Positions 1 through 64,000 are shown, numbered from the stretch's first letter. The stretch: 64,000 nt of DNA from IMGVR_UViG_3300027771_001853:186001-250000; one strand, 5' to 3'. Notes: a model not told the origin generated them from the sequence alone. A program made the numbers and translations.

Positions 1-1
1 C

Positions 2-1540
2 CTGTGCGTATGGGTTTGTTGATGGAACAGACACACATTGGTTTGCCAAGGTATTCGGTGGAGTACCGGTTTCATGATAAAAGCTGCCCCAGGTTACATT
101 AATGGGGATATTCCCATTTATTTGTTCATCCATTAAATATTCACACGCTCCAATAATGGAGATAGAAGCATGTGGTTTTAGGGTTAAACTATCACAGGAG
201 GAACCATTAGTGATAGTTGCTAATGGTGGTGTTATGCATTCGTACCACACTGTAGTTGTAGTTGTTGTTAGTGGTCCGGTAGTGGTTGTTGTGGTTGGGG
301 TACTAGTAGTGGTTGTGGTTGTTTGACCAGGTAACGTGGTGGACGTGGTTGTTTGCCCTGGACAACAAGGTATACCATTAGCTGATATAAGTGCTATAGA
401 TAACGCATTACAACCTAGCATATTTATTAGTCCGTTTGATGTTAGGTCCGATTGGGTCTCCACCATATTAGCGACAGGTATACCAACAATAGGGTTACAT
501 AATGGTTTCCAACATTCATTTTGTACTATCCCACCTGACACTAATAAGTTTGGTATTTGGAAGGCATAATTATCATCACAATTAAGTGAATTAAGTAATA
601 GTAATAAATTACCTGTGGCCCCATATTGTACTGGTACACCAGTACCCACACAACAACTTTCTATCCCACATGTCACACAAGGGTCACCAGTAGTTGTAGT
701 GGTACAACAATTATAACATGTGGTTGTAGTTGTGGTTATAGGAGCTACTGTTGTGGTAGTAGTTGTTAGGGGTTGTATTCCAGTTGTAGTGATAGTGATA
801 ATAGGGCACTGTTGACAATCGACAACACTACCAAGTAGTCCTCTTGTTGGTGGTGTTCCAAAAGTGTTTCCACACTGTCCTCCAACATACCCAGTATGCC
901 AATCACCACTACCCGGATTATTACTTACATCTATATCATAACTGGTTGGTCTGGGACTGTCACCCTCATAGTACATACATGTACCATCAGATAATTGAAT
1001 AACATCACCCTGACTTATAGGCCCTATAGCAGCAGTTAACTGGTTATGGAATGCCTGATTATTTGTATCAGTATTTGGTAAAAAACATGAACCTAAAGGC
1101 GGGGCCCCTGGTGTAGGAACTACTGGTACTGGATTAAAAGCGAGTGAATTATCACAATAACGCCAAGAATGATTGAGTCCGAAAACGGATGGTTGGGTTT
1201 CACACGCATCACAATCACCATATGGTTCAATAAACCAACCAGAATTTTGTAAAGAATGACCACCAAGATATTCAACATGTATAGCTTCTGGTGTTGCGAA
1301 GTCCCCTATATACTCAAAACAAGTCCAAAATTGTGGATATGGAGTTGAGTATAGTCTAATAAAGTCCCCAGGTACTATTTGATGCCCTGCACTTTGTTGG
1401 TAATAATAATTCTGAAAATGTTCATTGTTAGCTATTGTATTTCCTGGAGGCGAACCGGATTTACCAATATTACAATCGAAAGGGACTGGTACACTAAAAG
1501 GTTCGCTAGTAAAACAAGCTCTATATTTTTTATATCCCAT
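2..1540 (-). CDS. Partial (runs off left edge) Cys-rich, poly-Thr modular putative virion fibre/decoration protein; absent from ORF track
   Basis: ATG at 1540 (MGYKKYRACFTSEPF...); frame read as open to the window edge; contains TTTTTT linkers, GIESCC and C-x-x-Y-x-G modules like the 4512-aa protein; TATTTAT motif 16 nt upstream. Confidence 0.85.
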   Translation of the reverse strand, partial: MGYKKYRACFTSEPFSVPVPFDCNIGKSGSPPGNTIANNEHFQNYYYQQSAGHQIVPGDFIRLYSTPYPQFWTCFEYIGDFATPEAIHVEYLGGHSLQNSGWFIEPYGDCDACETQPSVFGLNHSWRYCDNSLAFNPVPVVPTPGAPPLGSCFLPNTDTNNQAFHNQLTAAIGPISQGDVIQLSDGTCMYYEGDSPRPTSYDIDVSNNPGSGDWHTGYVGGQCGNTFGTPPTRGLLGSVVDCQQCPIITITTTGIQPLTTTTTTVAPITTTTTTCYNCCTTTTTGDPCVTCGIESCCVGTGVPVQYGATGNLLLLLNSLNCDDNYAFQIPNLLVSGGIVQNECWKPLCNPIVGIPVANMVETQSDLTSNGLINMLGCNALSIALISANGIPCCPGQTTTSTTLPGQTTTTTTSTPTTTTTTGPLTTTTTTVWYECITPPLATITNGSSCDSLTLKPHASISIIGACEYLMDEQINGNIPINVTWGSFYHETGTPPNTLANQCVSVPSTNPYAQ

Positions 1541-1575
1541 AGTTTATTATTTAACAATAAATACCCACATCATGA

Positions 1576-4500
1576 TTAAATAGGCGTACATGTAGTTGTC
1601 GTTGTTACTGGACAACATGGTATCCTTAGTGTCGGGTCTTGGTTCTGATAAGGTAACCAAGCTTGGAGACCAGCACACGGTGTTGGTGCTGGTGGTGATA
1701 GTAGTACGGCCCCTGTCACTGTTGGTCCGGTTGGGCTATTTATTATTCTTGCACAAACCGGTACACCACTGATAATAAATAAGTGTGAGGAACCTAAACT
1801 TAAACCATTTATATCAGTAAGTAGTGTTCCAATTGCTACGTATTGTTGGAATACTCCGTTCGTATCAGAACAACACTCTTCCAAACCTCTACCAGTTACA
1901 TTTACAGTTGTTGTTGTTGTGGTTGGGCAACACCCGACTGATTGTCCTTTGTCTTCACATGTGTCACACTGGTCTGTCAACCCGGCTGGCCAAATAGGGA
2001 ATAAGAATGTACCACTAATTGTCCCTACAATAGGTGCACAACCAACACATTTATGGAAACAACAAGCCATACCGTCAAATTGACCACCACTAACCACCAA
2101 TCTAAAGGTATCGTCATTGTTCAATCCAGCAACTCCAGATACAGCACCAGGGTCACCTACTAATTCATAAACATCCCCAGTACAACAATGCTTTACATAT
2201 TGTACTTCTTGGGTTGTAGTGGTTGTGGTGGTTGGTAGTGGGGCACAACACCCTAATGGGAGTGCTTGGTCTAAGGTATAACAATCACTATACACTATTC
2301 CTGGTGTAGTAAAAGTTGATACCGACAAACCAATAGGGTTATTTATAACTTTAAAACATCCCCTTATAATGAGTCCAGTAGTATCTACCAATTGGGTACT
2401 AAACGCTTGACCAACGATTAGACCATTAAGATACACTTCAAATGCTCCTAACGCTACATATTGGTCAAATGCCCCAGTTACTGGGTCCATACAACAAGAC
2501 TCAACACCTATTGTACCACCTATTGTAGTTGTGGTAGTACAGGGAGCTTCCTCATCAAGTACACATATATTACAAGGGTCCTGATAAACAAGAGATGAGT
2601 AGATATTAACTGGTGTTATGGAAACAGCTACACCTGGACCACTCACGTTTGAGACGAACTCCCAACACCCTTCTTGAAGTGAGAATGGTGCTGTAATAAT
2701 ATTACCATATACTACGTCACCTAATATTAAATTACTGTTTAACCAAGTTAATATCACACCTGTAGCTATATACTCATCATAAGGTGGACAACATTGTCTA
2801 ACACCTAAGGTTGGGGATGGTGTTGTAGTAGTTGTGGATACCGGTATTGTAGTTGTCGTTGTTACTGGACAACACAAAGTGTAATTGGTATTTGTATTTA
2901 ATTCTGCACATGATGATGATACAAAAGAAGGTGCAAACATATTAGTTTGTATTATACCAACCGGGTTATTTATTATTTTCCAACAACCAGTATAATCGGA
3001 TGGCATTATAGTACTATAAAACGCGTCACCCAAATTCATCCCCGCTAGAATCGTATAGAGTGTCCCTGCGGCTACAAATTGTAAGGTAGGGTCGCAACAA
3101 TTTTCTAAACCTAATGGGCCAGAAGATGTGGTAGTTGTAGTTACTGGTCCTGTTGTGGTTGTTGTGGTTGGTGGTACCGTGGTTGTTGTTGTTGTTGGAC
3201 AACTACAAGGTTGGTACATTTCTCTACAAATCATACAAGCGTAAGGATAATCCGTTGTCCAAACATCATCTATGTTATTTAAAGTTAACATAGGTGCTCC
3301 CACTACTGGTTCGTAGGTATGGATAGCTTCGTCAACAATAGTAAGACACATATTAGGACATGGTGTGTGTATAGTATCTATTGGTACTATACTTGGGTTA
3401 CCTGTGGTACCACTAACTAAACTAGGTATGTCGTATACGGTATTATAATACACTTGATTTTTATTACAACATAGGTTTTCCCCCCAATATGGGTTAGTTG
3501 GGTCATAACAACATGTTAATAGTCCGTATGTCGTACAACAACCAGTATGACTTGTACCTGAATAATTGTAACATGGGTCTTGTTTATCAACGTTACGAGG
3601 ATTTACCGATATAGGTCCTATTTGGTTGTCTATATATTCCCATACTGTCTGTCCTAAATCCCATGCTGGGTTACTTGCCGGTATAGACGTGTTAACAATA
3701 GTTGAAGCTGTGGCTATTTGGTATGGGTTGTTACCACCAACACAGTTAATATTATCACACCATTGTACTACCCACGATGCTATTTCAAGTGGTGGTATAT
3801 TCACATATTGGAATGGAACTATCTGGTAGTGTCCAATACCAGGTGCGTTATTTTGATTTACGTAGATATAATCAGGTGCACTACCTCCTTGTATTTCATC
3901 TAAACAGTACGTACCATCGGCTGATGTTAAACATACATCATCCTCTACACTTGTAGATGTACCAGTGTAAAATATTTCTAAGTGAGAAACACCAGATAAA
4001 CAGAAACAATCTGCACACCTTTTCGTTGTAGTGGTTGTAGTTGAGGGACAAGGGACAGACCAACTAAAATTAGTCTCCGTACAACCTGAACATATACAAG
4101 GTGGGTCCCCTGCCGCGACACTATTAGTACACCAAAACTGATATGTAAATCCAGCCGGAACTACTGGTGCTGACGGTTCACTTGGAACAACAACATAACA
4201 CCCAGGAACCCCGTTAATTGTACCCAAAAGTCCTTGACCTACTAATATGTCGGTTTGGTCATTTGGATACGATAATATCGTATTACAATCAGCTGTTAAT
4301 GAGAACACATACTCTTCACAACAAGCAGATAACGCGAAAGGTAGACATACGGTAGTAGTGGTTGTAGTACAAGGAATCTCACACGCGGCACAACTATAAA
4401 GTGGTATAGGTGGGTAATTTATACTAATTATTGGGCCCTGTTCTCTACCTATTGTTTCCCAACATTCATTTGTAAGAGTATCGTAGAAAGCATTATAAGA

Positions 4501-7500
4501 AGTTAAACCTGAAGCTGGATTAGTTAAATCACCACACCACCTAGCAAACACAATATTATTTGTTTTACAACAAGCTGATAAACCTTGACATGTTGTGGTT
4601 GTTGTGGTTGGTGGGACTGTTGAGGTTGTTGTAGTAGCTGACCATGCTGTTGTTGTGGTTGTTGTTGGTGGGACTGTGGTTGTCGTACATACAATATGGT
4701 GGGTATCTAAACATCCACCAATAGAAAAACAATCTTGGTAGAATATACTTGGCACTACACTTATATTGTAAAGGTCCGGTCCTGGTATTTCTATTCTCTC
4801 ATAACACATATTAGTCCCCACATCATAAAACACTTGACCGATAGGCATAAAACTTAAATCTGTTTTAGTACAACCAGAACAAGTTTCATTAGTGGTTGTA
4901 AACTTTCTAACAGGTCTAATATATTTTGGGCTACCTTGTATAATATTATTATTTATGTCTGGGTAAGGTATGAGAGATTTACTATGTAATTCTGAACTAA
5001 ATAACTCAGGGAATATGGAGTCTCTACCCGAACATGGTGTACCTGTAGGGTAGTTAGGTCCATTAGACATACCTAAACTTAAATGTATATTATTAAACCC
5101 ATTAAACATTGGGAAGTATTCCGCCCTACTGGCATCACATTCACTAGAAGTCCAGTAATACCCACCTTCAGCAAAATTATATGTAGAGTAAAAAGTTTCG
5201 TTTGGTGGTCCTGCGGCTAGAGGGTTTTCTAAACCAATAGTTTGACCCCCAGTAGAACCAACAAGTCCATTATACATTTCATTCATTTCTTTAATGGTAG
5301 GTAAGTACCAATCTGTGTATCCACTAAATGAGAATGTAGAACATATGTGAGCTGCACTATGAAGAGTTATATTAGAAGCGTCTAAATTACTTCCAGGGTT
5401 TGGCCAAACACTATTACCTATGTATTCTTTTGTACAATCCAAATAACCACCACCAGCATCAGCCTTTTTATCTTTACAATCATATGTAAAAGGTACTGTA
5501 TTACCACTACAAGGGTTTGTTCTAGCCCAATTAACATCAGTAGTACATGAAGGACAACACGGGTAACCGTAAATGTCTGGTGTACAAGCATTATTTATTT
5601 TTGATGTGTTGTCACTACCCGCGAATATTTCTCTTGAAGTTCCACTAACATAAAGGTTCATACATCCCCACATTGTAAATGTATGTGCTGAATCAGTCGC
5701 GTTTGCGGCTATTATATTTTGGGGTAAATCATAGTTAGATAAATTTACATCATATGGTGAAGCTTCCAAATAATTCCCTTGACCATCATGATAGAAGACA
5801 ACACCACCCGCTGGTCCCGTATCACCTATACTATATGTTTGTCCAGTTAAACAACAACAAGGTTTAATACCATAACAAATATGAGGACGAGTAGTAGTTG
5901 TTGTGGTAGGTCTATTAGTTGTTGTGGTGGTTGTTTTTGGTGGGTCCCATATTGTTGTAGTAGTTGTAACACAATCATCTACTATCTTATGAGTTATCTC
6001 ACAACACTCACAATCATCATAAGGTCCATTTAGTGGTACATTGACGTTATAATTTGTTGGTCCTGGGTACGCTATTCTTTCATAACATTGTCCAGATAAT
6101 GGGTCAAACCATGTATTACCTATTGGTACAGTAGATAAATCAGTAGTTGTATATCCAGAACAAGTTGCGTAATTATATGACCTAACAGGTCTTAACCACA
6201 TAAATAGGAAATTCTTCTGCAGTACCTGCATTGTTGTACCCCACGTAGTTGGGAGTCCAATAGCAATTGTATCGTATACTGGGTTGGCTGGATGTTCACT
6301 AGAAGTAATCCATATTGGTGGTTGGTCTGTTGAACCTGAAAAAGGTTTTAAGTCGTCTAAGTCGGCTAAATTATACAATGGAGATAATAGAGCTTGTCCT
6401 GGACCTATATTAAACCATAATTTTAACCATTCGTTATAACTTGGAGCAAACCAATCATCATACCCGTTATAAATTAAAGTGTCGAGATACGTTGCCCATG
6501 GGGTTGGGTCTGGACACCCAGCAGCAATAATCTCATTTGTATTTATTTTTCCCATACCAATTGAAGTACCTAGAGTTGGGCTCGGAAGTACAGGTGTGCC
6601 CCAACAACCCCATCTCATACCAAAACCACCAATTTCTGTTGATTTAGGTGCTACTTCATATATGATGTTATTAATCGTATCAACATGAAATACAAATCCT
6701 CCGGCTTGACCTACATCACCAACATTAGGAACAACACCAATTATAACGTCATCTTCACAACAACAAGGTTTTAACCCCCATATTTCACTTGGTCTTGTTG
6801 TAGTAGTGGTAACAGGTTCACAAATAATTTCATTAATTTGCTCACAAGCATCACAATCTATATAAGGACCTCCAGGATTTGGTACTGGAGCGGTAAAATC
6901 AAAATATGTTAGTCCTGGGTCAGCAATATGAGTAAAGCATTCACCTGACGTAGCGTCATACCAAGTTCCACCTATAGGGATTGCTGATAAATCTGTATAT
7001 GTAAAACCAGAACAACCAGTATCGTTTATACGTTCTGGCATACAATTCGCACCATTAGGGTAATCATCATTACAACAACAAGAATTAAGACCCATATTTG
7101 TAGTAGTATCATCCCAAGTTATACCTTTGTTAGTTAAACTTCCACCCCACCCTGAATTTGGATTTGTGTCACAATCTGAACAAGTGGTTCCGTTAGTTGA
7201 ATTCGTTACAGTACATACTAAATTAGAATAGAAGTCAGGAGTACCTTGACCCATATATCTTAGACAAGTACACGTCATACCTGGTATTCTTGAAGGCCCC
7301 AACCCTGACGGACCATTAGTGTAGGTTATATTGTCATTCCAGTAACACCATCTAACGGTTTCACCCACAGATGGACTTCCAAGATATTGATAGAAATCTA
7401 GATTGTTCGCTAAATAATCGACAGATGGGACAGTACTAGTATTTGTAACACCATCATAACAAGCGTCACCAATGTAGTTTGGTGTACCGAAATATTCGAT

Positions 7501-10500
7501 GCCCCATGTTTTGTTGACTGTCCCCAGAATGGAGGCTATATTAGGTATGTAGTCAGAAATTTCATTCCAACAAACCTCAAATAGGTGAGATACTGGAGCA
7601 GTGGATTTGGTGATGGTGGTGGTAGTGGTAAGGGTAGGAGATTGTGATAGTGACGATTCAAGGTTTTGGAACCTAGAAAATAACGGTACCACACCAACAT
7701 CAGTAGATATATTTAGTTTTTGTCCAAGGCATCTAGCTTCACCTGATTCGTATTTAACTTGGTCTACAATATCTAGAATTTCTATAGATTGGTGTCCATA
7801 GGCGTTATCCTGATACAAATTGATAAAGTCACCAATCTTAAGTGCGTTTACCGATGTTCCATCATTTCTAACAAAATTAGATAGGGGACCACCTCCTGAT
7901 GCTAATTGTTGTGTTGTGGTTGTGGTTGTTTGTCCAAATAAGGTAGTGGTTGTTGTTGTTGGTATAGCGTATGTTGTAGTAGTTGTTGTTGGTATAGCGT
8001 ATGTTGTAGTAGTTGTTGTTGGTATAGCGTATGTTGTAGTAGTTGTTAGTTGCCCAAATACTGTTGTTGTAGTTGTAATTGGGGGTATAGTGTATGTTGT
8101 AGTAGTTGTAGTTGGAGGTATAGCGTATGTTGTTGTAGTTGTAGTTGGCGGTATAGCGTATGTTGTTGTTGGTGTTGTAGTTGGGGGTGTAAATGCCTTT
8201 TTGTCTATATAAGTGCATGAAGTAGTATCACTTTTTGTAACATATTGGTCACCATCTTTTGTCCATACTTTAACTAAATAAGCTAGACCATTAACATTTA
8301 TATCTTCCCAACCTACCTTATTAACCCCCCCATTAGTAGGTTCGTAATATAGAACTGTTGGTGCGGTGGTAATTAGTTTAGTTTTTTCAGGTGAGGTTAT
8401 TTGACCGAAAATATCTCTAGTATCACCAATAAATTGTGGTACCTGTTGTAACATACTTAAACTTTGTAAATCTTCACACACACAACACTCATTATTAGTA
8501 CCTCCGGTTGATAGTCCGTTAACACCAAAATGCCACCAATTACCAACTGGGTAGTATGGGACCGCTGATGAAGATACTGTTCCCATATATTTTAAACATA
8601 GTACATCATTATTAAAACCATTTAAAGTGGAGTGTAGGGTAACTACTTGACCTACACCTGGACTACCAACCCAACTATAAAAGTAATTACCTCTAGTTAC
8701 CATATCATCTAACCCAACTGCTGTCATAAAGTCTATAAGTCCTGATGTTGTTCCCGGGGCGTCAATAGCTGATATGCCCACACCAGGTGGGAATGGTGAT
8801 GAAGTGGGTGATGGTAAAAAAGAAAATAGTTCACATTCCTCAAACACGTGAAAAGTACGTATCTCCGCTAATCCACCATCACAACTATAACAATCATTAT
8901 GTGTTGATAATACGGTAGCGGTACCAACAGGACAAATATCGTAATTAACGCTTAAAGGGCCCCATATTCTATTACCTACATAAGCAATCCAGTAGTCACA
9001 AAATATAGCCATCAATATACCGAAATTACTACAATTACCTAGGGCGAATATTGGGTCGTTAGGGTATGACCAAGTATAAACACCCAAATATTTAATGCAA
9101 TTTGTAAATGTTCCTAGTGCTATACCTGAATCTGGGCAGGCGACTGTCCACTCCATTTCTACAGTTATCACTTCTCCAGGGTTTGGGCTACCTAGATGAT
9201 TATAAAAATTTTGATTATTTAATGAATATTCTTGTACTGCGGCTAAGTCTTGACCAAGGTATGCACTATCAACGTACCCTGTCTGAGAATCAAGCCATAC
9301 TGGAGCAAATTTAGGGTACCCATTCAGTTGTGGTATAGAAGGGTCACCTGGACAATCCTCAAACATATGTAATGTAACATCCACATTTGCGTTTGCGTTT
9401 AATGGTATAGTTGGTAAGGGAGTGCTGTTTGGTAAAGGGTTTAGGTTAACATAGTCTCCCAAGGTCACAGTCGTCTTAGGTTTACTATAGTGGGTACCTT
9501 CCGGCATTATCGGTTGGTATGTCCTTGTATCAGCTGACGGACAACAACATCTTTCTACCCCATAAATTTGTCTAAAAGTGGTACTAGTTGTTGTTGTTGT
9601 TCTAAATATCTTGGTTGTAGTTGTGGTTGTTGGTGCACAATATGGGTCTTCACCATCTCCATTAGCCATACATTCAACACAGTTATCAATACCAAAAAGA
9701 CCTAGTGGGTTTAAGGTTATCCCATTGGGTGGAAGAGGGTTAGGTGTCACTATAACCTTATAACACGCCTTATGGTCTATGTCATTAAATGTCTCACCAA
9801 TAGCCAAACCACTAACTGAACCAGGGTTATCCACAATCCATTGTTCTGCTGTTGAACCAGTGATACAACACTCTTCTACTGTAATACCTGAAGTACATGC
9901 TGTATGAAAACATACTGTCGCTGATAATGTAGCTATACCAATATTATTAGCTTGTGTAGTCCCTAACCAATTAGATAGTAAGTATTCGTGACTATGTACT
10001 GATATAAAACCAAAATGTGTTAACCCACTTACACACCTACCATCAGGTGTTTTACCTGGACCGTAACCAGAATTCCAAAAACAAGCATCCGCACAATAAG
10101 GGTTTGTTTGTTTTATAGCATCAAAATTATATAGACCACCACCATTATTTGCGGCACCAATATCTACAAAGTCCACCGCGGGAACTACTCTACCTTCAAC
10201 AGCTCCATACGCATTTAATTGAGTAATCCTTTCCTGTTGGGTATCATTTACTGGTAATGTGTAAACAAAACTATTAAATGAACCATTATTACCTGGAGTA
10301 CCAGTAGGTTGGTCCCAAACACCATTATAGTATGTACCCATAAAAGAATCAAAATCTCTTAAGTAATTTTCTGTTGGTGTTATTTTCTGTAACCCAGATG
10401 TTACATTAATACTGTTGAGTTGGTTGGTATTCCAATCAGTACAGGGTACTGGTGGTGTTATAACACCAACGCCACTTGGAGCATTACATACCGGTAACCA

Positions 10501-13500
10501 TGGACTATCGTTATACCAAGGTTCAGTTTCATTGACAAAAGAAATAACCACAGCATTAGGGTCATTTAGAGCCGCGGCTATTGGCATATCAAGTCCAGAC
10601 CCACATACACCTTGTGGAACACTTATCCCAACTGGGGTTGGTATAAATGCATTTGTACCTTCCCATGGGTATCGTGAATACCTTAACCAAGATTCAGATT
10701 GTTGTTGTGGTGGTGGTACTGTAGCCTGATATAAACACCCAGTATAACCAGGTAATGTTTGAATAAATTGTTGCCACCAAGGTAGAACCACATTATTAGC
10801 TAATTGAGCTACACTAACAGCAAAACTACCACTCCCATCATAAAACACATAAAAATTAGTACCAGAAAATATACATGGACATTCACTAGGTGGTGTAGGT
10901 GGGCATTCACATTCACACGATACTAGAAGTGTGGTTGTGGTTGTTGTTGGTGGTGCGGGTGTAGTAGTTGTAGTTGTTGGTGGCCCAAGTGTTGTCGTAG
11001 ACGTGGTAGTAGATGGGGCACACGGGTCTGTAGTTGTTGTTGTCGATACAGGTACTGTAGTTGTTGTGGTTGTGGGACAAGGATTGTCCGGTGTCTCACA
11101 AAAACTACCAGCACATTCTAAACCAGCTAACGCTGTTACTCCAGATATACTACCTAATATAGTATTAGTTATAGGTCCTGAAGGTAATGTATATTTTGTT
11201 AAAACTAGGTTATCTGTCGCTCCAGAACAACACGTATTTTCTCCCCAACTAATTTCAATATCGTTACCATGACTGGAGCCTGGGGCGTAATCGGATAGGT
11301 CAATTGGACTACCAGCTGGTATTGGGTTTTTGAAAAAGAAACAGTATGTGTGTTCCATTAGTGGAGTTGGTGTAAGTGCTGGAGCACCAGCAATACAAGG
11401 TGCCGCCCCACCACGACACCTACCACCACCTGCACCAGCACTAATTGGTGGTGTCGCATCACAAATAGCAACAGGGAATCCAGGTCCTGTTGGGTACCTA
11501 ACTAATTCATATTTCCAACTTCCTATAATTGTACCAGAACCGTCAGGATGTCTAACCGTGAAGTTCCAATTATTAGTACTAGCGGTAAAATTATCCCCGT
11601 TAAAAACTTGACCTGATTGGGCTGAGTCATACATCAATACTTTCATATACTCTGCACCCATTACTTGGTCTTTGAATGTCCCCACCCCTGGTAGGTTACC
11701 GTTTGTACCTACATCAAATACCCCTTGTGTTACAATTTCTCCTGGTGTAGTCATACCCCCATCTTTCCATATCTCAGCATATTCTGGTTGACATGGTGTA
11801 CCCATTCCACCAAATTGTAAAGTTATTTCAAATTGAGATGGTTCACCTACCATTACACCTAAACCTATATTAGCTGGATTTTCAAGATATAAAATATTTG
11901 CACAATTCCCAGCAGGAGAATTAGGCCATTGGCCACATTGGGCTACACCTGCCTGATACCAATCTCTATTACCGGTACAATTTTGATGCTGAAGAGTACC
12001 TTCACCACAAGGTGAAGGTGTTGTAGGCATACATGATGGAACACCAGGAAAATTACCATCCATTACAATATTATAGTCCCATTGTCCTATGTTAGTGTTA
12101 GTAAATGGGTCGTATACCGTTAAAGTTAGTGGGTTGGTTGTGTCCCCAGTTAACATATCCATACTTACAAAATTCCCATCTTTGTCAAGTACGTTTAAAC
12201 TTAACTTAAGTGATTCAGCCCCTATTATTGGTCCAAACAATGGAGCAGCTCCTTGAATATTTCCGGGAGCACATGACCAAGGGGTGGGAATAGTAAAGGC
12301 ACATTGACCAGATATAATCAGACTTTCGTCAATCCACGTATGTTGGAACTGTTGTGGTGTACCCCCCGAACAACTAGGTAGTTGTCTTACAATGTAAAGG
12401 TCTTCACAATCATATAGTAAACCAGCGGAAATACTACTATTAAGTAATGGGTTTATAGTCCCAGGTATTGGATTGGCGTTTAATGTTGTACCATCAAAAA
12501 TACACACATAACCAGCTGATGAATTACAATTTCCTGGACCAAAAGAACATTCATCCAAATAAGTATAAAAATTGTTAGTTCCTGGTACGTTAGATAACCC
12601 ACTCATATGAGCATATGGGTTAGGTGGACTTGTAAATACGGTAAAATCACCCAAATAAGTTACACTACCATTAACCCATGGTTGTATCTGATATACCGGA
12701 TGAACAGTATTATTATAAGGAATAAAAATTAATTTATCATTTAAGCTATCATAACCTAAACAACCTTCACCTAACTCCTCAGTTCTTATACCACTTGTGT
12801 TATTACACACATCATAACCAGTATAAGTTTGAGCTAAAGACCCACTACCTGTGTTAGGGTTTACTTGGTATATGTGTAAGTCGTATCTAGATGTACCATT
12901 ACAAGTATCATCTATTTTATGTTCTAAAAATGCCCCATATAAAAAGTTATTTGTTGTTCTTTTAGCGAACCCTTGGAAGAACATATGTGGTATAGCTCCC
13001 CACATTGTTGGGTCTTTTAAAGCAATAGGTAACGTGGTTTGGGTGTGGGGTGAAGTTTTATGTATCGAATAAAAACCATTATTTCCTGTGGTTCCCGTAT
13101 TGATTATCTCCCAAGCTCCTGTAATTAAGCAACACTCATCACAACACGGTATCGTTGTCGTTGTTGTTGACGCGTAAGGGTCTGGTGTTGTCGTACTAGT
13201 AACGCAATCACCAGTAAGTGGTATAGTACCAAAATCACATGGGTCTGGTGTTGTAGTTGTTGTGGTTGGTGGTACCGTGGTTGTTGTTGTTGTTGGACAA
13301 TCACCAGTTAACGGGATTGTACCAAAATCACATGGGTCAAGTGTTGTTGTAGTTGTTGTTTGACCAGGTAACGTGGTTGTAGTTGTTGTTTGACCAGGTA
13401 ACGTGGTTGTAGTTGTTGTTTGGCCAGGTAATGTAGTTGTAGTTGTAAAACCTAAAATTGTTGTGGTGGTAGTAACACACTCACACTGACCATCAGTCAC

Positions 13501-15114
13501 CAAAAAGTCGTTCGCTAAAGGTGGGATGCCGTCATAGATAGTTGTTAATGTACTCCCAGTACCAACTAATAGATAATTGTTTGCTCCAATATCCCTAATA
13601 AGGCTCCACCAGTTATTAGATATCGGTAGTGACCCCCAAGGGTTTTGTTTTATTAATATACCGTGTGTTAATATACTATTAGAAGGGTTACTAATGTGGT
13701 TATATATGTACGGTGAAGTCACATCATTACAATAAGAACCTTCTAACATATCACCAGGATACGTTACACCAGATAATACACCTTGGAAATACTCTACAGG
13801 GTAAATACACACACATTCTGTAGTGGTGGTTGTGGTTGTTGGTTCTGGTGGGATATAAGTCGTTGTTGTTGTGGTAGAAGGGCATTCAGCTGTAATATAC
13901 TCAGTATACGAACAACCGTCTGGTGCTAACACTTCCACACAATACGTTTTACAACATTCTAAAGTCAAATCAAAACAAGTGGTACTTGCTGTACACCAAC
14001 CAAAATGTGGAGCTGTACATCCTGACACGTACATTATTTGGCAATTGGTACAATCTGAATCACATAAAGATATTGTAGAGTTTGTAAAATCTGGAGAAAC
14101 ATCTATACTATACTCTTCTGTACAAAGTGTTGTGGTAGTTGTAACAACAGGTTCTATAATCTCAAACCCAAACATTTTATGATTGTAATTAGGTACGTAT
14201 GTTGTTTGTGTTGACGCTGTTTGGGGTACCACCTCCCAGTTATAGGTTTGTGGGTCTATTTTAGCTAACCCATTGTAGGATAGAAAGTAAAATTTATCAT
14301 CATACTCATCGTAGGTTAAGTCACCAACCCACGCTCTTCCACCAAATGGTATATTACGACCCGCTTGGTTATTAATAACATATGAAACATGTGCTGAACA
14401 ATAACTTAATACTGTGTTAACCCCATTGTTTGTGTTTATGTGTTGGAATGTTAGACCACTTGTCATCCCACTGATATAGCCTACCGCGTATAACTCACTC
14501 TGTCTATACGCTAAACCAAGACCACTATTTAAAAAACAGGTAGTCCCAGAATAAAATGGTTGTTGTGGTGTTGCATTTGGATGACTAACACTCCAAGTGT
14601 GTAAATATAAATCACCAACAGCTGGGTAAACCCATGAACCCATACCACCCATTGTCATATCAACCCCTTGCATGTTTGTACACCTTAATAAGGTAAAACA
14701 ATCGTTTGCTTCATCATAAGCAAATCCACCAACTAAAGGTTGCCACCCATGGTTATCGTAAGGTAATGTTAATGTAAGCCCCGAATATATTGTTTTGGTC
14801 CTACCTCCCCAGTCTTGGTCTGTTTTGAAGATTTGTCCTGGTAATTGCCAAGAACTTATGGAACCATTTTCACCAGCGAACCCATAAAGTTTTTTATTCT
14901 TTTGGGTCATTCCATAGTATGGGTCCATATTAAAAAATGGACCAGAGTACGAAGATTCTGGAGATTCTGTGATACCCGCTTCGTTCCTAGGTATTAATGG
15001 TGGTGGTGAACCTACGGGGGCTAAATTCCACTCATATAAATCATACTTCCATATGTTAGGTCCAGAAATTGAACCTTGTTGTATAGTATAAGCGGAGAAA
15101 TTTGGTGAAGGCAT
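1576..15114 (-). CDS. Giant 4512-aa modular Cys-rich/poly-Thr protein, putative virion fibre or adhesin with two DUF1566-like lectin domains and a vWA-like segment
   Basis: Single long ORF; dozens of T5-T7 linkers; GGxVF...DW[FY]xP...RPVR motifs; YDGSGS motif; located among structural genes. Confidence 0.8.
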   Translation of the reverse strand: MPSPNFSAYTIQQGSISGPNIWKYDLYEWNLAPVGSPPPLIPRNEAGITESPESSYSGPFFNMDPYYGMTQKNKKLYGFAGENGSISSWQLPGQIFKTDQDWGGRTKTIYSGLTLTLPYDNHGWQPLVGGFAYDEANDCFTLLRCTNMQGVDMTMGGMGSWVYPAVGDLYLHTWSVSHPNATPQQPFYSGTTCFLNSGLGLAYRQSELYAVGYISGMTSGLTFQHINTNNGVNTVLSYCSAHVSYVINNQAGRNIPFGGRAWVGDLTYDEYDDKFYFLSYNGLAKIDPQTYNWEVVPQTASTQTTYVPNYNHKMFGFEIIEPVVTTTTTLCTEEYSIDVSPDFTNSTISLCDSDCTNCQIMYVSGCTAPHFGWCTASTTCFDLTLECCKTYCVEVLAPDGCSYTEYITAECPSTTTTTTYIPPEPTTTTTTTECVCIYPVEYFQGVLSGVTYPGDMLEGSYCNDVTSPYIYNHISNPSNSILTHGILIKQNPWGSLPISNNWWSLIRDIGANNYLLVGTGSTLTTIYDGIPPLANDFLVTDGQCECVTTTTTILGFTTTTTLPGQTTTTTTLPGQTTTTTTLPGQTTTTTTLDPCDFGTIPLTGDCPTTTTTTVPPTTTTTTPDPCDFGTIPLTGDCVTSTTTPDPYASTTTTTIPCCDECCLITGAWEIINTGTTGNNGFYSIHKTSPHTQTTLPIALKDPTMWGAIPHMFFQGFAKRTTNNFLYGAFLEHKIDDTCNGTSRYDLHIYQVNPNTGSGSLAQTYTGYDVCNNTSGIRTEELGEGCLGYDSLNDKLIFIPYNNTVHPVYQIQPWVNGSVTYLGDFTVFTSPPNPYAHMSGLSNVPGTNNFYTYLDECSFGPGNCNSSAGYVCIFDGTTLNANPIPGTINPLLNSSISAGLLYDCEDLYIVRQLPSCSGGTPQQFQHTWIDESLIISGQCAFTIPTPWSCAPGNIQGAAPLFGPIIGAESLKLSLNVLDKDGNFVSMDMLTGDTTNPLTLTVYDPFTNTNIGQWDYNIVMDGNFPGVPSCMPTTPSPCGEGTLQHQNCTGNRDWYQAGVAQCGQWPNSPAGNCANILYLENPANIGLGVMVGEPSQFEITLQFGGMGTPCQPEYAEIWKDGGMTTPGEIVTQGVFDVGTNGNLPGVGTFKDQVMGAEYMKVLMYDSAQSGQVFNGDNFTASTNNWNFTVRHPDGSGTIIGSWKYELVRYPTGPGFPVAICDATPPISAGAGGGRCRGGAAPCIAGAPALTPTPLMEHTYCFFFKNPIPAGSPIDLSDYAPGSSHGNDIEISWGENTCCSGATDNLVLTKYTLPSGPITNTILGSISGVTALAGLECAGSFCETPDNPCPTTTTTTVPVSTTTTTDPCAPSTTTSTTTLGPPTTTTTTPAPPTTTTTTLLVSCECECPPTPPSECPCIFSGTNFYVFYDGSGSFAVSVAQLANNVVLPWWQQFIQTLPGYTGCLYQATVPPPQQQSESWLRYSRYPWEGTNAFIPTPVGISVPQGVCGSGLDMPIAAALNDPNAVVISFVNETEPWYNDSPWLPVCNAPSGVGVITPPVPCTDWNTNQLNSINVTSGLQKITPTENYLRDFDSFMGTYYNGVWDQPTGTPGNNGSFNSFVYTLPVNDTQQERITQLNAYGAVEGRVVPAVDFVDIGAANNGGGLYNFDAIKQTNPYCADACFWNSGYGPGKTPDGRCVSGLTHFGFISVHSHEYLLSNWLGTTQANNIGIATLSATVCFHTACTSGITVEECCITGSTAEQWIVDNPGSVSGLAIGETFNDIDHKACYKVIVTPNPLPPNGITLNPLGLFGIDNCVECMANGDGEDPYCAPTTTTTTKIFRTTTTTSTTFRQIYGVERCCCPSADTRTYQPIMPEGTHYSKPKTTVTLGDYVNLNPLPNSTPLPTIPLNANANVDVTLHMFEDCPGDPSIPQLNGYPKFAPVWLDSQTGYVDSAYLGQDLAAVQEYSLNNQNFYNHLGSPNPGEVITVEMEWTVACPDSGIALGTFTNCIKYLGVYTWSYPNDPIFALGNCSNFGILMAIFCDYWIAYVGNRIWGPLSVNYDICPVGTATVLSTHNDCYSCDGGLAEIRTFHVFEECELFSFLPSPTSSPFPPGVGISAIDAPGTTSGLIDFMTAVGLDDMVTRGNYFYSWVGSPGVGQVVTLHSTLNGFNNDVLCLKYMGTVSSSAVPYYPVGNWWHFGVNGLSTGGTNNECCVCEDLQSLSMLQQVPQFIGDTRDIFGQITSPEKTKLITTAPTVLYYEPTNGGVNKVGWEDINVNGLAYLVKVWTKDGDQYVTKSDTTSCTYIDKKAFTPPTTTPTTTYAIPPTTTTTTYAIPPTTTTTTYTIPPITTTTTVFGQLTTTTTYAIPTTTTTTYAIPTTTTTTYAIPTTTTTTLFGQTTTTTTQQLASGGGPLSNFVRNDGTSVNALKIGDFINLYQDNAYGHQSIEILDIVDQVKYESGEARCLGQKLNISTDVGVVPLFSRFQNLESSLSQSPTLTTTTTITKSTAPVSHLFEVCWNEISDYIPNIASILGTVNKTWGIEYFGTPNYIGDACYDGVTNTSTVPSVDYLANNLDFYQYLGSPSVGETVRWCYWNDNITYTNGPSGLGPSRIPGMTCTCLRYMGQGTPDFYSNLVCTVTNSTNGTTCSDCDTNPNSGWGGSLTNKGITWDDTTTNMGLNSCCCNDDYPNGANCMPERINDTGCSGFTYTDLSAIPIGGTWYDATSGECFTHIADPGLTYFDFTAPVPNPGGPYIDCDACEQINEIICEPVTTTTTRPSEIWGLKPCCCEDDVIIGVVPNVGDVGQAGGFVFHVDTINNIIYEVAPKSTEIGGFGMRWGCWGTPVLPSPTLGTSIGMGKINTNEIIAAGCPDPTPWATYLDTLIYNGYDDWFAPSYNEWLKLWFNIGPGQALLSPLYNLADLDDLKPFSGSTDQPPIWITSSEHPANPVYDTIAIGLPTTWGTTMQVLQKNFLFMWLRPVRSYNYATCSGYTTTDLSTVPIGNTWFDPLSGQCYERIAYPGPTNYNVNVPLNGPYDDCECCEITHKIVDDCVTTTTTIWDPPKTTTTTTNRPTTTTTTRPHICYGIKPCCCLTGQTYSIGDTGPAGGVVFYHDGQGNYLEASPYDVNLSNYDLPQNIIAANATDSAHTFTMWGCMNLYVSGTSREIFAGSDNTSKINNACTPDIYGYPCCPSCTTDVNWARTNPCSGNTVPFTYDCKDKKADAGGGYLDCTKEYIGNSVWPNPGSNLDASNITLHSAAHICSTFSFSGYTDWYLPTIKEMNEMYNGLVGSTGGQTIGLENPLAAGPPNETFYSTYNFAEGGYYWTSSECDASRAEYFPMFNGFNNIHLSLGMSNGPNYPTGTPCSGRDSIFPELFSSELHSKSLIPYPDINNNIIQGSPKYIRPVRKFTTTNETCSGCTKTDLSFMPIGQVFYDVGTNMCYERIEIPGPDLYNISVVPSIFYQDCFSIGGCLDTHHIVCTTTTVPPTTTTTTAWSATTTTSTVPPTTTTTTCQGLSACCKTNNIVFARWCGDLTNPASGLTSYNAFYDTLTNECWETIGREQGPIISINYPPIPLYSCAACEIPCTTTTTTVCLPFALSACCEEYVFSLTADCNTILSYPNDQTDILVGQGLLGTINGVPGCYVVVPSEPSAPVVPAGFTYQFWCTNSVAAGDPPCICSGCTETNFSWSVPCPSTTTTTTKRCADCFCLSGVSHLEIFYTGTSTSVEDDVCLTSADGTYCLDEIQGGSAPDYIYVNQNNAPGIGHYQIVPFQYVNIPPLEIASWVVQWCDNINCVGGNNPYQIATASTIVNTSIPASNPAWDLGQTVWEYIDNQIGPISVNPRNVDKQDPCYNYSGTSHTGCCTTYGLLTCCYDPTNPYWGENLCCNKNQVYYNTVYDIPSLVSGTTGNPSIVPIDTIHTPCPNMCLTIVDEAIHTYEPVVGAPMLTLNNIDDVWTTDYPYACMICREMYQPCSCPTTTTTTVPPTTTTTTGPVTTTTTSSGPLGLENCCDPTLQFVAAGTLYTILAGMNLGDAFYSTIMPSDYTGCWKIINNPVGIIQTNMFAPSFVSSSCAELNTNTNYTLCCPVTTTTTIPVSTTTTTPSPTLGVRQCCPPYDEYIATGVILTWLNSNLILGDVVYGNIITAPFSLQEGCWEFVSNVSGPGVAVSITPVNIYSSLVYQDPCNICVLDEEAPCTTTTTIGGTIGVESCCMDPVTGAFDQYVALGAFEVYLNGLIVGQAFSTQLVDTTGLIIRGCFKVINNPIGLSVSTFTTPGIVYSDCYTLDQALPLGCCAPLPTTTTTTTQEVQYVKHCCTGDVYELVGDPGAVSGVAGLNNDDTFRLVVSGGQFDGMACCFHKCVGCAPIVGTISGTFLFPIWPAGLTDQCDTCEDKGQSVGCCPTTTTTTVNVTGRGLEECCSDTNGVFQQYVAIGTLLTDINGLSLGSSHLFIISGVPVCARIINSPTGPTVTGAVLLSPPAPTPCAGLQAWLPYQNQDPTLRIPCCPVTTTTTCTPI
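7952..8170 (-). repeat. Intragenic 30-bp tandem repeat encoding YAIPTTTTTT
   Basis: Three perfect copies of gttgttgttggtatagcgtatgttgtagta at 7952-8041, then degenerate copies. Confidence 0.9.
13205..13446 (-). repeat. Intragenic repeats: 3 x LPGQTTTTTT (30 bp) and 2 x PCDFGTIPLTGDC
   Basis: 13351-13380 identical to 13381-13410; third copy near-identical; duplicated peptide visible in the translation. Confidence 0.9.
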
Positions 15115-15131
15115 ATAATTAAAATATTAAA

Positions 15132-15974
15132 TTATGAACATGCTCCTGAGTAGGTCACACCGTTAGTTATTCCACTATACACAGATATATAAGTTCCTAC
15201 CAGAGTGGCACCGGTAAGTAGTCTAACTGGGGTAAATGTAGTACCAGAAGTACTGGAAGCATAGACTTCCCAACCATAAACACCCGTAGTTAAAAGAGAG
15301 TATTTCAAATGACTATCCCAATAATTTTCTTTTGTTAACCCGGAGGACGAGTAACTAGAAAAAGGGTAACTATACTCAAGAGTGAATCCTGTTGAGATTA
15401 CGTGGTCCCTGAAAGTCCCAGCTGTAGTTGTAACACCACTTAGACAAACGGACTGTAAACAGTACGCTGTATTAGATTCACAAGCTGTGTTATAAGCTAT
15501 CGAATCAGTAAATTTAAAGAAAGGACCTGTATTATCTGTAGTAGCTGAAACCACTTGTACCGTACCAAACATATCCGTTTTATAATATTTTCCATTTGTT
15601 AACCCAGGAGCGTTTACAGCTCTACCAATTAGATTTGTATTTCCTGATGTACTTTGTGGGGATATAACTCCTTGTACCATAACATTGTATGGGTTATAGG
15701 TGCACCCGGTCCCACCAAAAATTGTAGTGGCGGTTAAACAACAAGTACCACTGAAACAATCACAGTTTTCACACTCTGGATGTGGTACGGAAATAGTCTT
15801 TATGCAGTAGTCTTCACCACAAGGAATACACATTGGAAAACATACATTTCCAAATACGTCACCAGGACCTGTCTGTCCCGAATAAACGCAATTAGTACAA
15901 CCAGATTGGCACAAATATACATCATAAGGTGCACTACTTCCGGTTATATAAAAATTGATACAATTTTGAGCCAT
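15132..15974 (-). CDS. Cys-rich putative virion structural protein, very rich in [S/T]GxT
   Basis: 280 aa; N-terminal YDVYLCxxxCxNC module resembles one in the giant ORF; TATTTATA upstream. Confidence 0.7.
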   Translation of the reverse strand: MAQNCINFYITGSSAPYDVYLCQSGCTNCVYSGQTGPGDVFGNVCFPMCIPCGEDYCIKTISVPHPECENCDCFSGTCCLTATTIFGGTGCTYNPYNVMVQGVISPQSTSGNTNLIGRAVNAPGLTNGKYYKTDMFGTVQVVSATTDNTGPFFKFTDSIAYNTACESNTAYCLQSVCLSGVTTTAGTFRDHVISTGFTLEYSYPFSSYSSSGLTKENYWDSHLKYSLLTTGVYGWEVYASSTSGTTFTPVRLLTGATLVGTYISVYSGITNGVTYSGACS

Positions 15975-16035
15975 ATTATTATAATTATTCTATAAATATA
16001 TTACCATCTATTATTACTTGTAATTTCATGATTAA

Positions 16036-17235
16036 TTATTGATTACAAGTTGCACAATTGATAAACTGGTTAGATAATGTATTACCATCAATAATCCTCA
16101 AGGTAGATACATCTGGTACACACGGTTCCACTGTTGTTCTATAACACCCACTATATGTTAGCGAGCCATTAGGGTCATATGTACCATTAGTTAACCCAGA
16201 GAAACTATAATACCCACCATCTACTAATAGTGGTGACGCACATGGTCGTATCAAAGATAGAAACCAAGCGTTCGCATTACAATCAGATATACCATAACAA
16301 ACGGGTGGGTTACAAGTTGTTGTAGTTGTTGTTGGTACTGGTATTGTGGTAGTTGTGGTTGTTGGTGCCGTGTATGTTGTTGTCGTTGTTGTTGGTTCTG
16401 GTATTGTGGTAGTGCTTGTGGTAGTTTCACATGGTTCGTCATCAATTATCGGTGGGCAACATAAACATTCTGGTTCTGAAACAAAAACAGTGTATGATGT
16501 TTTTATAAATCCACCACAGTCTTGGTTTGTTTTTTGTATACTAGTACTAAAAGTGTAGATTCCTGTTCCGTAATTGTAGTCATTTTCTATTTTACTCTTA
16601 ATCCAATCAGGTATGTTAGTATTGGGTGACCAAGTAAACCCACTAGACTCCCAACAAGTACCAGCACTAAAGTGACCAGTATATATGTCAGTAACCTCAC
16701 TAAGACTACATTCACAATTATCAGCATTTAATAATTGTGTATCCGGAGATAATTCCCAATAATAAGGGTAACCACAACCAGACCAACAGATTTCTACCTT
16801 ATCTGCGTTTCTTTTTAAAGAATTGGTCCAACCGTTATCCATCCCCGTTAACCCTATATCACAGATGGATGTGATAAATCCACCCATTTCTGTACACCCA
16901 GAGGTATAACAATCAACCCCACAATCTATACAATCCAAATCTTTTGCTGATGGTGTTGCGTGACACCAACATGTACCACTTATACTCAATATTGTATTGT
17001 TAGGGTAAAATGTACCACATTCCATAGTCAATTGCAATGAAGAGGACGGGTTACCTAAGTCTATCCAGACGGGTAAAACCTCACAATCATCGTAACCAAT
17101 GATATTTTTAGAGTATAAAACTTCCGTGTTAATATCCCTTTCATCAGCTACTAAGAAAAAATCATAGTAGGATGTGTAGTCTAATTTAGCGTCTAATCTA
17201 TTAAAATAATAATTCTTTAAATTCTGTGGTCCCAT
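16036..17235 (-). CDS. Cys-rich putative virion structural protein with poly-Thr linkers
   Basis: 399 aa; T-tracts; many Cys; TATTTAT upstream. Confidence 0.7.
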   Translation of the reverse strand: MGPQNLKNYYFNRLDAKLDYTSYYDFFLVADERDINTEVLYSKNIIGYDDCEVLPVWIDLGNPSSSLQLTMECGTFYPNNTILSISGTCWCHATPSAKDLDCIDCGVDCYTSGCTEMGGFITSICDIGLTGMDNGWTNSLKRNADKVEICWSGCGYPYYWELSPDTQLLNADNCECSLSEVTDIYTGHFSAGTCWESSGFTWSPNTNIPDWIKSKIENDYNYGTGIYTFSTSIQKTNQDCGGFIKTSYTVFVSEPECLCCPPIIDDEPCETTTSTTTIPEPTTTTTTYTAPTTTTTTIPVPTTTTTTCNPPVCYGISDCNANAWFLSLIRPCASPLLVDGGYYSFSGLTNGTYDPNGSLTYSGCYRTTVEPCVPDVSTLRIIDGNTLSNQFINCATCNQ

Positions 17236-17240
17236 TATTC

Positions 17241-17272
17241 ATAAATACTTATAGGTGTAGTTAATATTTATA
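17241..17272. promoter_or_regulatory. Back-to-back divergent putative late promoters (TATTTAT on each coding strand)
   Basis: ataaata at 17241-17247 serves the minus gene; tatttata at 17265-17272 serves the plus gene. Confidence 0.65.
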
Positions 17273-17285
17273 AGAAAAAGCAAAC

Positions 17286-17945
17286 ATGAAGAAATTAAAA
17301 CATAAAGGTGATTGTGAGACCACACATAATGGGAAAACCCACGATGAATGGGAGTTAGATGAGATAAATAAAGAAGAGGAAGAACTGGAAGAATTAGTAG
17401 ATTATGATGGTTCATTGATTGGTAGTAAGATACCTAATAACGTCAATGTCGCTAATATGACCAGTTCGAGTACTCTGGACCAAACAGTTGATAGGTCACG
17501 TCAAAGAGGTATGAGTTACGATTACTACTATAAACGATATTGGGGTGAAGCCTATTTAGGTAAACAGTTAGGTGCTGATAATGACGATGATGGCCTAATA
17601 AGTACCGATGGTTTAGGTTGGGATGATACCGTGGAAAAGTACGAAGATTTGGGTAAGACAACTAGAAAAGCTCAAGATAAGGCTGTGGAAATGGGTCAAA
17701 TACCGGATGAAGAGGACGTACAGATGATTAATGAAAAATCTAGACAGAGGATGAAGGATATGATTGAAATGATTTTATCTAAAAGAAATGGGGAAAACGA
17801 TTTAAGTGACCCTGTAGAACTCCATGACGTAAATCCTTTGGTTAAAAGAAAATTTAAAAGTCTTAAAAAAGCTATAGAAGCTGATGACCAAGACTTTATG
17901 GAAGTGATAAACAACTTAATGAAAGACGATAATGCCGGACATTAA
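17286..17945 (+). CDS. Hypothetical acidic phage protein
   Basis: 219-aa ORF; first gene of the plus-strand cassette; A-rich leader. Confidence 0.7.
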   Translation: MKKLKHKGDCETTHNGKTHDEWELDEINKEEEELEELVDYDGSLIGSKIPNNVNVANMTSSSTLDQTVDRSRQRGMSYDYYYKRYWGEAYLGKQLGADNDDDGLISTDGLGWDDTVEKYEDLGKTTRKAQDKAVEMGQIPDEEDVQMINEKSRQRMKDMIEMILSKRNGENDLSDPVELHDVNPLVKRKFKSLKKAIEADDQDFMEVINNLMKDDNAGH

Positions 17946-18381
17946 TTTAGAAAATAAGACATTTACTTGTCCTGATAAATTAGTTAATAGAATTAAATCT
18001 TCTTTAAATGATTTTAACGGACCAAAAACAACGGAAGGTTACGTTCGTGCACAAAACATAGTTGATAGTCCCGTAATAAGTTTAGCTCTACTAAAAAAAA
18101 TAAATAATTTCTTTAGGAGTAATGACGAAAGTCATCCAGGTTACGAGTTAACTGGTGGTGATTTTGGTAAAAGTACTTTTTCTGAAATGGAGAGACAAAC
18201 TAGGGAGGGGGAATCTAGGGGTCGTAAAACAAAAATGAGGGGTGGTCTTGAGAATACACATAAAAAACCCCATGAAAGAGACGATAATGCAAATGTGACA
18301 GCGGTACACGTCCCAACGGTTGACAAGGCTAATAGACTTAGGGAAAGTATCGATGAAATAAAAAGATTAATAAATATTTAA
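17932..18381 (+). CDS. Hypothetical phage protein
   Basis: 149-aa ORF overlapping the previous gene; C-terminal LRESIDEIKRLI. Confidence 0.7.
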   Translation: MPDINLENKTFTCPDKLVNRIKSSLNDFNGPKTTEGYVRAQNIVDSPVISLALLKKINNFFRSNDESHPGYELTGGDFGKSTFSEMERQTREGESRGRKTKMRGGLENTHKKPHERDDNANVTAVHVPTVDKANRLRESIDEIKRLINI

Positions 18382-18397
18382 ATAAAAACAATTAAAA

Positions 18398-18721
18398 ATG
18401 GCTGATAACAAGTACAATTCAAAACCTGGACAAACATTAACTGACATCGCGGAGATGGAGTATAAAAAAATGATAACTAAAAATATCTACCAACCAAATG
18501 ACCCAGAAAATAATTATTCGGTTAACCATTCGAACGCTACAACTGGTGATGACGAAAAGGGTAAGGGTAACGCAAGTTACTTAGGGGTTTATAGTGATGA
18601 AACTGGTAGTCTAACAGATAAGAACGAAAGAAAATCTTTAGTAGCTAGTAACCTATATAATAAGAAAAAAGAATATTATAATGTTACTGATGAAGCTGGT
18701 GGAAAGTCTGTAGGTATATAA
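18398..18721 (+). CDS. Hypothetical phage protein with internal duplication
   Basis: 107-aa ORF; A-rich leader; two N-x-Y containing pseudo-repeats. Confidence 0.7.
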   Translation: MADNKYNSKPGQTLTDIAEMEYKKMITKNIYQPNDPENNYSVNHSNATTGDDEKGKGNASYLGVYSDETGSLTDKNERKSLVASNLYNKKKEYYNVTDEAGGKSVGI

Positions 18722-18735
18722 ACTAGTTAATTAAA

Positions 18736-19116
18736 ATGAAACTTTACAATACAGTTCGTGAACTTATATTAGAAGTAGCCAATCGTGATGAGGTGATGAA
18801 AGCTATTAGAAATAGAAATTTAGTTTCTATATACTACGCTGGTGACACCACCAATAATCCTGGTTGGAGGACTATAGAGCCCGTATGTTTTGGTCTCTCT
18901 AGAACTAAGAATGGTCCAGGAAACCCGGTCGTAAGGGCATGGCAAAAAGACGGAGCAACTGATAGACCTAATACAATGCCTGGATGGAGATTGTTTAGGA
19001 CTGATAGAATTAGGAACTTTGATAACCTTTACGATTCATTCGATGAGGTTAGACCTAACTATAACCCCAATGGGGATAAAACTATGAAAACTGTTTATAT
19101 AAACGCGAAATTTTAA
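18736..19116 (+). CDS. Stand-alone WYL-domain protein
   Basis: AI..R..V.I.Y...R.IEP....VRAW...WRLFRTDRI pattern typical of WYL domains. Confidence 0.8.
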   Translation: MKLYNTVRELILEVANRDEVMKAIRNRNLVSIYYAGDTTNNPGWRTIEPVCFGLSRTKNGPGNPVVRAWQKDGATDRPNTMPGWRLFRTDRIRNFDNLYDSFDEVRPNYNPNGDKTMKTVYINAKF

Positions 19117-19826
19117 TGGCTGACTTAACTAAATTACAAAACTCCTTACTTAAAGCAAAAAAAGTTATGGGACAGGTGGAGACTGGAGGAACAAAACCAA
19201 CTTCACAAAACCGTACAATGAACCAAACAATGACAGAACAGGTACCACCTGAACAAATGTTATCACAACTACCACCTAACGCTCCTAACTCACCTAACGC
19301 TCATATACCAAAAGAACGACCAATGAATATGAACCCTAAGTCAGGACATAGTAGGGAAAAGATTATGGAATCTAAATTACCAGACGCAATTAAAAATGCA
19401 ATGATTAATAACCCTATACCTACCATGGATTTCAATAACGCTACCAATAAGTTAAGCCCTGAATTCATAGAAGAAGTTTCTAAAAAAATGAAGAGTCAAG
19501 ATTATTCTGTGGATGGTATGAGGAATACCGCTAACTCAGCAGTAAACATCCCACAAAGTTCAACAATAGATATCCCACCACCATCTGCATCATCTAAACC
19601 TACTAATGTTGCACCTCAAAATAGAACAACAATACCTACATCTGATTTTGCTAACGTAATAAAAGAAACGATTAAAGAATCTTTAGACGAAATAGTAGAA
19701 AAGAAAGTAAGGAATATATTAGAAGAAACTAATATAAATGAAAATTTAAGTCTTAGGGTGGGTAATAAAATATTTTTTGGTAAGATTAATAAGGTTAAAT
19801 CCGTAAAAAAAAATAGTTCTAGGTAG
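19116..19826 (+). CDS. Hypothetical phage protein
   Basis: 236-aa ORF coupled to the WYL gene (TAATG overlap). Confidence 0.7.
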   Translation: MADLTKLQNSLLKAKKVMGQVETGGTKPTSQNRTMNQTMTEQVPPEQMLSQLPPNAPNSPNAHIPKERPMNMNPKSGHSREKIMESKLPDAIKNAMINNPIPTMDFNNATNKLSPEFIEEVSKKMKSQDYSVDGMRNTANSAVNIPQSSTIDIPPPSASSKPTNVAPQNRTTIPTSDFANVIKETIKESLDEIVEKKVRNILEETNINENLSLRVGNKIFFGKINKVKSVKKNSSR

Positions 19827-19843
19827 GTAAGTTACCGACTATT

Positions 19844-20632
19844 TTAACCGAACATAGTTATCCAATTAAATGGCACATTGGGTTGTTCTCTACAAACACC
19901 CTTTTCTTCATAGTATTTATTAACTTTTTCTGTATACTCCTTGGAATTACTAAAATTTTCGCTACCTGTAAATAGAGTTCTCTCATCTTTACTCAGTTCA
20001 TGTGCAAATCCAAAGCTTGGTACAGTTGACGGACTACAAGACCAGTTACTATCCTCACAAGCCATCCCAATAAAATTAAGTCCCATACACGCGTAACATT
20101 CACAATTTAAAAAATCTGATGCTTCTTTTAACATTGTTAATTTGTCCGCTCCATTACAGGCTGTAAAATAAACCTTGGTACTGGAATCCACAACTTGTTT
20201 AAGACCTTTTAAGAATCCGGCATGGAAACTATACGTCATTGGTACCTCTTGGTCTGCTCCTTTTTTTCTTGTACGGTTTGGTGTTATTAATAAAGTACCA
20301 GGGGTACCATGAGAACCAATCAACACCTCCTCTAAAATAATACCCTCATCATTTAAATAATTAAAAAACTCATTAGCTTCTTTTAAAGTCTTATAGGTTC
20401 CTGTTACAAGACCCATCGCCTCTAAAGCTTTAACAGCAAACTCTTCCCACCCTTTTTTTGGAAATATTAACCTGGCTTTGGTCGGTGTTGCTCCAGCAAT
20501 TAACTTTATTAACTGACTTAAGGGGTTGTACTCAACCAACCCATACCCAACATTTTTAACTAAACTAAATATTTTGTCTTTTAGTGTAGGTTCTGTTTGT
20601 TCTCGTAATATTCTTTTTATTAAGTCTTTCAT
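19844..20632 (-). CDS. Putative clan CD (caspase-fold, DUF4347/C80-like) cysteine peptidase
   Basis: VLIGSHG...VYFTACN His/Cys dyad pattern; likely start MKDLIKRILREQ at 20632. Confidence 0.55.
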   Translation of the reverse strand: MKDLIKRILREQTEPTLKDKIFSLVKNVGYGLVEYNPLSQLIKLIAGATPTKARLIFPKKGWEEFAVKALEAMGLVTGTYKTLKEANEFFNYLNDEGIILEEVLIGSHGTPGTLLITPNRTRKKGADQEVPMTYSFHAGFLKGLKQVVDSSTKVYFTACNGADKLTMLKEASDFLNCECYACMGLNFIGMACEDSNWSCSPSTVPSFGFAHELSKDERTLFTGSENFSNSKEYTEKVNKYYEEKGVCREQPNVPFNWITMFG

Positions 20633-20633
20633 T

Positions 20634-22148
20634 TTAAGAAGGTGGGTTACCAAAATAATTAGCCTGACTAACAACTTGGAAATTTATTGCCTCCCGGTAA
20701 CTGTTAACCTCTAGATTGGAAGTGGCTTTTAAGTCTATAAAATACTCATTAGGTATCATATCCCCAGTGTCGATAATAAAGTAGTTTTGGTTGTATGCAC
20801 GACTAACTTTACTCCATGGGTGTGTTTCTACTTGTTGTGTACCTTGTTTAACAAATACCCTATACTCTAAATCAGACACATCCACATTAACATTAACCGT
20901 ATATGGTTTTCTTGCTGATACTATAATTTTTCTAACATCACCACCTACTATTTTTTCAGCCTTTTTTAAACCACTAAAAGAATAACCATAAGTTTTAGGT
21001 TCACCCACATTGGTCCCTATATTAAAATACTCACTATTGGATTTTAATGTGAACTTGTTGGTTACTTTATCTTTACACACACCATTTATTTCTACGTTTG
21101 ACCATTGGTCTCTAAATAAACAAGGTGTGGTGTAGGTATCACAATCTATACTAAAACAAGTACAGTAAACACCTTTAGTAACTTTGGATATATTGGTGGA
21201 TGTTAGTGCTGAAACAATATTATTACTATTGTCGTATATGGTAACACTAGGCAAAGAGTCTAAATCTACTGGGTGACCACCGGCATTCACATACAAGTAT
21301 AAACAATTAGTCTTTCCTTCATAAAAATTCGCTCTAGAGTCTTCTATAGTATCATCATAATTACTTTCTAGATAAGGTTCATAAAATGTTTGTGTGTATT
21401 TTGTGTAAAACCCTACCGAATAACTTTCTGTTAACCCTGTCATATTTTCATACCTAGCAAAAAACGAAATACCGTACCCACAATCATCAGGAGTACCACC
21501 ACTTAATATGTTATTAATTTCTGCTGACATATCAAACACAATATTCTCATTACCGTTATCGAAATGTTGTGTATCTATAATAGAAACAGCTGGTGCTCCA
21601 CCGTTATTATAAATTCCTGGATATAACCACGACTGTAAGGTGGTAGCTTTAAAATAGTTACTTGGTCTTTCTGAATAACTTTTGTCCGTTTTCATCGCTT
21701 GGAAATCCCATGAAGATTTGTAGTCGTACCCTACACCCTCGTCCCAACATGCTGTAGTCGCTGAAACATGAACATTATCCACTATTTTAAATAATAAAAG
21801 GTCAAAAGAAGTTGCTCTCATACGTGCAGAGGCATTTTCAGTATTTAAAAGTTCTGTATCAAAAAACGAAGTATTCACCATTCTTAGAGTATGTGTGGTA
21901 GCCGAATTGCCACATCCACCCGCTACAACTATAGTACCATCAGCGTATTTACGTTTTAAATCCTGTAAATCCAAATCAAATATAAATCTTGAAAACTTAG
22001 ATGATGTACTTGTGGTACCCCCAGAAGAGTTTATTGAAGTATACCCACCACCATAATATAATTCAGTGACTGGATTTTTAGCAGTGTTTACCTCACTACC
22101 TTTTACTATTGTATTATTTTTACTAAAATATGATTTATGTAGAGCCAT
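20634..22148 (-). CDS. Putative virion structural protein (DNRLRE-like N-terminal region)
   Basis: KNNTI...NT...EL...SRFIFDLDL...WDEGVGYDY pattern; TATTTATA upstream; next to baseplate gene. Confidence 0.5.
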   Translation of the reverse strand: MALHKSYFSKNNTIVKGSEVNTAKNPVTELYYGGGYTSINSSGGTTSTSSKFSRFIFDLDLQDLKRKYADGTIVVAGGCGNSATTHTLRMVNTSFFDTELLNTENASARMRATSFDLLLFKIVDNVHVSATTACWDEGVGYDYKSSWDFQAMKTDKSYSERPSNYFKATTLQSWLYPGIYNNGGAPAVSIIDTQHFDNGNENIVFDMSAEINNILSGGTPDDCGYGISFFARYENMTGLTESYSVGFYTKYTQTFYEPYLESNYDDTIEDSRANFYEGKTNCLYLYVNAGGHPVDLDSLPSVTIYDNSNNIVSALTSTNISKVTKGVYCTCFSIDCDTYTTPCLFRDQWSNVEINGVCKDKVTNKFTLKSNSEYFNIGTNVGEPKTYGYSFSGLKKAEKIVGGDVRKIIVSARKPYTVNVNVDVSDLEYRVFVKQGTQQVETHPWSKVSRAYNQNYFIIDTGDMIPNEYFIDLKATSNLEVNSYREAINFQVVSQANYFGNPPS

Positions 22149-22172
22149 TAAAATATCTTTAACTATAAATAG

Positions 22173-23846
22173 TTAGTTGATTCTAATATTCTGATTTAAT
22201 ATTTCTGTCCTCGCAGTATTTAAAGCCTCATCAATGTCACTTAGTGTTACATTACCTTCTTTAGGTTTATCAAATGGGGTCCCTTGGGGGAAATGATGAC
22301 AGTGACCTCTCATCCAGTCTCGCATCATTTCTAGAAGTAATACTAGTTGTTCTCCCCTTACTAAAGGTTCCATGTACTTGTCCTGGGTCTGTATTAGTGT
22401 TTTTTGGTCTATACCTGTTTTGTATGGTGATTGGTCGTAATTTGTTTTTGATTCTTTTGTCGGATTGTTATCACCTTTACTAGCAATTTTAGATGGGTAC
22501 GCGAATAATAATATTTTATCACTTAATAATGTCGCAACACCTTGTTCTTTATCGGGGTCGTCTTTTGCTTCTTCTAATTCAGTCTTTTTGATTTTTTCTA
22601 CAGGTGATGGACTTAATTGTGAAAATACCAAGCCAAAACTATCATCTACACCTACCACCCCTTTAATTTGTGACTCTATTTGGACGGCTATTTTATTCCC
22701 AGTGGCTACAGCCTCTTGGAACCCTATTGTTGGTCTATAGTAAAAAGGCCATAAGTTACGTATGTCAGTACTCCCTGCTGGTGATTCAGTACCTGTACTT
22801 ATTGGGCTATAGTTAAGGAAATTTTTTGACCACCCACCACTAACTGATGGTACTGAATCCAAAAATCCGTTTCCGGCTGGACCACTACCATTCGCTTCAT
22901 TTATAAATTTATCTATTAAATACGTTACCCCACTCATTGGTTGTGGTCCGAACGATAATTCTACTAATGGTTTTGTGTCCCAAGAACTTAAAATGTTTGT
23001 AGTTTTACCAATATCTTTACTTGATAAGGCTCTTGGTATCTCTATCTCACCATTAGCTGTTACTTCCCATAATTTAACATTCCCGTAAAAACCACCTACT
23101 TGACTAAGGTCGTCTATATCATACTCTATTAAATAATTAACTTCACCTACCTCCACTTCCGGTTCCTCATGTACCGTTTTCTCCATTTCTTTAGCTGTAA
23201 TAAAACTAGACAGTTGGAGCATGGTAACGTCATCGTTTTTTGTTGGGAACCATGGTGATTGTGTATTTGGTTTGAACTTACCTGCCCTAATAACCACCTC
23301 CCTAGAACCCAATATAATATCTGAATTATCTTTTCCGTCTATGGAAACGGTATTGGGGTTAGCAAAAGTACCATTTGATTTTTCGTTATTAGTTATAGCT
23401 TCACTTCCTTTATCTCTAGTTCCTTTAGAATACCCCTTTCTACCAGAACCATAATGTTCACCTAAAGCATCTGTACCACCTAAATGGTGTGGTTGTGAAA
23501 TAGTTGAACCTACGTATACCCTATTCTGTTCTTTGTTGGAGTCTTGGTAAAACATAATAGGTACGTTGTCACTGACACTCGGTGAAACGTTTATATGTAT
23601 GGGTAGTAGTGGTTGTGTAAGAAAAGGGTCATCTTTAGACCAATACATAGCTTCCACGCTAGAGTAACCCTTATCACTATAAGAAGTTTCGTAAGTAGAG
23701 TCAACGTAATTCTGTGGTGTTTCACTTTTATATTCAAAATCAGCTACTAGTCTAATTCTCCCCGCTCTTATAGGGTCATTATTGTCTATACACACACCGA
23801 AGTATATGTTATTCTGTGGGTTAATTTTTTGCACTCCTTTAGCCAT
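22173..23846 (-). CDS. Baseplate hub/spike protein (gp5/VgrG-like OB fold)
   Basis: N-terminal GVCIDNNDPIRAGRIR; C-terminal PLVRGE...HCH apex motif. Confidence 0.7.
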   Translation of the reverse strand: MAKGVQKINPQNNIYFGVCIDNNDPIRAGRIRLVADFEYKSETPQNYVDSTYETSYSDKGYSSVEAMYWSKDDPFLTQPLLPIHINVSPSVSDNVPIMFYQDSNKEQNRVYVGSTISQPHHLGGTDALGEHYGSGRKGYSKGTRDKGSEAITNNEKSNGTFANPNTVSIDGKDNSDIILGSREVVIRAGKFKPNTQSPWFPTKNDDVTMLQLSSFITAKEMEKTVHEEPEVEVGEVNYLIEYDIDDLSQVGGFYGNVKLWEVTANGEIEIPRALSSKDIGKTTNILSSWDTKPLVELSFGPQPMSGVTYLIDKFINEANGSGPAGNGFLDSVPSVSGGWSKNFLNYSPISTGTESPAGSTDIRNLWPFYYRPTIGFQEAVATGNKIAVQIESQIKGVVGVDDSFGLVFSQLSPSPVEKIKKTELEEAKDDPDKEQGVATLLSDKILLFAYPSKIASKGDNNPTKESKTNYDQSPYKTGIDQKTLIQTQDKYMEPLVRGEQLVLLLEMMRDWMRGHCHHFPQGTPFDKPKEGNVTLSDIDEALNTARTEILNQNIRIN

Positions 23847-24054
23847 TATCTTCTGTTAGTCTTGCTCTACCTTTTAACTCGTTATAGACTTTAAAATAAG
23901 CTTCCTCCACAAAATCCAAATGTTTACTTAGTTTAACTAGTAACTCTTTGGTTTCATCAAATTCATTTTTTAAAGTATCTGCAGCTTCTAATAAATCTTT
24001 ATTAGTCTTATCTTTATGTTCCTCTATTATATTTTGTAATTTGTTTTTTTCCAT
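23839..24054 (-). CDS. Small coiled-coil hypothetical protein
   Basis: 71-aa ORF in operon. Confidence 0.65.
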   Translation of the reverse strand: MEKNKLQNIIEEHKDKTNKDLLEAADTLKNEFDETKELLVKLSKHLDFVEEAYFKVYNELKGRARLTEDNG

Positions 24055-24055
24055 A

Positions 24056-25975
24056 TTAAGCTGTTAATCCTGTACCTTGTCCTTTATCGGTAGTACCAAT
24101 ACCTCCTGGTGTTTTAACTGTCATGGGGTAAATCCCAACTTTTGTGACAGCATTAGTATCAAACTCCTTTGTTCTCCCATCTTCATAAGCCATTAATGCT
24201 GTAACATACTCATTAGGTGACCCATCTGGGTTATCCGACACATCTATTCCAGATTCTTCTAAATTTTCTAAAGTATTAAGAACCGCTCTAGTTTTAGAAT
24301 AGCCTGGACGTGCAGAAGTTGCAAATCTTAAAGTACTAGGCACGTTCAATCCACCCCCAGGGGGTAAAGGAATTTTTAGTAACCTCATAATACTATCCAA
24401 TATACTTTTACAGTTCATTAAATTATCTATCATTTCCAATACTGTGGTTAATAAAGTAATTAATGATTGTATTATCTGCATTTGTTTCATCATTTGTTCC
24501 CCCATTATTTGACTGGTTAAGTAATCTATTAATTGTAATATGAATTTTTTTACTTCATCGTATAAAATCTTTATTAATAAATCTTTTAATCTTTTTATGA
24601 TTCTTTTAACCAACCTAATAAATTCTTTTAGGAACTCTTCTTTGTTTATGGAGCTCATCGTGTTCCCTATAGCCACCCAAGCTGTCACTATGGGTAATAT
24701 TATCTTTGGTGTTAGGATTAAACTGACTAATATTTTAGGTAATTGTTTTATAATATCTAAATTAATATTCAAATCCAAATTAGGTATGTTAATACCAAAA
24801 CCATTTATATTGTTATTTAGTGCTTGTTCAATCTTAATATTTTCTACTGTTGGGTCAGATTCACCCAGTAAGGACTCTAGTGCCGAATTAATCCCGTCCA
24901 CATCGACAGGTTTTTCTATATTATCACAATCTTCAAACCTAATCATCCCTTTCATTCTTAGATTCGCTAAATCATATATGTGTCTAAGGTCTTGTGGTCC
25001 AAACTCAAACAAGTTAGTGTCCACATCATCGTCAGATAAATGGCCGGTACCTGAAACATTAACTTCATTACCTAAACCCACATCATCATCACCACATAAA
25101 CCTAAAATTCTTTTAATTATTTCCCAAAACTTACCATCTAATTCCAACTCTAAAGGTGTTTTACCTAACTGTATAGATACCACACCTTCTAATATTTCAA
25201 AAAGCATAGCCATAAAATTAGTCTTTCCAAACATATCTATAGAATCAAAATAATCTCTTATAAATTCGGTTAACTTATAGTTATTTTCTCCCGGTGCTCC
25301 TTTCCATGGGGTAGCATTCGCTGGCACTGTAGGTCCTGTGGAAAATGACCCATCTCTACCATATGGTCTTATAGTTAAACTTGTGGTACCGTCATAAACA
25401 ATATCAAACAGTTTATTGGTGGAGGCCCCGTAAATGGTAAATGTACCAGAAGGGTTGGATATAACATCATACAATTGTTTATTCATTGCAAAAGGGACAC
25501 TACCCACAGACATAGATTCTTTTTCATAAAGAAACTTACCTGGTGTGTCTGATGGTGAAACCTTAAGTAACTCCATAATATCAACCCCTCTAATGTCTAG
25601 AACGATATCATTAGCGTTTGGATTCCCTAATACTGGTCCATCCGCGGCTGGGATTTCAAAATCTAGATTACAATTCAAAAAGTTTAGAAGTTCTTCAAAT
25701 ATAATTTCTTTAATCTCAGGATTCATTTTACCAATACCCGTAGTTATCTTTTTTCTTACCCTTTTAACAGCATCTTTCCCACCACCTACTTGAATAAGGT
25801 CCATCAAATAAGGTATAAGGTTATTAGATTTATCTTTTATATTATCGTAGGAGTCCATTATACTCCTTATTTGTTGTTGTTTTTTTTCCTTACCTTCTTT
25901 TATTTTTTTAAACGTGGATAGGTTTTGGAATCTGGTAACAATACTTGATTTGGCTTCTTGATTATCTGTAGGCAT
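24056..25975 (-). CDS. Hypothetical protein, probably structural (baseplate region)
   Basis: 639-aa ORF; helical C-terminal half; operon with the gp5-like gene. Confidence 0.6.
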   Translation of the reverse strand: MPTDNQEAKSSIVTRFQNLSTFKKIKEGKEKKQQQIRSIMDSYDNIKDKSNNLIPYLMDLIQVGGGKDAVKRVRKKITTGIGKMNPEIKEIIFEELLNFLNCNLDFEIPAADGPVLGNPNANDIVLDIRGVDIMELLKVSPSDTPGKFLYEKESMSVGSVPFAMNKQLYDVISNPSGTFTIYGASTNKLFDIVYDGTTSLTIRPYGRDGSFSTGPTVPANATPWKGAPGENNYKLTEFIRDYFDSIDMFGKTNFMAMLFEILEGVVSIQLGKTPLELELDGKFWEIIKRILGLCGDDDVGLGNEVNVSGTGHLSDDDVDTNLFEFGPQDLRHIYDLANLRMKGMIRFEDCDNIEKPVDVDGINSALESLLGESDPTVENIKIEQALNNNINGFGINIPNLDLNINLDIIKQLPKILVSLILTPKIILPIVTAWVAIGNTMSSINKEEFLKEFIRLVKRIIKRLKDLLIKILYDEVKKFILQLIDYLTSQIMGEQMMKQMQIIQSLITLLTTVLEMIDNLMNCKSILDSIMRLLKIPLPPGGGLNVPSTLRFATSARPGYSKTRAVLNTLENLEESGIDVSDNPDGSPNEYVTALMAYEDGRTKEFDTNAVTKVGIYPMTVKTPGGIGTTDKGQGTGLTA

Positions 25976-26343
25976 TACATTGTGTATTTAGTGTCTTCTT
26001 TATCTTCCGACTCTTTATTTAACAATGCGTTTAAAGCGTCTTTGTCGTCTAGTGAAAAACTAAATGGTGTCTCACCACCCTCTGAATCTTTTAGTGTTAG
26101 ATTTGATTGGATTTTTGATAGTTGAATCTTTTTCTCTATTGTGGAGTCCACTATTTTTTGTTGTTCTTTTATAACAGGACCTAACAATTGTAAGTCTTCT
26201 GGACCATGCATAAAAGTTAGCATTTTGTTCTGAATTCTAATAGCTGTGTTCCTTTGTTCTACACACTCATTATAAATCTCCTGTAATAAAGCTAAAACAC
26301 TATTCGTGTCTAATGTAATTTGTTTTTTCTTAGGTCTTGGCAT
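25975..26343 (-). CDS. Hypothetical phage protein
   Basis: 122-aa ORF; TATTTAT upstream at 26364-26370. Confidence 0.7.
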   Translation of the reverse strand: MPRPKKKQITLDTNSVLALLQEIYNECVEQRNTAIRIQNKMLTFMHGPEDLQLLGPVIKEQQKIVDSTIEKKIQLSKIQSNLTLKDSEGGETPFSFSLDDKDALNALLNKESEDKEDTKYTM

Positions 26344-26379
26344 TTTGTCATATTTTTATAACAATAAATATTTGCAACC

Positions 26380-27078
26380 CTACTTCCTAAGTGTCTCTAC
26401 TAAAGATTTATATATTACTTTATATTTTTTTAAAGCATTTCTTATTTCTTTGGTAGTTAATCCGGTCATTTCTCTTAGAGATAGGAGTATTAAGTTTTTA
26501 TTAAATTTATTACCTTTTCCGTGTACAAAAATAGCTTCGTAGTTTACAAACACGTCCACTAAAGCTAATCCTATTTTTTCTTCATTCTCGTTAAGGTCAT
26601 TTTCTTCCATGAACTCCTCAATCTGTATTATTAACTTTTTAGTAAGTTCATTAGGTTCTAACCCATCTTTATGCATATAATAAACCATGTCATCCCTTTC
26701 CTGTATACTACTGGAGATGTCCTCATAGGATATGTTTCTAATCATTTCTTTCCTATCTTTTATTATCTGACCCATTAGGTAATTCTTACATATGGTCCCA
26801 AAATAAGAATAAGCTTTTTTATTTTTTTCTGGTTTAAACTTTTCAGCTTTTGTAATTAAGAAAGAAAGTGTGTCAGCGTGAATATCTCTAAATTCTAAAC
26901 CTTTTCTATATAATTTATACCTTCTAATAATAGAGTCAATCATTTTATTTAGTGGAGCATATAGATAATCTTTATATATCCTATCTTTTTCAGTCCAAGT
27001 ACTGGCTGTTAGAAACATTCTAACAGCGTACTCTTGTTCTTGACCGAAATATACTTTTTGGGTTGACTTACGGGGCAT
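26380..27078 (-). CDS. Phage sigma factor, T4 gp55-like (late transcription)
   Basis: KFKPEKNKKAYSYFGTICKNYL matches the gp55-type sigma region 2 pattern. Confidence 0.7.
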   Translation of the reverse strand: MPRKSTQKVYFGQEQEYAVRMFLTASTWTEKDRIYKDYLYAPLNKMIDSIIRRYKLYRKGLEFRDIHADTLSFLITKAEKFKPEKNKKAYSYFGTICKNYLMGQIIKDRKEMIRNISYEDISSSIQERDDMVYYMHKDGLEPNELTKKLIIQIEEFMEENDLNENEEKIGLALVDVFVNYEAIFVHGKGNKFNKNLILLSLREMTGLTTKEIRNALKKYKVIYKSLVETLRK

Positions 27079-27088
27079 TATATAGGTT

Positions 27089-27961
27089 TTACTCAGCTGT
27101 TTCTTCTGTCTTTGGTTGTATTTCTTTTACAGAACCACCAACAGAATCTACGCTAACATTTTTTATTTCACCATTATCAGTGTATTTGACTTTTCTATCA
27201 GCTTTAAAGAAGTACTCTTTTTTAGCTGTGTCCATCCAAAACTTTGCTTCCTCTGGCATTAATTTATCACTACTGTGGTTTTTATATTCCCAGAATAACG
27301 ATTCCACTCTCATGTTTGTATGTTTATAACCTACTTTAGGTATTGACATAATTTGTAAGTCATTATAGGTAGCTCTTAATAAAAATTCGTAAACAAATGT
27401 AAGTTTCATAGAACTTTTAAATCCACCTATAGCTTCGAAGTCTTCTTTTTTCATCGCCATACCACTAGTTTGGAAATTTTGGTAATTTAATAGAGCTGTG
27501 TTATCTAGAAAACCTAATTTATCTGAGAATTTCATAGCCCATAGTGCTTCATTGGTGAAACTTATAAACTGACCAGCTTCATCCACATCCACAACTAAAG
27601 GTAAGAAGATTGATGCTTTCTTATAAGCGTTTTTATATTTTTCTATATTTTTAAACCATATTGTAGAGTACTCATCGTCGAATTCTAAAATAGAGAACCA
27701 TGTAGTTTTTAATTGGCTTACACCATAATTTATTTGTGAACAAAAGTCTAGGTCACCTTCATTTATCATGTATTCCACATTTAGTTCACCAAAATCATAT
27801 GCTTCCATAAATGATTTTACTTCTTCACAATCACAGTGAATTATAGCTACCTTTTCAGGTTTAATTGTATTTTCTTGAATACTTTTAATTGACTTGCTAA
27901 ACCAGTCATTAAAGTTTCCTTCTATTGTATGTACGGGTATTAAAACAGTTATATCTTTCAT
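27089..27961 (-). CDS. Glycosyltransferase family 2-like (GT-A)
   Basis: ITVLIPVH start; N-x-G; ILEFDD; IGGF. Confidence 0.75.
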   Translation of the reverse strand: MKDITVLIPVHTIEGNFNDWFSKSIKSIQENTIKPEKVAIIHCDCEEVKSFMEAYDFGELNVEYMINEGDLDFCSQINYGVSQLKTTWFSILEFDDEYSTIWFKNIEKYKNAYKKASIFLPLVVDVDEAGQFISFTNEALWAMKFSDKLGFLDNTALLNYQNFQTSGMAMKKEDFEAIGGFKSSMKLTFVYEFLLRATYNDLQIMSIPKVGYKHTNMRVESLFWEYKNHSSDKLMPEEAKFWMDTAKKEYFFKADRKVKYTDNGEIKNVSVDSVGGSVKEIQPKTEETAE

Positions 27962-27964
27962 TTT

Positions 27965-29029
27965 TTATGCGTTTTGTGGTTGAGTAAATTTATCTAAATT
28001 TTGAACTAGACCTTCTTTTCTAAGGTTAGCGTAATCTTCTATGAAGTTTTTTATATCTTCAGTTTCGTTTTCTTCTGAGTATTGTGCGTGTGTTTCTTCC
28101 ATCGCGTCGTATAGTTCTTGTGGTATAGAGTCTTCTAACCAATTTTTAAAATAAGACGAAGTGATATCTACCATTTGATTTAATTCGTATGTCCAGAATC
28201 CATTTTTTTCTTCCATCCATCCTGGTTTCATGTTAGGTATTTTACCTATAACTGGTGTCCCACATTTCATAGATTCTAACGGGAATGTACCTAATCCTGA
28301 AATATCATCTACCCAAACCGACAAACATGATTCACCTAATGCTTCAGCAAAATCTTCTCTTGATAAACCTCTCATATCTCTAAAAGTTACCCATCTATAT
28401 TGTGGATATTTAACGTAGAAAGTTTTAACTATCTTAGCTGTATCTCTAGGGTCTCTTGTATGGATAGCTATAATAGGTTTTTTTGGTTTATCGTCAGGTT
28501 TAAAATAATCCGGGATAGACAATCTAAATGTAGATACGTCTAATCCAGGGAATACACTTTTTATGTGGTTCATAGATTCGTCACTAGTGGTTAAACATTT
28601 GTTAACGTTAAATATTGGCCAACTTTGTCCTGGTTGTAGTGTTTCGAATATGTAATCATAAGATTGGCATAGTACCGCTCTTGCACAAGGCATTTCTTTT
28701 GTTTGTTCTAGTACATGACCAAAAACTTCTGGTACGATAACTAAATCTTGTGCTCCTACTTGTAGATTACCTTCTTCAATACAAGCGTGTGGTAATTGTG
28801 AATATTCTTCACTTAACCACTCGGATACTCCTTGGTAGTCTTTTTTCTCGTGTAAGATACAAGCATCGTACCCTAAATCAGTTAATACTTTTACCATTCT
28901 GTAATTGGTAATCACTGAAGCTCTTTGGACTCCTTTGGTGTCTTGTGTTAAAATAAATATTTTAAACGTTTGAGCTTCTAGTGAAGCGATTGCTTGTTGC
29001 ATCTTTTGTAATTGTTCTGTTTGCTCCAT
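27965..29029 (-). CDS. Glycosyltransferase, GT-B (GT4-like)
   Basis: VIVPE; GLGTFPLESMKCGTPVIG donor-binding motif. Confidence 0.75.
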   Translation of the reverse strand: MEQTEQLQKMQQAIASLEAQTFKIFILTQDTKGVQRASVITNYRMVKVLTDLGYDACILHEKKDYQGVSEWLSEEYSQLPHACIEEGNLQVGAQDLVIVPEVFGHVLEQTKEMPCARAVLCQSYDYIFETLQPGQSWPIFNVNKCLTTSDESMNHIKSVFPGLDVSTFRLSIPDYFKPDDKPKKPIIAIHTRDPRDTAKIVKTFYVKYPQYRWVTFRDMRGLSREDFAEALGESCLSVWVDDISGLGTFPLESMKCGTPVIGKIPNMKPGWMEEKNGFWTYELNQMVDITSSYFKNWLEDSIPQELYDAMEETHAQYSEENETEDIKNFIEDYANLRKEGLVQNLDKFTQPQNA

Positions 29030-29032
29030 TTT

Positions 29033-29362
29033 TTAATTTTTTTCTTTTATTATTTTATAATGTGATAATGTGTTGAATGCAAGTTTAAAGGGAATTGTTA
29101 GATTTTTCAAGCTATAAGACCCCATATCTTCATCTAATTCTTCAATAGACGTTAAAAGAGTATCAATCATCATCCTTAGTATCTCATAACGAGGGGCATT
29201 AATCTCGTAACCACTTATAGGGACACCATCTTCGTCTTTAGTCTTGTTCTGTTCTACTATCCTTATTAGATTTTCAAGTTCCTCAAAATCTATATAAAAA
29301 TGTGCCCCAGCAATACCTAAACTAAATGTATCTTCTAAATTATACTTGTTTAAATCTGTCAT
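29033..29362 (-). CDS. Hypothetical phage protein
   Basis: 109-aa ORF in operon. Confidence 0.65.
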   Translation of the reverse strand: MTDLNKYNLEDTFSLGIAGAHFYIDFEELENLIRIVEQNKTKDEDGVPISGYEINAPRYEILRMMIDTLLTSIEELDEDMGSYSLKNLTIPFKLAFNTLSHYKIIKEKN

Positions 29363-29909
29363 CTTCTAACTTTAATATATCTTTAAAGTAATCCAAAGTA
29401 ATATCGGATTCACTATCTTTATTGTAAGGTTTATCTATTTTTATAGATAACTTACCCTCAGGTTTTTTATTCAAGATTAATTTATTATCTGTAATAAATA
29501 TATCTGTTCTATCCCACAAATCGTCTATTGTTTGTATCGTATAAAACTCAATTCTTTCTACCAAAGCACCGTATTTAGCTAGGAAAAATAATGTAGCTGG
29601 TTTAGATTTTTCAATTTCATCTGAAACTAGATAAATGTCATAATCTTCTCTTTTTTCCTTATAGAACTCATTTAAACTATTAAATACATGTTTTTCTGCT
29701 TCTGTACCTGCACCAAATATTTCCATTGGGCATTCAACATATATAAATTCAAATAATTCTTCCTCAGTAGCAAAGTCAAACACGTCTAATAGGTTATCCG
29801 TTGAGGTTATATCTTTTTTACATTCTTTTTGTGTGTATTTTTCATACGTTTCGGCCATCTTTTTTAATACGTCCCTCAATACACCATTTATACTTATTGA
29901 TATTCTCAT
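29340..29909 (-). CDS. NT5C-like HAD-fold protein with degenerate active site
   Basis: MRISISINGVLRD (canonical DxDGVL lost); C-terminal DIFITD...PYN. Confidence 0.6.
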   Translation of the reverse strand: MRISISINGVLRDVLKKMAETYEKYTQKECKKDITSTDNLLDVFDFATEEELFEFIYVECPMEIFGAGTEAEKHVFNSLNEFYKEKREDYDIYLVSDEIEKSKPATLFFLAKYGALVERIEFYTIQTIDDLWDRTDIFITDNKLILNKKPEGKLSIKIDKPYNKDSESDITLDYFKDILKLEDDRFKQV

Positions 29910-29918
29910 ACTTCTAAA

Positions 29919-30668
29919 TTAAGATTTTTTATTATTTTGTAAAGAATCAAAAACTCTTTCTATTTTAGCTATTAGTGGATTCCTAACAACGTCTGACTTG
30001 TCGAATTGGATACACCCTATTTCCTCTAATTCAGCAAAGTGTTCCATTAAGAAGGTTAACCCGTTACCACCTTTAGAGTCTTGTTGTCTTTCATCACCTA
30101 AAAATATCATTTTAGAGTCCTTACCTAACCTAGTCATTATAGTTCTCATATTTTCTTGTGATATATTCTGTGCTTCATCTACAATTATTATTGACCTGTC
30201 TAGGTTGATACCCCTCATGTAAGCTATAGGCATCTCCTCAATAGTCTTTAATTCTCTTAATCTAGAGGTTATCGCCTGTCCAACTATCTTTTCAAAGTTA
30301 TGCACAAAAGAGAACATAAATGGTTCCATCTTCTCCCTTAAACCACCTTTTAAAAACCCAATCTCTTCATTTTTTAAAGTAGTTACTGATTTTACAATTA
30401 CAATCTTTTTGTATTTAGCGTATCTTTTTATTAATTTCAATGCTTCAGCACACGCTAAAAATGTCTTACCACTTCCCGCTGGACCAGAACATATGGTTAC
30501 TTCATTCACCTTTATAGAGTTAACTAAAGCTTTTTGGTTTTCAGTTTTACACTTAACATTTACTGTCATAGTGTCTGTCATTCTAGTCTCCTGAGTGTTG
30601 TTTTGATAAATCCAAGCTTCTACTTCTTGTTGTTCTTCACTACTTAATTTTTTACTCCTTTTTCCCAT
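29919..30668 (-). CDS. phoH: PhoH-family ATPase
   Basis: GPAGSGKT, IGFLKG, YMRG, IVDEAQN, TRLG, GD..Q.D, VVRN. Confidence 0.95.
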   Translation of the reverse strand: MGKRSKKLSSEEQQEVEAWIYQNNTQETRMTDTMTVNVKCKTENQKALVNSIKVNEVTICSGPAGSGKTFLACAEALKLIKRYAKYKKIVIVKSVTTLKNEEIGFLKGGLREKMEPFMFSFVHNFEKIVGQAITSRLRELKTIEEMPIAYMRGINLDRSIIIVDEAQNISQENMRTIMTRLGKDSKMIFLGDERQQDSKGGNGLTFLMEHFAELEEIGCIQFDKSDVVRNPLIAKIERVFDSLQNNKKS

Positions 30669-30692
30669 TAAAATTTATTTATAATTTAATTA

Positions 30693-31682
30693 TTATTTTT
30701 CGTAATACTCTAACCAATATTCAATCATTTCATCTAACATTGTTTCAAATGTGTATTTGTGTTCCCAACCTAACATTTCTTTCGCTCTAGAACAATCACC
30801 TTTTAAGTGTTCTAGTTCTTCTGGTCTTAAAAACCTTTTATCTGTTTTAATATATTTTTCCCAATCTAGTTCTAGTGAGTTAAAAACATACTCAACCAAG
30901 TCTTGGACTGTGTGAGATACCCCTGTGGAACATACAAAGTCATCTGGTGTATCTTGTTGTAACATCAACCACATCGCTTCAACATAGTCTTTCGCGTGTC
31001 CCCAATCTCTACTAGCTTTCATATTACCCAATTTTAACTCATTGGTCAAACCTAATTTAATCTCTACAGCTATTTTAACCACTTTATTTGTTACAAAATT
31101 AGTTCCTCTTCTTGGTGATTCGTGATTGAACAGAATACCATTAGACACAAACATACCGTAAGAGTTTCTATAATTTTTACATATGTTATGTGCGTATACT
31201 TTAGCACAACCATATGGTGAAACTGGGTTTAACGGTGTTGTTTCTCTTTGGTACCCATCACTATCAATACTGTTACCAAACATTTCTGATGATGATGCTT
31301 GATATACCCTAGCCTTAGGACAAACTAATTTAATGGATTCTAGTAAATTTAATGTACCAGCACCTATACTTTCTAAAGTGTATTTTGGTTGGTCAAAACT
31401 TATCCTCACATGTGATTGAGCTGCTAGATTATACACCTCATCTGGTTTTGATTTACCCAATACTTTACATATTGAAGCCATGTCAGTCATGTCAGCATAT
31501 TCTAAATTTAATTTTTTATATATACTATCTGGTATCCTTGCAGTCTGATTCTCAGCTACAGAATTTCTTTTTAACATACCCCAAACTTCGTACCCTTTTT
31601 CTAATAACAACTCTGCTAGATATGAACCATCTTGTCCGTTAATCCCTGTTATTAAAGCTTTTTTCTTATTTGTATCCATCAT
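30693..31682 (-). CDS. gmd: GDP-mannose 4,6-dehydratase (copy A)
   Basis: ITGINGQDGSYL, AAQSHV, QASSSE, SPYGCAK, FNHESPRRG, RDWGHA. Confidence 0.95.
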   Translation of the reverse strand: MMDTNKKKALITGINGQDGSYLAELLLEKGYEVWGMLKRNSVAENQTARIPDSIYKKLNLEYADMTDMASICKVLGKSKPDEVYNLAAQSHVRISFDQPKYTLESIGAGTLNLLESIKLVCPKARVYQASSSEMFGNSIDSDGYQRETTPLNPVSPYGCAKVYAHNICKNYRNSYGMFVSNGILFNHESPRRGTNFVTNKVVKIAVEIKLGLTNELKLGNMKASRDWGHAKDYVEAMWLMLQQDTPDDFVCSTGVSHTVQDLVEYVFNSLELDWEKYIKTDKRFLRPEELEHLKGDCSRAKEMLGWEHKYTFETMLDEMIEYWLEYYEK

Positions 31683-32451
31683 ACTCAAATCTTTTTAAAT
31701 ATTTATCATATATATCCGGTCTTTTATTTATTATATAATCGTCAATCTGTTGACATGTATCGGGTAAAACATTCCCGTCTTTTCCTTGGTGTTCTTTTCT
31801 ATGCCCTGGCCCGGATTGGTACCTAAGTTTATCAGGGTCACCCCCTGTTGCTACACCTAGATGGATACCTACGTACCTATCTAACGATTTCTTTTTGTGG
31901 TCTTTAATATCCTCTACGAAATTATCTATATCTTCTTTATTAAACTTACCACCAAATTGTTTATACCATTCTACTATTTTCAATAATTCTTCTTTTGGGT
32001 TCATTATAAAATCTTCATAATAAACTAATATTTTTGGTCCAAGGTATAAATCATATAACTCTAACATTGCTAAGTAATCCGTATTTTCTTGGTCAGATAA
32101 AGGTAGTCCTTGTAAATCGTTTAATACCAAATTAATCGGTATTGGTTGGTCATCAATTCTACGATGTCTTACAATACATTCTTTATGGTTCCTAACAATT
32201 AAGAAATACCCTTCATTTTCACCAGGGAATGTACCCCAAAAATCAGTACCGTTACCATGTGTTTTATGTATAACAGCCTTTGGGTTGGATTGGGTTATGT
32301 TCGCTCCTCTTTCTTCAGAGTCGTCTGACCCTATAATCACTAAATCTGTTAATCTTTCTATACAATAACATAACCAGTTACTCCCAGAACGTGGATACGA
32401 TGCTATCGTAACTTTTCTATTATTTACTGAATCCTCATAAAATGTCCCCAT
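31666..32451 (-). CDS. Sulfotransferase (Sulfotransfer_1-like)
   Basis: ASYPRSGSNW 5'-PSB loop, KTH, IVRN, YEDF. Confidence 0.75.
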   Translation of the reverse strand: MGTFYEDSVNNRKVTIASYPRSGSNWLCYCIERLTDLVIIGSDDSEERGANITQSNPKAVIHKTHGNGTDFWGTFPGENEGYFLIVRNHKECIVRHRRIDDQPIPINLVLNDLQGLPLSDQENTDYLAMLELYDLYLGPKILVYYEDFIMNPKEELLKIVEWYKQFGGKFNKEDIDNFVEDIKDHKKKSLDRYVGIHLGVATGGDPDKLRYQSGPGHRKEHQGKDGNVLPDTCQQIDDYIINKRPDIYDKYLKRFEYDGYK

Positions 32452-33601
32452 AGTCGTTTATTATTTTACATATTTTATTTATTTCCTCCGTTTTTAAATC
32501 TTGGTGATTTGGTATATAGAACCCAAATTCGTGTAATAAGTCACAGTTTGGTAGTTTTGGCATCTCATAATGTTTTAACCAAAAAGGTTGCCTACCCATA
32601 GAACCAGCTATAAGTGGTCTAACTTCTATCCCTTCTTTGGTCATTACTTCCATAATCTTAGACCTATTCCTATTAACTATAGGATATGCAAAGCTGGATA
32701 TAAAATCAGATTTATCAACCCTTAAGTTAAGCATATTATTATTAATTTTTTTCTTATACAAATCAAAGTTACTTTTTCTAACCACACTAAAGTTATCTAA
32801 TTTATCTAATTGTCTTAACCCTAAAAAAGCCTGTAAGTCTGTAGCTCTAAGGTTAAACCCAGGGTAATAAAAAGTATAAGCTTTATTTTCAGGTGATACG
32901 TCCCATTCATCACTTAATTCTTTAGCGTCTTCTGTGGATAAATCTCTATCCCACCCATGACTTCTTAAAGCTAAAAGAATGTTATATATCTCTTTGTCAT
33001 CTGTGTTTATTAATCCACCCTCAATGGTAGATAAATGGTGTCCGTAATATAAAGAAAAACAAGACATAAGTCCTGCGGTACCTAAATAATCACCTTTAAA
33101 TTTAGACCCCATACTTTCACATGTGTCCTCCAAAAGTGTTACATCATACTTATCACACAGTTCTACTATTTTAGTCATATCAGGTACTAGACCTAACACT
33201 GTAACTAATAATAAACATGTCGGGGTTTCTTTTATGAATAACTCCTCTAAATGCCCTAAATCCACAGATAGGTCTTCCATATTAGAATCACATAGTATTG
33301 GTTGTAAACCTAACTGCATGACAGAAGAAACGTCTGTTACCCAAGATAGTGAAGGTACTATGATTTTATCGTTTTTTAACCTACCACTAGTTTTTAAAGC
33401 GTACAACATTAATAATATAGCTGAGGAACCAGAATTAACAAATACACTGTATTTGGTTCCTAACTTTTTTGCCCATTTTTTTTCAAACTTTACAGTTAAA
33501 GGCCCTTTAGTTAACCTAGGTACCTCATCACCACCTGTTAACCACTCAGCTAAAACAGCCATGTCTTTTTTACTTATAGTATCACCAACTAATTTAGTCA
33601 T
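32435..33601 (-). CDS. colD: DegT-family PLP enzyme, ColD-type GDP-4-keto-6-deoxymannose 3-dehydratase
   Basis: VNSGSSA, EDTCESMG, SLYYGHHLSTIEGG (His in place of Schiff-base Lys), RSHGW, GFNLR; likely start MTKLVGD. Confidence 0.7.
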   Translation of the reverse strand: MTKLVGDTISKKDMAVLAEWLTGGDEVPRLTKGPLTVKFEKKWAKKLGTKYSVFVNSGSSAILLMLYALKTSGRLKNDKIIVPSLSWVTDVSSVMQLGLQPILCDSNMEDLSVDLGHLEELFIKETPTCLLLVTVLGLVPDMTKIVELCDKYDVTLLEDTCESMGSKFKGDYLGTAGLMSCFSLYYGHHLSTIEGGLINTDDKEIYNILLALRSHGWDRDLSTEDAKELSDEWDVSPENKAYTFYYPGFNLRATDLQAFLGLRQLDKLDNFSVVRKSNFDLYKKKINNNMLNLRVDKSDFISSFAYPIVNRNRSKIMEVMTKEGIEVRPLIAGSMGRQPFWLKHYEMPKLPNCDLLHEFGFYIPNHQDLKTEEINKICKIINDYGDIL

Positions 33602-33603
33602 CT

Positions 33604-34728
33604 TTAATTGTTTTTTGTGGTTATAATACAAGGTGAGGTTTTTATCTTATCTAAAAACTTCATGTATATTATTTCAAATCTTTCATCTCTACAAATTAAA
33701 CTAAAAGGAACTAATGGTTCTCCGTGACCATAACTTACCATATCCCATAATTCATATTCTAATTCTACAGTTTTGGTTGTGGTTTTTTCACTACCATTTT
33801 TTAATTCTTTTACGAAGTTTTTAACCCATTTTTTCACATCTCCGTTTGGTTTCCAACCCAACTTATTTTTAATTTTACTTATGTCCGCTAAAGTTGCTTT
33901 TGGTTCTAACCTATCACCTATATATTCTACATGACTATTAGTGTGATGTTCAAATAAAACTGCTAACTCATTTATGGTGACGTTATCAGAGTTCCCAACA
34001 TTATAAACCCCACCATTAAGTTTGTCTGTATGTGTTGCCGATAATAGGTTAGCGTTTACAACATCACCTACATATGTAAAATCCCTTCTCTGTTCCCCAT
34101 CATTTGTTATTGTAATATTTTTACCTTCTTCTACTTGACCTGCCCATATACCCAAAACTGTACAGTATGCCCCTTCTCTTGTCATTCTATCACCATACAC
34201 ATTAAAGTACCTTAAACATACCGTATCTAACCCGTACACATCACTAAACAATTTACAATAGTCTTCACAAATCATCTTTTGTGCTGCATATGGTGACATT
34301 GGGTTTCTAGGTAATTCTTCTGATGTTGGCATTACTTCCGCGTCTCCGTATATTGATGACGAAGACGATAGTACAAATCTTTTTACTTTTGAGTCTGCAC
34401 AAGCTTTCAATAACTTTAGAGTAGCAGTAACATTGTTTTCGTTAAACATTACTGGGTCTTCAATCGAGGGTTGTACTCTTGCCATGGCGGCAAAATGGAA
34501 TACCGCGTCAACATCTTCTAGATATTCACTTATAGTTTCTACTTCGGCTGTAACTAAATCTTGTTCCCAAAAATACGCAGCTGAATTAATATTTTCTCTT
34601 TTACCTGTGGATAGATTATCTATTACGGTAACTTGTACCCCCATATCCACTAACCTATCTACCATATTTGAACCGATAAATCCAGCTCCTCCGGTAACTA
34701 CTGCTTTTTTAATTTTATTTTCTTGCAT
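33604..34728 (-). CDS. NAD-dependent NDP-sugar epimerase/dehydratase
   Basis: TGGAGFIGS, SSSSIYG, YAAQK, LRYFNVYG, RDFTYV. Confidence 0.9.
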   Translation of the reverse strand: MQENKIKKAVVTGGAGFIGSNMVDRLVDMGVQVTVIDNLSTGKRENINSAAYFWEQDLVTAEVETISEYLEDVDAVFHFAAMARVQPSIEDPVMFNENNVTATLKLLKACADSKVKRFVLSSSSSIYGDAEVMPTSEELPRNPMSPYAAQKMICEDYCKLFSDVYGLDTVCLRYFNVYGDRMTREGAYCTVLGIWAGQVEEGKNITITNDGEQRRDFTYVGDVVNANLLSATHTDKLNGGVYNVGNSDNVTINELAVLFEHHTNSHVEYIGDRLEPKATLADISKIKNKLGWKPNGDVKKWVKNFVKELKNGSEKTTTKTVELEYELWDMVSYGHGEPLVPFSLICRDERFEIIYMKFLDKIKTSPCIITTKNN

Positions 34729-35617
34729 AATTATAATTTTTTATAAACCATTCTACGGTTTTTTCTACACCTTCTCTTAATGGTGTGTATTTAAAATCTG
34801 GATTCAACTCGGTAAACTTGGTATTATCACTAGGTTTTCTGAATTGTCCATCTGTCTTATCTGTTTCCCATAAAATATCACCTTTAAAATCCATAACGTC
34901 AACTATTGTCTCAACAAGTTCTTTTATTGAGTATTCGGTAGATGTTGAGGTTATTAGTGGTTCTGGGGAATCGTAGTTATTTAAAGCCCACATAGATATG
35001 TCACCAGCATCTTGTGAGTATAGTAACTCTCTTTGGGGTTTTCCTGTCCCCCAAACTTTCAATGGTGTGTTATTTTTTTTCGCTAGGTAACATTTGTGTA
35101 CTAAAGATGGGACTACGTGACCCTCATCAATCTTAAAATTATCCCTAGGCCCATATATGTTACACGGTACTATAGAAACATAATTCACACCATACTGTTC
35201 TCTATATGTTCTAATCTGTACTTCAGCTAATCTTTTAGAATATGAATACCCTAAACTTGTTGGGTGTGGTTCTCCTGAATGTATCTGGTCGGAAGTTAAT
35301 GGATAGTTTGCGTTCACTGGGAAAATACATGTAGATAATAAACATACTAATTTTTTAACCCCAACTAACCTAGAAACCTCTAGTACATTAGTATTAATCA
35401 TAGTATTCTTATAAAGGAATTCACCTTTTAATTTAGAGTTGATTCCGACACCACCTATTTTTCCAGCACAATGAATCACAGCCTCCGGTGAGTGTTTCTT
35501 AAAAAACGCTAAAGTTTCATCAAAATTAGTTAAATCGCACTCTTTAGAAGCAAATGTGACATCCGCATCTATAGTAGAACCAACCATACCATTACCACCA
35601 GTTACTAATAGTTTCAT
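34715..35617 (-). CDS. fcl: GDP-L-fucose synthase / ColC-like epimerase-reductase
   Basis: TGGNGMVG, GGVG.N, STCIFP, YSYSK, NIYGP.DNF, HVVPSL, WGTGKP.RE. Confidence 0.9.
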   Translation of the reverse strand: MKLLVTGGNGMVGSTIDADVTFASKECDLTNFDETLAFFKKHSPEAVIHCAGKIGGVGINSKLKGEFLYKNTMINTNVLEVSRLVGVKKLVCLLSTCIFPVNANYPLTSDQIHSGEPHPTSLGYSYSKRLAEVQIRTYREQYGVNYVSIVPCNIYGPRDNFKIDEGHVVPSLVHKCYLAKKNNTPLKVWGTGKPQRELLYSQDAGDISMWALNNYDSPEPLITSTSTEYSIKELVETIVDVMDFKGDILWETDKTDGQFRKPSDNTKFTELNPDFKYTPLREGVEKTVEWFIKNYNYARK

Positions 35618-35619
35618 AA

Positions 35620-36597
35620 TTAATTGTTTTTAGAATAATACACCAACCAATAATCAACCATCTCTTCCATTAACATTTTAAATGTGTATTTAGGTTCCCA
35701 ACCCAACTCAGTTCTAATTTTAGTTGAGTCACCCTTTAAGTACGGTAGTTCCTCTGGTCTCATAAATTTAGGATTCTGTTCGATGTAGTCTTCATAATCT
35801 AAATCTAAATATTTAAACACTAGTTCACACATTTCTCTAACAGAGTGTGTCTCCATAGTTGATACTACCCAGTCTCCTGGTTCATCGTGTTGCATCATTA
35901 AATGCATCGCTCTTACATAATCCCAAGAATGTCCCCAGTCTCTAAAAGAGTCCATATTACCCAATTCTAAATTATCTTGTAAACCTAATTTTATTCTTGC
36001 GGCCGCTTTTACGACTTTATTAGTTACAAAATTACTACCCCTCCTAGGTGATTCATGATTAAATAGAATACCGTTAGTTGCGTGTAATTTATAAGCTCTC
36101 CTATAATTCCTAATCATATTATACCCAAAAACTTTTGAGCACCCATATGGGGAAACTGGGTTCATGACCGTTGTCTCTCTTTGGGATTTGTCTTCATCCA
36201 CAGTTAGTCCAAACATTTCTGAACTACTTGCTTGGTAGAATTTTGAATCTGGACAACTTCTTCTATATGCCTCCAACATATTAAGTACACCCATTGCATT
36301 TGTTTGTACTGTAAATTGTGGTATGTCAAAGCTAATTCTTACATGACTTTGAGCAGCTAAATTATATATCTCATCTGGTTGTATTTCATCCAGTAATCTT
36401 TCTATACCACCTTGGTCCAATAAGTCCCCATAGTACGTATGTATTTTATCTTCTAGGTGTACAATCCTTGTATCTTGGTTCTCGGCTGTAGAATTTCTTC
36501 TAACTATCCCATGTACTTCGTAACCTAATTCTAGTAGATACTCCGCTAAGTAACTACCGTCCTGTCCTGCTATTCCTGTTATAAATGCTTTTTTCAT
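35620..36597 (-). CDS. gmd: GDP-mannose 4,6-dehydratase (copy B)
   Basis: ITGIAGQDGSYL, AAQSHV, QASSSE, FNHESPRRG; likely start MKKAFIT at 36597. Confidence 0.95.
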   Translation of the reverse strand: MKKAFITGIAGQDGSYLAEYLLELGYEVHGIVRRNSTAENQDTRIVHLEDKIHTYYGDLLDQGGIERLLDEIQPDEIYNLAAQSHVRISFDIPQFTVQTNAMGVLNMLEAYRRSCPDSKFYQASSSEMFGLTVDEDKSQRETTVMNPVSPYGCSKVFGYNMIRNYRRAYKLHATNGILFNHESPRRGSNFVTNKVVKAAARIKLGLQDNLELGNMDSFRDWGHSWDYVRAMHLMMQHDEPGDWVVSTMETHSVREMCELVFKYLDLDYEDYIEQNPKFMRPEELPYLKGDSTKIRTELGWEPKYTFKMLMEEMVDYWLVYYSKNN

Positions 36598-37181
36598 TTG
36601 AATATCTCCATTTTTGTTAAATCTGGCCAGTCTTCGACTACCCATTGTTTTGGTTTAATTTTAATAGCCTCAGGTAACTTTTTCAAACCTAAGGCTGCTG
36701 TTTCTGGTGTCATGTAGTAATGGTACCCAATAGTGTCTATATTTTGTTTCGTCCATGGTACATCAGGAACCCTACCATCATAAGACATTTTTTTTAGTTT
36801 TAATGCCGCGTCTTTACTATCAGTTAATATCACACCACCCCTACCTAAACTTAAGTGTTTTTTAAATTGGAAGCTGACACACATAAACGTACCGGGAATA
36901 TAACTATCTTTTTCCCATAGTACCGCAGCGTCTATTATATTATGGTTTAAATAATAATAATTTACCCAATCGTCATTTCTCCATTTTAAATTTATCCCTA
37001 ATTTATTGGATAGGAATGGGATTGATAGATACGTTCTATGTGGTACATTAATGGTTTTTACTTTATCACGTCTTAGACAAAGTTCCACCCCATGAGTACA
37101 ACAGTCTACCGCTACCGCATACGGTGAACCAAAAAATTCCGCAATCTTATCTTCAAATGTTTTTATAACCTCAAAACTCAT
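36594..37181 (-). CDS. Short DegT/DnrJ-family PLP-dependent aminotransferase-like protein
   Basis: FE..IA.F.G..YAVAVD.CT, IDAA, SFQFKKHL..G.GG, GYHYYM; only ~195 aa. Confidence 0.7.
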   Translation of the reverse strand: MSFEVIKTFEDKIAEFFGSPYAVAVDCCTHGVELCLRRDKVKTINVPHRTYLSIPFLSNKLGINLKWRNDDWVNYYYLNHNIIDAAVLWEKDSYIPGTFMCVSFQFKKHLSLGRGGVILTDSKDAALKLKKMSYDGRVPDVPWTKQNIDTIGYHYYMTPETAALGLKKLPEAIKIKPKQWVVEDWPDLTKMEIFK

Positions 37182-37183
37182 AT

Positions 37184-37753
37184 CTATCTTTTTTTCATTA
37201 TGTGCCTCTTTTGACACTGAACATTTAAACTTATTGATGTTCCGTGTTCTTTATCCATATGTGGTAGGTAAGCTTGGGAGTGGTCATCAAAGTCAGAATG
37301 TTCGGTTTTTCTCCAATCATATCTAGCTATCCCATCAAAATCCAGTTTATCTAACACCCCTTTAAGACTTTTAAAATCGTACACCGTTTTATGGTATATT
37401 GTTTCTTCGTCCATTGTCATCTTACCGTATAAAGGACCTAGTATGTCTTTTAATTCTAAATTACCATTAGAATATAGTGCTGACATGTTAGTAAAGTCTG
37501 GTACAGCCAAACGTAAGTGACCTCCTTGTATTAAAACTCTTTTCCATTCAGTTAATAGTGCATTTATTTCATCCCTGTCAAAATACTCTATAACGTGAGA
37601 AGAATATATTAAGGAAACACTTTCATCCTCATAAGGTAAACTGAAAATATCTCTTGATTTTAAATGTGGGTAATCACCACCATCTATGTGGTCCCAACTT
37701 GGGCCAAAATTTCTCCAACCACAACCTAAATTTAATTTTATATCTGATTTCAT
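37184..37753 (-). CDS. Class I SAM-dependent methyltransferase
   Basis: KLNLGCG, LPYED.SV..IYSSHVIE, W.RVL..GG.LRLAVPD. Confidence 0.85.
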   Translation of the reverse strand: MKSDIKLNLGCGWRNFGPSWDHIDGGDYPHLKSRDIFSLPYEDESVSLIYSSHVIEYFDRDEINALLTEWKRVLIQGGHLRLAVPDFTNMSALYSNGNLELKDILGPLYGKMTMDEETIYHKTVYDFKSLKGVLDKLDFDGIARYDWRKTEHSDFDDHSQAYLPHMDKEHGTSISLNVQCQKRHIMKKR

Positions 37754-37759
37754 ATTTTA

Positions 37760-38176
37760 TTATTTTATAAATGTTTTATCTAATTCTTGCCCTTCATATG
37801 GGCCTGTTTTATACTCATAAACTACCGTATCATCCTCTAGAATTTCATAGGTGTGTCCCCCTTCTAATGTAATGGAACAATCACCAGCTTCTAAGATGGG
37901 TGTACATAATATTTCATGGTCTATATCGTAAAATATACATTTTACTTTACCTTTAATTACCACCCAAGATTCTTGAGCGATAACTTTGTCTGTTGGTGTA
38001 TCTTTAAAGAAGTGGTAGTGTGCTTTAAAAGTTTGTCCACCTTGTAACTTCATAGTTGCTAACTGAAGAAAGTGATTTTCTGGTATCACATTATTTCTAG
38101 GTGTGGTAATATCACTTAGCCTATTTATTATATGTAATAATTTTGTTGGTTCTTGTTTAGAGTAGTATGTTTCCAT
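37760..38176 (-). CDS. WbuC-like cupin metalloprotein
   Basis: HYH...QESWVV..G...GGHTY..E.K.GPY. Confidence 0.7.
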   Translation of the reverse strand: METYYSKQEPTKLLHIINRLSDITTPRNNVIPENHFLQLATMKLQGGQTFKAHYHFFKDTPTDKVIAQESWVVIKGKVKCIFYDIDHEILCTPILEAGDCSITLEGGHTYEILEDDTVVYEYKTGPYEGQELDKTFIK

Positions 38177-38192
38177 TTTTATATTTTCAATT

Positions 38193-39056
38193 TTATCTTT
38201 GTGATAGTATAATAGCTAATTCAGCGAATGTACTTCTGTTATCGTATATCCCTATTGTTGTTTCCGCTAATAAGAACATGTCTTCCACAGCTTCTTGTGC
38301 GTGGTCTTTAGTTATGTAGAAATTGTTATGGTTTAACCATGAAACAGTTTCATCTTCTTTAATTATATAATTTTCTTTTTTCCTAAATAAAACGTTGTTA
38401 GGGTAAGAATTAACAATTGTTTTTTCCATTTCTGGGTCTTCAGTGGATATGAAAAACTTCTGGTTAGGGTTTTTTTCTAAATACGGTAACATATTTTTCA
38501 TATAAGCATCAACACTTGAGTCTAGAAAATCAGTACCTCTTGCGTGTATACCAATAACATCTTTAGATAGTCCTAAATCATTTTTAATCTTATCTATATT
38601 ATCTTGTATCGATTTTATGGGTTTTAGTGACCTAATAAAATCATGACTCTTTTCTAAATTTACACCTTCTAAAAAACTTATATTAAAGACTAGAATATTT
38701 TCTTGTTGGTCATCGTGAGTGTATGAATGTTTTCCATCAGCACCATACAAATCAGTAAGATTACGTAATGTATCGTTTTTAAACTCCCAATCTTCCCTAT
38801 CAGCATCATATTTGTTGATGCACATTTTATAATTTTTTAATTCTTTTAACTCTTCTAAACTTATTGTTTGTAATTCATTCTCAAAAAGTTCATCTAGTTT
38901 AGCTAGACAACCATTAGGGATTAGATTGTCCCAGTATATTTTTAATTCCCTATCAGTTTCTTGTGAAATAACATAACAAGATGCTACACATCTTAATCTG
39001 TTCCCTAAACCGCTAGTAACGTATGGTATTATTGTTTTCATATTATCTTGGGTCAT
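38193..39056 (-). CDS. NodZ/O-FucT-like fucosyltransferase (GT-B)
   Basis: SGLGNRL, IGIHARGTDF, FFISTED, A..DM..L, STF. Confidence 0.7.
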   Translation of the reverse strand: MTQDNMKTIIPYVTSGLGNRLRCVASCYVISQETDRELKIYWDNLIPNGCLAKLDELFENELQTISLEELKELKNYKMCINKYDADREDWEFKNDTLRNLTDLYGADGKHSYTHDDQQENILVFNISFLEGVNLEKSHDFIRSLKPIKSIQDNIDKIKNDLGLSKDVIGIHARGTDFLDSSVDAYMKNMLPYLEKNPNQKFFISTEDPEMEKTIVNSYPNNVLFRKKENYIIKEDETVSWLNHNNFYITKDHAQEAVEDMFLLAETTIGIYDNRSTFAELAIILSQR

Positions 39057-39687
39057 ATCCCCATTTTTTAATAAAGTATCTTGTATTATGACCTATTATA
39101 GCATCAGACCTATCACCGTCAGCGTAAATTTCTATTCCGTGGTCAGCTCTAGTAAGTTCCACATCCATTGTAACACTATAGTTATTCTCTTTAATCCTAT
39201 TACCTAAATCTTGGTCTTCATGACCATAATGACCATCAAACTCAGGGTCAAATAACCCTATTTTATCTATTACTGATTTTCTTATACCTAAATTAGCAGT
39301 ACTAAACCAAGAATTAGCACGGGCACCATCAGGGAATTGTACTATTCCCCTACATGCGTCAAAATCTTTTAATGTGTCTAAATGTGACTGTACAAAATCT
39401 CTATAATGTGGTATACAATCATCATCCAATAATATTATGTATGGTGACACACACATCGCTACGGATTCATTAAATCTACCAACCCTATGGTAACCAATAT
39501 CTTCGTTCCAAATATATTTTGTTATAACTTGGAAGTCTGATGGGTTTATTCTGTCCTTACCCCCATCATCATTTATTATCAAATTAAAGTCCATGTTGGT
39601 TTGTTGTGATAAATTGTTAACTATCTGTGTTAACCTATCTGGTCTATTATATGTGGTGATAATTATGTCTATGCTTTTTTCTTTCAT
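39043..39687 (-). CDS. Glycosyltransferase family 2
   Basis: IIITTYNR, NDDG, LLDDD, IGLFD..F.G.YG.ED. Confidence 0.85.
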   Translation of the reverse strand: MKEKSIDIIITTYNRPDRLTQIVNNLSQQTNMDFNLIINDDGGKDRINPSDFQVITKYIWNEDIGYHRVGRFNESVAMCVSPYIILLDDDCIPHYRDFVQSHLDTLKDFDACRGIVQFPDGARANSWFSTANLGIRKSVIDKIGLFDPEFDGHYGHEDQDLGNRIKENNYSVTMDVELTRADHGIEIYADGDRSDAIIGHNTRYFIKKWGYDPR

Positions 39688-39691
39688 ATTT

Positions 39692-39722
39692 AAAATGTAT
39701 TAAAATATTTTAATAAAGTCAC
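39692..39722 (-). promoter_or_regulatory. Putative Bacteroidota-type -33/-7 promoter (weak)
   Basis: GTG-N20-TACATTTT upstream of the 39687 start. Confidence 0.35.
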
Positions 39723-41059
39723 TAAAACCCTATTTTTTCTCCTTCCTTAAATGGGTAGTTGTTATGACTTAGGTAGTCGTGTAAAACAGATTTATAATAT
39801 CTGTTTTTTAATTCTGGTTTTAACCATAAAAATTCTTGTACCACATCCACATCTAAAAATGGGTATCTTGTTTCTATTCCATAGGCTCCAGCCACATATT
39901 CTTCTTTTGCCAAATATGACTCCATACTACTATTAAAAAAACTAGGCCATGGAAAAATACTTGTCAGGTCTTGTGGGTAAAGACCACCAAAGTTACTGTG
40001 ATTGTATTTTTTAACCCCATTAAAACCATAATCTGAAAATAATTCATCTGCTCCCATCCCTGACAACAGAATTTTTTTACCATCACCAATAGCGTAATTA
40101 CATAATAACGATAATGAGTTTGCTCCATTATCATCTATTAATGATAGGTAATATTCGTTATAGTCACTGGAGTTTGAGTATGTAACATACTTAAATTCTT
40201 CTGTGTTTTTTTGGATGTAGTTGTGAGCGTCATTCAATTCTTTAGGGTGTCTGAATAATTCTTGAAATTCTGTATTTTCTTTTAGTTTTAATTTTCTTTG
40301 TTCTATAATGCCCCTATCTTCAGTACCCATTACCGTATAAGATTTAAATGGTACATCTTGTTTTATTAATTCACAAGCGATAGCACCACTATCGTAACCA
40401 CTACTAAGACCAATAAAAATCCTTTCTCTAAGATTGTATGTTCTTTTCTCTATAGATTTTTTAAATGCTTTTCTCCAGTCTTTAAAATCATCTTTATGTT
40501 GATTTAAATCAAATTCTTTAACCTTAAAAGTTTTTATCTCCATCATTAAATCTAAATCAAAAACTTTTGCTGTGTTTGGTTCCATCTTTTGCACATTCTG
40601 GTGACCTAGTCCAGCCAAACCACTACTGTACGACGCACAACCCAAATTACCTAAACCACTAGAATAAAAAATTGGTTTGGTTTTAAATGTGTCTGTGGAG
40701 AATAGGACTTTTCTTTGTTTTAGGTCAACTAATACTATAGCGAACTCACCATCTAATTTTTTAACAAAATCGAACGAGTGTTCTCTATATAATGAAATTA
40801 GGCATTCACCATCAGATTTATAATCACCAAAATCTTTATAGTTGTATATCTCCCCATTATATAGACAAATAACATCATCATCTACGAATGGTTGGGTGGT
40901 AAACTCTCCGGTTATACTTAATAGATTATGTAAAAACATAAGACCCGATAACTTTACAGCATTAGTCTTATCTGGTCCTCTAAATTGTGGGTAAAAATTA
41001 GCTCTACCCAACTGTTCTGGACTTAATTCTTTTTTTGCACTAAATATAAAACTACACAT
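39722..41059 (-). CDS. Asparagine synthetase-like glutamine amidotransferase (glycan amidation type)
   Basis: N-terminal Cys, RGPD, NGEIYN, SSGYDS, SGMGADELF, ETRYPFLD. Confidence 0.85.
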   Translation of the reverse strand: MCSFIFSAKKELSPEQLGRANFYPQFRGPDKTNAVKLSGLMFLHNLLSITGEFTTQPFVDDDVICLYNGEIYNYKDFGDYKSDGECLISLYREHSFDFVKKLDGEFAIVLVDLKQRKVLFSTDTFKTKPIFYSSGLGNLGCASYSSGLAGLGHQNVQKMEPNTAKVFDLDLMMEIKTFKVKEFDLNQHKDDFKDWRKAFKKSIEKRTYNLRERIFIGLSSGYDSGAIACELIKQDVPFKSYTVMGTEDRGIIEQRKLKLKENTEFQELFRHPKELNDAHNYIQKNTEEFKYVTYSNSSDYNEYYLSLIDDNGANSLSLLCNYAIGDGKKILLSGMGADELFSDYGFNGVKKYNHSNFGGLYPQDLTSIFPWPSFFNSSMESYLAKEEYVAGAYGIETRYPFLDVDVVQEFLWLKPELKNRYYKSVLHDYLSHNNYPFKEGEKIGF

Positions 41060-41062
41060 ATC

Positions 41063-41734
41063 TTAAAATTTATAATTTAATAATTCTATCTCCTTCTTAT
41101 AGACATTATATGTTATTTCTCTTGTACGTGGTGTATGTACATCCCTATAATCCACTTTCTTACTTTGGTTTAATGTTGGTAATTCAACATTAGGTAATCC
41201 TACTTTATCTGAAAACTTTTTAAAGTCTTCATTTAGATTTTCATACCTTAATACGTGGTCTACCATTATTTTACCGTCTTCATCTATCAAATAATCGTAT
41301 TGGTTATCGTACCCCCTATTCTGTGTAGCCCAAAATTCTGGACCAGTTTTACCCATATAACCCCTAGTGTAAAATATCTCCATCCACGCCTCAAAACTTC
41401 CAGCACTTTTTACGTGATTATACAGTGGGTGTTGAGGTTTTCCGTCCACTTCAGTACCGTCAGCTAATTCCCATTTTTCAGTACTGTTATTAACATCAAA
41501 CCAGAAACTTTTTTCTGCTATACAATAGTAGTAATTGGATACCATTCTATCCCATGGATTTCTGACCACACAAAAAGAACTACCATCACCCCAAAGTTCA
41601 GGGTTTTCATTTCTCATTTGTTGTGATGTTTGGTGTCCACCCGCTTGTTCCATTTTAAAAGTTTCTTGGATGCTTGTACCAGCATTCTTAGGAATGTGTA
41701 CAAATATTAAATTATTTTCTCTAGATATTGGCAT
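41063..41734 (-). CDS. Sulfotransferase family 2
   Basis: FVHIPKNAGTSI, VRNPWDRMVS.Y, RYENL..DF. Confidence 0.9.
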   Translation of the reverse strand: MPISRENNLIFVHIPKNAGTSIQETFKMEQAGGHQTSQQMRNENPELWGDGSSFCVVRNPWDRMVSNYYYCIAEKSFWFDVNNSTEKWELADGTEVDGKPQHPLYNHVKSAGSFEAWMEIFYTRGYMGKTGPEFWATQNRGYDNQYDYLIDEDGKIMVDHVLRYENLNEDFKKFSDKVGLPNVELPTLNQSKKVDYRDVHTPRTREITYNVYKKEIELLNYKF

Positions 41735-41735
41735 A

Positions 41736-42425
41736 TTAAAATCCTTTATAGTATAGTTGTGGAATTATAGGGTTCTGCCTTAAACCATTGTTAGCAAATC
41801 CTGGTAGTACTTTTACGTCGATATTTAAAGAATTTAAAACAAAGGGTAAACTTATCTGGTCTCTAGAAGAGAACCTACATATAATTTCCCACCATTTTAA
41901 ATTCATGACCTGTATTTGTGGTGTGTTTTTTCTTATACTAGCTGACAACTCAAATAACCCAAAATCTTTAGGAAACCCTTCCTCATTATAGAAGTCCAAC
42001 TGCCTATGAATATTATCTAAACTATCATAGTCACCACCAGGTCCCTCAGTAAGTTCTATTAATGTTTTTGCCTCATCGTAAAGACAGTCTCTTTCTGGGT
42101 GTTTAAATAGTGCTATATCATTATCTTTTAAATAAGTCTCACAAAATTCTTTAGGGTCTGATATAATATCATGTGTGGGGTCCATCCATATATGATAATC
42201 ATAATCTGGTAAAAAAACATGAGGCATTATCTTATATATTTTTGCGTTTCTTCTACCAGTAAATTGTTTATCTATAGTAAAATCAGGTGAAATTATTTGA
42301 TTCCACACTTCACATGGGTGCTCTTTATCTACATAGGCATAATAATCTACACCATGCCATTTTGTTTGTGGTGTTCGTAATTGTTGTACGTTACCAAATA
42401 CGGACGTTATAACTGCTATCTTCAT
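41736..42425 (-). CDS. DUF616 (TOD1/MUCI70) glycosyltransferase-like protein
   Basis: K..PH.FLPDYD..IWMD, HP.R.CLY.EA, WW, RDQISLP. Confidence 0.8.
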   Translation of the reverse strand: MKIAVITSVFGNVQQLRTPQTKWHGVDYYAYVDKEHPCEVWNQIISPDFTIDKQFTGRRNAKIYKIMPHVFLPDYDYHIWMDPTHDIISDPKEFCETYLKDNDIALFKHPERDCLYDEAKTLIELTEGPGGDYDSLDNIHRQLDFYNEEGFPKDFGLFELSASIRKNTPQIQVMNLKWWEIICRFSSRDQISLPFVLNSLNIDVKVLPGFANNGLRQNPIIPQLYYKGF

Positions 42426-43119
42426 TAGGGTGTTTTTTTAATACGTAATTTAATTCATTTATTTTTATTTCCTGTGTAACAATACTGTTTGATACTTGGT
42501 TCCCCCAACCTCTATTTACAACAGTATATTCATTGACTATACCTGGTTCACCAAATACGTCATGTAATTGTTTATAATACTCCACGTCCATTAACCATAT
42601 TAGATTTTCATCAAAATAAGGTTTTTCTTTAAGATTTCTAATAGATATAACACTAGGTGAACTCATAGTATTTTCACCGTATTGAATATTCTTATGGAAC
42701 CTTGGATGGAATGGGCTATGTAGGTTATGGACATCGTCACTTGAATGCTTACAAGCTGACGCTAACCATTTTACCGTTTCGTCTTCAAAACCCTTAACGG
42801 TTTTTTCTATACTAGTTTCATCAATAATAAAATCGTCTTGGAATAGGATTTTTATTATATCTCCAGAAGCGTTCTTCATAGCTACATTACTATTAGCAGA
42901 AGAATTACCTCTATTTTCTAAGTTTTTAACATACTTTATGTCTAATCTTCCGGCCCAATTAACACACAAATCTTTTATGTCGTCATTTTGACTATGGTCA
43001 GATATGACAACCTCTATATCCTTATGTGTTTGCTTTTCAAATAGATTAAAGTTGTATTCTAAAAACTCAACACCTCGTCCATTAGCTTCATATGATGGTA
43101 TACAAATTGATACTTTCAT
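42391..43119 (-). CDS. Glycosyltransferase family 2
   Basis: VSICIPSY, VISD, LFQDD. Confidence 0.85.
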   Translation of the reverse strand: MKVSICIPSYEANGRGVEFLEYNFNLFEKQTHKDIEVVISDHSQNDDIKDLCVNWAGRLDIKYVKNLENRGNSSANSNVAMKNASGDIIKILFQDDFIIDETSIEKTVKGFEDETVKWLASACKHSSDDVHNLHSPFHPRFHKNIQYGENTMSSPSVISIRNLKEKPYFDENLIWLMDVEYYKQLHDVFGEPGIVNEYTVVNRGWGNQVSNSIVTQEIKINELNYVLKKHPNEDSSYNVRIW

Positions 43120-43973
43120 TATAATATTTCTTCCACTTCACCCCTAACTCTTTCCCAAAAATCAGAGTACTTAAAATGTCTTTCATAGTTATCTTCTATT
43201 GCTTCCTTCATAGAATCGTAAGTTTCTGGAGTTAGTTTATTAATTATTTCATATAATTCTGGCCAACTACTAAAAGGTATTATCCCATCAATATTAAAGT
43301 ACTCACCAATATTAGGTGCTCCACAATATAAAGGTATTGTCTTTGACGCGATACAATCCACCAACTTTTCTGTGAACCAATTATCTGTATCACAATTTTC
43401 TACTATAATAGAGAACTGGTACCCATCAAAAATAGGGTCTTTTTTAGGTAGGTAACTCGTAGGTGGGAATAAACGATACTTTAACCCATTAGGTGTTAAT
43501 GTGTCTGGTAGTGATTGTTGGTTCGCTAAATTATTTAACTGTGGTAAAACCTCATATCTAAGTTTATGTCCTGGGAATATCTCCATTCTTTTAGCTCCGG
43601 GTAAAAAAGATAAAGCAAACTCCTTTTTAAATTCATACCCAGAATCCACCCAACACGTACCGAATGGAAATGGTTTAGTGTGTGGTATTTGTTCTAGTAA
43701 AATCGGGTCCCAAGTTAGTATAATATCAAATAGGTCTTGATTTTGTAATAACAAATCATTGGTTGCACTAGTAGGACTCAACCTCCTATATGCTTCTGGT
43801 TCTGTTTGTATATGTATCCTTATATCAGCATCTTTAAAATCCTGATTATTCAAATCCATATGGTCCCAATATATACAAACTTTTTTATTGTATTTAGGGA
43901 AATTTTGGGATGGTTCGTCGCTGCCTCCAATCCCAAATACTCTTGCTTGATGTAAATTTATATTTTCTTCCAT
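43119..43973 (-). CDS. GT10 alpha-1,3/4-fucosyltransferase-like
   Basis: YQFSIIVEN...WFTEKL.DC...TIPLY.G motif. Confidence 0.8.
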   Translation of the reverse strand: MEENINLHQARVFGIGGSDEPSQNFPKYNKKVCIYWDHMDLNNQDFKDADIRIHIQTEPEAYRRLSPTSATNDLLLQNQDLFDIILTWDPILLEQIPHTKPFPFGTCWVDSGYEFKKEFALSFLPGAKRMEIFPGHKLRYEVLPQLNNLANQQSLPDTLTPNGLKYRLFPPTSYLPKKDPIFDGYQFSIIVENCDTDNWFTEKLVDCIASKTIPLYCGAPNIGEYFNIDGIIPFSSWPELYEIINKLTPETYDSMKEAIEDNYERHFKYSDFWERVRGEVEEIL

Positions 43974-44740
43974 GTTTCCGGTACTAAATCTTTAGGGTCT
44001 GGTCCTTGTGGGCCAAACCAGTTATTTGGTGAAACAATAATTTTATCTTTATTGGTATTCAACCACGCTGCCCACCAACTAAAACTACTATTTGCTGTAA
44101 TTTGATGGTTACATATGGACATTAAATGTAAGTCTTCATAATTTTCATTATCACTAACAAAATTAACTTTTTTAATCCCATTTATCTTAGCTAAACTAAA
44201 TAAGTTATTCACACACCACAGAATATCATCAGAAAATACAAATATTTCAATATCTGTTTTTTTTGTTTCATTAACGATATATTCTATCGCTTCTTTATAG
44301 TAGTCCTGATTTGGGGTTGGGTGTATGTTTGGATAATTTAGGTAGTCACCTCTTCTTACATGTAAAGATATTGTATATTCTGAACGAATTATATTAATTT
44401 GGTCTTGTATACCCCTCTTAACATCCTCTGTCACAGTTATAATTTCTTGTACTTTATCTTTAGCGTGTTTAAAGTATTTTTCACTCTGGAAATACCCATT
44501 TATATTCATATCCTTAGTGTATGGTATAGGTGTGTAATGGAAAGGACCTTCACCCTCCTCAACCACAAAACTAATATCTTTTTTTAACCATTCTTTAGGT
44601 ATGTTAAAAAATGGAGCAAACCTATAATCTTCTGGTAATACAACCACATCATTATTTGCCTCAGCAATCCCAATAGCTGTAGCAAGATTAAATAATGAGT
44701 TACCTAACTTAAAATTCTTTATTCCTGTACTTGTTACCAT
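43958..44740 (-). CDS. GT11 alpha-1,2-fucosyl/colitosyltransferase
   Basis: LGN..F, GYFQSEKYF, HVRRGDY, FSDD, ANSSFSWWAAWL. Confidence 0.9.
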   Translation of the reverse strand: MVTSTGIKNFKLGNSLFNLATAIGIAEANNDVVVLPEDYRFAPFFNIPKEWLKKDISFVVEEGEGPFHYTPIPYTKDMNINGYFQSEKYFKHAKDKVQEIITVTEDVKRGIQDQINIIRSEYTISLHVRRGDYLNYPNIHPTPNQDYYKEAIEYIVNETKKTDIEIFVFSDDILWCVNNLFSLAKINGIKKVNFVSDNENYEDLHLMSICNHQITANSSFSWWAAWLNTNKDKIIVSPNNWFGPQGPDPKDLVPETWKKI

Positions 44741-44741
44741 A

Positions 44742-45560
44742 TTACACTTCCCATTGTTTTATGAATTCCTCCATTTGTTCTTTAGTCATAGTTTCAGTCA
44801 TAACTGATAACTGTGCATTACTTTGGTAGAACTCGTGTGTAGCTTTTGGTGACTGTCCTGGACCGTCATGTGGAAGATGAAATAGTATAGCGTCTTCATC
44901 CATCACTCTACTAATATCATAACCCAAAGCTCTTGTTCTTATGGTTATTTCGTTATCTTCGTAACCCCAACCTTTAAACATTGGGTTGTATCCACCAAAT
45001 TTGTTATATCTATCGTGATTAAAGAACACACACCCACCAACACTATCGTAATGACCAACAAAAACCTTACCATTACTATAATTAACTTGTTTAGATTCTG
45101 GTTTATATTTTGTTAAATCATCGTAGTCTAGAGTTTCCATAAACTCTTCTTTGGTATGTTCGTATAGGTTTAAAAATAAACCGTTGTACGGATAACAAAT
45201 CGCTAGATTATCTTCTTTTATTAACCTATCAGCGGTCATCTTCATATATTTAGGATGAATGATTATATCCGTATCTAATGAGACTATTACAGGTCTGTCA
45301 GTCTCCTTAGAAGCTATATTATAACATTTAGGTCTAACATATATCCCATCGTTTTCATGGAATATATATTTATCATTTTCTGTTAAGGTAATTGACTCTG
45401 TTATTTTTTGTTCAGCGTCGTCCTCTATAAAAATAAACTGTGTGTTATCAGCATATTTCCTATAAAATTCTTGTATAATCTCTAAATTTTGTTGTCTGGC
45501 AACAGTATCTATTCTTACGTGTACCAAAAAACAAACATCGGATAAATCTACTTTTTTCAT
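44742..45560 (-). CDS. GT-A glycosyltransferase with GT7 C-terminal (galactosyltransferase-like) motif
   Basis: LDTD, GGYN..F.GWGYED, FHL.H. Confidence 0.8.
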   Translation of the reverse strand: MKKVDLSDVCFLVHVRIDTVARQQNLEIIQEFYRKYADNTQFIFIEDDAEQKITESITLTENDKYIFHENDGIYVRPKCYNIASKETDRPVIVSLDTDIIIHPKYMKMTADRLIKEDNLAICYPYNGLFLNLYEHTKEEFMETLDYDDLTKYKPESKQVNYSNGKVFVGHYDSVGGCVFFNHDRYNKFGGYNPMFKGWGYEDNEITIRTRALGYDISRVMDEDAILFHLPHDGPGQSPKATHEFYQSNAQLSVMTETMTKEQMEEFIKQWEV

Positions 45561-46399
45561 TTTGCGTGTTCTTTTTTAATTTTTTTTAATGTCCTAACCA
45601 CCGTATCAATATCTACCTGTGGTGCCCCTGTTGGGTAATGACCGTGTTTCTTTTTATAGTGTTCTGCACCTACATTATAATTTAAGTGCCATTCTGGTGT
45701 GTGTGAGATTGTACTCTCTGTTATACAGTTCTCTATATCTTCTAGATATAACCAACTTTCCCAGATATCCGGAAACCACCAGAATTCTGGACAAAAACCA
45801 TTTTTATAGCATTGGTAGCTATGTTCCACATGCTCCCAAGCATTTTTAAATATTGGGTCAAACACCCCAACTTTATCGATAACATCTTTGTGGTAATAAC
45901 AAAAAGCTCCTACCGAATTAGGGTATAAAGCTATTTTTGTATCATCGTAATATAGGACTGTCTTTGGGTTTGGTTCGTTTAAATTATCTGTTTCTGCTCT
46001 TTCTTCTAGTGTAGAAAAACCCTTACTATCTTTTCTATTAGCAGGACCTTGTAGAGCGTAACTTAAATGTTTAATACCACTAGCTTCTGAAGCTTCTATA
46101 TATTTTTCAAACACAGAATCATCTTTTATCAATACGTCATCTTCCATTATAAAAATGTGTTCACACCCTTTTGATATTAAGTAATTTATAGCGTCACTTT
46201 TACTCTTGCCAACACACTCATTTACTTCGTGTTGTATTATATGGGCTTTTTTTGGGTACGATTCTGGGTTATATGGGGTACCATCATTAACTATGACAAA
46301 ATTTTCTATCCAGTCAGGTACTGTAATAGCACTCTGTAATATTCTATGTTCAGCTTTATATGTTACAAGTCCTAAACCTATTTTACTTTTGTTGTTCAT
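45557..46399 (-). CDS. Glycosyltransferase family 2
   Basis: IVNDG, IMEDD, VGVFD; likely start MNNKSK at 46399. Confidence 0.8.
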   Translation of the reverse strand: MNNKSKIGLGLVTYKAEHRILQSAITVPDWIENFVIVNDGTPYNPESYPKKAHIIQHEVNECVGKSKSDAINYLISKGCEHIFIMEDDVLIKDDSVFEKYIEASEASGIKHLSYALQGPANRKDSKGFSTLEERAETDNLNEPNPKTVLYYDDTKIALYPNSVGAFCYYHKDVIDKVGVFDPIFKNAWEHVEHSYQCYKNGFCPEFWWFPDIWESWLYLEDIENCITESTISHTPEWHLNYNVGAEHYKKKHGHYPTGAPQVDIDTVVRTLKKIKKEHAK

Positions 46400-47729
46400 T
46401 CTGCGTTTTTTTAATAAATCGTTTATAATCATAAGTCCCTAGTAACTGATTTACGTGACCTAAATCTGGATTGTCTCTTAACTCCTCATATTCATCTAAT
46501 AATCTACCACAAGATTCTTCAGAGTGTACATTAACATAACCATTTTTAATCAAACTTAACCCTATTAGGAACCCAGAAGCTGGATTTGTAACATCCGTAC
46601 CTATGTCCTGTATAGTTTTTAAAGCTCGTTTACTTAAAGCCATAATGTACCCTTGTGAACCAACAGTATTTGTTTTATAACCACCACCAAAATTATAAAA
46701 ACTACCTAATGAGTTTTTATTTATAACTAATTTTCCGTCTTTAGCTATTAAGTCGATACCGTTCGCGATTATACTATTATCTTTTACGTGAGTTCTTGAC
46801 GTGATGACCCCACAATTTGTTGTTTTAGTGTAAATTTTAACAAACTCGGTTATTACATCATTTAATGGTGCTGTTTCATTAAAAAACACATATAAATCAC
46901 ATTCCTCATCTTCAGGTCTATCCAACCAGACTACATTATTGTAAGTGCAATTGTCTACTACGCATTTTTTTAACTCTTCTTCCTCAAAGGCACTATTAAC
47001 AACAACACCAACTTTTACTTTATTATTTTTTATAGGTTTTATAGTGTTAAACTTTAAACCCCCTTCTTGTATTATCGGGAGTTTGGTAAAGTGTTTCCCA
47101 ACAAATTTAAATCTATTTCTGTGCCATTCATCATTTACCATACCCACTGACTTATGGGTAACCTTAACCTCAAAGTTTACACCCACTTTTACACCCGCTA
47201 ACCAATTAGACACACAAAAATCTATCTCATAAAAATGAAACCCCTTAAAATAGTCATCAAATTTCTTTTTTATTAAATCTCTATCAACTAAAAAGAATAA
47301 ACCATCTACCAATAAAGCGTCTAATACTTCATTTTTAAAAATTCCTGAATATTTTGACTGCCATGTCCGTCCTTCATGTGTATGCCAAACACTACCCATC
47401 ATTTTAGCCCAGTTGGTCCACCACATACCATTTTCTGGTAATTCCGTTGTTCCAGCTATACCTAATATCCCATAATCTGGATTATTATGTTTTAACTTTA
47501 ATAATTTCTTTGCCCACCCTTTAGTTTCTATTATTAAATCATCGTGACAAAAAACAATATTATTATTTTTTGCCTCTTTTAACCCTTTATTATATAATTC
47601 TGTTAAAGAATATTTCCCAGGGTTTTCATAAATGATAATTTCTATGTCCTTTAAACCTGATGTGGACTTTAGATGTTTGACGTATTCCTCGTCTCTTTGT
47701 TTTGTACTTACTACTACTGATAATCCCAT
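46383..47729 (-). CDS. Glycosyltransferase-like (Glyco_tranf_2_5) with degenerate second domain
   Basis: YNKG, VFCHDD, GIAG, VDGLF, FHFYE.DFC. Confidence 0.75.
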   Translation of the reverse strand: MGLSVVVSTKQRDEEYVKHLKSTSGLKDIEIIIYENPGKYSLTELYNKGLKEAKNNNIVFCHDDLIIETKGWAKKLLKLKHNNPDYGILGIAGTTELPENGMWWTNWAKMMGSVWHTHEGRTWQSKYSGIFKNEVLDALLVDGLFFLVDRDLIKKKFDDYFKGFHFYEIDFCVSNWLAGVKVGVNFEVKVTHKSVGMVNDEWHRNRFKFVGKHFTKLPIIQEGGLKFNTIKPIKNNKVKVGVVVNSAFEEEELKKCVVDNCTYNNVVWLDRPEDEECDLYVFFNETAPLNDVITEFVKIYTKTTNCGVITSRTHVKDNSIIANGIDLIAKDGKLVINKNSLGSFYNFGGGYKTNTVGSQGYIMALSKRALKTIQDIGTDVTNPASGFLIGLSLIKNGYVNVHSEESCGRLLDEYEELRDNPDLGHVNQLLGTYDYKRFIKKTQNEQQK

Positions 47730-47733
47730 AATT

Positions 47734-48348
47734 TTATTTTATTCCTGTACTACCAAAACCACCTTCGTCTCTGTTAGTACTTTCTAGTTTAGATACTTTT
47801 ATATATTTTGCCCAATTGGTGTTAAGAATGTTATTTAAAACTGCTTGAGCTACCCTATCTCCATCATTAATAGTAAAAGGGTCTTCACCTAAATTTATTA
47901 GGATAATTTTTATTTCACCTCTATAACTTCTATCAACAGTACCAGGTGTATTAAGAACTGTTATACCGTGTTTTAAAGCTAAACCACTTCTGGGTCTTAC
48001 TTGTAATTCATAATTCTCTGGTAATTCAAAGTAAAGGCCGGTAGGAATTAATTTCCTTTTACCTGGATGAATAACCATAGTATCGTTTGGTATTGATGCT
48101 CTTAAATCAAAACCACTATCGTCTTTATGTGCGTATTCTGGGTCTGGATTATTAGATGTGTTGACATACTTTACCTCCATCCTTGGAATGTCTTCATCAG
48201 TTATAAAAGAAGTGTTTTCTAGTTCTTCTAGGTCTATTCCTAGAATTTTTGGTAATTCCAATGGGGTTTCGTCTATTGAGTTACTGTTTGCGTACCTTTC
48301 TATTTGTGATAAAGTACTTTTCATTTTTTTATTAGTGTTATTATTCAT
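47734..48348 (-). CDS. dut: Trimeric dUTPase
   Basis: SGFDL, RPRSGLA, GTVD..YRGEI, GDRVAQ, R..GGFGSTG. Confidence 0.95.
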   Translation of the reverse strand: MNNNTNKKMKSTLSQIERYANSNSIDETPLELPKILGIDLEELENTSFITDEDIPRMEVKYVNTSNNPDPEYAHKDDSGFDLRASIPNDTMVIHPGKRKLIPTGLYFELPENYELQVRPRSGLALKHGITVLNTPGTVDRSYRGEIKIILINLGEDPFTINDGDRVAQAVLNNILNTNWAKYIKVSKLESTNRDEGGFGSTGIK

Positions 48349-48354
48349 AGTACC

Positions 48355-49086
48355 TTATTTCAATAAATTTATTTTTAACATTAACCTCATGACCTCTAAA
48401 AGATTTTTTTCACACCTTTCTTTAATTTCTTTTTTTCTAAATAAATCCCCTTTTCCCCAATATAGTTTGTGTGCATCACTTCGTTCCCACTGAGAATCGT
48501 GATGGTCATCTGTTTTTATTCCCATAGCTGAACTTATAACACCTAAAGAGTACAACCCCCTACCGGAAGCAAAACCCCAAACATCTTTTGTGTCTATAGC
48601 TCTAATCTCCCAAGGTTTAGTTTCGTGATTAGGGAATATTTTTGGTGGTTTTAGACCATTGATAAGCATTCTTTTTGCTATACATGGAATAGTGAATGAT
48701 TTTATCTCATGTCCACATAATTTAAAACCTAAATTATCAACTTTTTCAACTATTCCTCTGAATTTAGTAATAATTTCTTTTTCGTCTAACGGATTTTCAC
48801 CTAAATCACACCAGGTCTCAACTTTTGGTGTGTTGTCAGTTTGTAGGAATGCTGCACTTACACATATAATTTTAGCAAATTCAGGTATTCCTGCAGCTCT
48901 TTTTACGAAAACTTCTTCTGACGATAATTTGTCATCCTCCGTAAACCATTTTCTAATGTAATGTATCACATTATTTTCCCAACTATCGTGTAATAGTGGG
49001 TATTTGTTTTCAAGTTCACTTAAACTAGAAGTTATTCCAGCTGTTTCAATGTGAAAAAATAGTAGTTTGTTTAAATTCTCTGACAT
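48355..49086 (-). CDS. PolB-type 3'-5' exonuclease homologue, apparently inactive
   Basis: FFHIET, PEFAKIICVS, CGHEIKSFTIP, KPWE...DT, CEKNL; Exo I/II/III Asp positions substituted. Confidence 0.7.
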   Translation of the reverse strand: MSENLNKLLFFHIETAGITSSLSELENKYPLLHDSWENNVIHYIRKWFTEDDKLSSEEVFVKRAAGIPEFAKIICVSAAFLQTDNTPKVETWCDLGENPLDEKEIITKFRGIVEKVDNLGFKLCGHEIKSFTIPCIAKRMLINGLKPPKIFPNHETKPWEIRAIDTKDVWGFASGRGLYSLGVISSAMGIKTDDHHDSQWERSDAHKLYWGKGDLFRKKEIKERCEKNLLEVMRLMLKINLLK

Positions 49087-49112
49087 AGTGTTTTAGGTTT
49101 ATTGGTTCTTTA

Positions 49113-49144
49113 TAAAACTAACAAATCTTAACAGTAAAATCAAA
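49113..49144 (-). promoter_or_regulatory. Putative Bacteroidota-type -33/-7 promoter
   Basis: TTTG-N20-TAGTTTTA. Confidence 0.5.
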
Positions 49145-49149
49145 CAATA

Positions 49150-49392
49150 TTACCCTAATTTTTGATTGTAGTAGTTAGGTGTTAGTTGTGGGTGAAGAAT
49201 ATCTTCATATGGTGCTTTGATGACAGATATAACTTCTGAGTCTCTAGTGTCTTCTGAAAGATAATGAGATAACCTTTTATTAGCCTCAAAAACCGATTCT
49301 GATTCCACGATATATTTAAATTTTTTAACTTTGGGTTTTCCTTCACTGTCGATTACCCCTGTCTCGAATGCTACGATTGCTTGATAGTACAT
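49150..49392 (-). CDS. DUF4494-like small protein
   Basis: Y...V.FE....G..K..K.KYIV...SV.EA pattern resembles Bacteroidota DUF4494. Confidence 0.55.
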   Translation of the reverse strand: MYYQAIVAFETGVIDSEGKPKVKKFKYIVESESVFEANKRLSHYLSEDTRDSEVISVIKAPYEDILHPQLTPNYYNQKLG

Positions 49393-49410
49393 ATTTTTAG
49401 TTTTTAGTTT

Positions 49411-50643
49411 TTATTGTTTATTTTTTTTATCTACGAGCATTTTATAATACTCCGCTCTATTTTTAGTAACCACATCTATATGGTACTTTTGTACCGATTC
49501 GTATAGTCTTTCCCCCAAATCCTCCCTTAAAGAAGGGTTAAGTAGTAAAGTTTTTATGTGTTTATCCCACATTTTGTGGTTTTTATGTGTGTCAACTAAT
49601 AAAGCGTTACCTTCATTATTAAATCCTCCACCGTGGTTAGCGGCACTTATTAAATCTATCTGGTATGGACCATAATTCTGAGCAATTAATGCTTTCTTAT
49701 GGAACCCAGCTTCAATAACTTTTAATTGGGATTTAACCCTATTAAATGTATGCTCTTTAATCGGAGCAAGACTTATATCGAATTTATTATAGTTAGAAGC
49801 GTATGTGGTAATAGGTTTAGTCCACACCCTTCTATAAGGCATATCAACCTCATTAGCGTATTCTTCCTCAACAAATTTTAATAAGTGTTTATGGTATTCT
49901 GGTGAAACAGTACTGAACTTGTTAGTGAAAATTTCTTCATATTTGTACCATATAGATTCATGTGGTTCAATTGGTCTTTGTTTTTGTTCACCAGTTGCCT
50001 GGTCTATAAAAGTTATACTCCCTCTAGTGTCAAAACCACACAATACAAATTGTAATTTATCCATATGTGGTTGTAATTTTCCCACAACACCGGATAGTAT
50101 TCTTAAATCTTCCATATGCGATGAACCACCTAACCAACCCACCCTTAACCTATCAGAATCTGGTGTGTCAATTTTGAATTGGTTTTCTTTGGGGTCAACA
50201 GCATTAGGGAAAACCTCCACTGATGGGTTTAGTTTCCTTATTTCGTCAGCGAAGATTGGTGTTGTTGTATTAACATGTTCAGCTAATTTTAAATTTTCTA
50301 CAATTAATTTATCTAAATTATTTTGTTTTACCATCATATGAGCTGGATGGTCTATTGTAGGTAACCAATAATCGTCCAAATCCATAATACTGACTATCCC
50401 TAACTTTTTTAACCTAGGAGCGACTTTTTTAGATAAGTCGTAATTAGGTGATAATGTTCTGTGATAATGAATGATATCGTATTTTTTTAAGTATTCATCA
50501 TTTTCTAATTGTGGTTCGTAGTCAATGTCAACCCAAAAATCTTCTGGATATAAATTTTGTAAGGCTAGATGTGGGTCAACACTTCTAAATTTGGAGACTC
50601 CCGTTCTATCACTTGGTATTACTAGTACTTTAATTTGGCTCAT
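49411..50643 (-). CDS. Glycosyltransferase, GT-B (GT4-like)
   Basis: R...P, MDLDDYW, TTT, PNAVD, VGWLGG.SH..DL, FN..KS.LK.IEAG; likely start MSQIKV at 50643. Confidence 0.8.
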   Translation of the reverse strand: MSQIKVLVIPSDRTGVSKFRSVDPHLALQNLYPEDFWVDIDYEPQLENDEYLKKYDIIHYHRTLSPNYDLSKKVAPRLKKLGIVSIMDLDDYWLPTIDHPAHMMVKQNNLDKLIVENLKLAEHVNTTTPIFADEIRKLNPSVEVFPNAVDPKENQFKIDTPDSDRLRVGWLGGSSHMEDLRILSGVVGKLQPHMDKLQFVLCGFDTRGSITFIDQATGEQKQRPIEPHESIWYKYEEIFTNKFSTVSPEYHKHLLKFVEEEYANEVDMPYRRVWTKPITTYASNYNKFDISLAPIKEHTFNRVKSQLKVIEAGFHKKALIAQNYGPYQIDLISAANHGGGFNNEGNALLVDTHKNHKMWDKHIKTLLLNPSLREDLGERLYESVQKYHIDVVTKNRAEYYKMLVDKKNKQ

Positions 50644-50660
50644 ATTTCTTTTATTTGAAC

Positions 50661-50691
50661 AAAAAGTAATGAAAATAATTGGTATGTCAAA
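50661..50691 (-). promoter_or_regulatory. Putative Bacteroidota-type -33/-7 promoter at the start of the glycan island
   Basis: TTTG-N19-TACTTTTT upstream of 50643. Confidence 0.5.
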
Positions 50692-50702
50692 CTTGTGGGC
50701 AT

Positions 50703-50731
50703 AAAAAAAAGCCCCAGAAGGGGCTTTTTTT
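50703..50731. terminator. Rho-independent terminator (bidirectional form) after the major capsid gene
   Basis: A8-GCCCC-AGAA-GGGGC-T7. Confidence 0.85.
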
Positions 50732-50752
50732 ATTAATATATAAAACTTAAGA

Positions 50753-52591
50753 CTATCTAAGTTCTCTAATGTCAAACGTTCTAACACCGTCAATTGTAAT
50801 AGCTCCATAGAATCTATTGTTAACCACCTTTTTAGCGTATCTAGTCATGATACCCTTGATTGGTGCAAAGTTAAATGGATTATACATTGTTGGTGTAAGT
50901 TGTAATGGTACATAAGGAGCGTAAATATATCCTGTGTCTAATAAAGATGTTCCTTTATGTCCAATTAACACTTTGTTAGCTGGGAAGTAAGGGTCTCTAT
51001 ATACAGTATATCTACCTGATAATGTTCCAATCTTCTCAATACCCATATTGTACTGGTCTTGGTCTGGAGCTGCGTTTGAAGCGTGGAAGTATTCTAAGTC
51101 ATCAAATATTGCAGAACATTCAGATGAACAAACAATCCAGTTAGCACCACCTCTCAACGTAGATTTGTGAATCTGTGCTGAAATTTGGTTAATAGCAGTA
51201 ATCAGAGTTTGATTCCAGTCTTTTTGAGTATAAGGAGCTTGTCCCGCTTGGAAACGTTTCCATCCGTTGTAATCCCATCTTAATGTCCAAGATGCTGCCG
51301 CTCTTAAATCTTTAAGAATCTCACGGTCTATCTCAGCCGCAACTTCTTCAGATAATAGAGCTGTTAATTCAGCTTCTGCATCAATGTTATGGAACGCACT
51401 AACGTCTTGTGCAAGTTCTGGAGACCAAGTAGCTCTTAATTTTCTTTCTGTTACCGAAACAGTTACAGAGTCTAAATCAAATGAAACTTCACCTAATTCA
51501 TCTTCAAATTCAAGGTCTTGGTAAATTCTGTACTCAGCAGTAAAGTTAGTAGTTGCTAGTGTTGCGTTAACATTAGCTCCAACGTAACCATCTACAGACT
51601 CACATGTAATACATGCTGGACATGATAAGTCTAATTCAACGTAAAGGTAACCTTCACCATCACAAACGTTGTCATAAGTAGAATCTTTTCCTGGCCAGTA
51701 AGAAGTACCTTGTCCTGGAATATTATCTACAATACCTTTTCCGTATTTCTGAGTTACTAATCTAAAAGGTACATACCCTTGAGCTGCAACTACCTGAGTA
51801 GTACTACCAGTTGGACAACAAGTTACAGGATTTGTCGCTTTGAATTTCAAAGAAGACAAGAACTCTTCAGTATCCATCTCGTTACCATTAGGTCCAACTA
51901 ATTTACCTTGTCCTAAGTTATTAAATCCACCTACTCTAACAAGTAAGCTTCTAAGTCCACCATTAAGACAGTCGTAACTATTATATGTCCCACTAGTAGT
52001 TGAACCAGTAAGAGTTTCGTAGATAGTGGATGGAGTCATTGTTCCACCAGTAGTGTTCCACGTTACAAATTGAGCTGTACGTGACACACCTGAATATCTA
52101 CCTTTCGAAATATCGAATAAACCTCTACCATCTTCATAGTATTGGTCATATAAGTTTACAGTGTCGTAAGTTTGTTGATTTGCGTTAGTTGCACCTGGCA
52201 TTCCTTTTGGTTCGAAATGATTCCAAGTGTTATCTGCAGCACCTCCCCAACGTCTGTCGGAGATTTTTGGTACGAAGTAGAACAATTTACCAATTGGTAA
52301 GTTCAAAGCTTGTACCGATACAATGTCGTTAGCTAGTAATTTAGAAAATACTCTTCTAATTATTGGGAAAACAACTGTTTCAAATGAACCTGAGGCATCA
52401 GCTTGTGTTGCCTCGTTGATTAAATGCGTCGCTTGGTTTTCATATAACTGAGCGATGTTTTCTCTTGTATGACCTTTAAGTCCATCCAAGAAACCAAGTT
52501 TGTTCCATTTTTCAATAGTGTCTTCTCTAATAACTTTAAGATGTTTCAATCCGATATTACCTACTAATCCTGATTCTAATAAAGCACCCAT
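50753..52591 (-). CDS. Major capsid protein (T4 gp23-like)
   Basis: FPIIRRVF, VSVQ....P.G.LFY, RKLRA.WS.E.AQD, EIDREI, YAPYVPL, GIMTRY. Confidence 0.95.
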   Translation of the reverse strand: MGALLESGLVGNIGLKHLKVIREDTIEKWNKLGFLDGLKGHTRENIAQLYENQATHLINEATQADASGSFETVVFPIIRRVFSKLLANDIVSVQALNLPIGKLFYFVPKISDRRWGGAADNTWNHFEPKGMPGATNANQQTYDTVNLYDQYYEDGRGLFDISKGRYSGVSRTAQFVTWNTTGGTMTPSTIYETLTGSTTSGTYNSYDCLNGGLRSLLVRVGGFNNLGQGKLVGPNGNEMDTEEFLSSLKFKATNPVTCCPTGSTTQVVAAQGYVPFRLVTQKYGKGIVDNIPGQGTSYWPGKDSTYDNVCDGEGYLYVELDLSCPACITCESVDGYVGANVNATLATTNFTAEYRIYQDLEFEDELGEVSFDLDSVTVSVTERKLRATWSPELAQDVSAFHNIDAEAELTALLSEEVAAEIDREILKDLRAAASWTLRWDYNGWKRFQAGQAPYTQKDWNQTLITAINQISAQIHKSTLRGGANWIVCSSECSAIFDDLEYFHASNAAPDQDQYNMGIEKIGTLSGRYTVYRDPYFPANKVLIGHKGTSLLDTGYIYAPYVPLQLTPTMYNPFNFAPIKGIMTRYAKKVVNNRFYGAITIDGVRTFDIRELR

Positions 52592-52619
52592 AATTTTTAA
52601 TTTTTTTTATTTTTGGTTA

Positions 52620-54101
52620 TTATTTTATTTTACTCATGATATCTAAACTTCTTGCGATTTGTGGGTCAACATACGTTCTTGATTCTCTCAATTTCGATGC
52701 TCCCGTCGCAGGAGATTTATTTATCTTTTTTTGTACACTTTCACTAAGTTGTACAGTCTTTTTGCTATTTTTACTCTCGTAAGATTCTGTTACAACACTT
52801 TTAGTACTAGAAGAAAGTTGTTTCTTCACGTTCTTATATAGTGCTTTAGATTCTTTAAGAGATTCAACTGAGTCAAACCTTCTAAGAATGTTAATTTTCT
52901 CAGACTTGTTAGTTGTGTGTTCTGTAAACAATTTCGTAGCGTAAGCTAAGTTAGAATTGAATACAGCGACTTCATTTAACTTGTCTCTAAACATTTTAAG
53001 AGCTTTTTTATATTCTCCATTTTTGTTTTTAAGAATACCAACTTCCCCTTTTAGATTATCGATAGTTTCAGTAAGAATTTTAGTGTCGTCCATTCTTTTT
53101 CTTTCGTTTATAAAACGAGTTCTTATAGAACGTTTAGACTCATTCATATTGATTCCGGCTTTTTCTCTTGCAGCTTTATTGAACTTGTTAGTTCTATTAC
53201 CTGCATGAACTTTTTGACTTAGGTTGTTTCCACGATACATTTCTTGAAAATCTGCTTCCCCTTCTTCTTTGGCTGTTTCTCTAGTCTTTCCCCCTCGGCC
53301 ATAACGACCTTTCTTTTTACGGTCTCCCGTTGGGATATCACCTTTCTTACCACCATAGTTTTCTTCCATATCAGTTTCCATGTCCACTTCATCCATGTCC
53401 ATGTCCATATCAACTTCATACGTTGGTTCTTGCGTTTCTTCCATATCGTCATGACGTTCAGAATCATAATGTGCATCCTTTTCTAACTTCTCAATTTGTG
53501 AGTAGTCATCTTCAGCTGCATCACCAAAATAATTTCCATCATCTTCTTCCAAGTCTTCCGCTTCAACATCAACGTCGTCCTCGTCTTCATCTTCTTCGTT
53601 CATATCGACATCATCTTTTTTAGATTCGTCTAACTCTATTCGGTACTCCTCTCCAGTACCCTCATCTTCTATGCTGATTACATCATCGTCCTGTTTTACG
53701 ATTACGCCATCTTCAGCACCCATAGCTTTAAAGACTTTTAGTACATCTTCATCCGATGCTTGTGTTAAGTCTAGTGGTTCAAACTCGTCATCGCCTTCAG
53801 GTGATGGGATATCGTCAACATCAATTTCGTCCGCCATAGCTAAAACGTCCTCCATTTCTGTGTCTCCTCCCTCATCGTCCATGTCCATGACATCTTCGTC
53901 ATCATCGACCATAGCTTCGAGTTCTTGTTCTTTTATTACTTTTTTTGTTTTTAAACCATTGTTGGATAATGATTCTTTTACCAGTTCTTCAATTTCTTCC
54001 TTCATGGTAGAAGCAAGTATTTCTTTTGCATTGGATTTAACAGTTTCTTCAATCTGTTGGGCTTCAATCAGAGCCGATTCAAGTAAGGATTTATTACTCA
54101 T
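52620..54101 (-). CDS. Prohead core scaffold protein (gp22-like)
   Basis: Acidic coiled-coil protein between protease and MCP; LNEVAVFNSNLAYATKLF. Confidence 0.8.
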   Translation of the reverse strand: MSNKSLLESALIEAQQIEETVKSNAKEILASTMKEEIEELVKESLSNNGLKTKKVIKEQELEAMVDDDEDVMDMDDEGGDTEMEDVLAMADEIDVDDIPSPEGDDEFEPLDLTQASDEDVLKVFKAMGAEDGVIVKQDDDVISIEDEGTGEEYRIELDESKKDDVDMNEEDEDEDDVDVEAEDLEEDDGNYFGDAAEDDYSQIEKLEKDAHYDSERHDDMEETQEPTYEVDMDMDMDEVDMETDMEENYGGKKGDIPTGDRKKKGRYGRGGKTRETAKEEGEADFQEMYRGNNLSQKVHAGNRTNKFNKAAREKAGINMNESKRSIRTRFINERKRMDDTKILTETIDNLKGEVGILKNKNGEYKKALKMFRDKLNEVAVFNSNLAYATKLFTEHTTNKSEKINILRRFDSVESLKESKALYKNVKKQLSSSTKSVVTESYESKNSKKTVQLSESVQKKINKSPATGASKLRESRTYVDPQIARSLDIMSKIK

Positions 54102-54203
54102 AAATTATCTTATATATTTTTATTATAGTTTTATTCATACATAAATAGTGAGGGGTACGTAAAAAGTTTGTGTTTTACACCTCAAAACCCGTAAAATTTA
54201 ACT

Positions 54204-54929
54204 TTATCTATCTAAAAAGTTGTTTAACTTCTTCATCATAGTTAAAGCATGTGTATTTGGACCATTAAAATCTGCTGGTATTGGTGGTGGTGTTGCCTCT
54301 TCTAAAGTCTCTTCATATTTGTCTTTGTCTTTTATGTCTTTGAATAGGTAAGCTCCTGGAGTTGATGGTGACGACACTAAATCAAAACATATCAATTCAA
54401 AATCATCTTGTACTATATTTTTTCCTCCTTCACTCTTTAGTGACCCTACACCCCTAGAAGAAATACCTAGAGTAACACCATGTCTTAATAGATTAGCTGC
54501 TATATCACCAACACATGAGATAATACCCTTAGTGTGGTAAGCTGGTGAGGTTAGTATTTGTAGTTTCCCCATTAATGTGTCCCCGTCCCAAAAAGTCTCC
54601 ACAACTCTATGGGAACTTCTTTCTAAGTCCACTAATGACGATTCTGGGTGATTTAATTCGGATAAGGCTCTACCTTGTCCTATTAGTTGTTGGTATTTGT
54701 CTACCTCTCTCTTTAATATGTCTGCTGGGTATATCCTACCATTTCTGTTTTGAACCCCACACTTCTGTAGGACAGCATAAATAAAAACACCTTCAGAATC
54801 TTTAAATCCTTTGGTTTCTGTTATTATTTTTTTATTTAAATCGTAGTGTGGTGATATGTGTCCCGCATCAATTTCTAGTAGGACTCCTTTACCGATTTCG
54901 TTAGCTTCAAGTAATTTATATGTACGCAT
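54204..54929 (-). CDS. Prohead protease (gp21-like)
   Basis: NRNGRIYP, ELNHP, SH, GISSRGVGS, FDLVSSPSTPGA. Confidence 0.95.
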   Translation of the reverse strand: MRTYKLLEANEIGKGVLLEIDAGHISPHYDLNKKIITETKGFKDSEGVFIYAVLQKCGVQNRNGRIYPADILKREVDKYQQLIGQGRALSELNHPESSLVDLERSSHRVVETFWDGDTLMGKLQILTSPAYHTKGIISCVGDIAANLLRHGVTLGISSRGVGSLKSEGGKNIVQDDFELICFDLVSSPSTPGAYLFKDIKDKDKYEETLEEATPPPIPADFNGPNTHALTMMKKLNNFLDR

Positions 54930-54972
54930 AGATTAATATCTTTACATATAAATACAATAGAGATAATTAAAA

Positions 54973-55404
54973 TTATTTTTTATTTGAGTAGAAGTTAAAG
55001 TATTTGTTATTTTTAAAATTCTGGTTTTGAATATGACCTATTGTTTTGTGTACAGAATCTTTTATTGTTTGTGAACGGATGTTCTCTTTAACTTTAAGAA
55101 ATAGGGTTATTTCACAAGAAATATAACTTCTTTTTAATAGTTCGATACCACTTGTTCGTAAATCCAAATCTACAATATTTTTTTCTGTTTTAAATAAGTT
55201 ATCGTCCAATACCTCATTTAAACTAATTTTAATATCTCTTTTTAATAACCCAACAACCCTAACCCAATTAGGTGCTTCGTTAATTGGTTGGGCCCAAGAT
55301 GAAAGATTCATATATAGCGATTTAAAATTCTTGGAGTCTACTGTCCCGTAGTTAGTTTTAAAACTAGGGTGTAGGTTAAATTTGATTTGTTTTCCTGACT
55401 TCAT
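54973..55404 (-). CDS. Hypothetical phage protein
   Basis: 143-aa ORF with its own promoter-like element. Confidence 0.7.
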   Translation of the reverse strand: MKSGKQIKFNLHPSFKTNYGTVDSKNFKSLYMNLSSWAQPINEAPNWVRVVGLLKRDIKISLNEVLDDNLFKTEKNIVDLDLRTSGIELLKRSYISCEITLFLKVKENIRSQTIKDSVHKTIGHIQNQNFKNNKYFNFYSNKK

Positions 55405-55422
55405 GATATATTCTATTTTAGT

Positions 55423-55454
55423 AAAATATACTAACGAATTACTTATAAGTCAAA
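55423..55454 (-). promoter_or_regulatory. Putative Bacteroidota-type -33/-7 promoter
   Basis: TTTG-N20-TATATTTT. Confidence 0.5.
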
Positions 55455-55459
55455 ATAAT

Positions 55460-56191
55460 CTAAGATAGGTCCTCTTCTAATTGTTGTAACCTTAATAAGT
55501 CTTTTTTTCTATACCCACAATCAACCACCTCATTTTCTACAACTAAAAGTTTATCTTTTAACTCTGTATTTTCAGTTTCTTTGATTAGGTTCGTTAGTAA
55601 CTTATTTAGATTGTCTTTACTTGTATCCACTTTTTCTTTGAGTTCTCCCACTTCTATGGATAGGTATTCTTTTAGTTTACCTTTGTCGGATTCACTTAAA
55701 GAAGAATATTTTTCATTATATAACCTAGTTAAACTAGAAACTAATAATGAATGTCTTACTGTTGTTGTTTCATTAATTTGTTCTGGTTGATTTAACCACG
55801 TTACTAATTCTTTTTTTATTTCATTATGTTTTCTTGGGTTATATGAAAAGTTTTCAAAAATAAGTTTATCTAGTTTTTGATAAATTTTTTCACTATCACC
55901 CTTATAATAAGGACTTTTTTCTATTAGTTTATTAATATTTGTGGATTCCGCTATTAGAACTTTAGATTTTGATTTTAGTTCAGTTAGGACGTTTTCTAAG
56001 AAAATCCTTGCCTCATTTTTATCAGTGAACCTTTGTTTATCTATTTCACCATACAGTGTAAAAAATTCTCTTAGTGTTTTGGTCTTTTTTAAAGACCCCA
56101 TTAATACATTAAAATTTCTTTTAAATGTGCTTTTGTTAGAATATGATTCTGTTAGAATGTCGTTGATTCCCTTTTTTATTTTACCAAACAT
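55460..56191 (-). CDS. Hypothetical helical head-module protein
   Basis: 243-aa ORF between portal and protease; TATTTATA upstream. Confidence 0.7.
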   Translation of the reverse strand: MFGKIKKGINDILTESYSNKSTFKRNFNVLMGSLKKTKTLREFFTLYGEIDKQRFTDKNEARIFLENVLTELKSKSKVLIAESTNINKLIEKSPYYKGDSEKIYQKLDKLIFENFSYNPRKHNEIKKELVTWLNQPEQINETTTVRHSLLVSSLTRLYNEKYSSLSESDKGKLKEYLSIEVGELKEKVDTSKDNLNKLLTNLIKETENTELKDKLLVVENEVVDCGYRKKDLLRLQQLEEDLS

Positions 56192-56215
56192 AGATTTATA
56201 TTTTACTATAAATAT

Positions 56216-58066
56216 CTAATCTTTTAGTAAATCTTCTAGGTTCTTACTAACATCCTCTAATTCCTTAACACCCTTATTAAGTTTTATTACTCCGTTGTTT
56301 GTTCTATCCTCAAGAATTAGTGGTAAGTCCGAATCTCTGGCAAACATTTCTATCTCTAAGTCTGCACCCATATCAGCTCCTCCAGCTCCACCTTCTTCAG
56401 CTGGTGGTTCTTCTGGGGCATCACCTCCTAGGTCACCCCCTGAAGGTGGTGGTACGTCACCAAATCCTCCAGTGTCTTCACCTTCTTCTGTACCTGATTC
56501 TGCACCTCCTGCGTCTTCTTTTGGTGTTCCGTATAAAGCATCAATTTTATCAAAAATACCAGTACTTGTTATAACTTCACCAGTTTTACCCAATTCTTCA
56601 CCAACAGCTTTCTCTATTCTTTGTTGTTGTAAATCTAACTTAACTTCTTCATCACTCATACCCAACACATTCTTTTTAGCCCATGTTGATGACGTTGCTT
56701 GAATCCCATTTCCTGGGTCGGTAACACAGTCTCTATATAACGTAACTTTTTCTTTCCAAAGTTCAATTTTTAGTAAGTCCGATTGTGTGGATGGGTTAGT
56801 TAACCCTAATGTAAAATTATCTAACTCGTCTTCAAAACCTAATATATACAAATGTATTATTGCTATTTTATTTAGTTCTTGTATAATAGCTTTTTGGACG
56901 TGGTTTATCGTTCTTGCAAATCTAATGTCTTGTAATGATAAATTTTTACCCTCACCTACTACGTCTTCAAAACCTAAAAAAGCTTTAGGTACACGTAATG
57001 CAGCTAATAATTTTTTCTGTATGTACTCAATATCCGCAATCTCACTTAAATTCTGTGCACCGGGTAAAGTTTCTATTGGCATAGGTGCTGCCGGGTCACG
57101 AACTGGGATAAAGTAATCTTGGTCCACAGCTAATTGATTGTACCTTAAATCCACATTACCATTTTGTGGGTCAACAACTTGGTCTCTTTTAAATTTATTA
57201 GCGATTCTTTGTACATAAGCCTCAACATCTTTATCATCCATATTCCCAACATAGACCTTAAATACCCTTCTTTCTGGTGCTCTAGAAGTCCTATAAATCA
57301 ACATGGCATCTTCAGCTAACAATAATTGTTTCCATATTCTTCTAGACTTATCTAGTACCGAGGTGCCATATGGTAATCTTCTATCGTCACCCAATAACCT
57401 AAAATGAGCTACTTCCCAATTTTTAAAAACCATATCCTTATCTTTCCAACCAAACTCTATCTTCCTATCTTCAGTGTCACCGTCAAATGCTCCAGCACCA
57501 TAAGCGTCTGGTTTATTTTCAATTCTTTCAATTTCTATGTTTGGTAGTTGGTTTACACCTAAAACCCCCTTTTTAGGGTCCACTTTAAGATACACAAAAT
57601 TATCACCGTATTTACAAGTATTTCTAATCCACATAGGTAAATTAGTTTCCACATCTATCACATTATTGAATAGGTCTGCTAAGATACTTTTTATTCTTTT
57701 TGATTCGGAGTATATGTTCAACATAAACCCTTGTTCTGACATTGTTGTTGCTTCGTCAGCCATAATATCTAAAGCTGCTGAAATTTCCGGAGTAAACTCC
57801 ATGGATTCATAGTCATAATAAGAAGCTAACCTTGTAGGTTCATAGTAGACCGCTTGTTGGTATAGTTGGTTTTCTACCTTACTCCATTGATTATTTATAT
57901 AAGATGATTGTTGTTGTTGTAGTTTTTCTTTTTCGTACTCAGCTTTGTCGGTTGTTCTTAAAAGCACTTCCTTATCAAAATCGTATGATGGTTTTGGGGC
58001 TCTTGGGCCATTTGGTCCAAACAGGGAAGCTAGTCTCTGATATAATGTTAAGTTTTTTTCTGCCAT
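56216..58066 (-). CDS. Portal protein (T4 gp20-like)
   Basis: EDAMLIYR.SRAPERRVF, DYFIP.R, IETLPGAQNL, AL.VP. Confidence 0.95.
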   Translation of the reverse strand: MAEKNLTLYQRLASLFGPNGPRAPKPSYDFDKEVLLRTTDKAEYEKEKLQQQQSSYINNQWSKVENQLYQQAVYYEPTRLASYYDYESMEFTPEISAALDIMADEATTMSEQGFMLNIYSESKRIKSILADLFNNVIDVETNLPMWIRNTCKYGDNFVYLKVDPKKGVLGVNQLPNIEIERIENKPDAYGAGAFDGDTEDRKIEFGWKDKDMVFKNWEVAHFRLLGDDRRLPYGTSVLDKSRRIWKQLLLAEDAMLIYRTSRAPERRVFKVYVGNMDDKDVEAYVQRIANKFKRDQVVDPQNGNVDLRYNQLAVDQDYFIPVRDPAAPMPIETLPGAQNLSEIADIEYIQKKLLAALRVPKAFLGFEDVVGEGKNLSLQDIRFARTINHVQKAIIQELNKIAIIHLYILGFEDELDNFTLGLTNPSTQSDLLKIELWKEKVTLYRDCVTDPGNGIQATSSTWAKKNVLGMSDEEVKLDLQQQRIEKAVGEELGKTGEVITSTGIFDKIDALYGTPKEDAGGAESGTEEGEDTGGFGDVPPPSGGDLGGDAPEEPPAEEGGAGGADMGADLEIEMFARDSDLPLILEDRTNNGVIKLNKGVKELEDVSKNLEDLLKD

Positions 58067-58071
58067 AATTT

Positions 58072-58102
58072 TAAATTTACGATAATAATATCGGTTGTCA
58101 AT
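58072..58102 (-). promoter_or_regulatory. Putative Bacteroidota-type -33/-7 promoter upstream of portal
   Basis: TTG-N19-TAAATTTA. Confidence 0.45.
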
Positions 58103-58105
58103 TAT

Positions 58106-58351
58106 CTAGACCACATAATCACAAATAACATAGTCTTCTAATACATATGTTACTTCACACTCGACCTCAACGAAGGGTACTTGTGGTATAGATGATTGTA
58201 CGTTTCTTTTGTTTAAATCGGGTGGGAAATATATCCATTCATAAACAGCCTGGTCTAGTGCTTGTCTTAAATTCTTTTTAATGCAACGACCAAAACTATT
58301 TCTAGTTAAACCTCTACCACATTTATTACCACCTACTTTTCTTACACCCAT
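58106..58351 (-). CDS. Small hypothetical protein
   Basis: 81-aa ORF filling the terminase-portal gap. Confidence 0.6.
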   Translation of the reverse strand: MGVRKVGGNKCGRGLTRNSFGRCIKKNLRQALDQAVYEWIYFPPDLNKRNVQSSIPQVPFVEVECEVTYVLEDYVICDYVV

Positions 58352-58358
58352 ATTATTA

Positions 58359-60092
58359 TTATTTTAGTCCTCCGAATAACCATAAATATTCTTTAGGGTT
58401 GTTTGGGTCCATATTGACAGGTCTCCCTGAAACTGTATGTGGACTCCATACCGGTTTATTACCTCTGGTTGGTTCTTCTCTTGCTACATCGGTGGTAACC
58501 CAACTATCTAACATTGCTTTAGCCTGGTTTGTGTTCCTTTCTAGTTCAGCGAAAGAATTTTGGGCTACGTATAATGCCATAGCAATTGCCATAATTAAGT
58601 CATCGTGGTGTCCTTTCATATGGTCTGGACGACCATTTAAATAAACAAATGTTTTAAACTCATTAATTAACCTATGTGACCTAACAATAAAACCTGTCCT
58701 TAATTGTTCTTCTAGAGCTTGTATTATTTGTGCTCTTTTACTGTTAAAGTTAATCCCGGGACATTTATCCTCTTGGTTTGGGTTGAACTTCCAAATGTCG
58801 TTAGATTTTACATTATCATAATATAAATTTTTGTATCCTAGTTCTATTAATTTTCTAGACGTTGACACTCCCATACCACCGGTAATGTCTACCACAATAA
58901 AACACTTATATTTTATAGCCCATTTATTTGCTAATTCAGCCGCTATATCTGGTGGGATTTTCCCTAAGTATTCTAATACTTGTTCCCTATCATCAAAATC
59001 TATAATAGTAAAAGATGTAAAATCGTCACTATCCCCTCTGGAAACATCAATCCCCATAATGTAACGATGACCTTCTTTTGGTGGTTTCCAAACCCATAGA
59101 GTATTACCTACCCATATCTCTAGTGGGTCACACACGTCTTTCATTAAGTCAGCTATAGTGTCTGAAGGTATAACATTATCACCCGAACCTAAAAATGCAC
59201 ATTCTAGTTCTTGTGATATTTTTCTTCTGTCAAACTTTAATTTTTTACACATTTTTTCAAACCAATCAGTAAATGGTTTGTAACCTAACTGTAATAATTC
59301 ATCAGCCCTATCTAACGAGTTTTCTAATATTTCTTCATCTTTATACTCATCTCTATTTAATAGGAAATGTGTAATATCTTTAGTTTTTACCCACCTTAAT
59401 CCTTTATTAAATCTAGGGTCACGAAACCACGTTAAACTACTAATTTTAAATTGGTTTAGTCCTCTAATGGATTGGTCATATATCTCATAATAAATCCTGT
59501 CGAATCCGTTCGGTGTGGATATCACCACAACCTTACCCCCTGTAGCTAAAGATGCCATACACGCTGCCCATAAATCATCACCGGACTCTATGTAAGCCGC
59601 CTCATCAAATATTAACATAGTGGGCGTGTAACCCCTCAACGCATCCACAGATGTTGCTACAGCTTTTACTTCTGAATCATTATTTAATTTATAATGTTTT
59701 TGAGTGTCTTTGTCTTTAGAAAACCCAACATTTATCCAATCGGGCCACTGACGTAAAAATCCTTTTATTTTACTAGCCATCTCTACTGCCGTATCTAATT
59801 TATTAGCTAATATAAGTATTTTTTCTGGTTTTTCTTTTGATGCGAATTGTAGTGTTTTAGATATCCAAGCTGATGTAGCGGTAGACACTCCTGCCTGACG
59901 ATACTTTAAAACTATATTATCATTATAGTTTTCATAGTCATGAATCATCTCTACTTGTTCGGGAAATAATTTAAATGGGACGTACTTACTCTGAGTATTA
60001 TCATAAGTTTCCAAATATGTTCTTAGAGCATAATCGGTGTCTTTATAACACTTAGCGTATTCTTTTATATATTCTTGTCTATTCATAGCCAT
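58359..60092 (-). CDS. Terminase large subunit (T4 gp17-like)
   Basis: LKYRQAGVST, LIFDEAA, ISTPNG, QELEC.F, GIDVSRG, HDDLIMA. Confidence 0.95.
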   Translation of the reverse strand: MAMNRQEYIKEYAKCYKDTDYALRTYLETYDNTQSKYVPFKLFPEQVEMIHDYENYNDNIVLKYRQAGVSTATSAWISKTLQFASKEKPEKILILANKLDTAVEMASKIKGFLRQWPDWINVGFSKDKDTQKHYKLNNDSEVKAVATSVDALRGYTPTMLIFDEAAYIESGDDLWAACMASLATGGKVVVISTPNGFDRIYYEIYDQSIRGLNQFKISSLTWFRDPRFNKGLRWVKTKDITHFLLNRDEYKDEEILENSLDRADELLQLGYKPFTDWFEKMCKKLKFDRRKISQELECAFLGSGDNVIPSDTIADLMKDVCDPLEIWVGNTLWVWKPPKEGHRYIMGIDVSRGDSDDFTSFTIIDFDDREQVLEYLGKIPPDIAAELANKWAIKYKCFIVVDITGGMGVSTSRKLIELGYKNLYYDNVKSNDIWKFNPNQEDKCPGINFNSKRAQIIQALEEQLRTGFIVRSHRLINEFKTFVYLNGRPDHMKGHHDDLIMAIAMALYVAQNSFAELERNTNQAKAMLDSWVTTDVAREEPTRGNKPVWSPHTVSGRPVNMDPNNPKEYLWLFGGLK

Positions 60093-60132
60093 ATATAATA
60101 AATATCGACAAAATTATTCTAAGAGTACAATT

Positions 60133-62439
60133 CTATTGGCTCTGTAAGAAATTTAATTCATCTGGTGATAATGAGCCCATACCTTGATTAAATATTTTAT
60201 CAAGAATGACATTCATGTCTAGGTCAGATGGTATATCCCCACTTGGTTTAGTTTGTTTTGGTTTTGCTTGTGGTCTTGGTGTTGGTGGTGTTGGTTCTTC
60301 TTGACTTACACTTTCATCATAGTCATCTTCTTGTAAATCTTTAATTATAGATTTTACAATCTTTTGAAGTTCCATTTTACCTTCATCACTCCCCGATAAA
60401 ATTTGTTTTGCTAAATCAAAAAACTCTTCTGGTTCCATCCTTGTGAATTCACTAAAAAGATAATTTTGTATCTCTGTCTTATCTTCATCCATAAGTTCTT
60501 CTGGGTAAGCTGCTCTAAATTTTGACCAAATTACTGGACCTAATCTTAAGTCCCATATTTCTGCTGGTAGGGTATCAGTTGCCTTCATAACCATTTCGGC
60601 CTTTTTAGGGTCACTAGGAAGTCCTTGTGAAGCTAATAATTCCATCACACCTTTTATTAATTCATGTACTAATACTGGGAATGTTATCCCTACTGCTCTT
60701 ATTGTCGGTGGGTCTGTTTCTATATCTATCTCTTCTTTTCCAGCTGCAGATTCTTCACCTTGTCCCATCATTTGTGCTGTCTCGTCCGACATAATCCAAT
60801 ATACCAAATCATTAACTGACATCATAACACCATATAGGTCTAATAACTCTGGGTTTATAGCGTTTATCTTTTCTGGTATCATGTGGTATAGGTAGTGACC
60901 TTTCTTAGCTGAACCTTGTATTAAAGAATTTATAAATCTTCTCTTTTCTTTTTCAGCGTCAAACATCTCAAATGTACCAAATAATTCTTCTTCACTACTC
61001 ATCTCTTCTTCTGATGGTTCCTCCTCTTCTCCTTTTTGCATTCCTGACATATCCACTTCACCCATACCAACAATCTTAGCGTCAAATTGTACAGCGTCAT
61101 CAGGTAGTGACATATATTCTTTTACCAATTCTACAGCTAAAGTCTCCAATTGTTCTTTATTTTGTGATTCTATCTGTAATATTTTCATAGTGGAACTTCG
61201 TAACATCATCTGTAGTTGCATAAACTCGTTTTGAGTTACTTGACCCAAACCAGTATATTTTTTAACATTATCCACAACCTCTTTAAATCTTTCAGAAGCT
61301 ACTAACTCTTCAAAATTATCTGGAATACCATCAGCGTCTACATCTGGAAAAGCTGGATTATCCCCTAAAGGGAAATCTTGTGAACCTATTTTTTGTTCAA
61401 TATCCGATGCCATCCTTTCTGGGTTATCACCATAATCAATTGGTGGTGCTTCCAATAACTGGGATTTAGTGTATTCTGGTAAAGCTTTAGGTTTTGGTTT
61501 AACCCCTGGATGTGGTTTATATGGTGTACCCCTTCTTTTAGGTGGGGATTTTGTCCCAGGTTTAGTTGGTGCTATAGTTGGTGATTCTGTCTCACTGGGA
61601 GCTTCCTGACCACCCGAGAATATAGATTCAAAATCTAACCAATCAGGTAAACCAGTTTCTTTTTCTGTTTGTACGTCCTCTACACCAACAACTTCTGTCT
61701 CATTAATTGTTCTTATTAATTCAGATTTTGTCATAGCAGGTCTAGAATTTTTTTGTACAATTTCTTTTATCCAAGTCTCTACTAACTTAGGGTTAGTATT
61801 TTTTATATTTTCATCTTGTTCTACTTTTTCAGGTAGAGTCCCAAAATCTTCCGTATCATCAGAAAATTCTTTAGCGTATTTTTTCCATTTTTTACCTTCT
61901 TTACCTTTTTCATTCGCTTTAGCGTAAAAATATCTTGCTTGTGCTTTTGATGCGAATTTTTCTATTAGGTGTTGTTTTGTCACCCCTTCAAACATACCCA
62001 TACCGTCATCGTCATCTTTTGGGTTCCCAAACCCATCGTCAGTGTCTGGACCTACCTGGTGTGGGTCTTGTGTTACCTCACCTTTTCCTGGGTGTATAGT
62101 GTCTTCATCGTACCCCTCATCTAAGTCGTTCTCATCTATAACATCTTTTTCACCGTTAACGTCTTTCTTTAATTTTTTACCGTCTACTGAAGCATCTGGA
62201 AAATCTTCATTTACCTCTAACTCTTGTTCTTTTTTTGATATGTCACCGTATGCTTTTGATAGGTCTGCGTAATCTTTCGCTATATCAGCTGAGGTCTTAT
62301 CCTCTTCTTTAACCACCATACTATGTAACATATTCATGCCACTTTCATTAAGTTTACTTAAAAAAGGTATAGACATACCCTTACTAAGTAATTTTTTAAT
62401 TTTTATTCTATTTTGTTTTGTGTTCGAGATTTTTGGCAT
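60133..62439 (-). CDS. Large hypothetical protein (possible internal head protein)
   Basis: 768 aa; acidic N-terminal half with FASKAQARYFY motif; FPVLVHELIKG. Confidence 0.7.
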   Translation of the reverse strand: MPKISNTKQNRIKIKKLLSKGMSIPFLSKLNESGMNMLHSMVVKEEDKTSADIAKDYADLSKAYGDISKKEQELEVNEDFPDASVDGKKLKKDVNGEKDVIDENDLDEGYDEDTIHPGKGEVTQDPHQVGPDTDDGFGNPKDDDDGMGMFEGVTKQHLIEKFASKAQARYFYAKANEKGKEGKKWKKYAKEFSDDTEDFGTLPEKVEQDENIKNTNPKLVETWIKEIVQKNSRPAMTKSELIRTINETEVVGVEDVQTEKETGLPDWLDFESIFSGGQEAPSETESPTIAPTKPGTKSPPKRRGTPYKPHPGVKPKPKALPEYTKSQLLEAPPIDYGDNPERMASDIEQKIGSQDFPLGDNPAFPDVDADGIPDNFEELVASERFKEVVDNVKKYTGLGQVTQNEFMQLQMMLRSSTMKILQIESQNKEQLETLAVELVKEYMSLPDDAVQFDAKIVGMGEVDMSGMQKGEEEEPSEEEMSSEEELFGTFEMFDAEKEKRRFINSLIQGSAKKGHYLYHMIPEKINAINPELLDLYGVMMSVNDLVYWIMSDETAQMMGQGEESAAGKEEIDIETDPPTIRAVGITFPVLVHELIKGVMELLASQGLPSDPKKAEMVMKATDTLPAEIWDLRLGPVIWSKFRAAYPEELMDEDKTEIQNYLFSEFTRMEPEEFFDLAKQILSGSDEGKMELQKIVKSIIKDLQEDDYDESVSQEEPTPPTPRPQAKPKQTKPSGDIPSDLDMNVILDKIFNQGMGSLSPDELNFLQSQ

Positions 62440-62812
62440 AATTTAAAATTAAATCTTTTGTATATAGTTTATCTTCAACCGACTTCAAGTCTTCCCCGAA
62501 GGAAAATACAGCTCTTGAGTCTGTAATATTTTCATCATCGTATATCTCCCAACATAGAGAGATAACGTTATCTACAGCGTCACACATACCAAAATAATCC
62601 GAGTTTTGGATTAATTCAAATTGTATATCACTATCATACAGTGTACCTACTTTTGTAATAACTTCTAATTGTGGGGGTGTCGGACTACCTTGTGCTGGTG
62701 TTTTGTCCCAATCTTCTCCCCAAATATCAGCTACATCATCTGAGAAGATAAATTCGTACACATTTTGCCCTTTGTAGTTGGGTCCTAGTTCATTTACATA
62801 GACAAGGAACAT
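62408..62812 (-). CDS. Hypothetical phage protein
   Basis: 134-aa ORF in operon. Confidence 0.7.
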   Translation of the reverse strand: MFLVYVNELGPNYKGQNVYEFIFSDDVADIWGEDWDKTPAQGSPTPPQLEVITKVGTLYDSDIQFELIQNSDYFGMCDAVDNVISLCWEIYDDENITDSRAVFSFGEDLKSVEDKLYTKDLILNYAKNLEHKTK

Positions 62813-62826
62813 GATTGATTAATTTA

Positions 62827-63999
62827 TTAAGATTTTAAACCTTTTCTACTAATCTCTGTAACCTTACCATTACTGTTAAACACTAAAGAACCTTTAGTAT
62901 TTTTACCAACTACTTCAATGTTGTCATTTTCAGTTAAGAATTTTCTACTAGCTGATTCTTGTTCAATAGTTTCGGTATGTTCCAAGATAGAAGTTATCTT
63001 TCTTGCTTTGGTTAACTTAGAGTCTAAAAAGTTGTTTCTTTTTTGTTTATTATTTGCTTTTTCTTCTTTACTAACTTTAAAGTAATTGTTAATCACACTA
63101 CTTACTTTATCGTAACCTTCAGCAAGTTCTTCCCCGTCTGTTGGTTGGAATATGTTAGCTAATTCATCATCACTGAAATCCATTTTAGTTCCTGATTTTT
63201 TAAAACTTCTTAGTGTTTTTTCTAAAGCTTTTTCTCCGGCCCAACCACCTATTGCTGCTCCTGCTGCACCCATCATAGCTGGGATGTTTTCGTCTAAATC
63301 CAAATCACCACCATCGTCTCCCATATCAAAATCCATTTCCATTTCTTCGTCGTCTCCCATATCAAATTCTTCTTCACCACTAGACTCCATATCACCCATG
63401 TCATCTAAATCATCATATTCAGAATCAGTCTCTTCAAATTTTTCTACAATCTCTTCTCTATCTTCAGAATCTAGATTATCTAAATTAACAGCGGAAATAA
63501 CCGAATTTAACACATATTTTATCGTTTCAGAATCTAATGCACCTTGACCATCAGCTTTACGTAATTTTTGACCCAATTTACCAGTTAGTTTTTGGATACT
63601 TTTAACAGCGTCTTCTTCTTCAGCACCATCACCACCTTCAACATCAATGTCCATATCCATTTCCATTTCTTCATCATCACCTTCATCACCACCTTCAACA
63701 TCCATATCCATATCCATCTCTTCACCTTCAATACCCATATCGTCACTACCCATATCCATATCGAAATCCATATCTTCTTCTACTTCAGGTTCTGGTGTTG
63801 GTAAGTCTATTTTTAGTACTTTTTTTTGTTCCTCTATAACCCCGTAATTGTTAGCCTCATTAATCGACTTCATTTTGAAGTTTAGTCTTTTTAATGCTGT
63901 AGAATAAGAAGTAAAAGTTTCGTTTCTATTTGCTGACCCTAATTGCCCATCAATATGTGAAAGGTTATTTTCGTCTTTACCAGATTTTATGAAATACTG
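62827..63999 (-). CDS. Partial acidic hypothetical protein (starts beyond right edge)
   Basis: Frame is open upstream of 63873 to the window end (QYFIKSGK...YSTALKRLNFKMKSINE). Confidence 0.75.
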   Translation of the reverse strand, partial: QYFIKSGKDENNLSHIDGQLGSANRNETFTSYSTALKRLNFKMKSINEANNYGVIEEQKKVLKIDLPTPEPEVEEDMDFDMDMGSDDMGIEGEEMDMDMDVEGGDEGDDEEMEMDMDIDVEGGDGAEEEDAVKSIQKLTGKLGQKLRKADGQGALDSETIKYVLNSVISAVNLDNLDSEDREEIVEKFEETDSEYDDLDDMGDMESSGEEEFDMGDDEEMEMDFDMGDDGGDLDLDENIPAMMGAAGAAIGGWAGEKALEKTLRSFKKSGTKMDFSDDELANIFQPTDGEELAEGYDKVSSVINNYFKVSKEEKANNKQKRNNFLDSKLTKARKITSILEHTETIEQESASRKFLTENDNIEVVGKNTKGSLVFNSNGKVTEISRKGLKS

Positions 64000-64000
64000 T

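What the first reader, a model, noticed from the sequence alone, without database searches (positions are those of the whole stretch)
30693..36597. Apparent complete GDP-colitose (and/or GDP-fucose) pathway in a phage
Seen: gmd x2, an Fcl/ColC-like reductase and a DegT enzyme with GHH (His) at the position of the usual catalytic Lys. Established: Gmd, ColD and ColC convert GDP-mannose to GDP-colitose, and GT11 enzymes can transfer colitose. Inference: the phage makes a rare 3,6-dideoxyhexose for its glycan.
Basis: partly seen in the sequence, partly recalled or inferred. Interest (0 to 1): 0.6.

Follow-up and report, generated by a model that had tools for sequence, protein, structure and literature searches.

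The report
Phage GDP-fucose and GDP-colitose sugar genes
A large marine T4-like phage carries enzymes that most likely turn the host's GDP-mannose into GDP-fucose and the rare 3,6-dideoxy sugar GDP-colitose, and this gene set, so far labelled only as "aminotransferase/epimerase", is widespread in aquatic phages.

Summary
On the minus strand, 30693-36597 holds two intact GDP-mannose 4,6-dehydratases (57% identical), a DegT-fold enzyme with His in place of the catalytic Lys, one Fcl/ColC-family reductase, a GalE-like epimerase and a sulfotransferase-like gene. The window is part of a 297.6 kb T4-like marine phage.

The DegT enzyme's best solved match, by sequence and by fold, is E. coli ColD. 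It falls in a His-only clade, lacks a four-Cys Fe-S motif, and the genome has no E3-type reductase.

In 80 related viral contigs, a reductase-ColD-Gmd cassette with GT11 and GT10-like transferases recurs beside PhoH.

One caveat: the window's only reductase is not an orthologue of E. coli ColC or of the phage clade that usually sits next to ColD. It belongs to a GDP-fucose-synthase-type clade. That clade forms compact triads with ColD in some relatives and ColD-less Gmd-Fcl pairs in others.

Most likely both GDP-L-fucose and GDP-L-colitose are made from host GDP-mannose. This is inferred, not shown.

I rate it a new, phage-borne member of a known pathway, of moderate interest.

The parts
30693..31688 (-). 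Gmd-A, a GDP-mannose 4,6-dehydratase of the short phage type (about 330 aa). It is the copy next to PhoH, as in most relatives.
   Evidence: PF16363 396 bits over the full length. TIGR01472 402.7 bits, just under the 415 cut-off. 69% identical to the single Gmd of L006. Ser133/Glu135/Tyr159/Lys163 align with the E. coli Gmd catalytic residues. It sits in the main phage Gmd subclade.
31666..32451 (-). Sulfotransferase-like protein (261 aa), inserted between ColD and Gmd-A only in this phage lineage.
   Evidence: Weak Pfam Sulfotransfer_1 match (E 2.4e-4). In the ESM Atlas feature search, 23 of 30 hits are sulfotransferase clusters; best score 0.97 with 198 shared features. Present in L010 and L015 only.
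32435..33601 (-). ColD-like sugar 3-dehydratase (388 aa from the ATG at 33601; the ORF listing starts it at a TTG at 33631). It is PMP/PLP-dependent and has His188 in place of the catalytic Lys.
   Evidence: Best solved sequence is E. coli ColD 2gms at 207 bits, against E1 at 134 and PerA at 112. 34% identical to E. coli O111 ColD. The AF2 model's top folds are ColD, TM 0.78-0.83. It lies in a His-only clade, 60 of 60 rows. His is present in 79 of 80 viral relatives.
33604..34728 (-). GalE/WbgU/WbpP-like SDR (374 aa), probably a UDP-hexose or UDP-HexNAc 4-epimerase. It occupies the slot where relatives carry the ColC-like reductase.
   Evidence: Best solved matches are 6dnt (223 bits), then the 4-epimerases 4zrm, WbgU and WbpP. 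TIGR01179 galE 182 bits. Homologues of 53-58% identity coexist with a separate GMER reductase in L017, L023 and L025.
34715..35617 (-). Fcl300, a GDP-L-fucose synthase-type 3,5-epimerase/4-reductase. It is the only GMER-family gene in the genome and the presumed catalyst of both the fucose and the colitose final step.
   Evidence: 297 bits to human GDP-L-fucose synthase, 154 bits to E. coli Fcl. 29% identical to E. coli O111 ColC and 34% to the phage ColC-like protein of L006. Ser95/Cys97/Tyr124/Lys128/His167 are conserved. It is the only real NF047922 match in the genome. Clade placement.
35620..36597 (-). Gmd-B, a second GDP-mannose 4,6-dehydratase (325 aa from the ATG at 36597).
   Evidence: PF16363 394 bits, TIGR01472 383.6 bits. 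57% identical to Gmd-A. 75% identical to the Gmd of L145, which sits in a Gmd-ColD-Fcl triad. It falls in a separate 6-row phage subclade. Catalytic residues are conserved.
36594..37217 (-). Mini-DegT (195-207 aa), a conserved truncated DegT-fold protein that keeps the Lys. Function unknown; its membership of the pathway is not shown.
   Evidence: PF01041 matches only at profile positions 11-70 and 163-236. Homologues of 195-236 aa occur in L010, L015, L018, L067, L069, L094 and L145. The Lys aligns with the catalytic position.
37184..37753 (-). SAM-dependent methyltransferase of the glycan island.
   Evidence: PF08241 35.6 bits.
38193..39056 (-). NodZ/FUT8-like protein (GT23-like alpha-1,6-fucosyltransferase family; weak match).
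   Evidence: PF05830 23.3 bits and PF19745 22.5 bits, both below their cut-offs. Homologues lie in L017, L023, L025 and L073 beside the ColD cassette.
39043..43119 (-). Five island genes: GT2 (39043-39687), AsnB-like amidotransferase (39722-41059), Sulfotransfer_2 (41063-41734), TOD1/MUCI70-like GT (41736-42425) and GT2 (42391-43119).
   Evidence: Pfam matches.
43119..43973 (-). GT10-like (fucosyltransferase C-terminal domain) protein.
   Evidence: PF00852 19.1 bits, below the cut-off. The L006 orthologue carries an unmarked Glyco_transf_10 hit. Present in 37 of 69 related loci.
43958..44740 (-). GT11 glycosyltransferase, the candidate alpha-1,2-fucosyl/colitosyl transferase.
   Evidence: PF01531 102 bits against a cut-off of 23.9. 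Present in 41 of 69 related loci.
44742..47729 (-). Three further glycosyltransferases (44742-45560, 45557-46432, 46383-47729) that close the island next to dUTPase.
   Evidence: Pfam Glyco_transf_7C, Glyco_tranf_2_2 and Glyco_tranf_2_5. phrog_1579 and phrog_2456 for 45557-46432.

Best explanation
The stretch is the nucleotide-sugar module of a 17 kb glycan island (30.7-47.7 kb) in a marine T4-like jumbo phage.

Proposed pathway:
1. The host supplies GDP-mannose; the phage has no ManC.
2. Gmd-A and Gmd-B oxidise and dehydrate it to GDP-4-keto-6-deoxy-D-mannose.
3. Part of this intermediate is taken by the Fcl-type reductase (3,5-epimerisation, then NADPH reduction at C-4) to give GDP-L-fucose.
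4. Part is taken by the ColD-like PMP enzyme. His188 acts as the acid/base that expels the 3-OH, giving GDP-4-keto-3,6-dideoxy-D-mannose. PMP is regenerated from glutamate.
5. The same Fcl-type reductase epimerises C-5 and reduces C-4 of that product, giving GDP-L-colitose, which is 3-deoxy-L-fucose.
6. The GT11, GT10-like and NodZ-like transferases of the island add these sugars to a glycan, which is further methylated and sulfated.

Shown here: gene content, intact catalytic residues, the ColD-type identity of the DegT enzyme, and conservation of the cassette in related phages. Inferred: the activity of each enzyme, dual use of the reductase, and the acceptor.
For: - **ColD identity.** Best solved sequence and fold are E. 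coli ColD. His aligns with ColD His188. All 60 His-bearing sequences form one side of a branch against 29 Lys-bearing DegT aminotransferases, SH-aLRT 100. The best tree joins the phage clade to E. coli and Pleomorphomonas ColD.
- **Not E1-type.** Only two Cys are invariant in the phage family, so there is no four-Cys motif. The genome has no Fer2 or NAD_binding_1 reductase. These are the features that separate ColD from E1/SpnQ (PMC8987622).
- **Substrate supply.** Two Gmds have intact catalytic residues.
- **Cassette conservation.** Among 80 IMG/VR loci, 79 have the His. A GMER-family gene lies immediately upstream in 47 of 74 loci, a Gmd immediately downstream in 45 of 75, and the full triad is present in 44 of 69.
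- **Fcl300-type reductases partner ColD.** They are the only reductase beside ColD and one Gmd in L145, L091 and L092. The same clade also occurs in a ColD-less GT11-Gmd-Fcl-PhoH cassette, L146.
- **Transferases.** GT11 at 102 bits plus GT10-like and NodZ-like genes.
- **The sequence is real.** It occurs in marine metagenomes of at least 13 studies.
Against: - No enzyme of this phage family has been assayed.
- The window lacks the phage-specific ColC-like reductase that sits next to ColD in 43 of 47 clade members. Fcl300 is only 29% identical to characterised E. coli ColC.
- I found no published evidence that an Fcl accepts the 3-deoxy substrate.
- ColD's Ser187 is Gly here.
- The grouping with authentic ColD has weak support, SH-aLRT 74. 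A bacterial RfbH-like clade is equally distant, at 33-36% identity.
- Both Gmds score just under NCBIfam's equivalog cut-off.
Confidence: 0.6

Rival explanations
1. Only GDP-L-fucose, or another 6-deoxyhexose, is made. The ColD-like protein is inactive in this phage, or its product is a dead end because the dedicated ColC-like reductase was lost when the Gmd-B/Fcl pair and the GalE-like SDR came in.
For: The ColC-like clade that normally abuts ColD is absent from the whole genome. Fcl300's clade includes a ColD-less, fucose-only cassette, L146. Fcl300 sits directly beside Gmd-B, like a classic gmd-fcl pair.
Against: The ColD-like gene is intact. It is 89% identical to two independent relatives with the same layout and keeps every residue that is invariant across the family. 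Fcl300-type reductases are the only partner of ColD in L145, L091 and L092.
Confidence: 0.17
2. The 3-dehydratase works, but the end product is a different 3,6-dideoxy or 3,4,6-trideoxy sugar. Two routes are conceivable: C-4 reduction without C-5 epimerisation by the GalE-like SDR that occupies the ColC slot, or 4-amination to GDP-3-deoxyperosamine with help from the Lys-bearing mini-DegT.
For: SDR374 lies immediately upstream of ColD, exactly where relatives have the reductase. The mini-DegT keeps the Lys and is conserved in several phages. PDB entry 3dr7 shows a perosamine synthase with bound GDP-3-deoxyperosamine. A truncated DegT partnering a full-length one is known in Serratia (PMC11726168).
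Against: SDR374's closest solved relatives are UDP-hexose and UDP-HexNAc 4-epimerases. Its homologues coexist with a separate GMER reductase in L017, L023 and L025. The mini-DegT lacks about 45 core residues and the whole C-terminal domain.
Confidence: 0.12
3. The His-type DegT enzyme is an E1/RfbH-like dehydrase acting on a CDP- or dTDP-linked 4-keto-6-deoxyhexose supplied by the host, unrelated to the neighbouring Gmd genes.
For: The best NCBIfam model is RfbH at 198 bits, and JGI names its relatives CDP-6-deoxy-D-xylo-4-hexulose-3-dehydrase. A bacterial RfbH-like clade is as close in identity as ColD.
Against: E. coli ColD itself hits the RfbH model, at 261 bits and below the cut-off. The four-Cys motif and an E3-type reductase are absent. 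Classical E1 scores far lower than ColD by sequence and ranks 27th by fold. The gene is tightly linked to Gmd in most relatives. At 388 aa it has ColD's length, against 420-437 aa for the RfbH-like proteins.
Confidence: 0.06
4. The enzyme is an ordinary sugar aminotransferase, as PHROGs and RefSeq annotate its relatives.
For: phrog_3139 is named 'aminotransferase'. RefSeq names the cyanophage ACG-2014f homologue 'aminotransferase'.
Against: The Schiff-base Lys is replaced by His in 79 of 80 relatives. The His clade is cleanly separated from the Lys-bearing paralogues found in the same phage loci.
Confidence: 0.03

Closest known systems
E. coli O55/O111 (also Yersinia pseudotuberculosis, Vibrio cholerae O139) GDP-L-colitose pathway: Gmd, ColD (WbdK), ColC (WbdJ)
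   Same: Same three-step logic from GDP-mannose. The dehydratase has the same length (388 aa) and His at position 188, lacks an Fe-S motif, and has ColD as its best sequence and fold match. The reductase belongs to the GMER family with the same Ser/Cys/Tyr/Lys/His set. A GT11 transferase lies nearby.
   Different: Only 34% identity to ColD, and Gly instead of Ser187. The reductase is not a ColC orthologue (29% identity); it is of the GDP-fucose-synthase type. There are two Gmds. The cluster has no manB/manC, wzx/wzy or GDP-sugar hydrolase genes (E. coli locus L011). It is carried by a virus.
Phage ColC-like/ColD-like/Gmd cassette of related aquatic T4-like phages (e.g. L006, and 44 of 69 IMG/VR loci)
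   Same: Orthologous ColD (about 60% identity) and Gmd-A (about 70%). Same position between the GT11/GT10 genes and PhoH.
   Different: The window and its two close relatives have lost the phage ColC-like reductase. They have gained a GalE-like SDR, a sulfotransferase-like gene, a second Gmd and an Fcl-type reductase. Only 2 of 69 loci have two Gmds.
Cyanophage sugar islands: Synechococcus phage ACG-2014f gp209-gp211, and the gmd genes of P-SSM2, S-SRM01 and S-SCSM1
   Same: ACG-2014f has a Gmd, an Fcl-like reductase and a His-type (G-H-H) DegT protein in a row, followed by GTs, methyltransferases and a sulfotransferase. Its DegT protein is sister to the window's clade.
   Different: Only 36% identity. 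The Gmd and reductase are of the proteobacterial/cyanobacterial type. The genes are annotated only as 'nucleotide-sugar epimerase', 'aminotransferase' or 'hypothetical protein'.
Chlorovirus PBCV-1 GMD/GMER (virus-encoded GDP-fucose/GDP-rhamnose synthesis) and the giant-virus sugar pathways
   Same: A virus encodes its own GDP-mannose-derived 6-deoxyhexose pathway plus glycosyltransferases that work without host lipid-carrier machinery (my own knowledge; reviewed in PMC9614988).
   Different: Those are eukaryotic viruses. That review mentions no 3-dehydratase and no colitose.
E1 (RfbH/DdhC/AscC) with E3, the CDP-3,6-dideoxyhexose pathway
   Same: A His-for-Lys PMP-dependent 3-dehydrase of the same fold.
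   Different: E1 needs a [2Fe-2S] cluster (four Cys) and the E3 reductase, acts on CDP-sugars and is about 437 aa long. None of these features is found here.

Membership tests
ColD (GDP-4-keto-6-deoxy-D-mannose 3-dehydratase) | His replaces the Schiff-base Lys of DegT-type aminotransferases | tested here: met
   The first His of G-H-H aligns with ColD His188. His is present in 79 of 80 viral relatives. The His clade is separated from the Lys clade with SH-aLRT 100.
ColD (GDP-4-keto-6-deoxy-D-mannose 3-dehydratase) | No [2Fe-2S] four-Cys motif and no E3-type reductase partner (this separates ColD from E1/SpnQ; PMC8987622) | tested here: met
   Only Cys104 and Cys149 are invariant in the phage family. 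There is no Cys in the region after the His. The 297.6 kb genome has no Fer2 or NAD_binding_1 match.
ColD (GDP-4-keto-6-deoxy-D-mannose 3-dehydratase) | Closest characterised relative by sequence and fold is ColD | tested here: met
   phmmer: 207 bits to 2gms, against 134 to E1 and 112 to PerA. Foldseek: ranks 1-4 are ColD at TM 0.78-0.83, and E1 is rank 27.
ColD (GDP-4-keto-6-deoxy-D-mannose 3-dehydratase) | Ser187 before His188 (the S187N/H188K pair converts ColD into an aminotransferase, PDB 3gr9) | tested here: not met
   Gly occupies this position in 76 of 80 phage sequences. E. coli ColD, Pleomorphomonas ColD and the RfbH-like clade all have Ser. It is not Asn, the aminotransferase residue.
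ColD (GDP-4-keto-6-deoxy-D-mannose 3-dehydratase) | Phylogenetic grouping with characterised ColD | tested here: inconclusive
   The best tree joins the phage clade to E. coli/Pleomorphomonas ColD, but with SH-aLRT 74. The AU test of the alternative did not finish.
ColD (GDP-4-keto-6-deoxy-D-mannose 3-dehydratase) | Gene linkage to the enzyme that makes its substrate (Gmd) | tested here: met
   Two Gmds lie within 3 kb in the window. A Gmd lies immediately downstream in 45 of 75 related loci.
ColD (GDP-4-keto-6-deoxy-D-mannose 3-dehydratase) | C-3 deoxygenation of GDP-4-keto-6-deoxymannose with glutamate-dependent PMP regeneration | not testable with these tools
   Needs an enzyme assay.
ColC (GDP-L-colitose synthase) | GMER-family SDR with the Ser/Tyr/Lys triad plus the Cys/His epimerisation pair | tested here: met
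   Ser95, Cys97, Tyr124, Lys128 and His167 of Fcl300 align with E. coli Fcl S107/C109/Y136/K140/H179 and with the same residues of E. coli ColC.
ColC (GDP-L-colitose synthase) | Orthology with characterised ColC (E. coli WbdJ) | tested here: not met
   29% identity. In the tree, E. coli ColC groups with proteobacterial Fcl, while Fcl300 groups with Fcl-type proteins of phage and Bacteroidota-labelled contigs.
ColC (GDP-L-colitose synthase) | Functional coupling to ColD (adjacent, sole reductase) | tested here: inconclusive
   It is the only GMER gene in the genome but is separated from ColD by the SDR gene. Members of the same clade are adjacent to ColD in L145 and L091 and close to it in L092.
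Fcl (GDP-L-fucose synthase, NF047922) | Score over the curated equivalog cut-off | tested here: not met
   220.7 bits against a cut-off of 500. The cut-off is strict: only 3 of 14 control genomes pass it. The best solved match is nonetheless human GDP-L-fucose synthase at 297 bits.
Gmd (GDP-mannose 4,6-dehydratase, TIGR01472) | Score over the curated cut-off and conserved catalytic Thr/Ser-Glu-Tyr-Lys | tested here: inconclusive
   402.7 and 383.6 bits against a cut-off of 415. The Pfam PF16363 match covers the full length at 396 and 394 bits. All four catalytic positions are conserved, with Ser for Thr133.
GT11 (alpha-1,2-fucosyl/colitosyl transferases) | Pfam PF01531 over the gathering score | tested here: met
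   102.2 bits against 23.9 for 43958-44740. Donor specificity is not testable here.

The most novel reading that the evidence does not exclude
A large, globally distributed group of aquatic T4-like phages encodes its own deep-branching ColD lineage (G-H-H motif) with co-evolving reductases. On this reading they make a 3,6-dideoxyhexose, a sugar class known so far only from bacterial surface glycans. They would use it in a fucose/colitose-containing, methylated and sulfated glycan assembled without any lipid-carrier machinery, possibly directly on virion proteins. In the window's lineage, a single Fcl-type enzyme would serve as both fucose and colitose synthase.
Probability: 0.35. Interest if true: 0.65.

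Novelty: new member of a known kind. Interest (0 to 1): 0.5.

Why it matters
- 3,6-Dideoxyhexoses such as colitose are regarded as bacterial O-antigen specialities. If phages make GDP-colitose, viral sugar metabolism extends beyond the 6-deoxy and amino sugars known from giant viruses.
- It would correct a systematic mis-annotation. The family is labelled "aminotransferase" in PHROGs and RefSeq and "CDP-...-3-dehydrase" in JGI, and it has thousands of metagenomic members.
- The family offers a natural experiment on whether GDP-fucose synthases can double as colitose synthases. Three reductase clades sit next to one dehydratase clade.
- The enzymes are compact and could be useful for chemoenzymatic synthesis of GDP-colitose.
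- What the phage glycan decorates, virion or host surface, is an open and testable question.

Tried and rejected
- **Assembly chimera or bacterial contamination: rejected.** T4-type capsid, portal, protease and terminase genes flank the island. Independent contigs agree with the window.
- **In-situ tandem duplication of gmd: rejected.** The copies are 57% identical and sit in different phage subclades.
- **Fcl300 acquired from a Bacteroidota host: not supported.** The "Flavobacteriales MAG" protein P0233 lies on a phage-like contig syntenic with the window. The six "genome" hits above 55% identity are MAG or SAG contigs with the phage cassette.
- **Classical E1 Fe-S motif:** looked for and not found.
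- **Papers with ColD active-site detail:** PMC2533848 is not held, so roles of residues other than His188 and Ser187 are not claimed.
- **Literature searches:** phage-encoded colitose, viral 3-dehydratases and Fcl activity on the 3-deoxy substrate returned nothing relevant. One search failed on a comma.
- **AU test of 'phage clade + RfbH-like clade':** never finished in three runs.
- **Joints in read laying between about 31.0 kb and 36.0 kb:** these are cross-matches of other organisms' gmd genes at 90% likeness, not rearrangements.
- **RNA evidence:** no RNA run holds the stretch, so expression is untested.
- **Not run:** the big representative-protein search and complex prediction. No claim here rests on absence of relatives or on binding.

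Full report
**Setting**

The window is bases 186001-250000 of a 297,623-base IMG/VR virus record estimated 93% complete. It carries T4-type genes: major capsid protein (50753-52591), prohead protease (54204-54929), portal (56216-58066) and large terminase (58359-60092). Its capsid protein is only 36-42% identical to cultured phages, the nearest being Flavobacterium phage immuto and Microcystis phage Mel-JY01. G+C is about 30-41%, and about 32-35% across the stretch. The stretch occurs nearly unchanged in marine, sediment and sponge metagenomes of at least 13 studies. The host is unknown.

**Observation**

All genes lie on the minus strand, packed end to end. Reading in the direction of transcription:

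| Coordinates | Gene | Size |
|---|---|---|
| 36594-37217 | mini-DegT | 195-207 aa |
| 35620-36597 | Gmd-B | 325 aa |
| 34715-35617 | Fcl-type reductase (Fcl300) | 300 aa |
| 33604-34728 | GalE-like SDR (SDR374) | 374 aa |
| 32435-33601 | ColD-like | 388 aa |
| 31666-32451 | sulfotransferase-like | 261 aa |
| 30693-31688 | Gmd-A | 331 aa |
| 29919-30668 | PhoH | 249 aa |

Pfam, NCBIfam and PDB matches are unambiguous for the two Gmds, the reductase and the DegT enzyme. Its first His aligns with His188 of E. coli ColD, the residue mutated in PDB entries 3b8x, 2r0t and 3gr9. The same gene order is found in three independent assemblies (L014, L015, L010). An 18 kb contig of another run covers 31275-36645 with no difference.

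**The dehydratase**

The 388-aa protein is 34% identical to E. coli O111 ColD, which I fetched from its O-antigen cluster (L011).

- By phmmer it scores 207 bits to ColD, 134 to Yersinia E1 and 112 to perosamine synthase.
- An AlphaFold model (pLDDT 79) finds ColD entries at ranks 1-4 (TM 0.78-0.83). Perosamine synthase comes next and E1 is at rank 27.
- In a tree of 89 DegT-fold proteins, all 60 His-bearing sequences form one side of a branch (SH-aLRT 100). The other side holds 29 Lys-bearing aminotransferases, including paralogues from the same phage loci.
- Inside the His group there are three lineages: authentic ColD (E. coli, Pleomorphomonas), a bacterial RfbH-like group of 420-437 aa, and a phage clade that includes cyanophage ACG-2014f gp211.
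- The best tree joins the phage clade to ColD, but only with support 74. The test of the alternative did not finish.
- According to the review PMC8987622, ColD differs from E1/SpnQ by lacking the four-Cys [2Fe-2S] motif and the reductase partner. The phage family has only two invariant Cys, and the genome has no ferredoxin-type or FNR-type domain.
- One difference from ColD: Ser187 is Gly in 76 of 80 phage sequences.

**Comparative genomics**

The protein has thousands of metagenomic relatives at about 60% identity and at least 367 in IMG/VR. In 80 fetched viral loci:

- 79 have the His.
- A GMER-family reductase lies immediately upstream in 47 of 74.
- A Gmd lies immediately downstream in 45 of 75.
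- The triad is complete in 44 of 69.
- GT11 is present in 41 of 69, a GT10-like gene in 37 of 69 and PhoH in 28 of 69.

The simplest form (L006) reads dUTPase, GTs, GT11, GT10, GT2, two methyltransferases, reductase, ColD, Gmd, PhoH. A three-enzyme set that starts with Gmd and contains a His-type 3-dehydratase and one epimerase/reductase is the colitose recipe.

**The reductase problem**

In the GMER tree, a phage-specific clade of 47 sequences holds the usual partner; 43 of them directly abut ColD. The window's Fcl300 is not in that clade. It is 34% identical to the L006 protein and 29% to E. coli ColC.

Fcl300 lies in a clade of Fcl-type proteins at 57-68% identity. Some carry Bacteroidota MAG labels, but at least one of those (P0233) is in fact on a phage-like contig reading GT11-Gmd-Fcl-PhoH with no ColD (L146).

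Members of the same clade are the only reductase beside ColD and one Gmd in L091 and L092. The same holds in L145, which reads mini-DegT, Gmd (75% to Gmd-B), ColD-like (58%), Fcl (66% to Fcl300).

Fcl300 is the only GMER gene in the whole genome, and its catalytic Ser/Cys/Tyr/Lys/His are intact. Colitose is 3-deoxy-L-fucose. An Fcl acting on the 3-deoxy intermediate needs only its normal C-5 epimerisation and C-4 reduction; this is established chemistry plus inference. I therefore think Fcl300 serves both branches. This is the weakest link in the argument.

**Two Gmds**

Both belong to a phage-specific Gmd clade. Gmd-A sits in the main subclade. Gmd-B sits in a small subclade with the L145 Gmd. 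Only the window's lineage has two copies (2 of 69 loci). The layout looks like a merger, by recombination between related phages, of an L145-like module with the common ColD-Gmd-PhoH module. The ColC-like gene was lost in the process, and the SDR and sulfotransferase-like genes were gained.

**Other genes**

- SDR374's nearest solved relatives are UDP-hexose and UDP-HexNAc 4-epimerases. Its homologues coexist with a separate reductase elsewhere, so it probably supplies another sugar.
- The 261-aa protein is sulfotransferase-like.
- The island up to 47729 adds eight or more glycosyltransferases, a second sulfotransferase, a methyltransferase and an AsnB-like amidotransferase.
- The genome has no ManC-type nucleotidyltransferase, no initiating phosphoglycosyl transferase of the Bac_transf type and no Wzx-type flippase.
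- GDP-mannose must therefore come from the host. The acceptor may be a protein or a host structure; this remains open.

**Novelty**

The searchable literature gave no report of a virus-encoded colitose or 3-dehydratase pathway. Relatives are annotated as 'aminotransferase' (PHROGs, RefSeq), 'hypothetical protein' or 'CDP-6-deoxy-D-xylo-4-hexulose-3-dehydrase'. The chemistry is known from bacteria, so I file this as a new, phage-borne member of a known pathway. It has an unusual hybrid layout and a non-canonical reductase.

**Verdict**

| Claim | Confidence |
|---|---|
| Observation is correct | confirmed |
| A 3-dehydratase of the ColD type is encoded | about 0.85 |
| GDP-colitose is actually made in this phage, alongside GDP-fucose | about 0.6 |
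| Interest | 0.5 |

Noticed in passing
window 36594-37217 (-); also L010:6437-7024, L018:6943-7578, L067:11257-11916, L069:923-1612, L094:4736-5362, L145:3179-3889: A conserved mini-DegT of 195-236 aa. It keeps the N-terminal part and the Lys-bearing strand of a sugar aminotransferase but lacks about 45 core residues and the whole C-terminal domain. It is not a one-off pseudogene, because it recurs at 33-93% identity in divergent phages, usually just upstream of a Gmd. A truncated DegT that pairs with a full-length one is described for Serratia Ser4/Ser5 (PMC11726168); whether this protein pairs with the ColD-like enzyme is untested.
   Followed up: partly
window 1576-15114 (-), with the adjoining open frame 2-1540 (-): A single 4512-aa open reading frame whose only Pfam match is a weak Lcl_C hit (residues 3237-3340, 24 bits, below the cut-off). 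It may be a giant structural or fibre protein of the phage, and a conceivable glycan acceptor.
   Followed up: no
L146 and L147 (protein P0233), L094-L099: Proteins and contigs labelled as Flavobacteriales, Saprospiraceae, Pyrinomonadaceae, Blastocatellia, Marinimicrobia (a single-cell genome) or Arcobacter carry the phage cassette, and L146 is syntenic with the window downstream of PhoH. They look like phage contigs binned into MAGs or captured in infected cells. The taxon labels are weak host hints at best.
   Followed up: partly
L013:6044-9161 (Synechococcus phage ACG-2014f_Syn7803US26, NC_047714.1): A published cyanophage genome has Gmd (gp209), an Fcl-like reductase (gp210, NF047922 420 bits) and a His-type G-H-H DegT protein (gp211) in a row, followed by GTs, methyltransferases and a 'galactose-3-O-sulfotransferase'. 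The annotations are generic ('nucleotide-sugar epimerase', 'aminotransferase'). It is probably the same pathway.
   Followed up: partly
window 31666-32451, 41063-41734, 37184-37753, 39722-41059 (all -): The glycan island holds two sulfotransferase-like genes, a methyltransferase and an AsnB-like glutamine amidotransferase. This suggests a sulfated, methylated and possibly amidated glycan.
   Followed up: no
L100-L125, L134 (Prochlorococcus, and Rickettsiales- and Alphaproteobacteria-labelled marine genomes): A bacterial clade of 420-437-aa His-type (S-H-H) DegT proteins lies next to a 4,6-dehydratase only about 31% identical to Gmd. They score 278-361 bits on the RfbH model, below its cut-off. 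They show no Cys in the stretch after the His where I recall the classical E1 motif to lie. They may be a third kind of 3-dehydratase.
   Followed up: partly
window 26380-27078 (-): A 232-aa protein downstream of PhoH has a weak sigma-70 region 2 match (E 6e-4, below the cut-off). It may be a phage late sigma factor, gp55-like in role.
   Followed up: no
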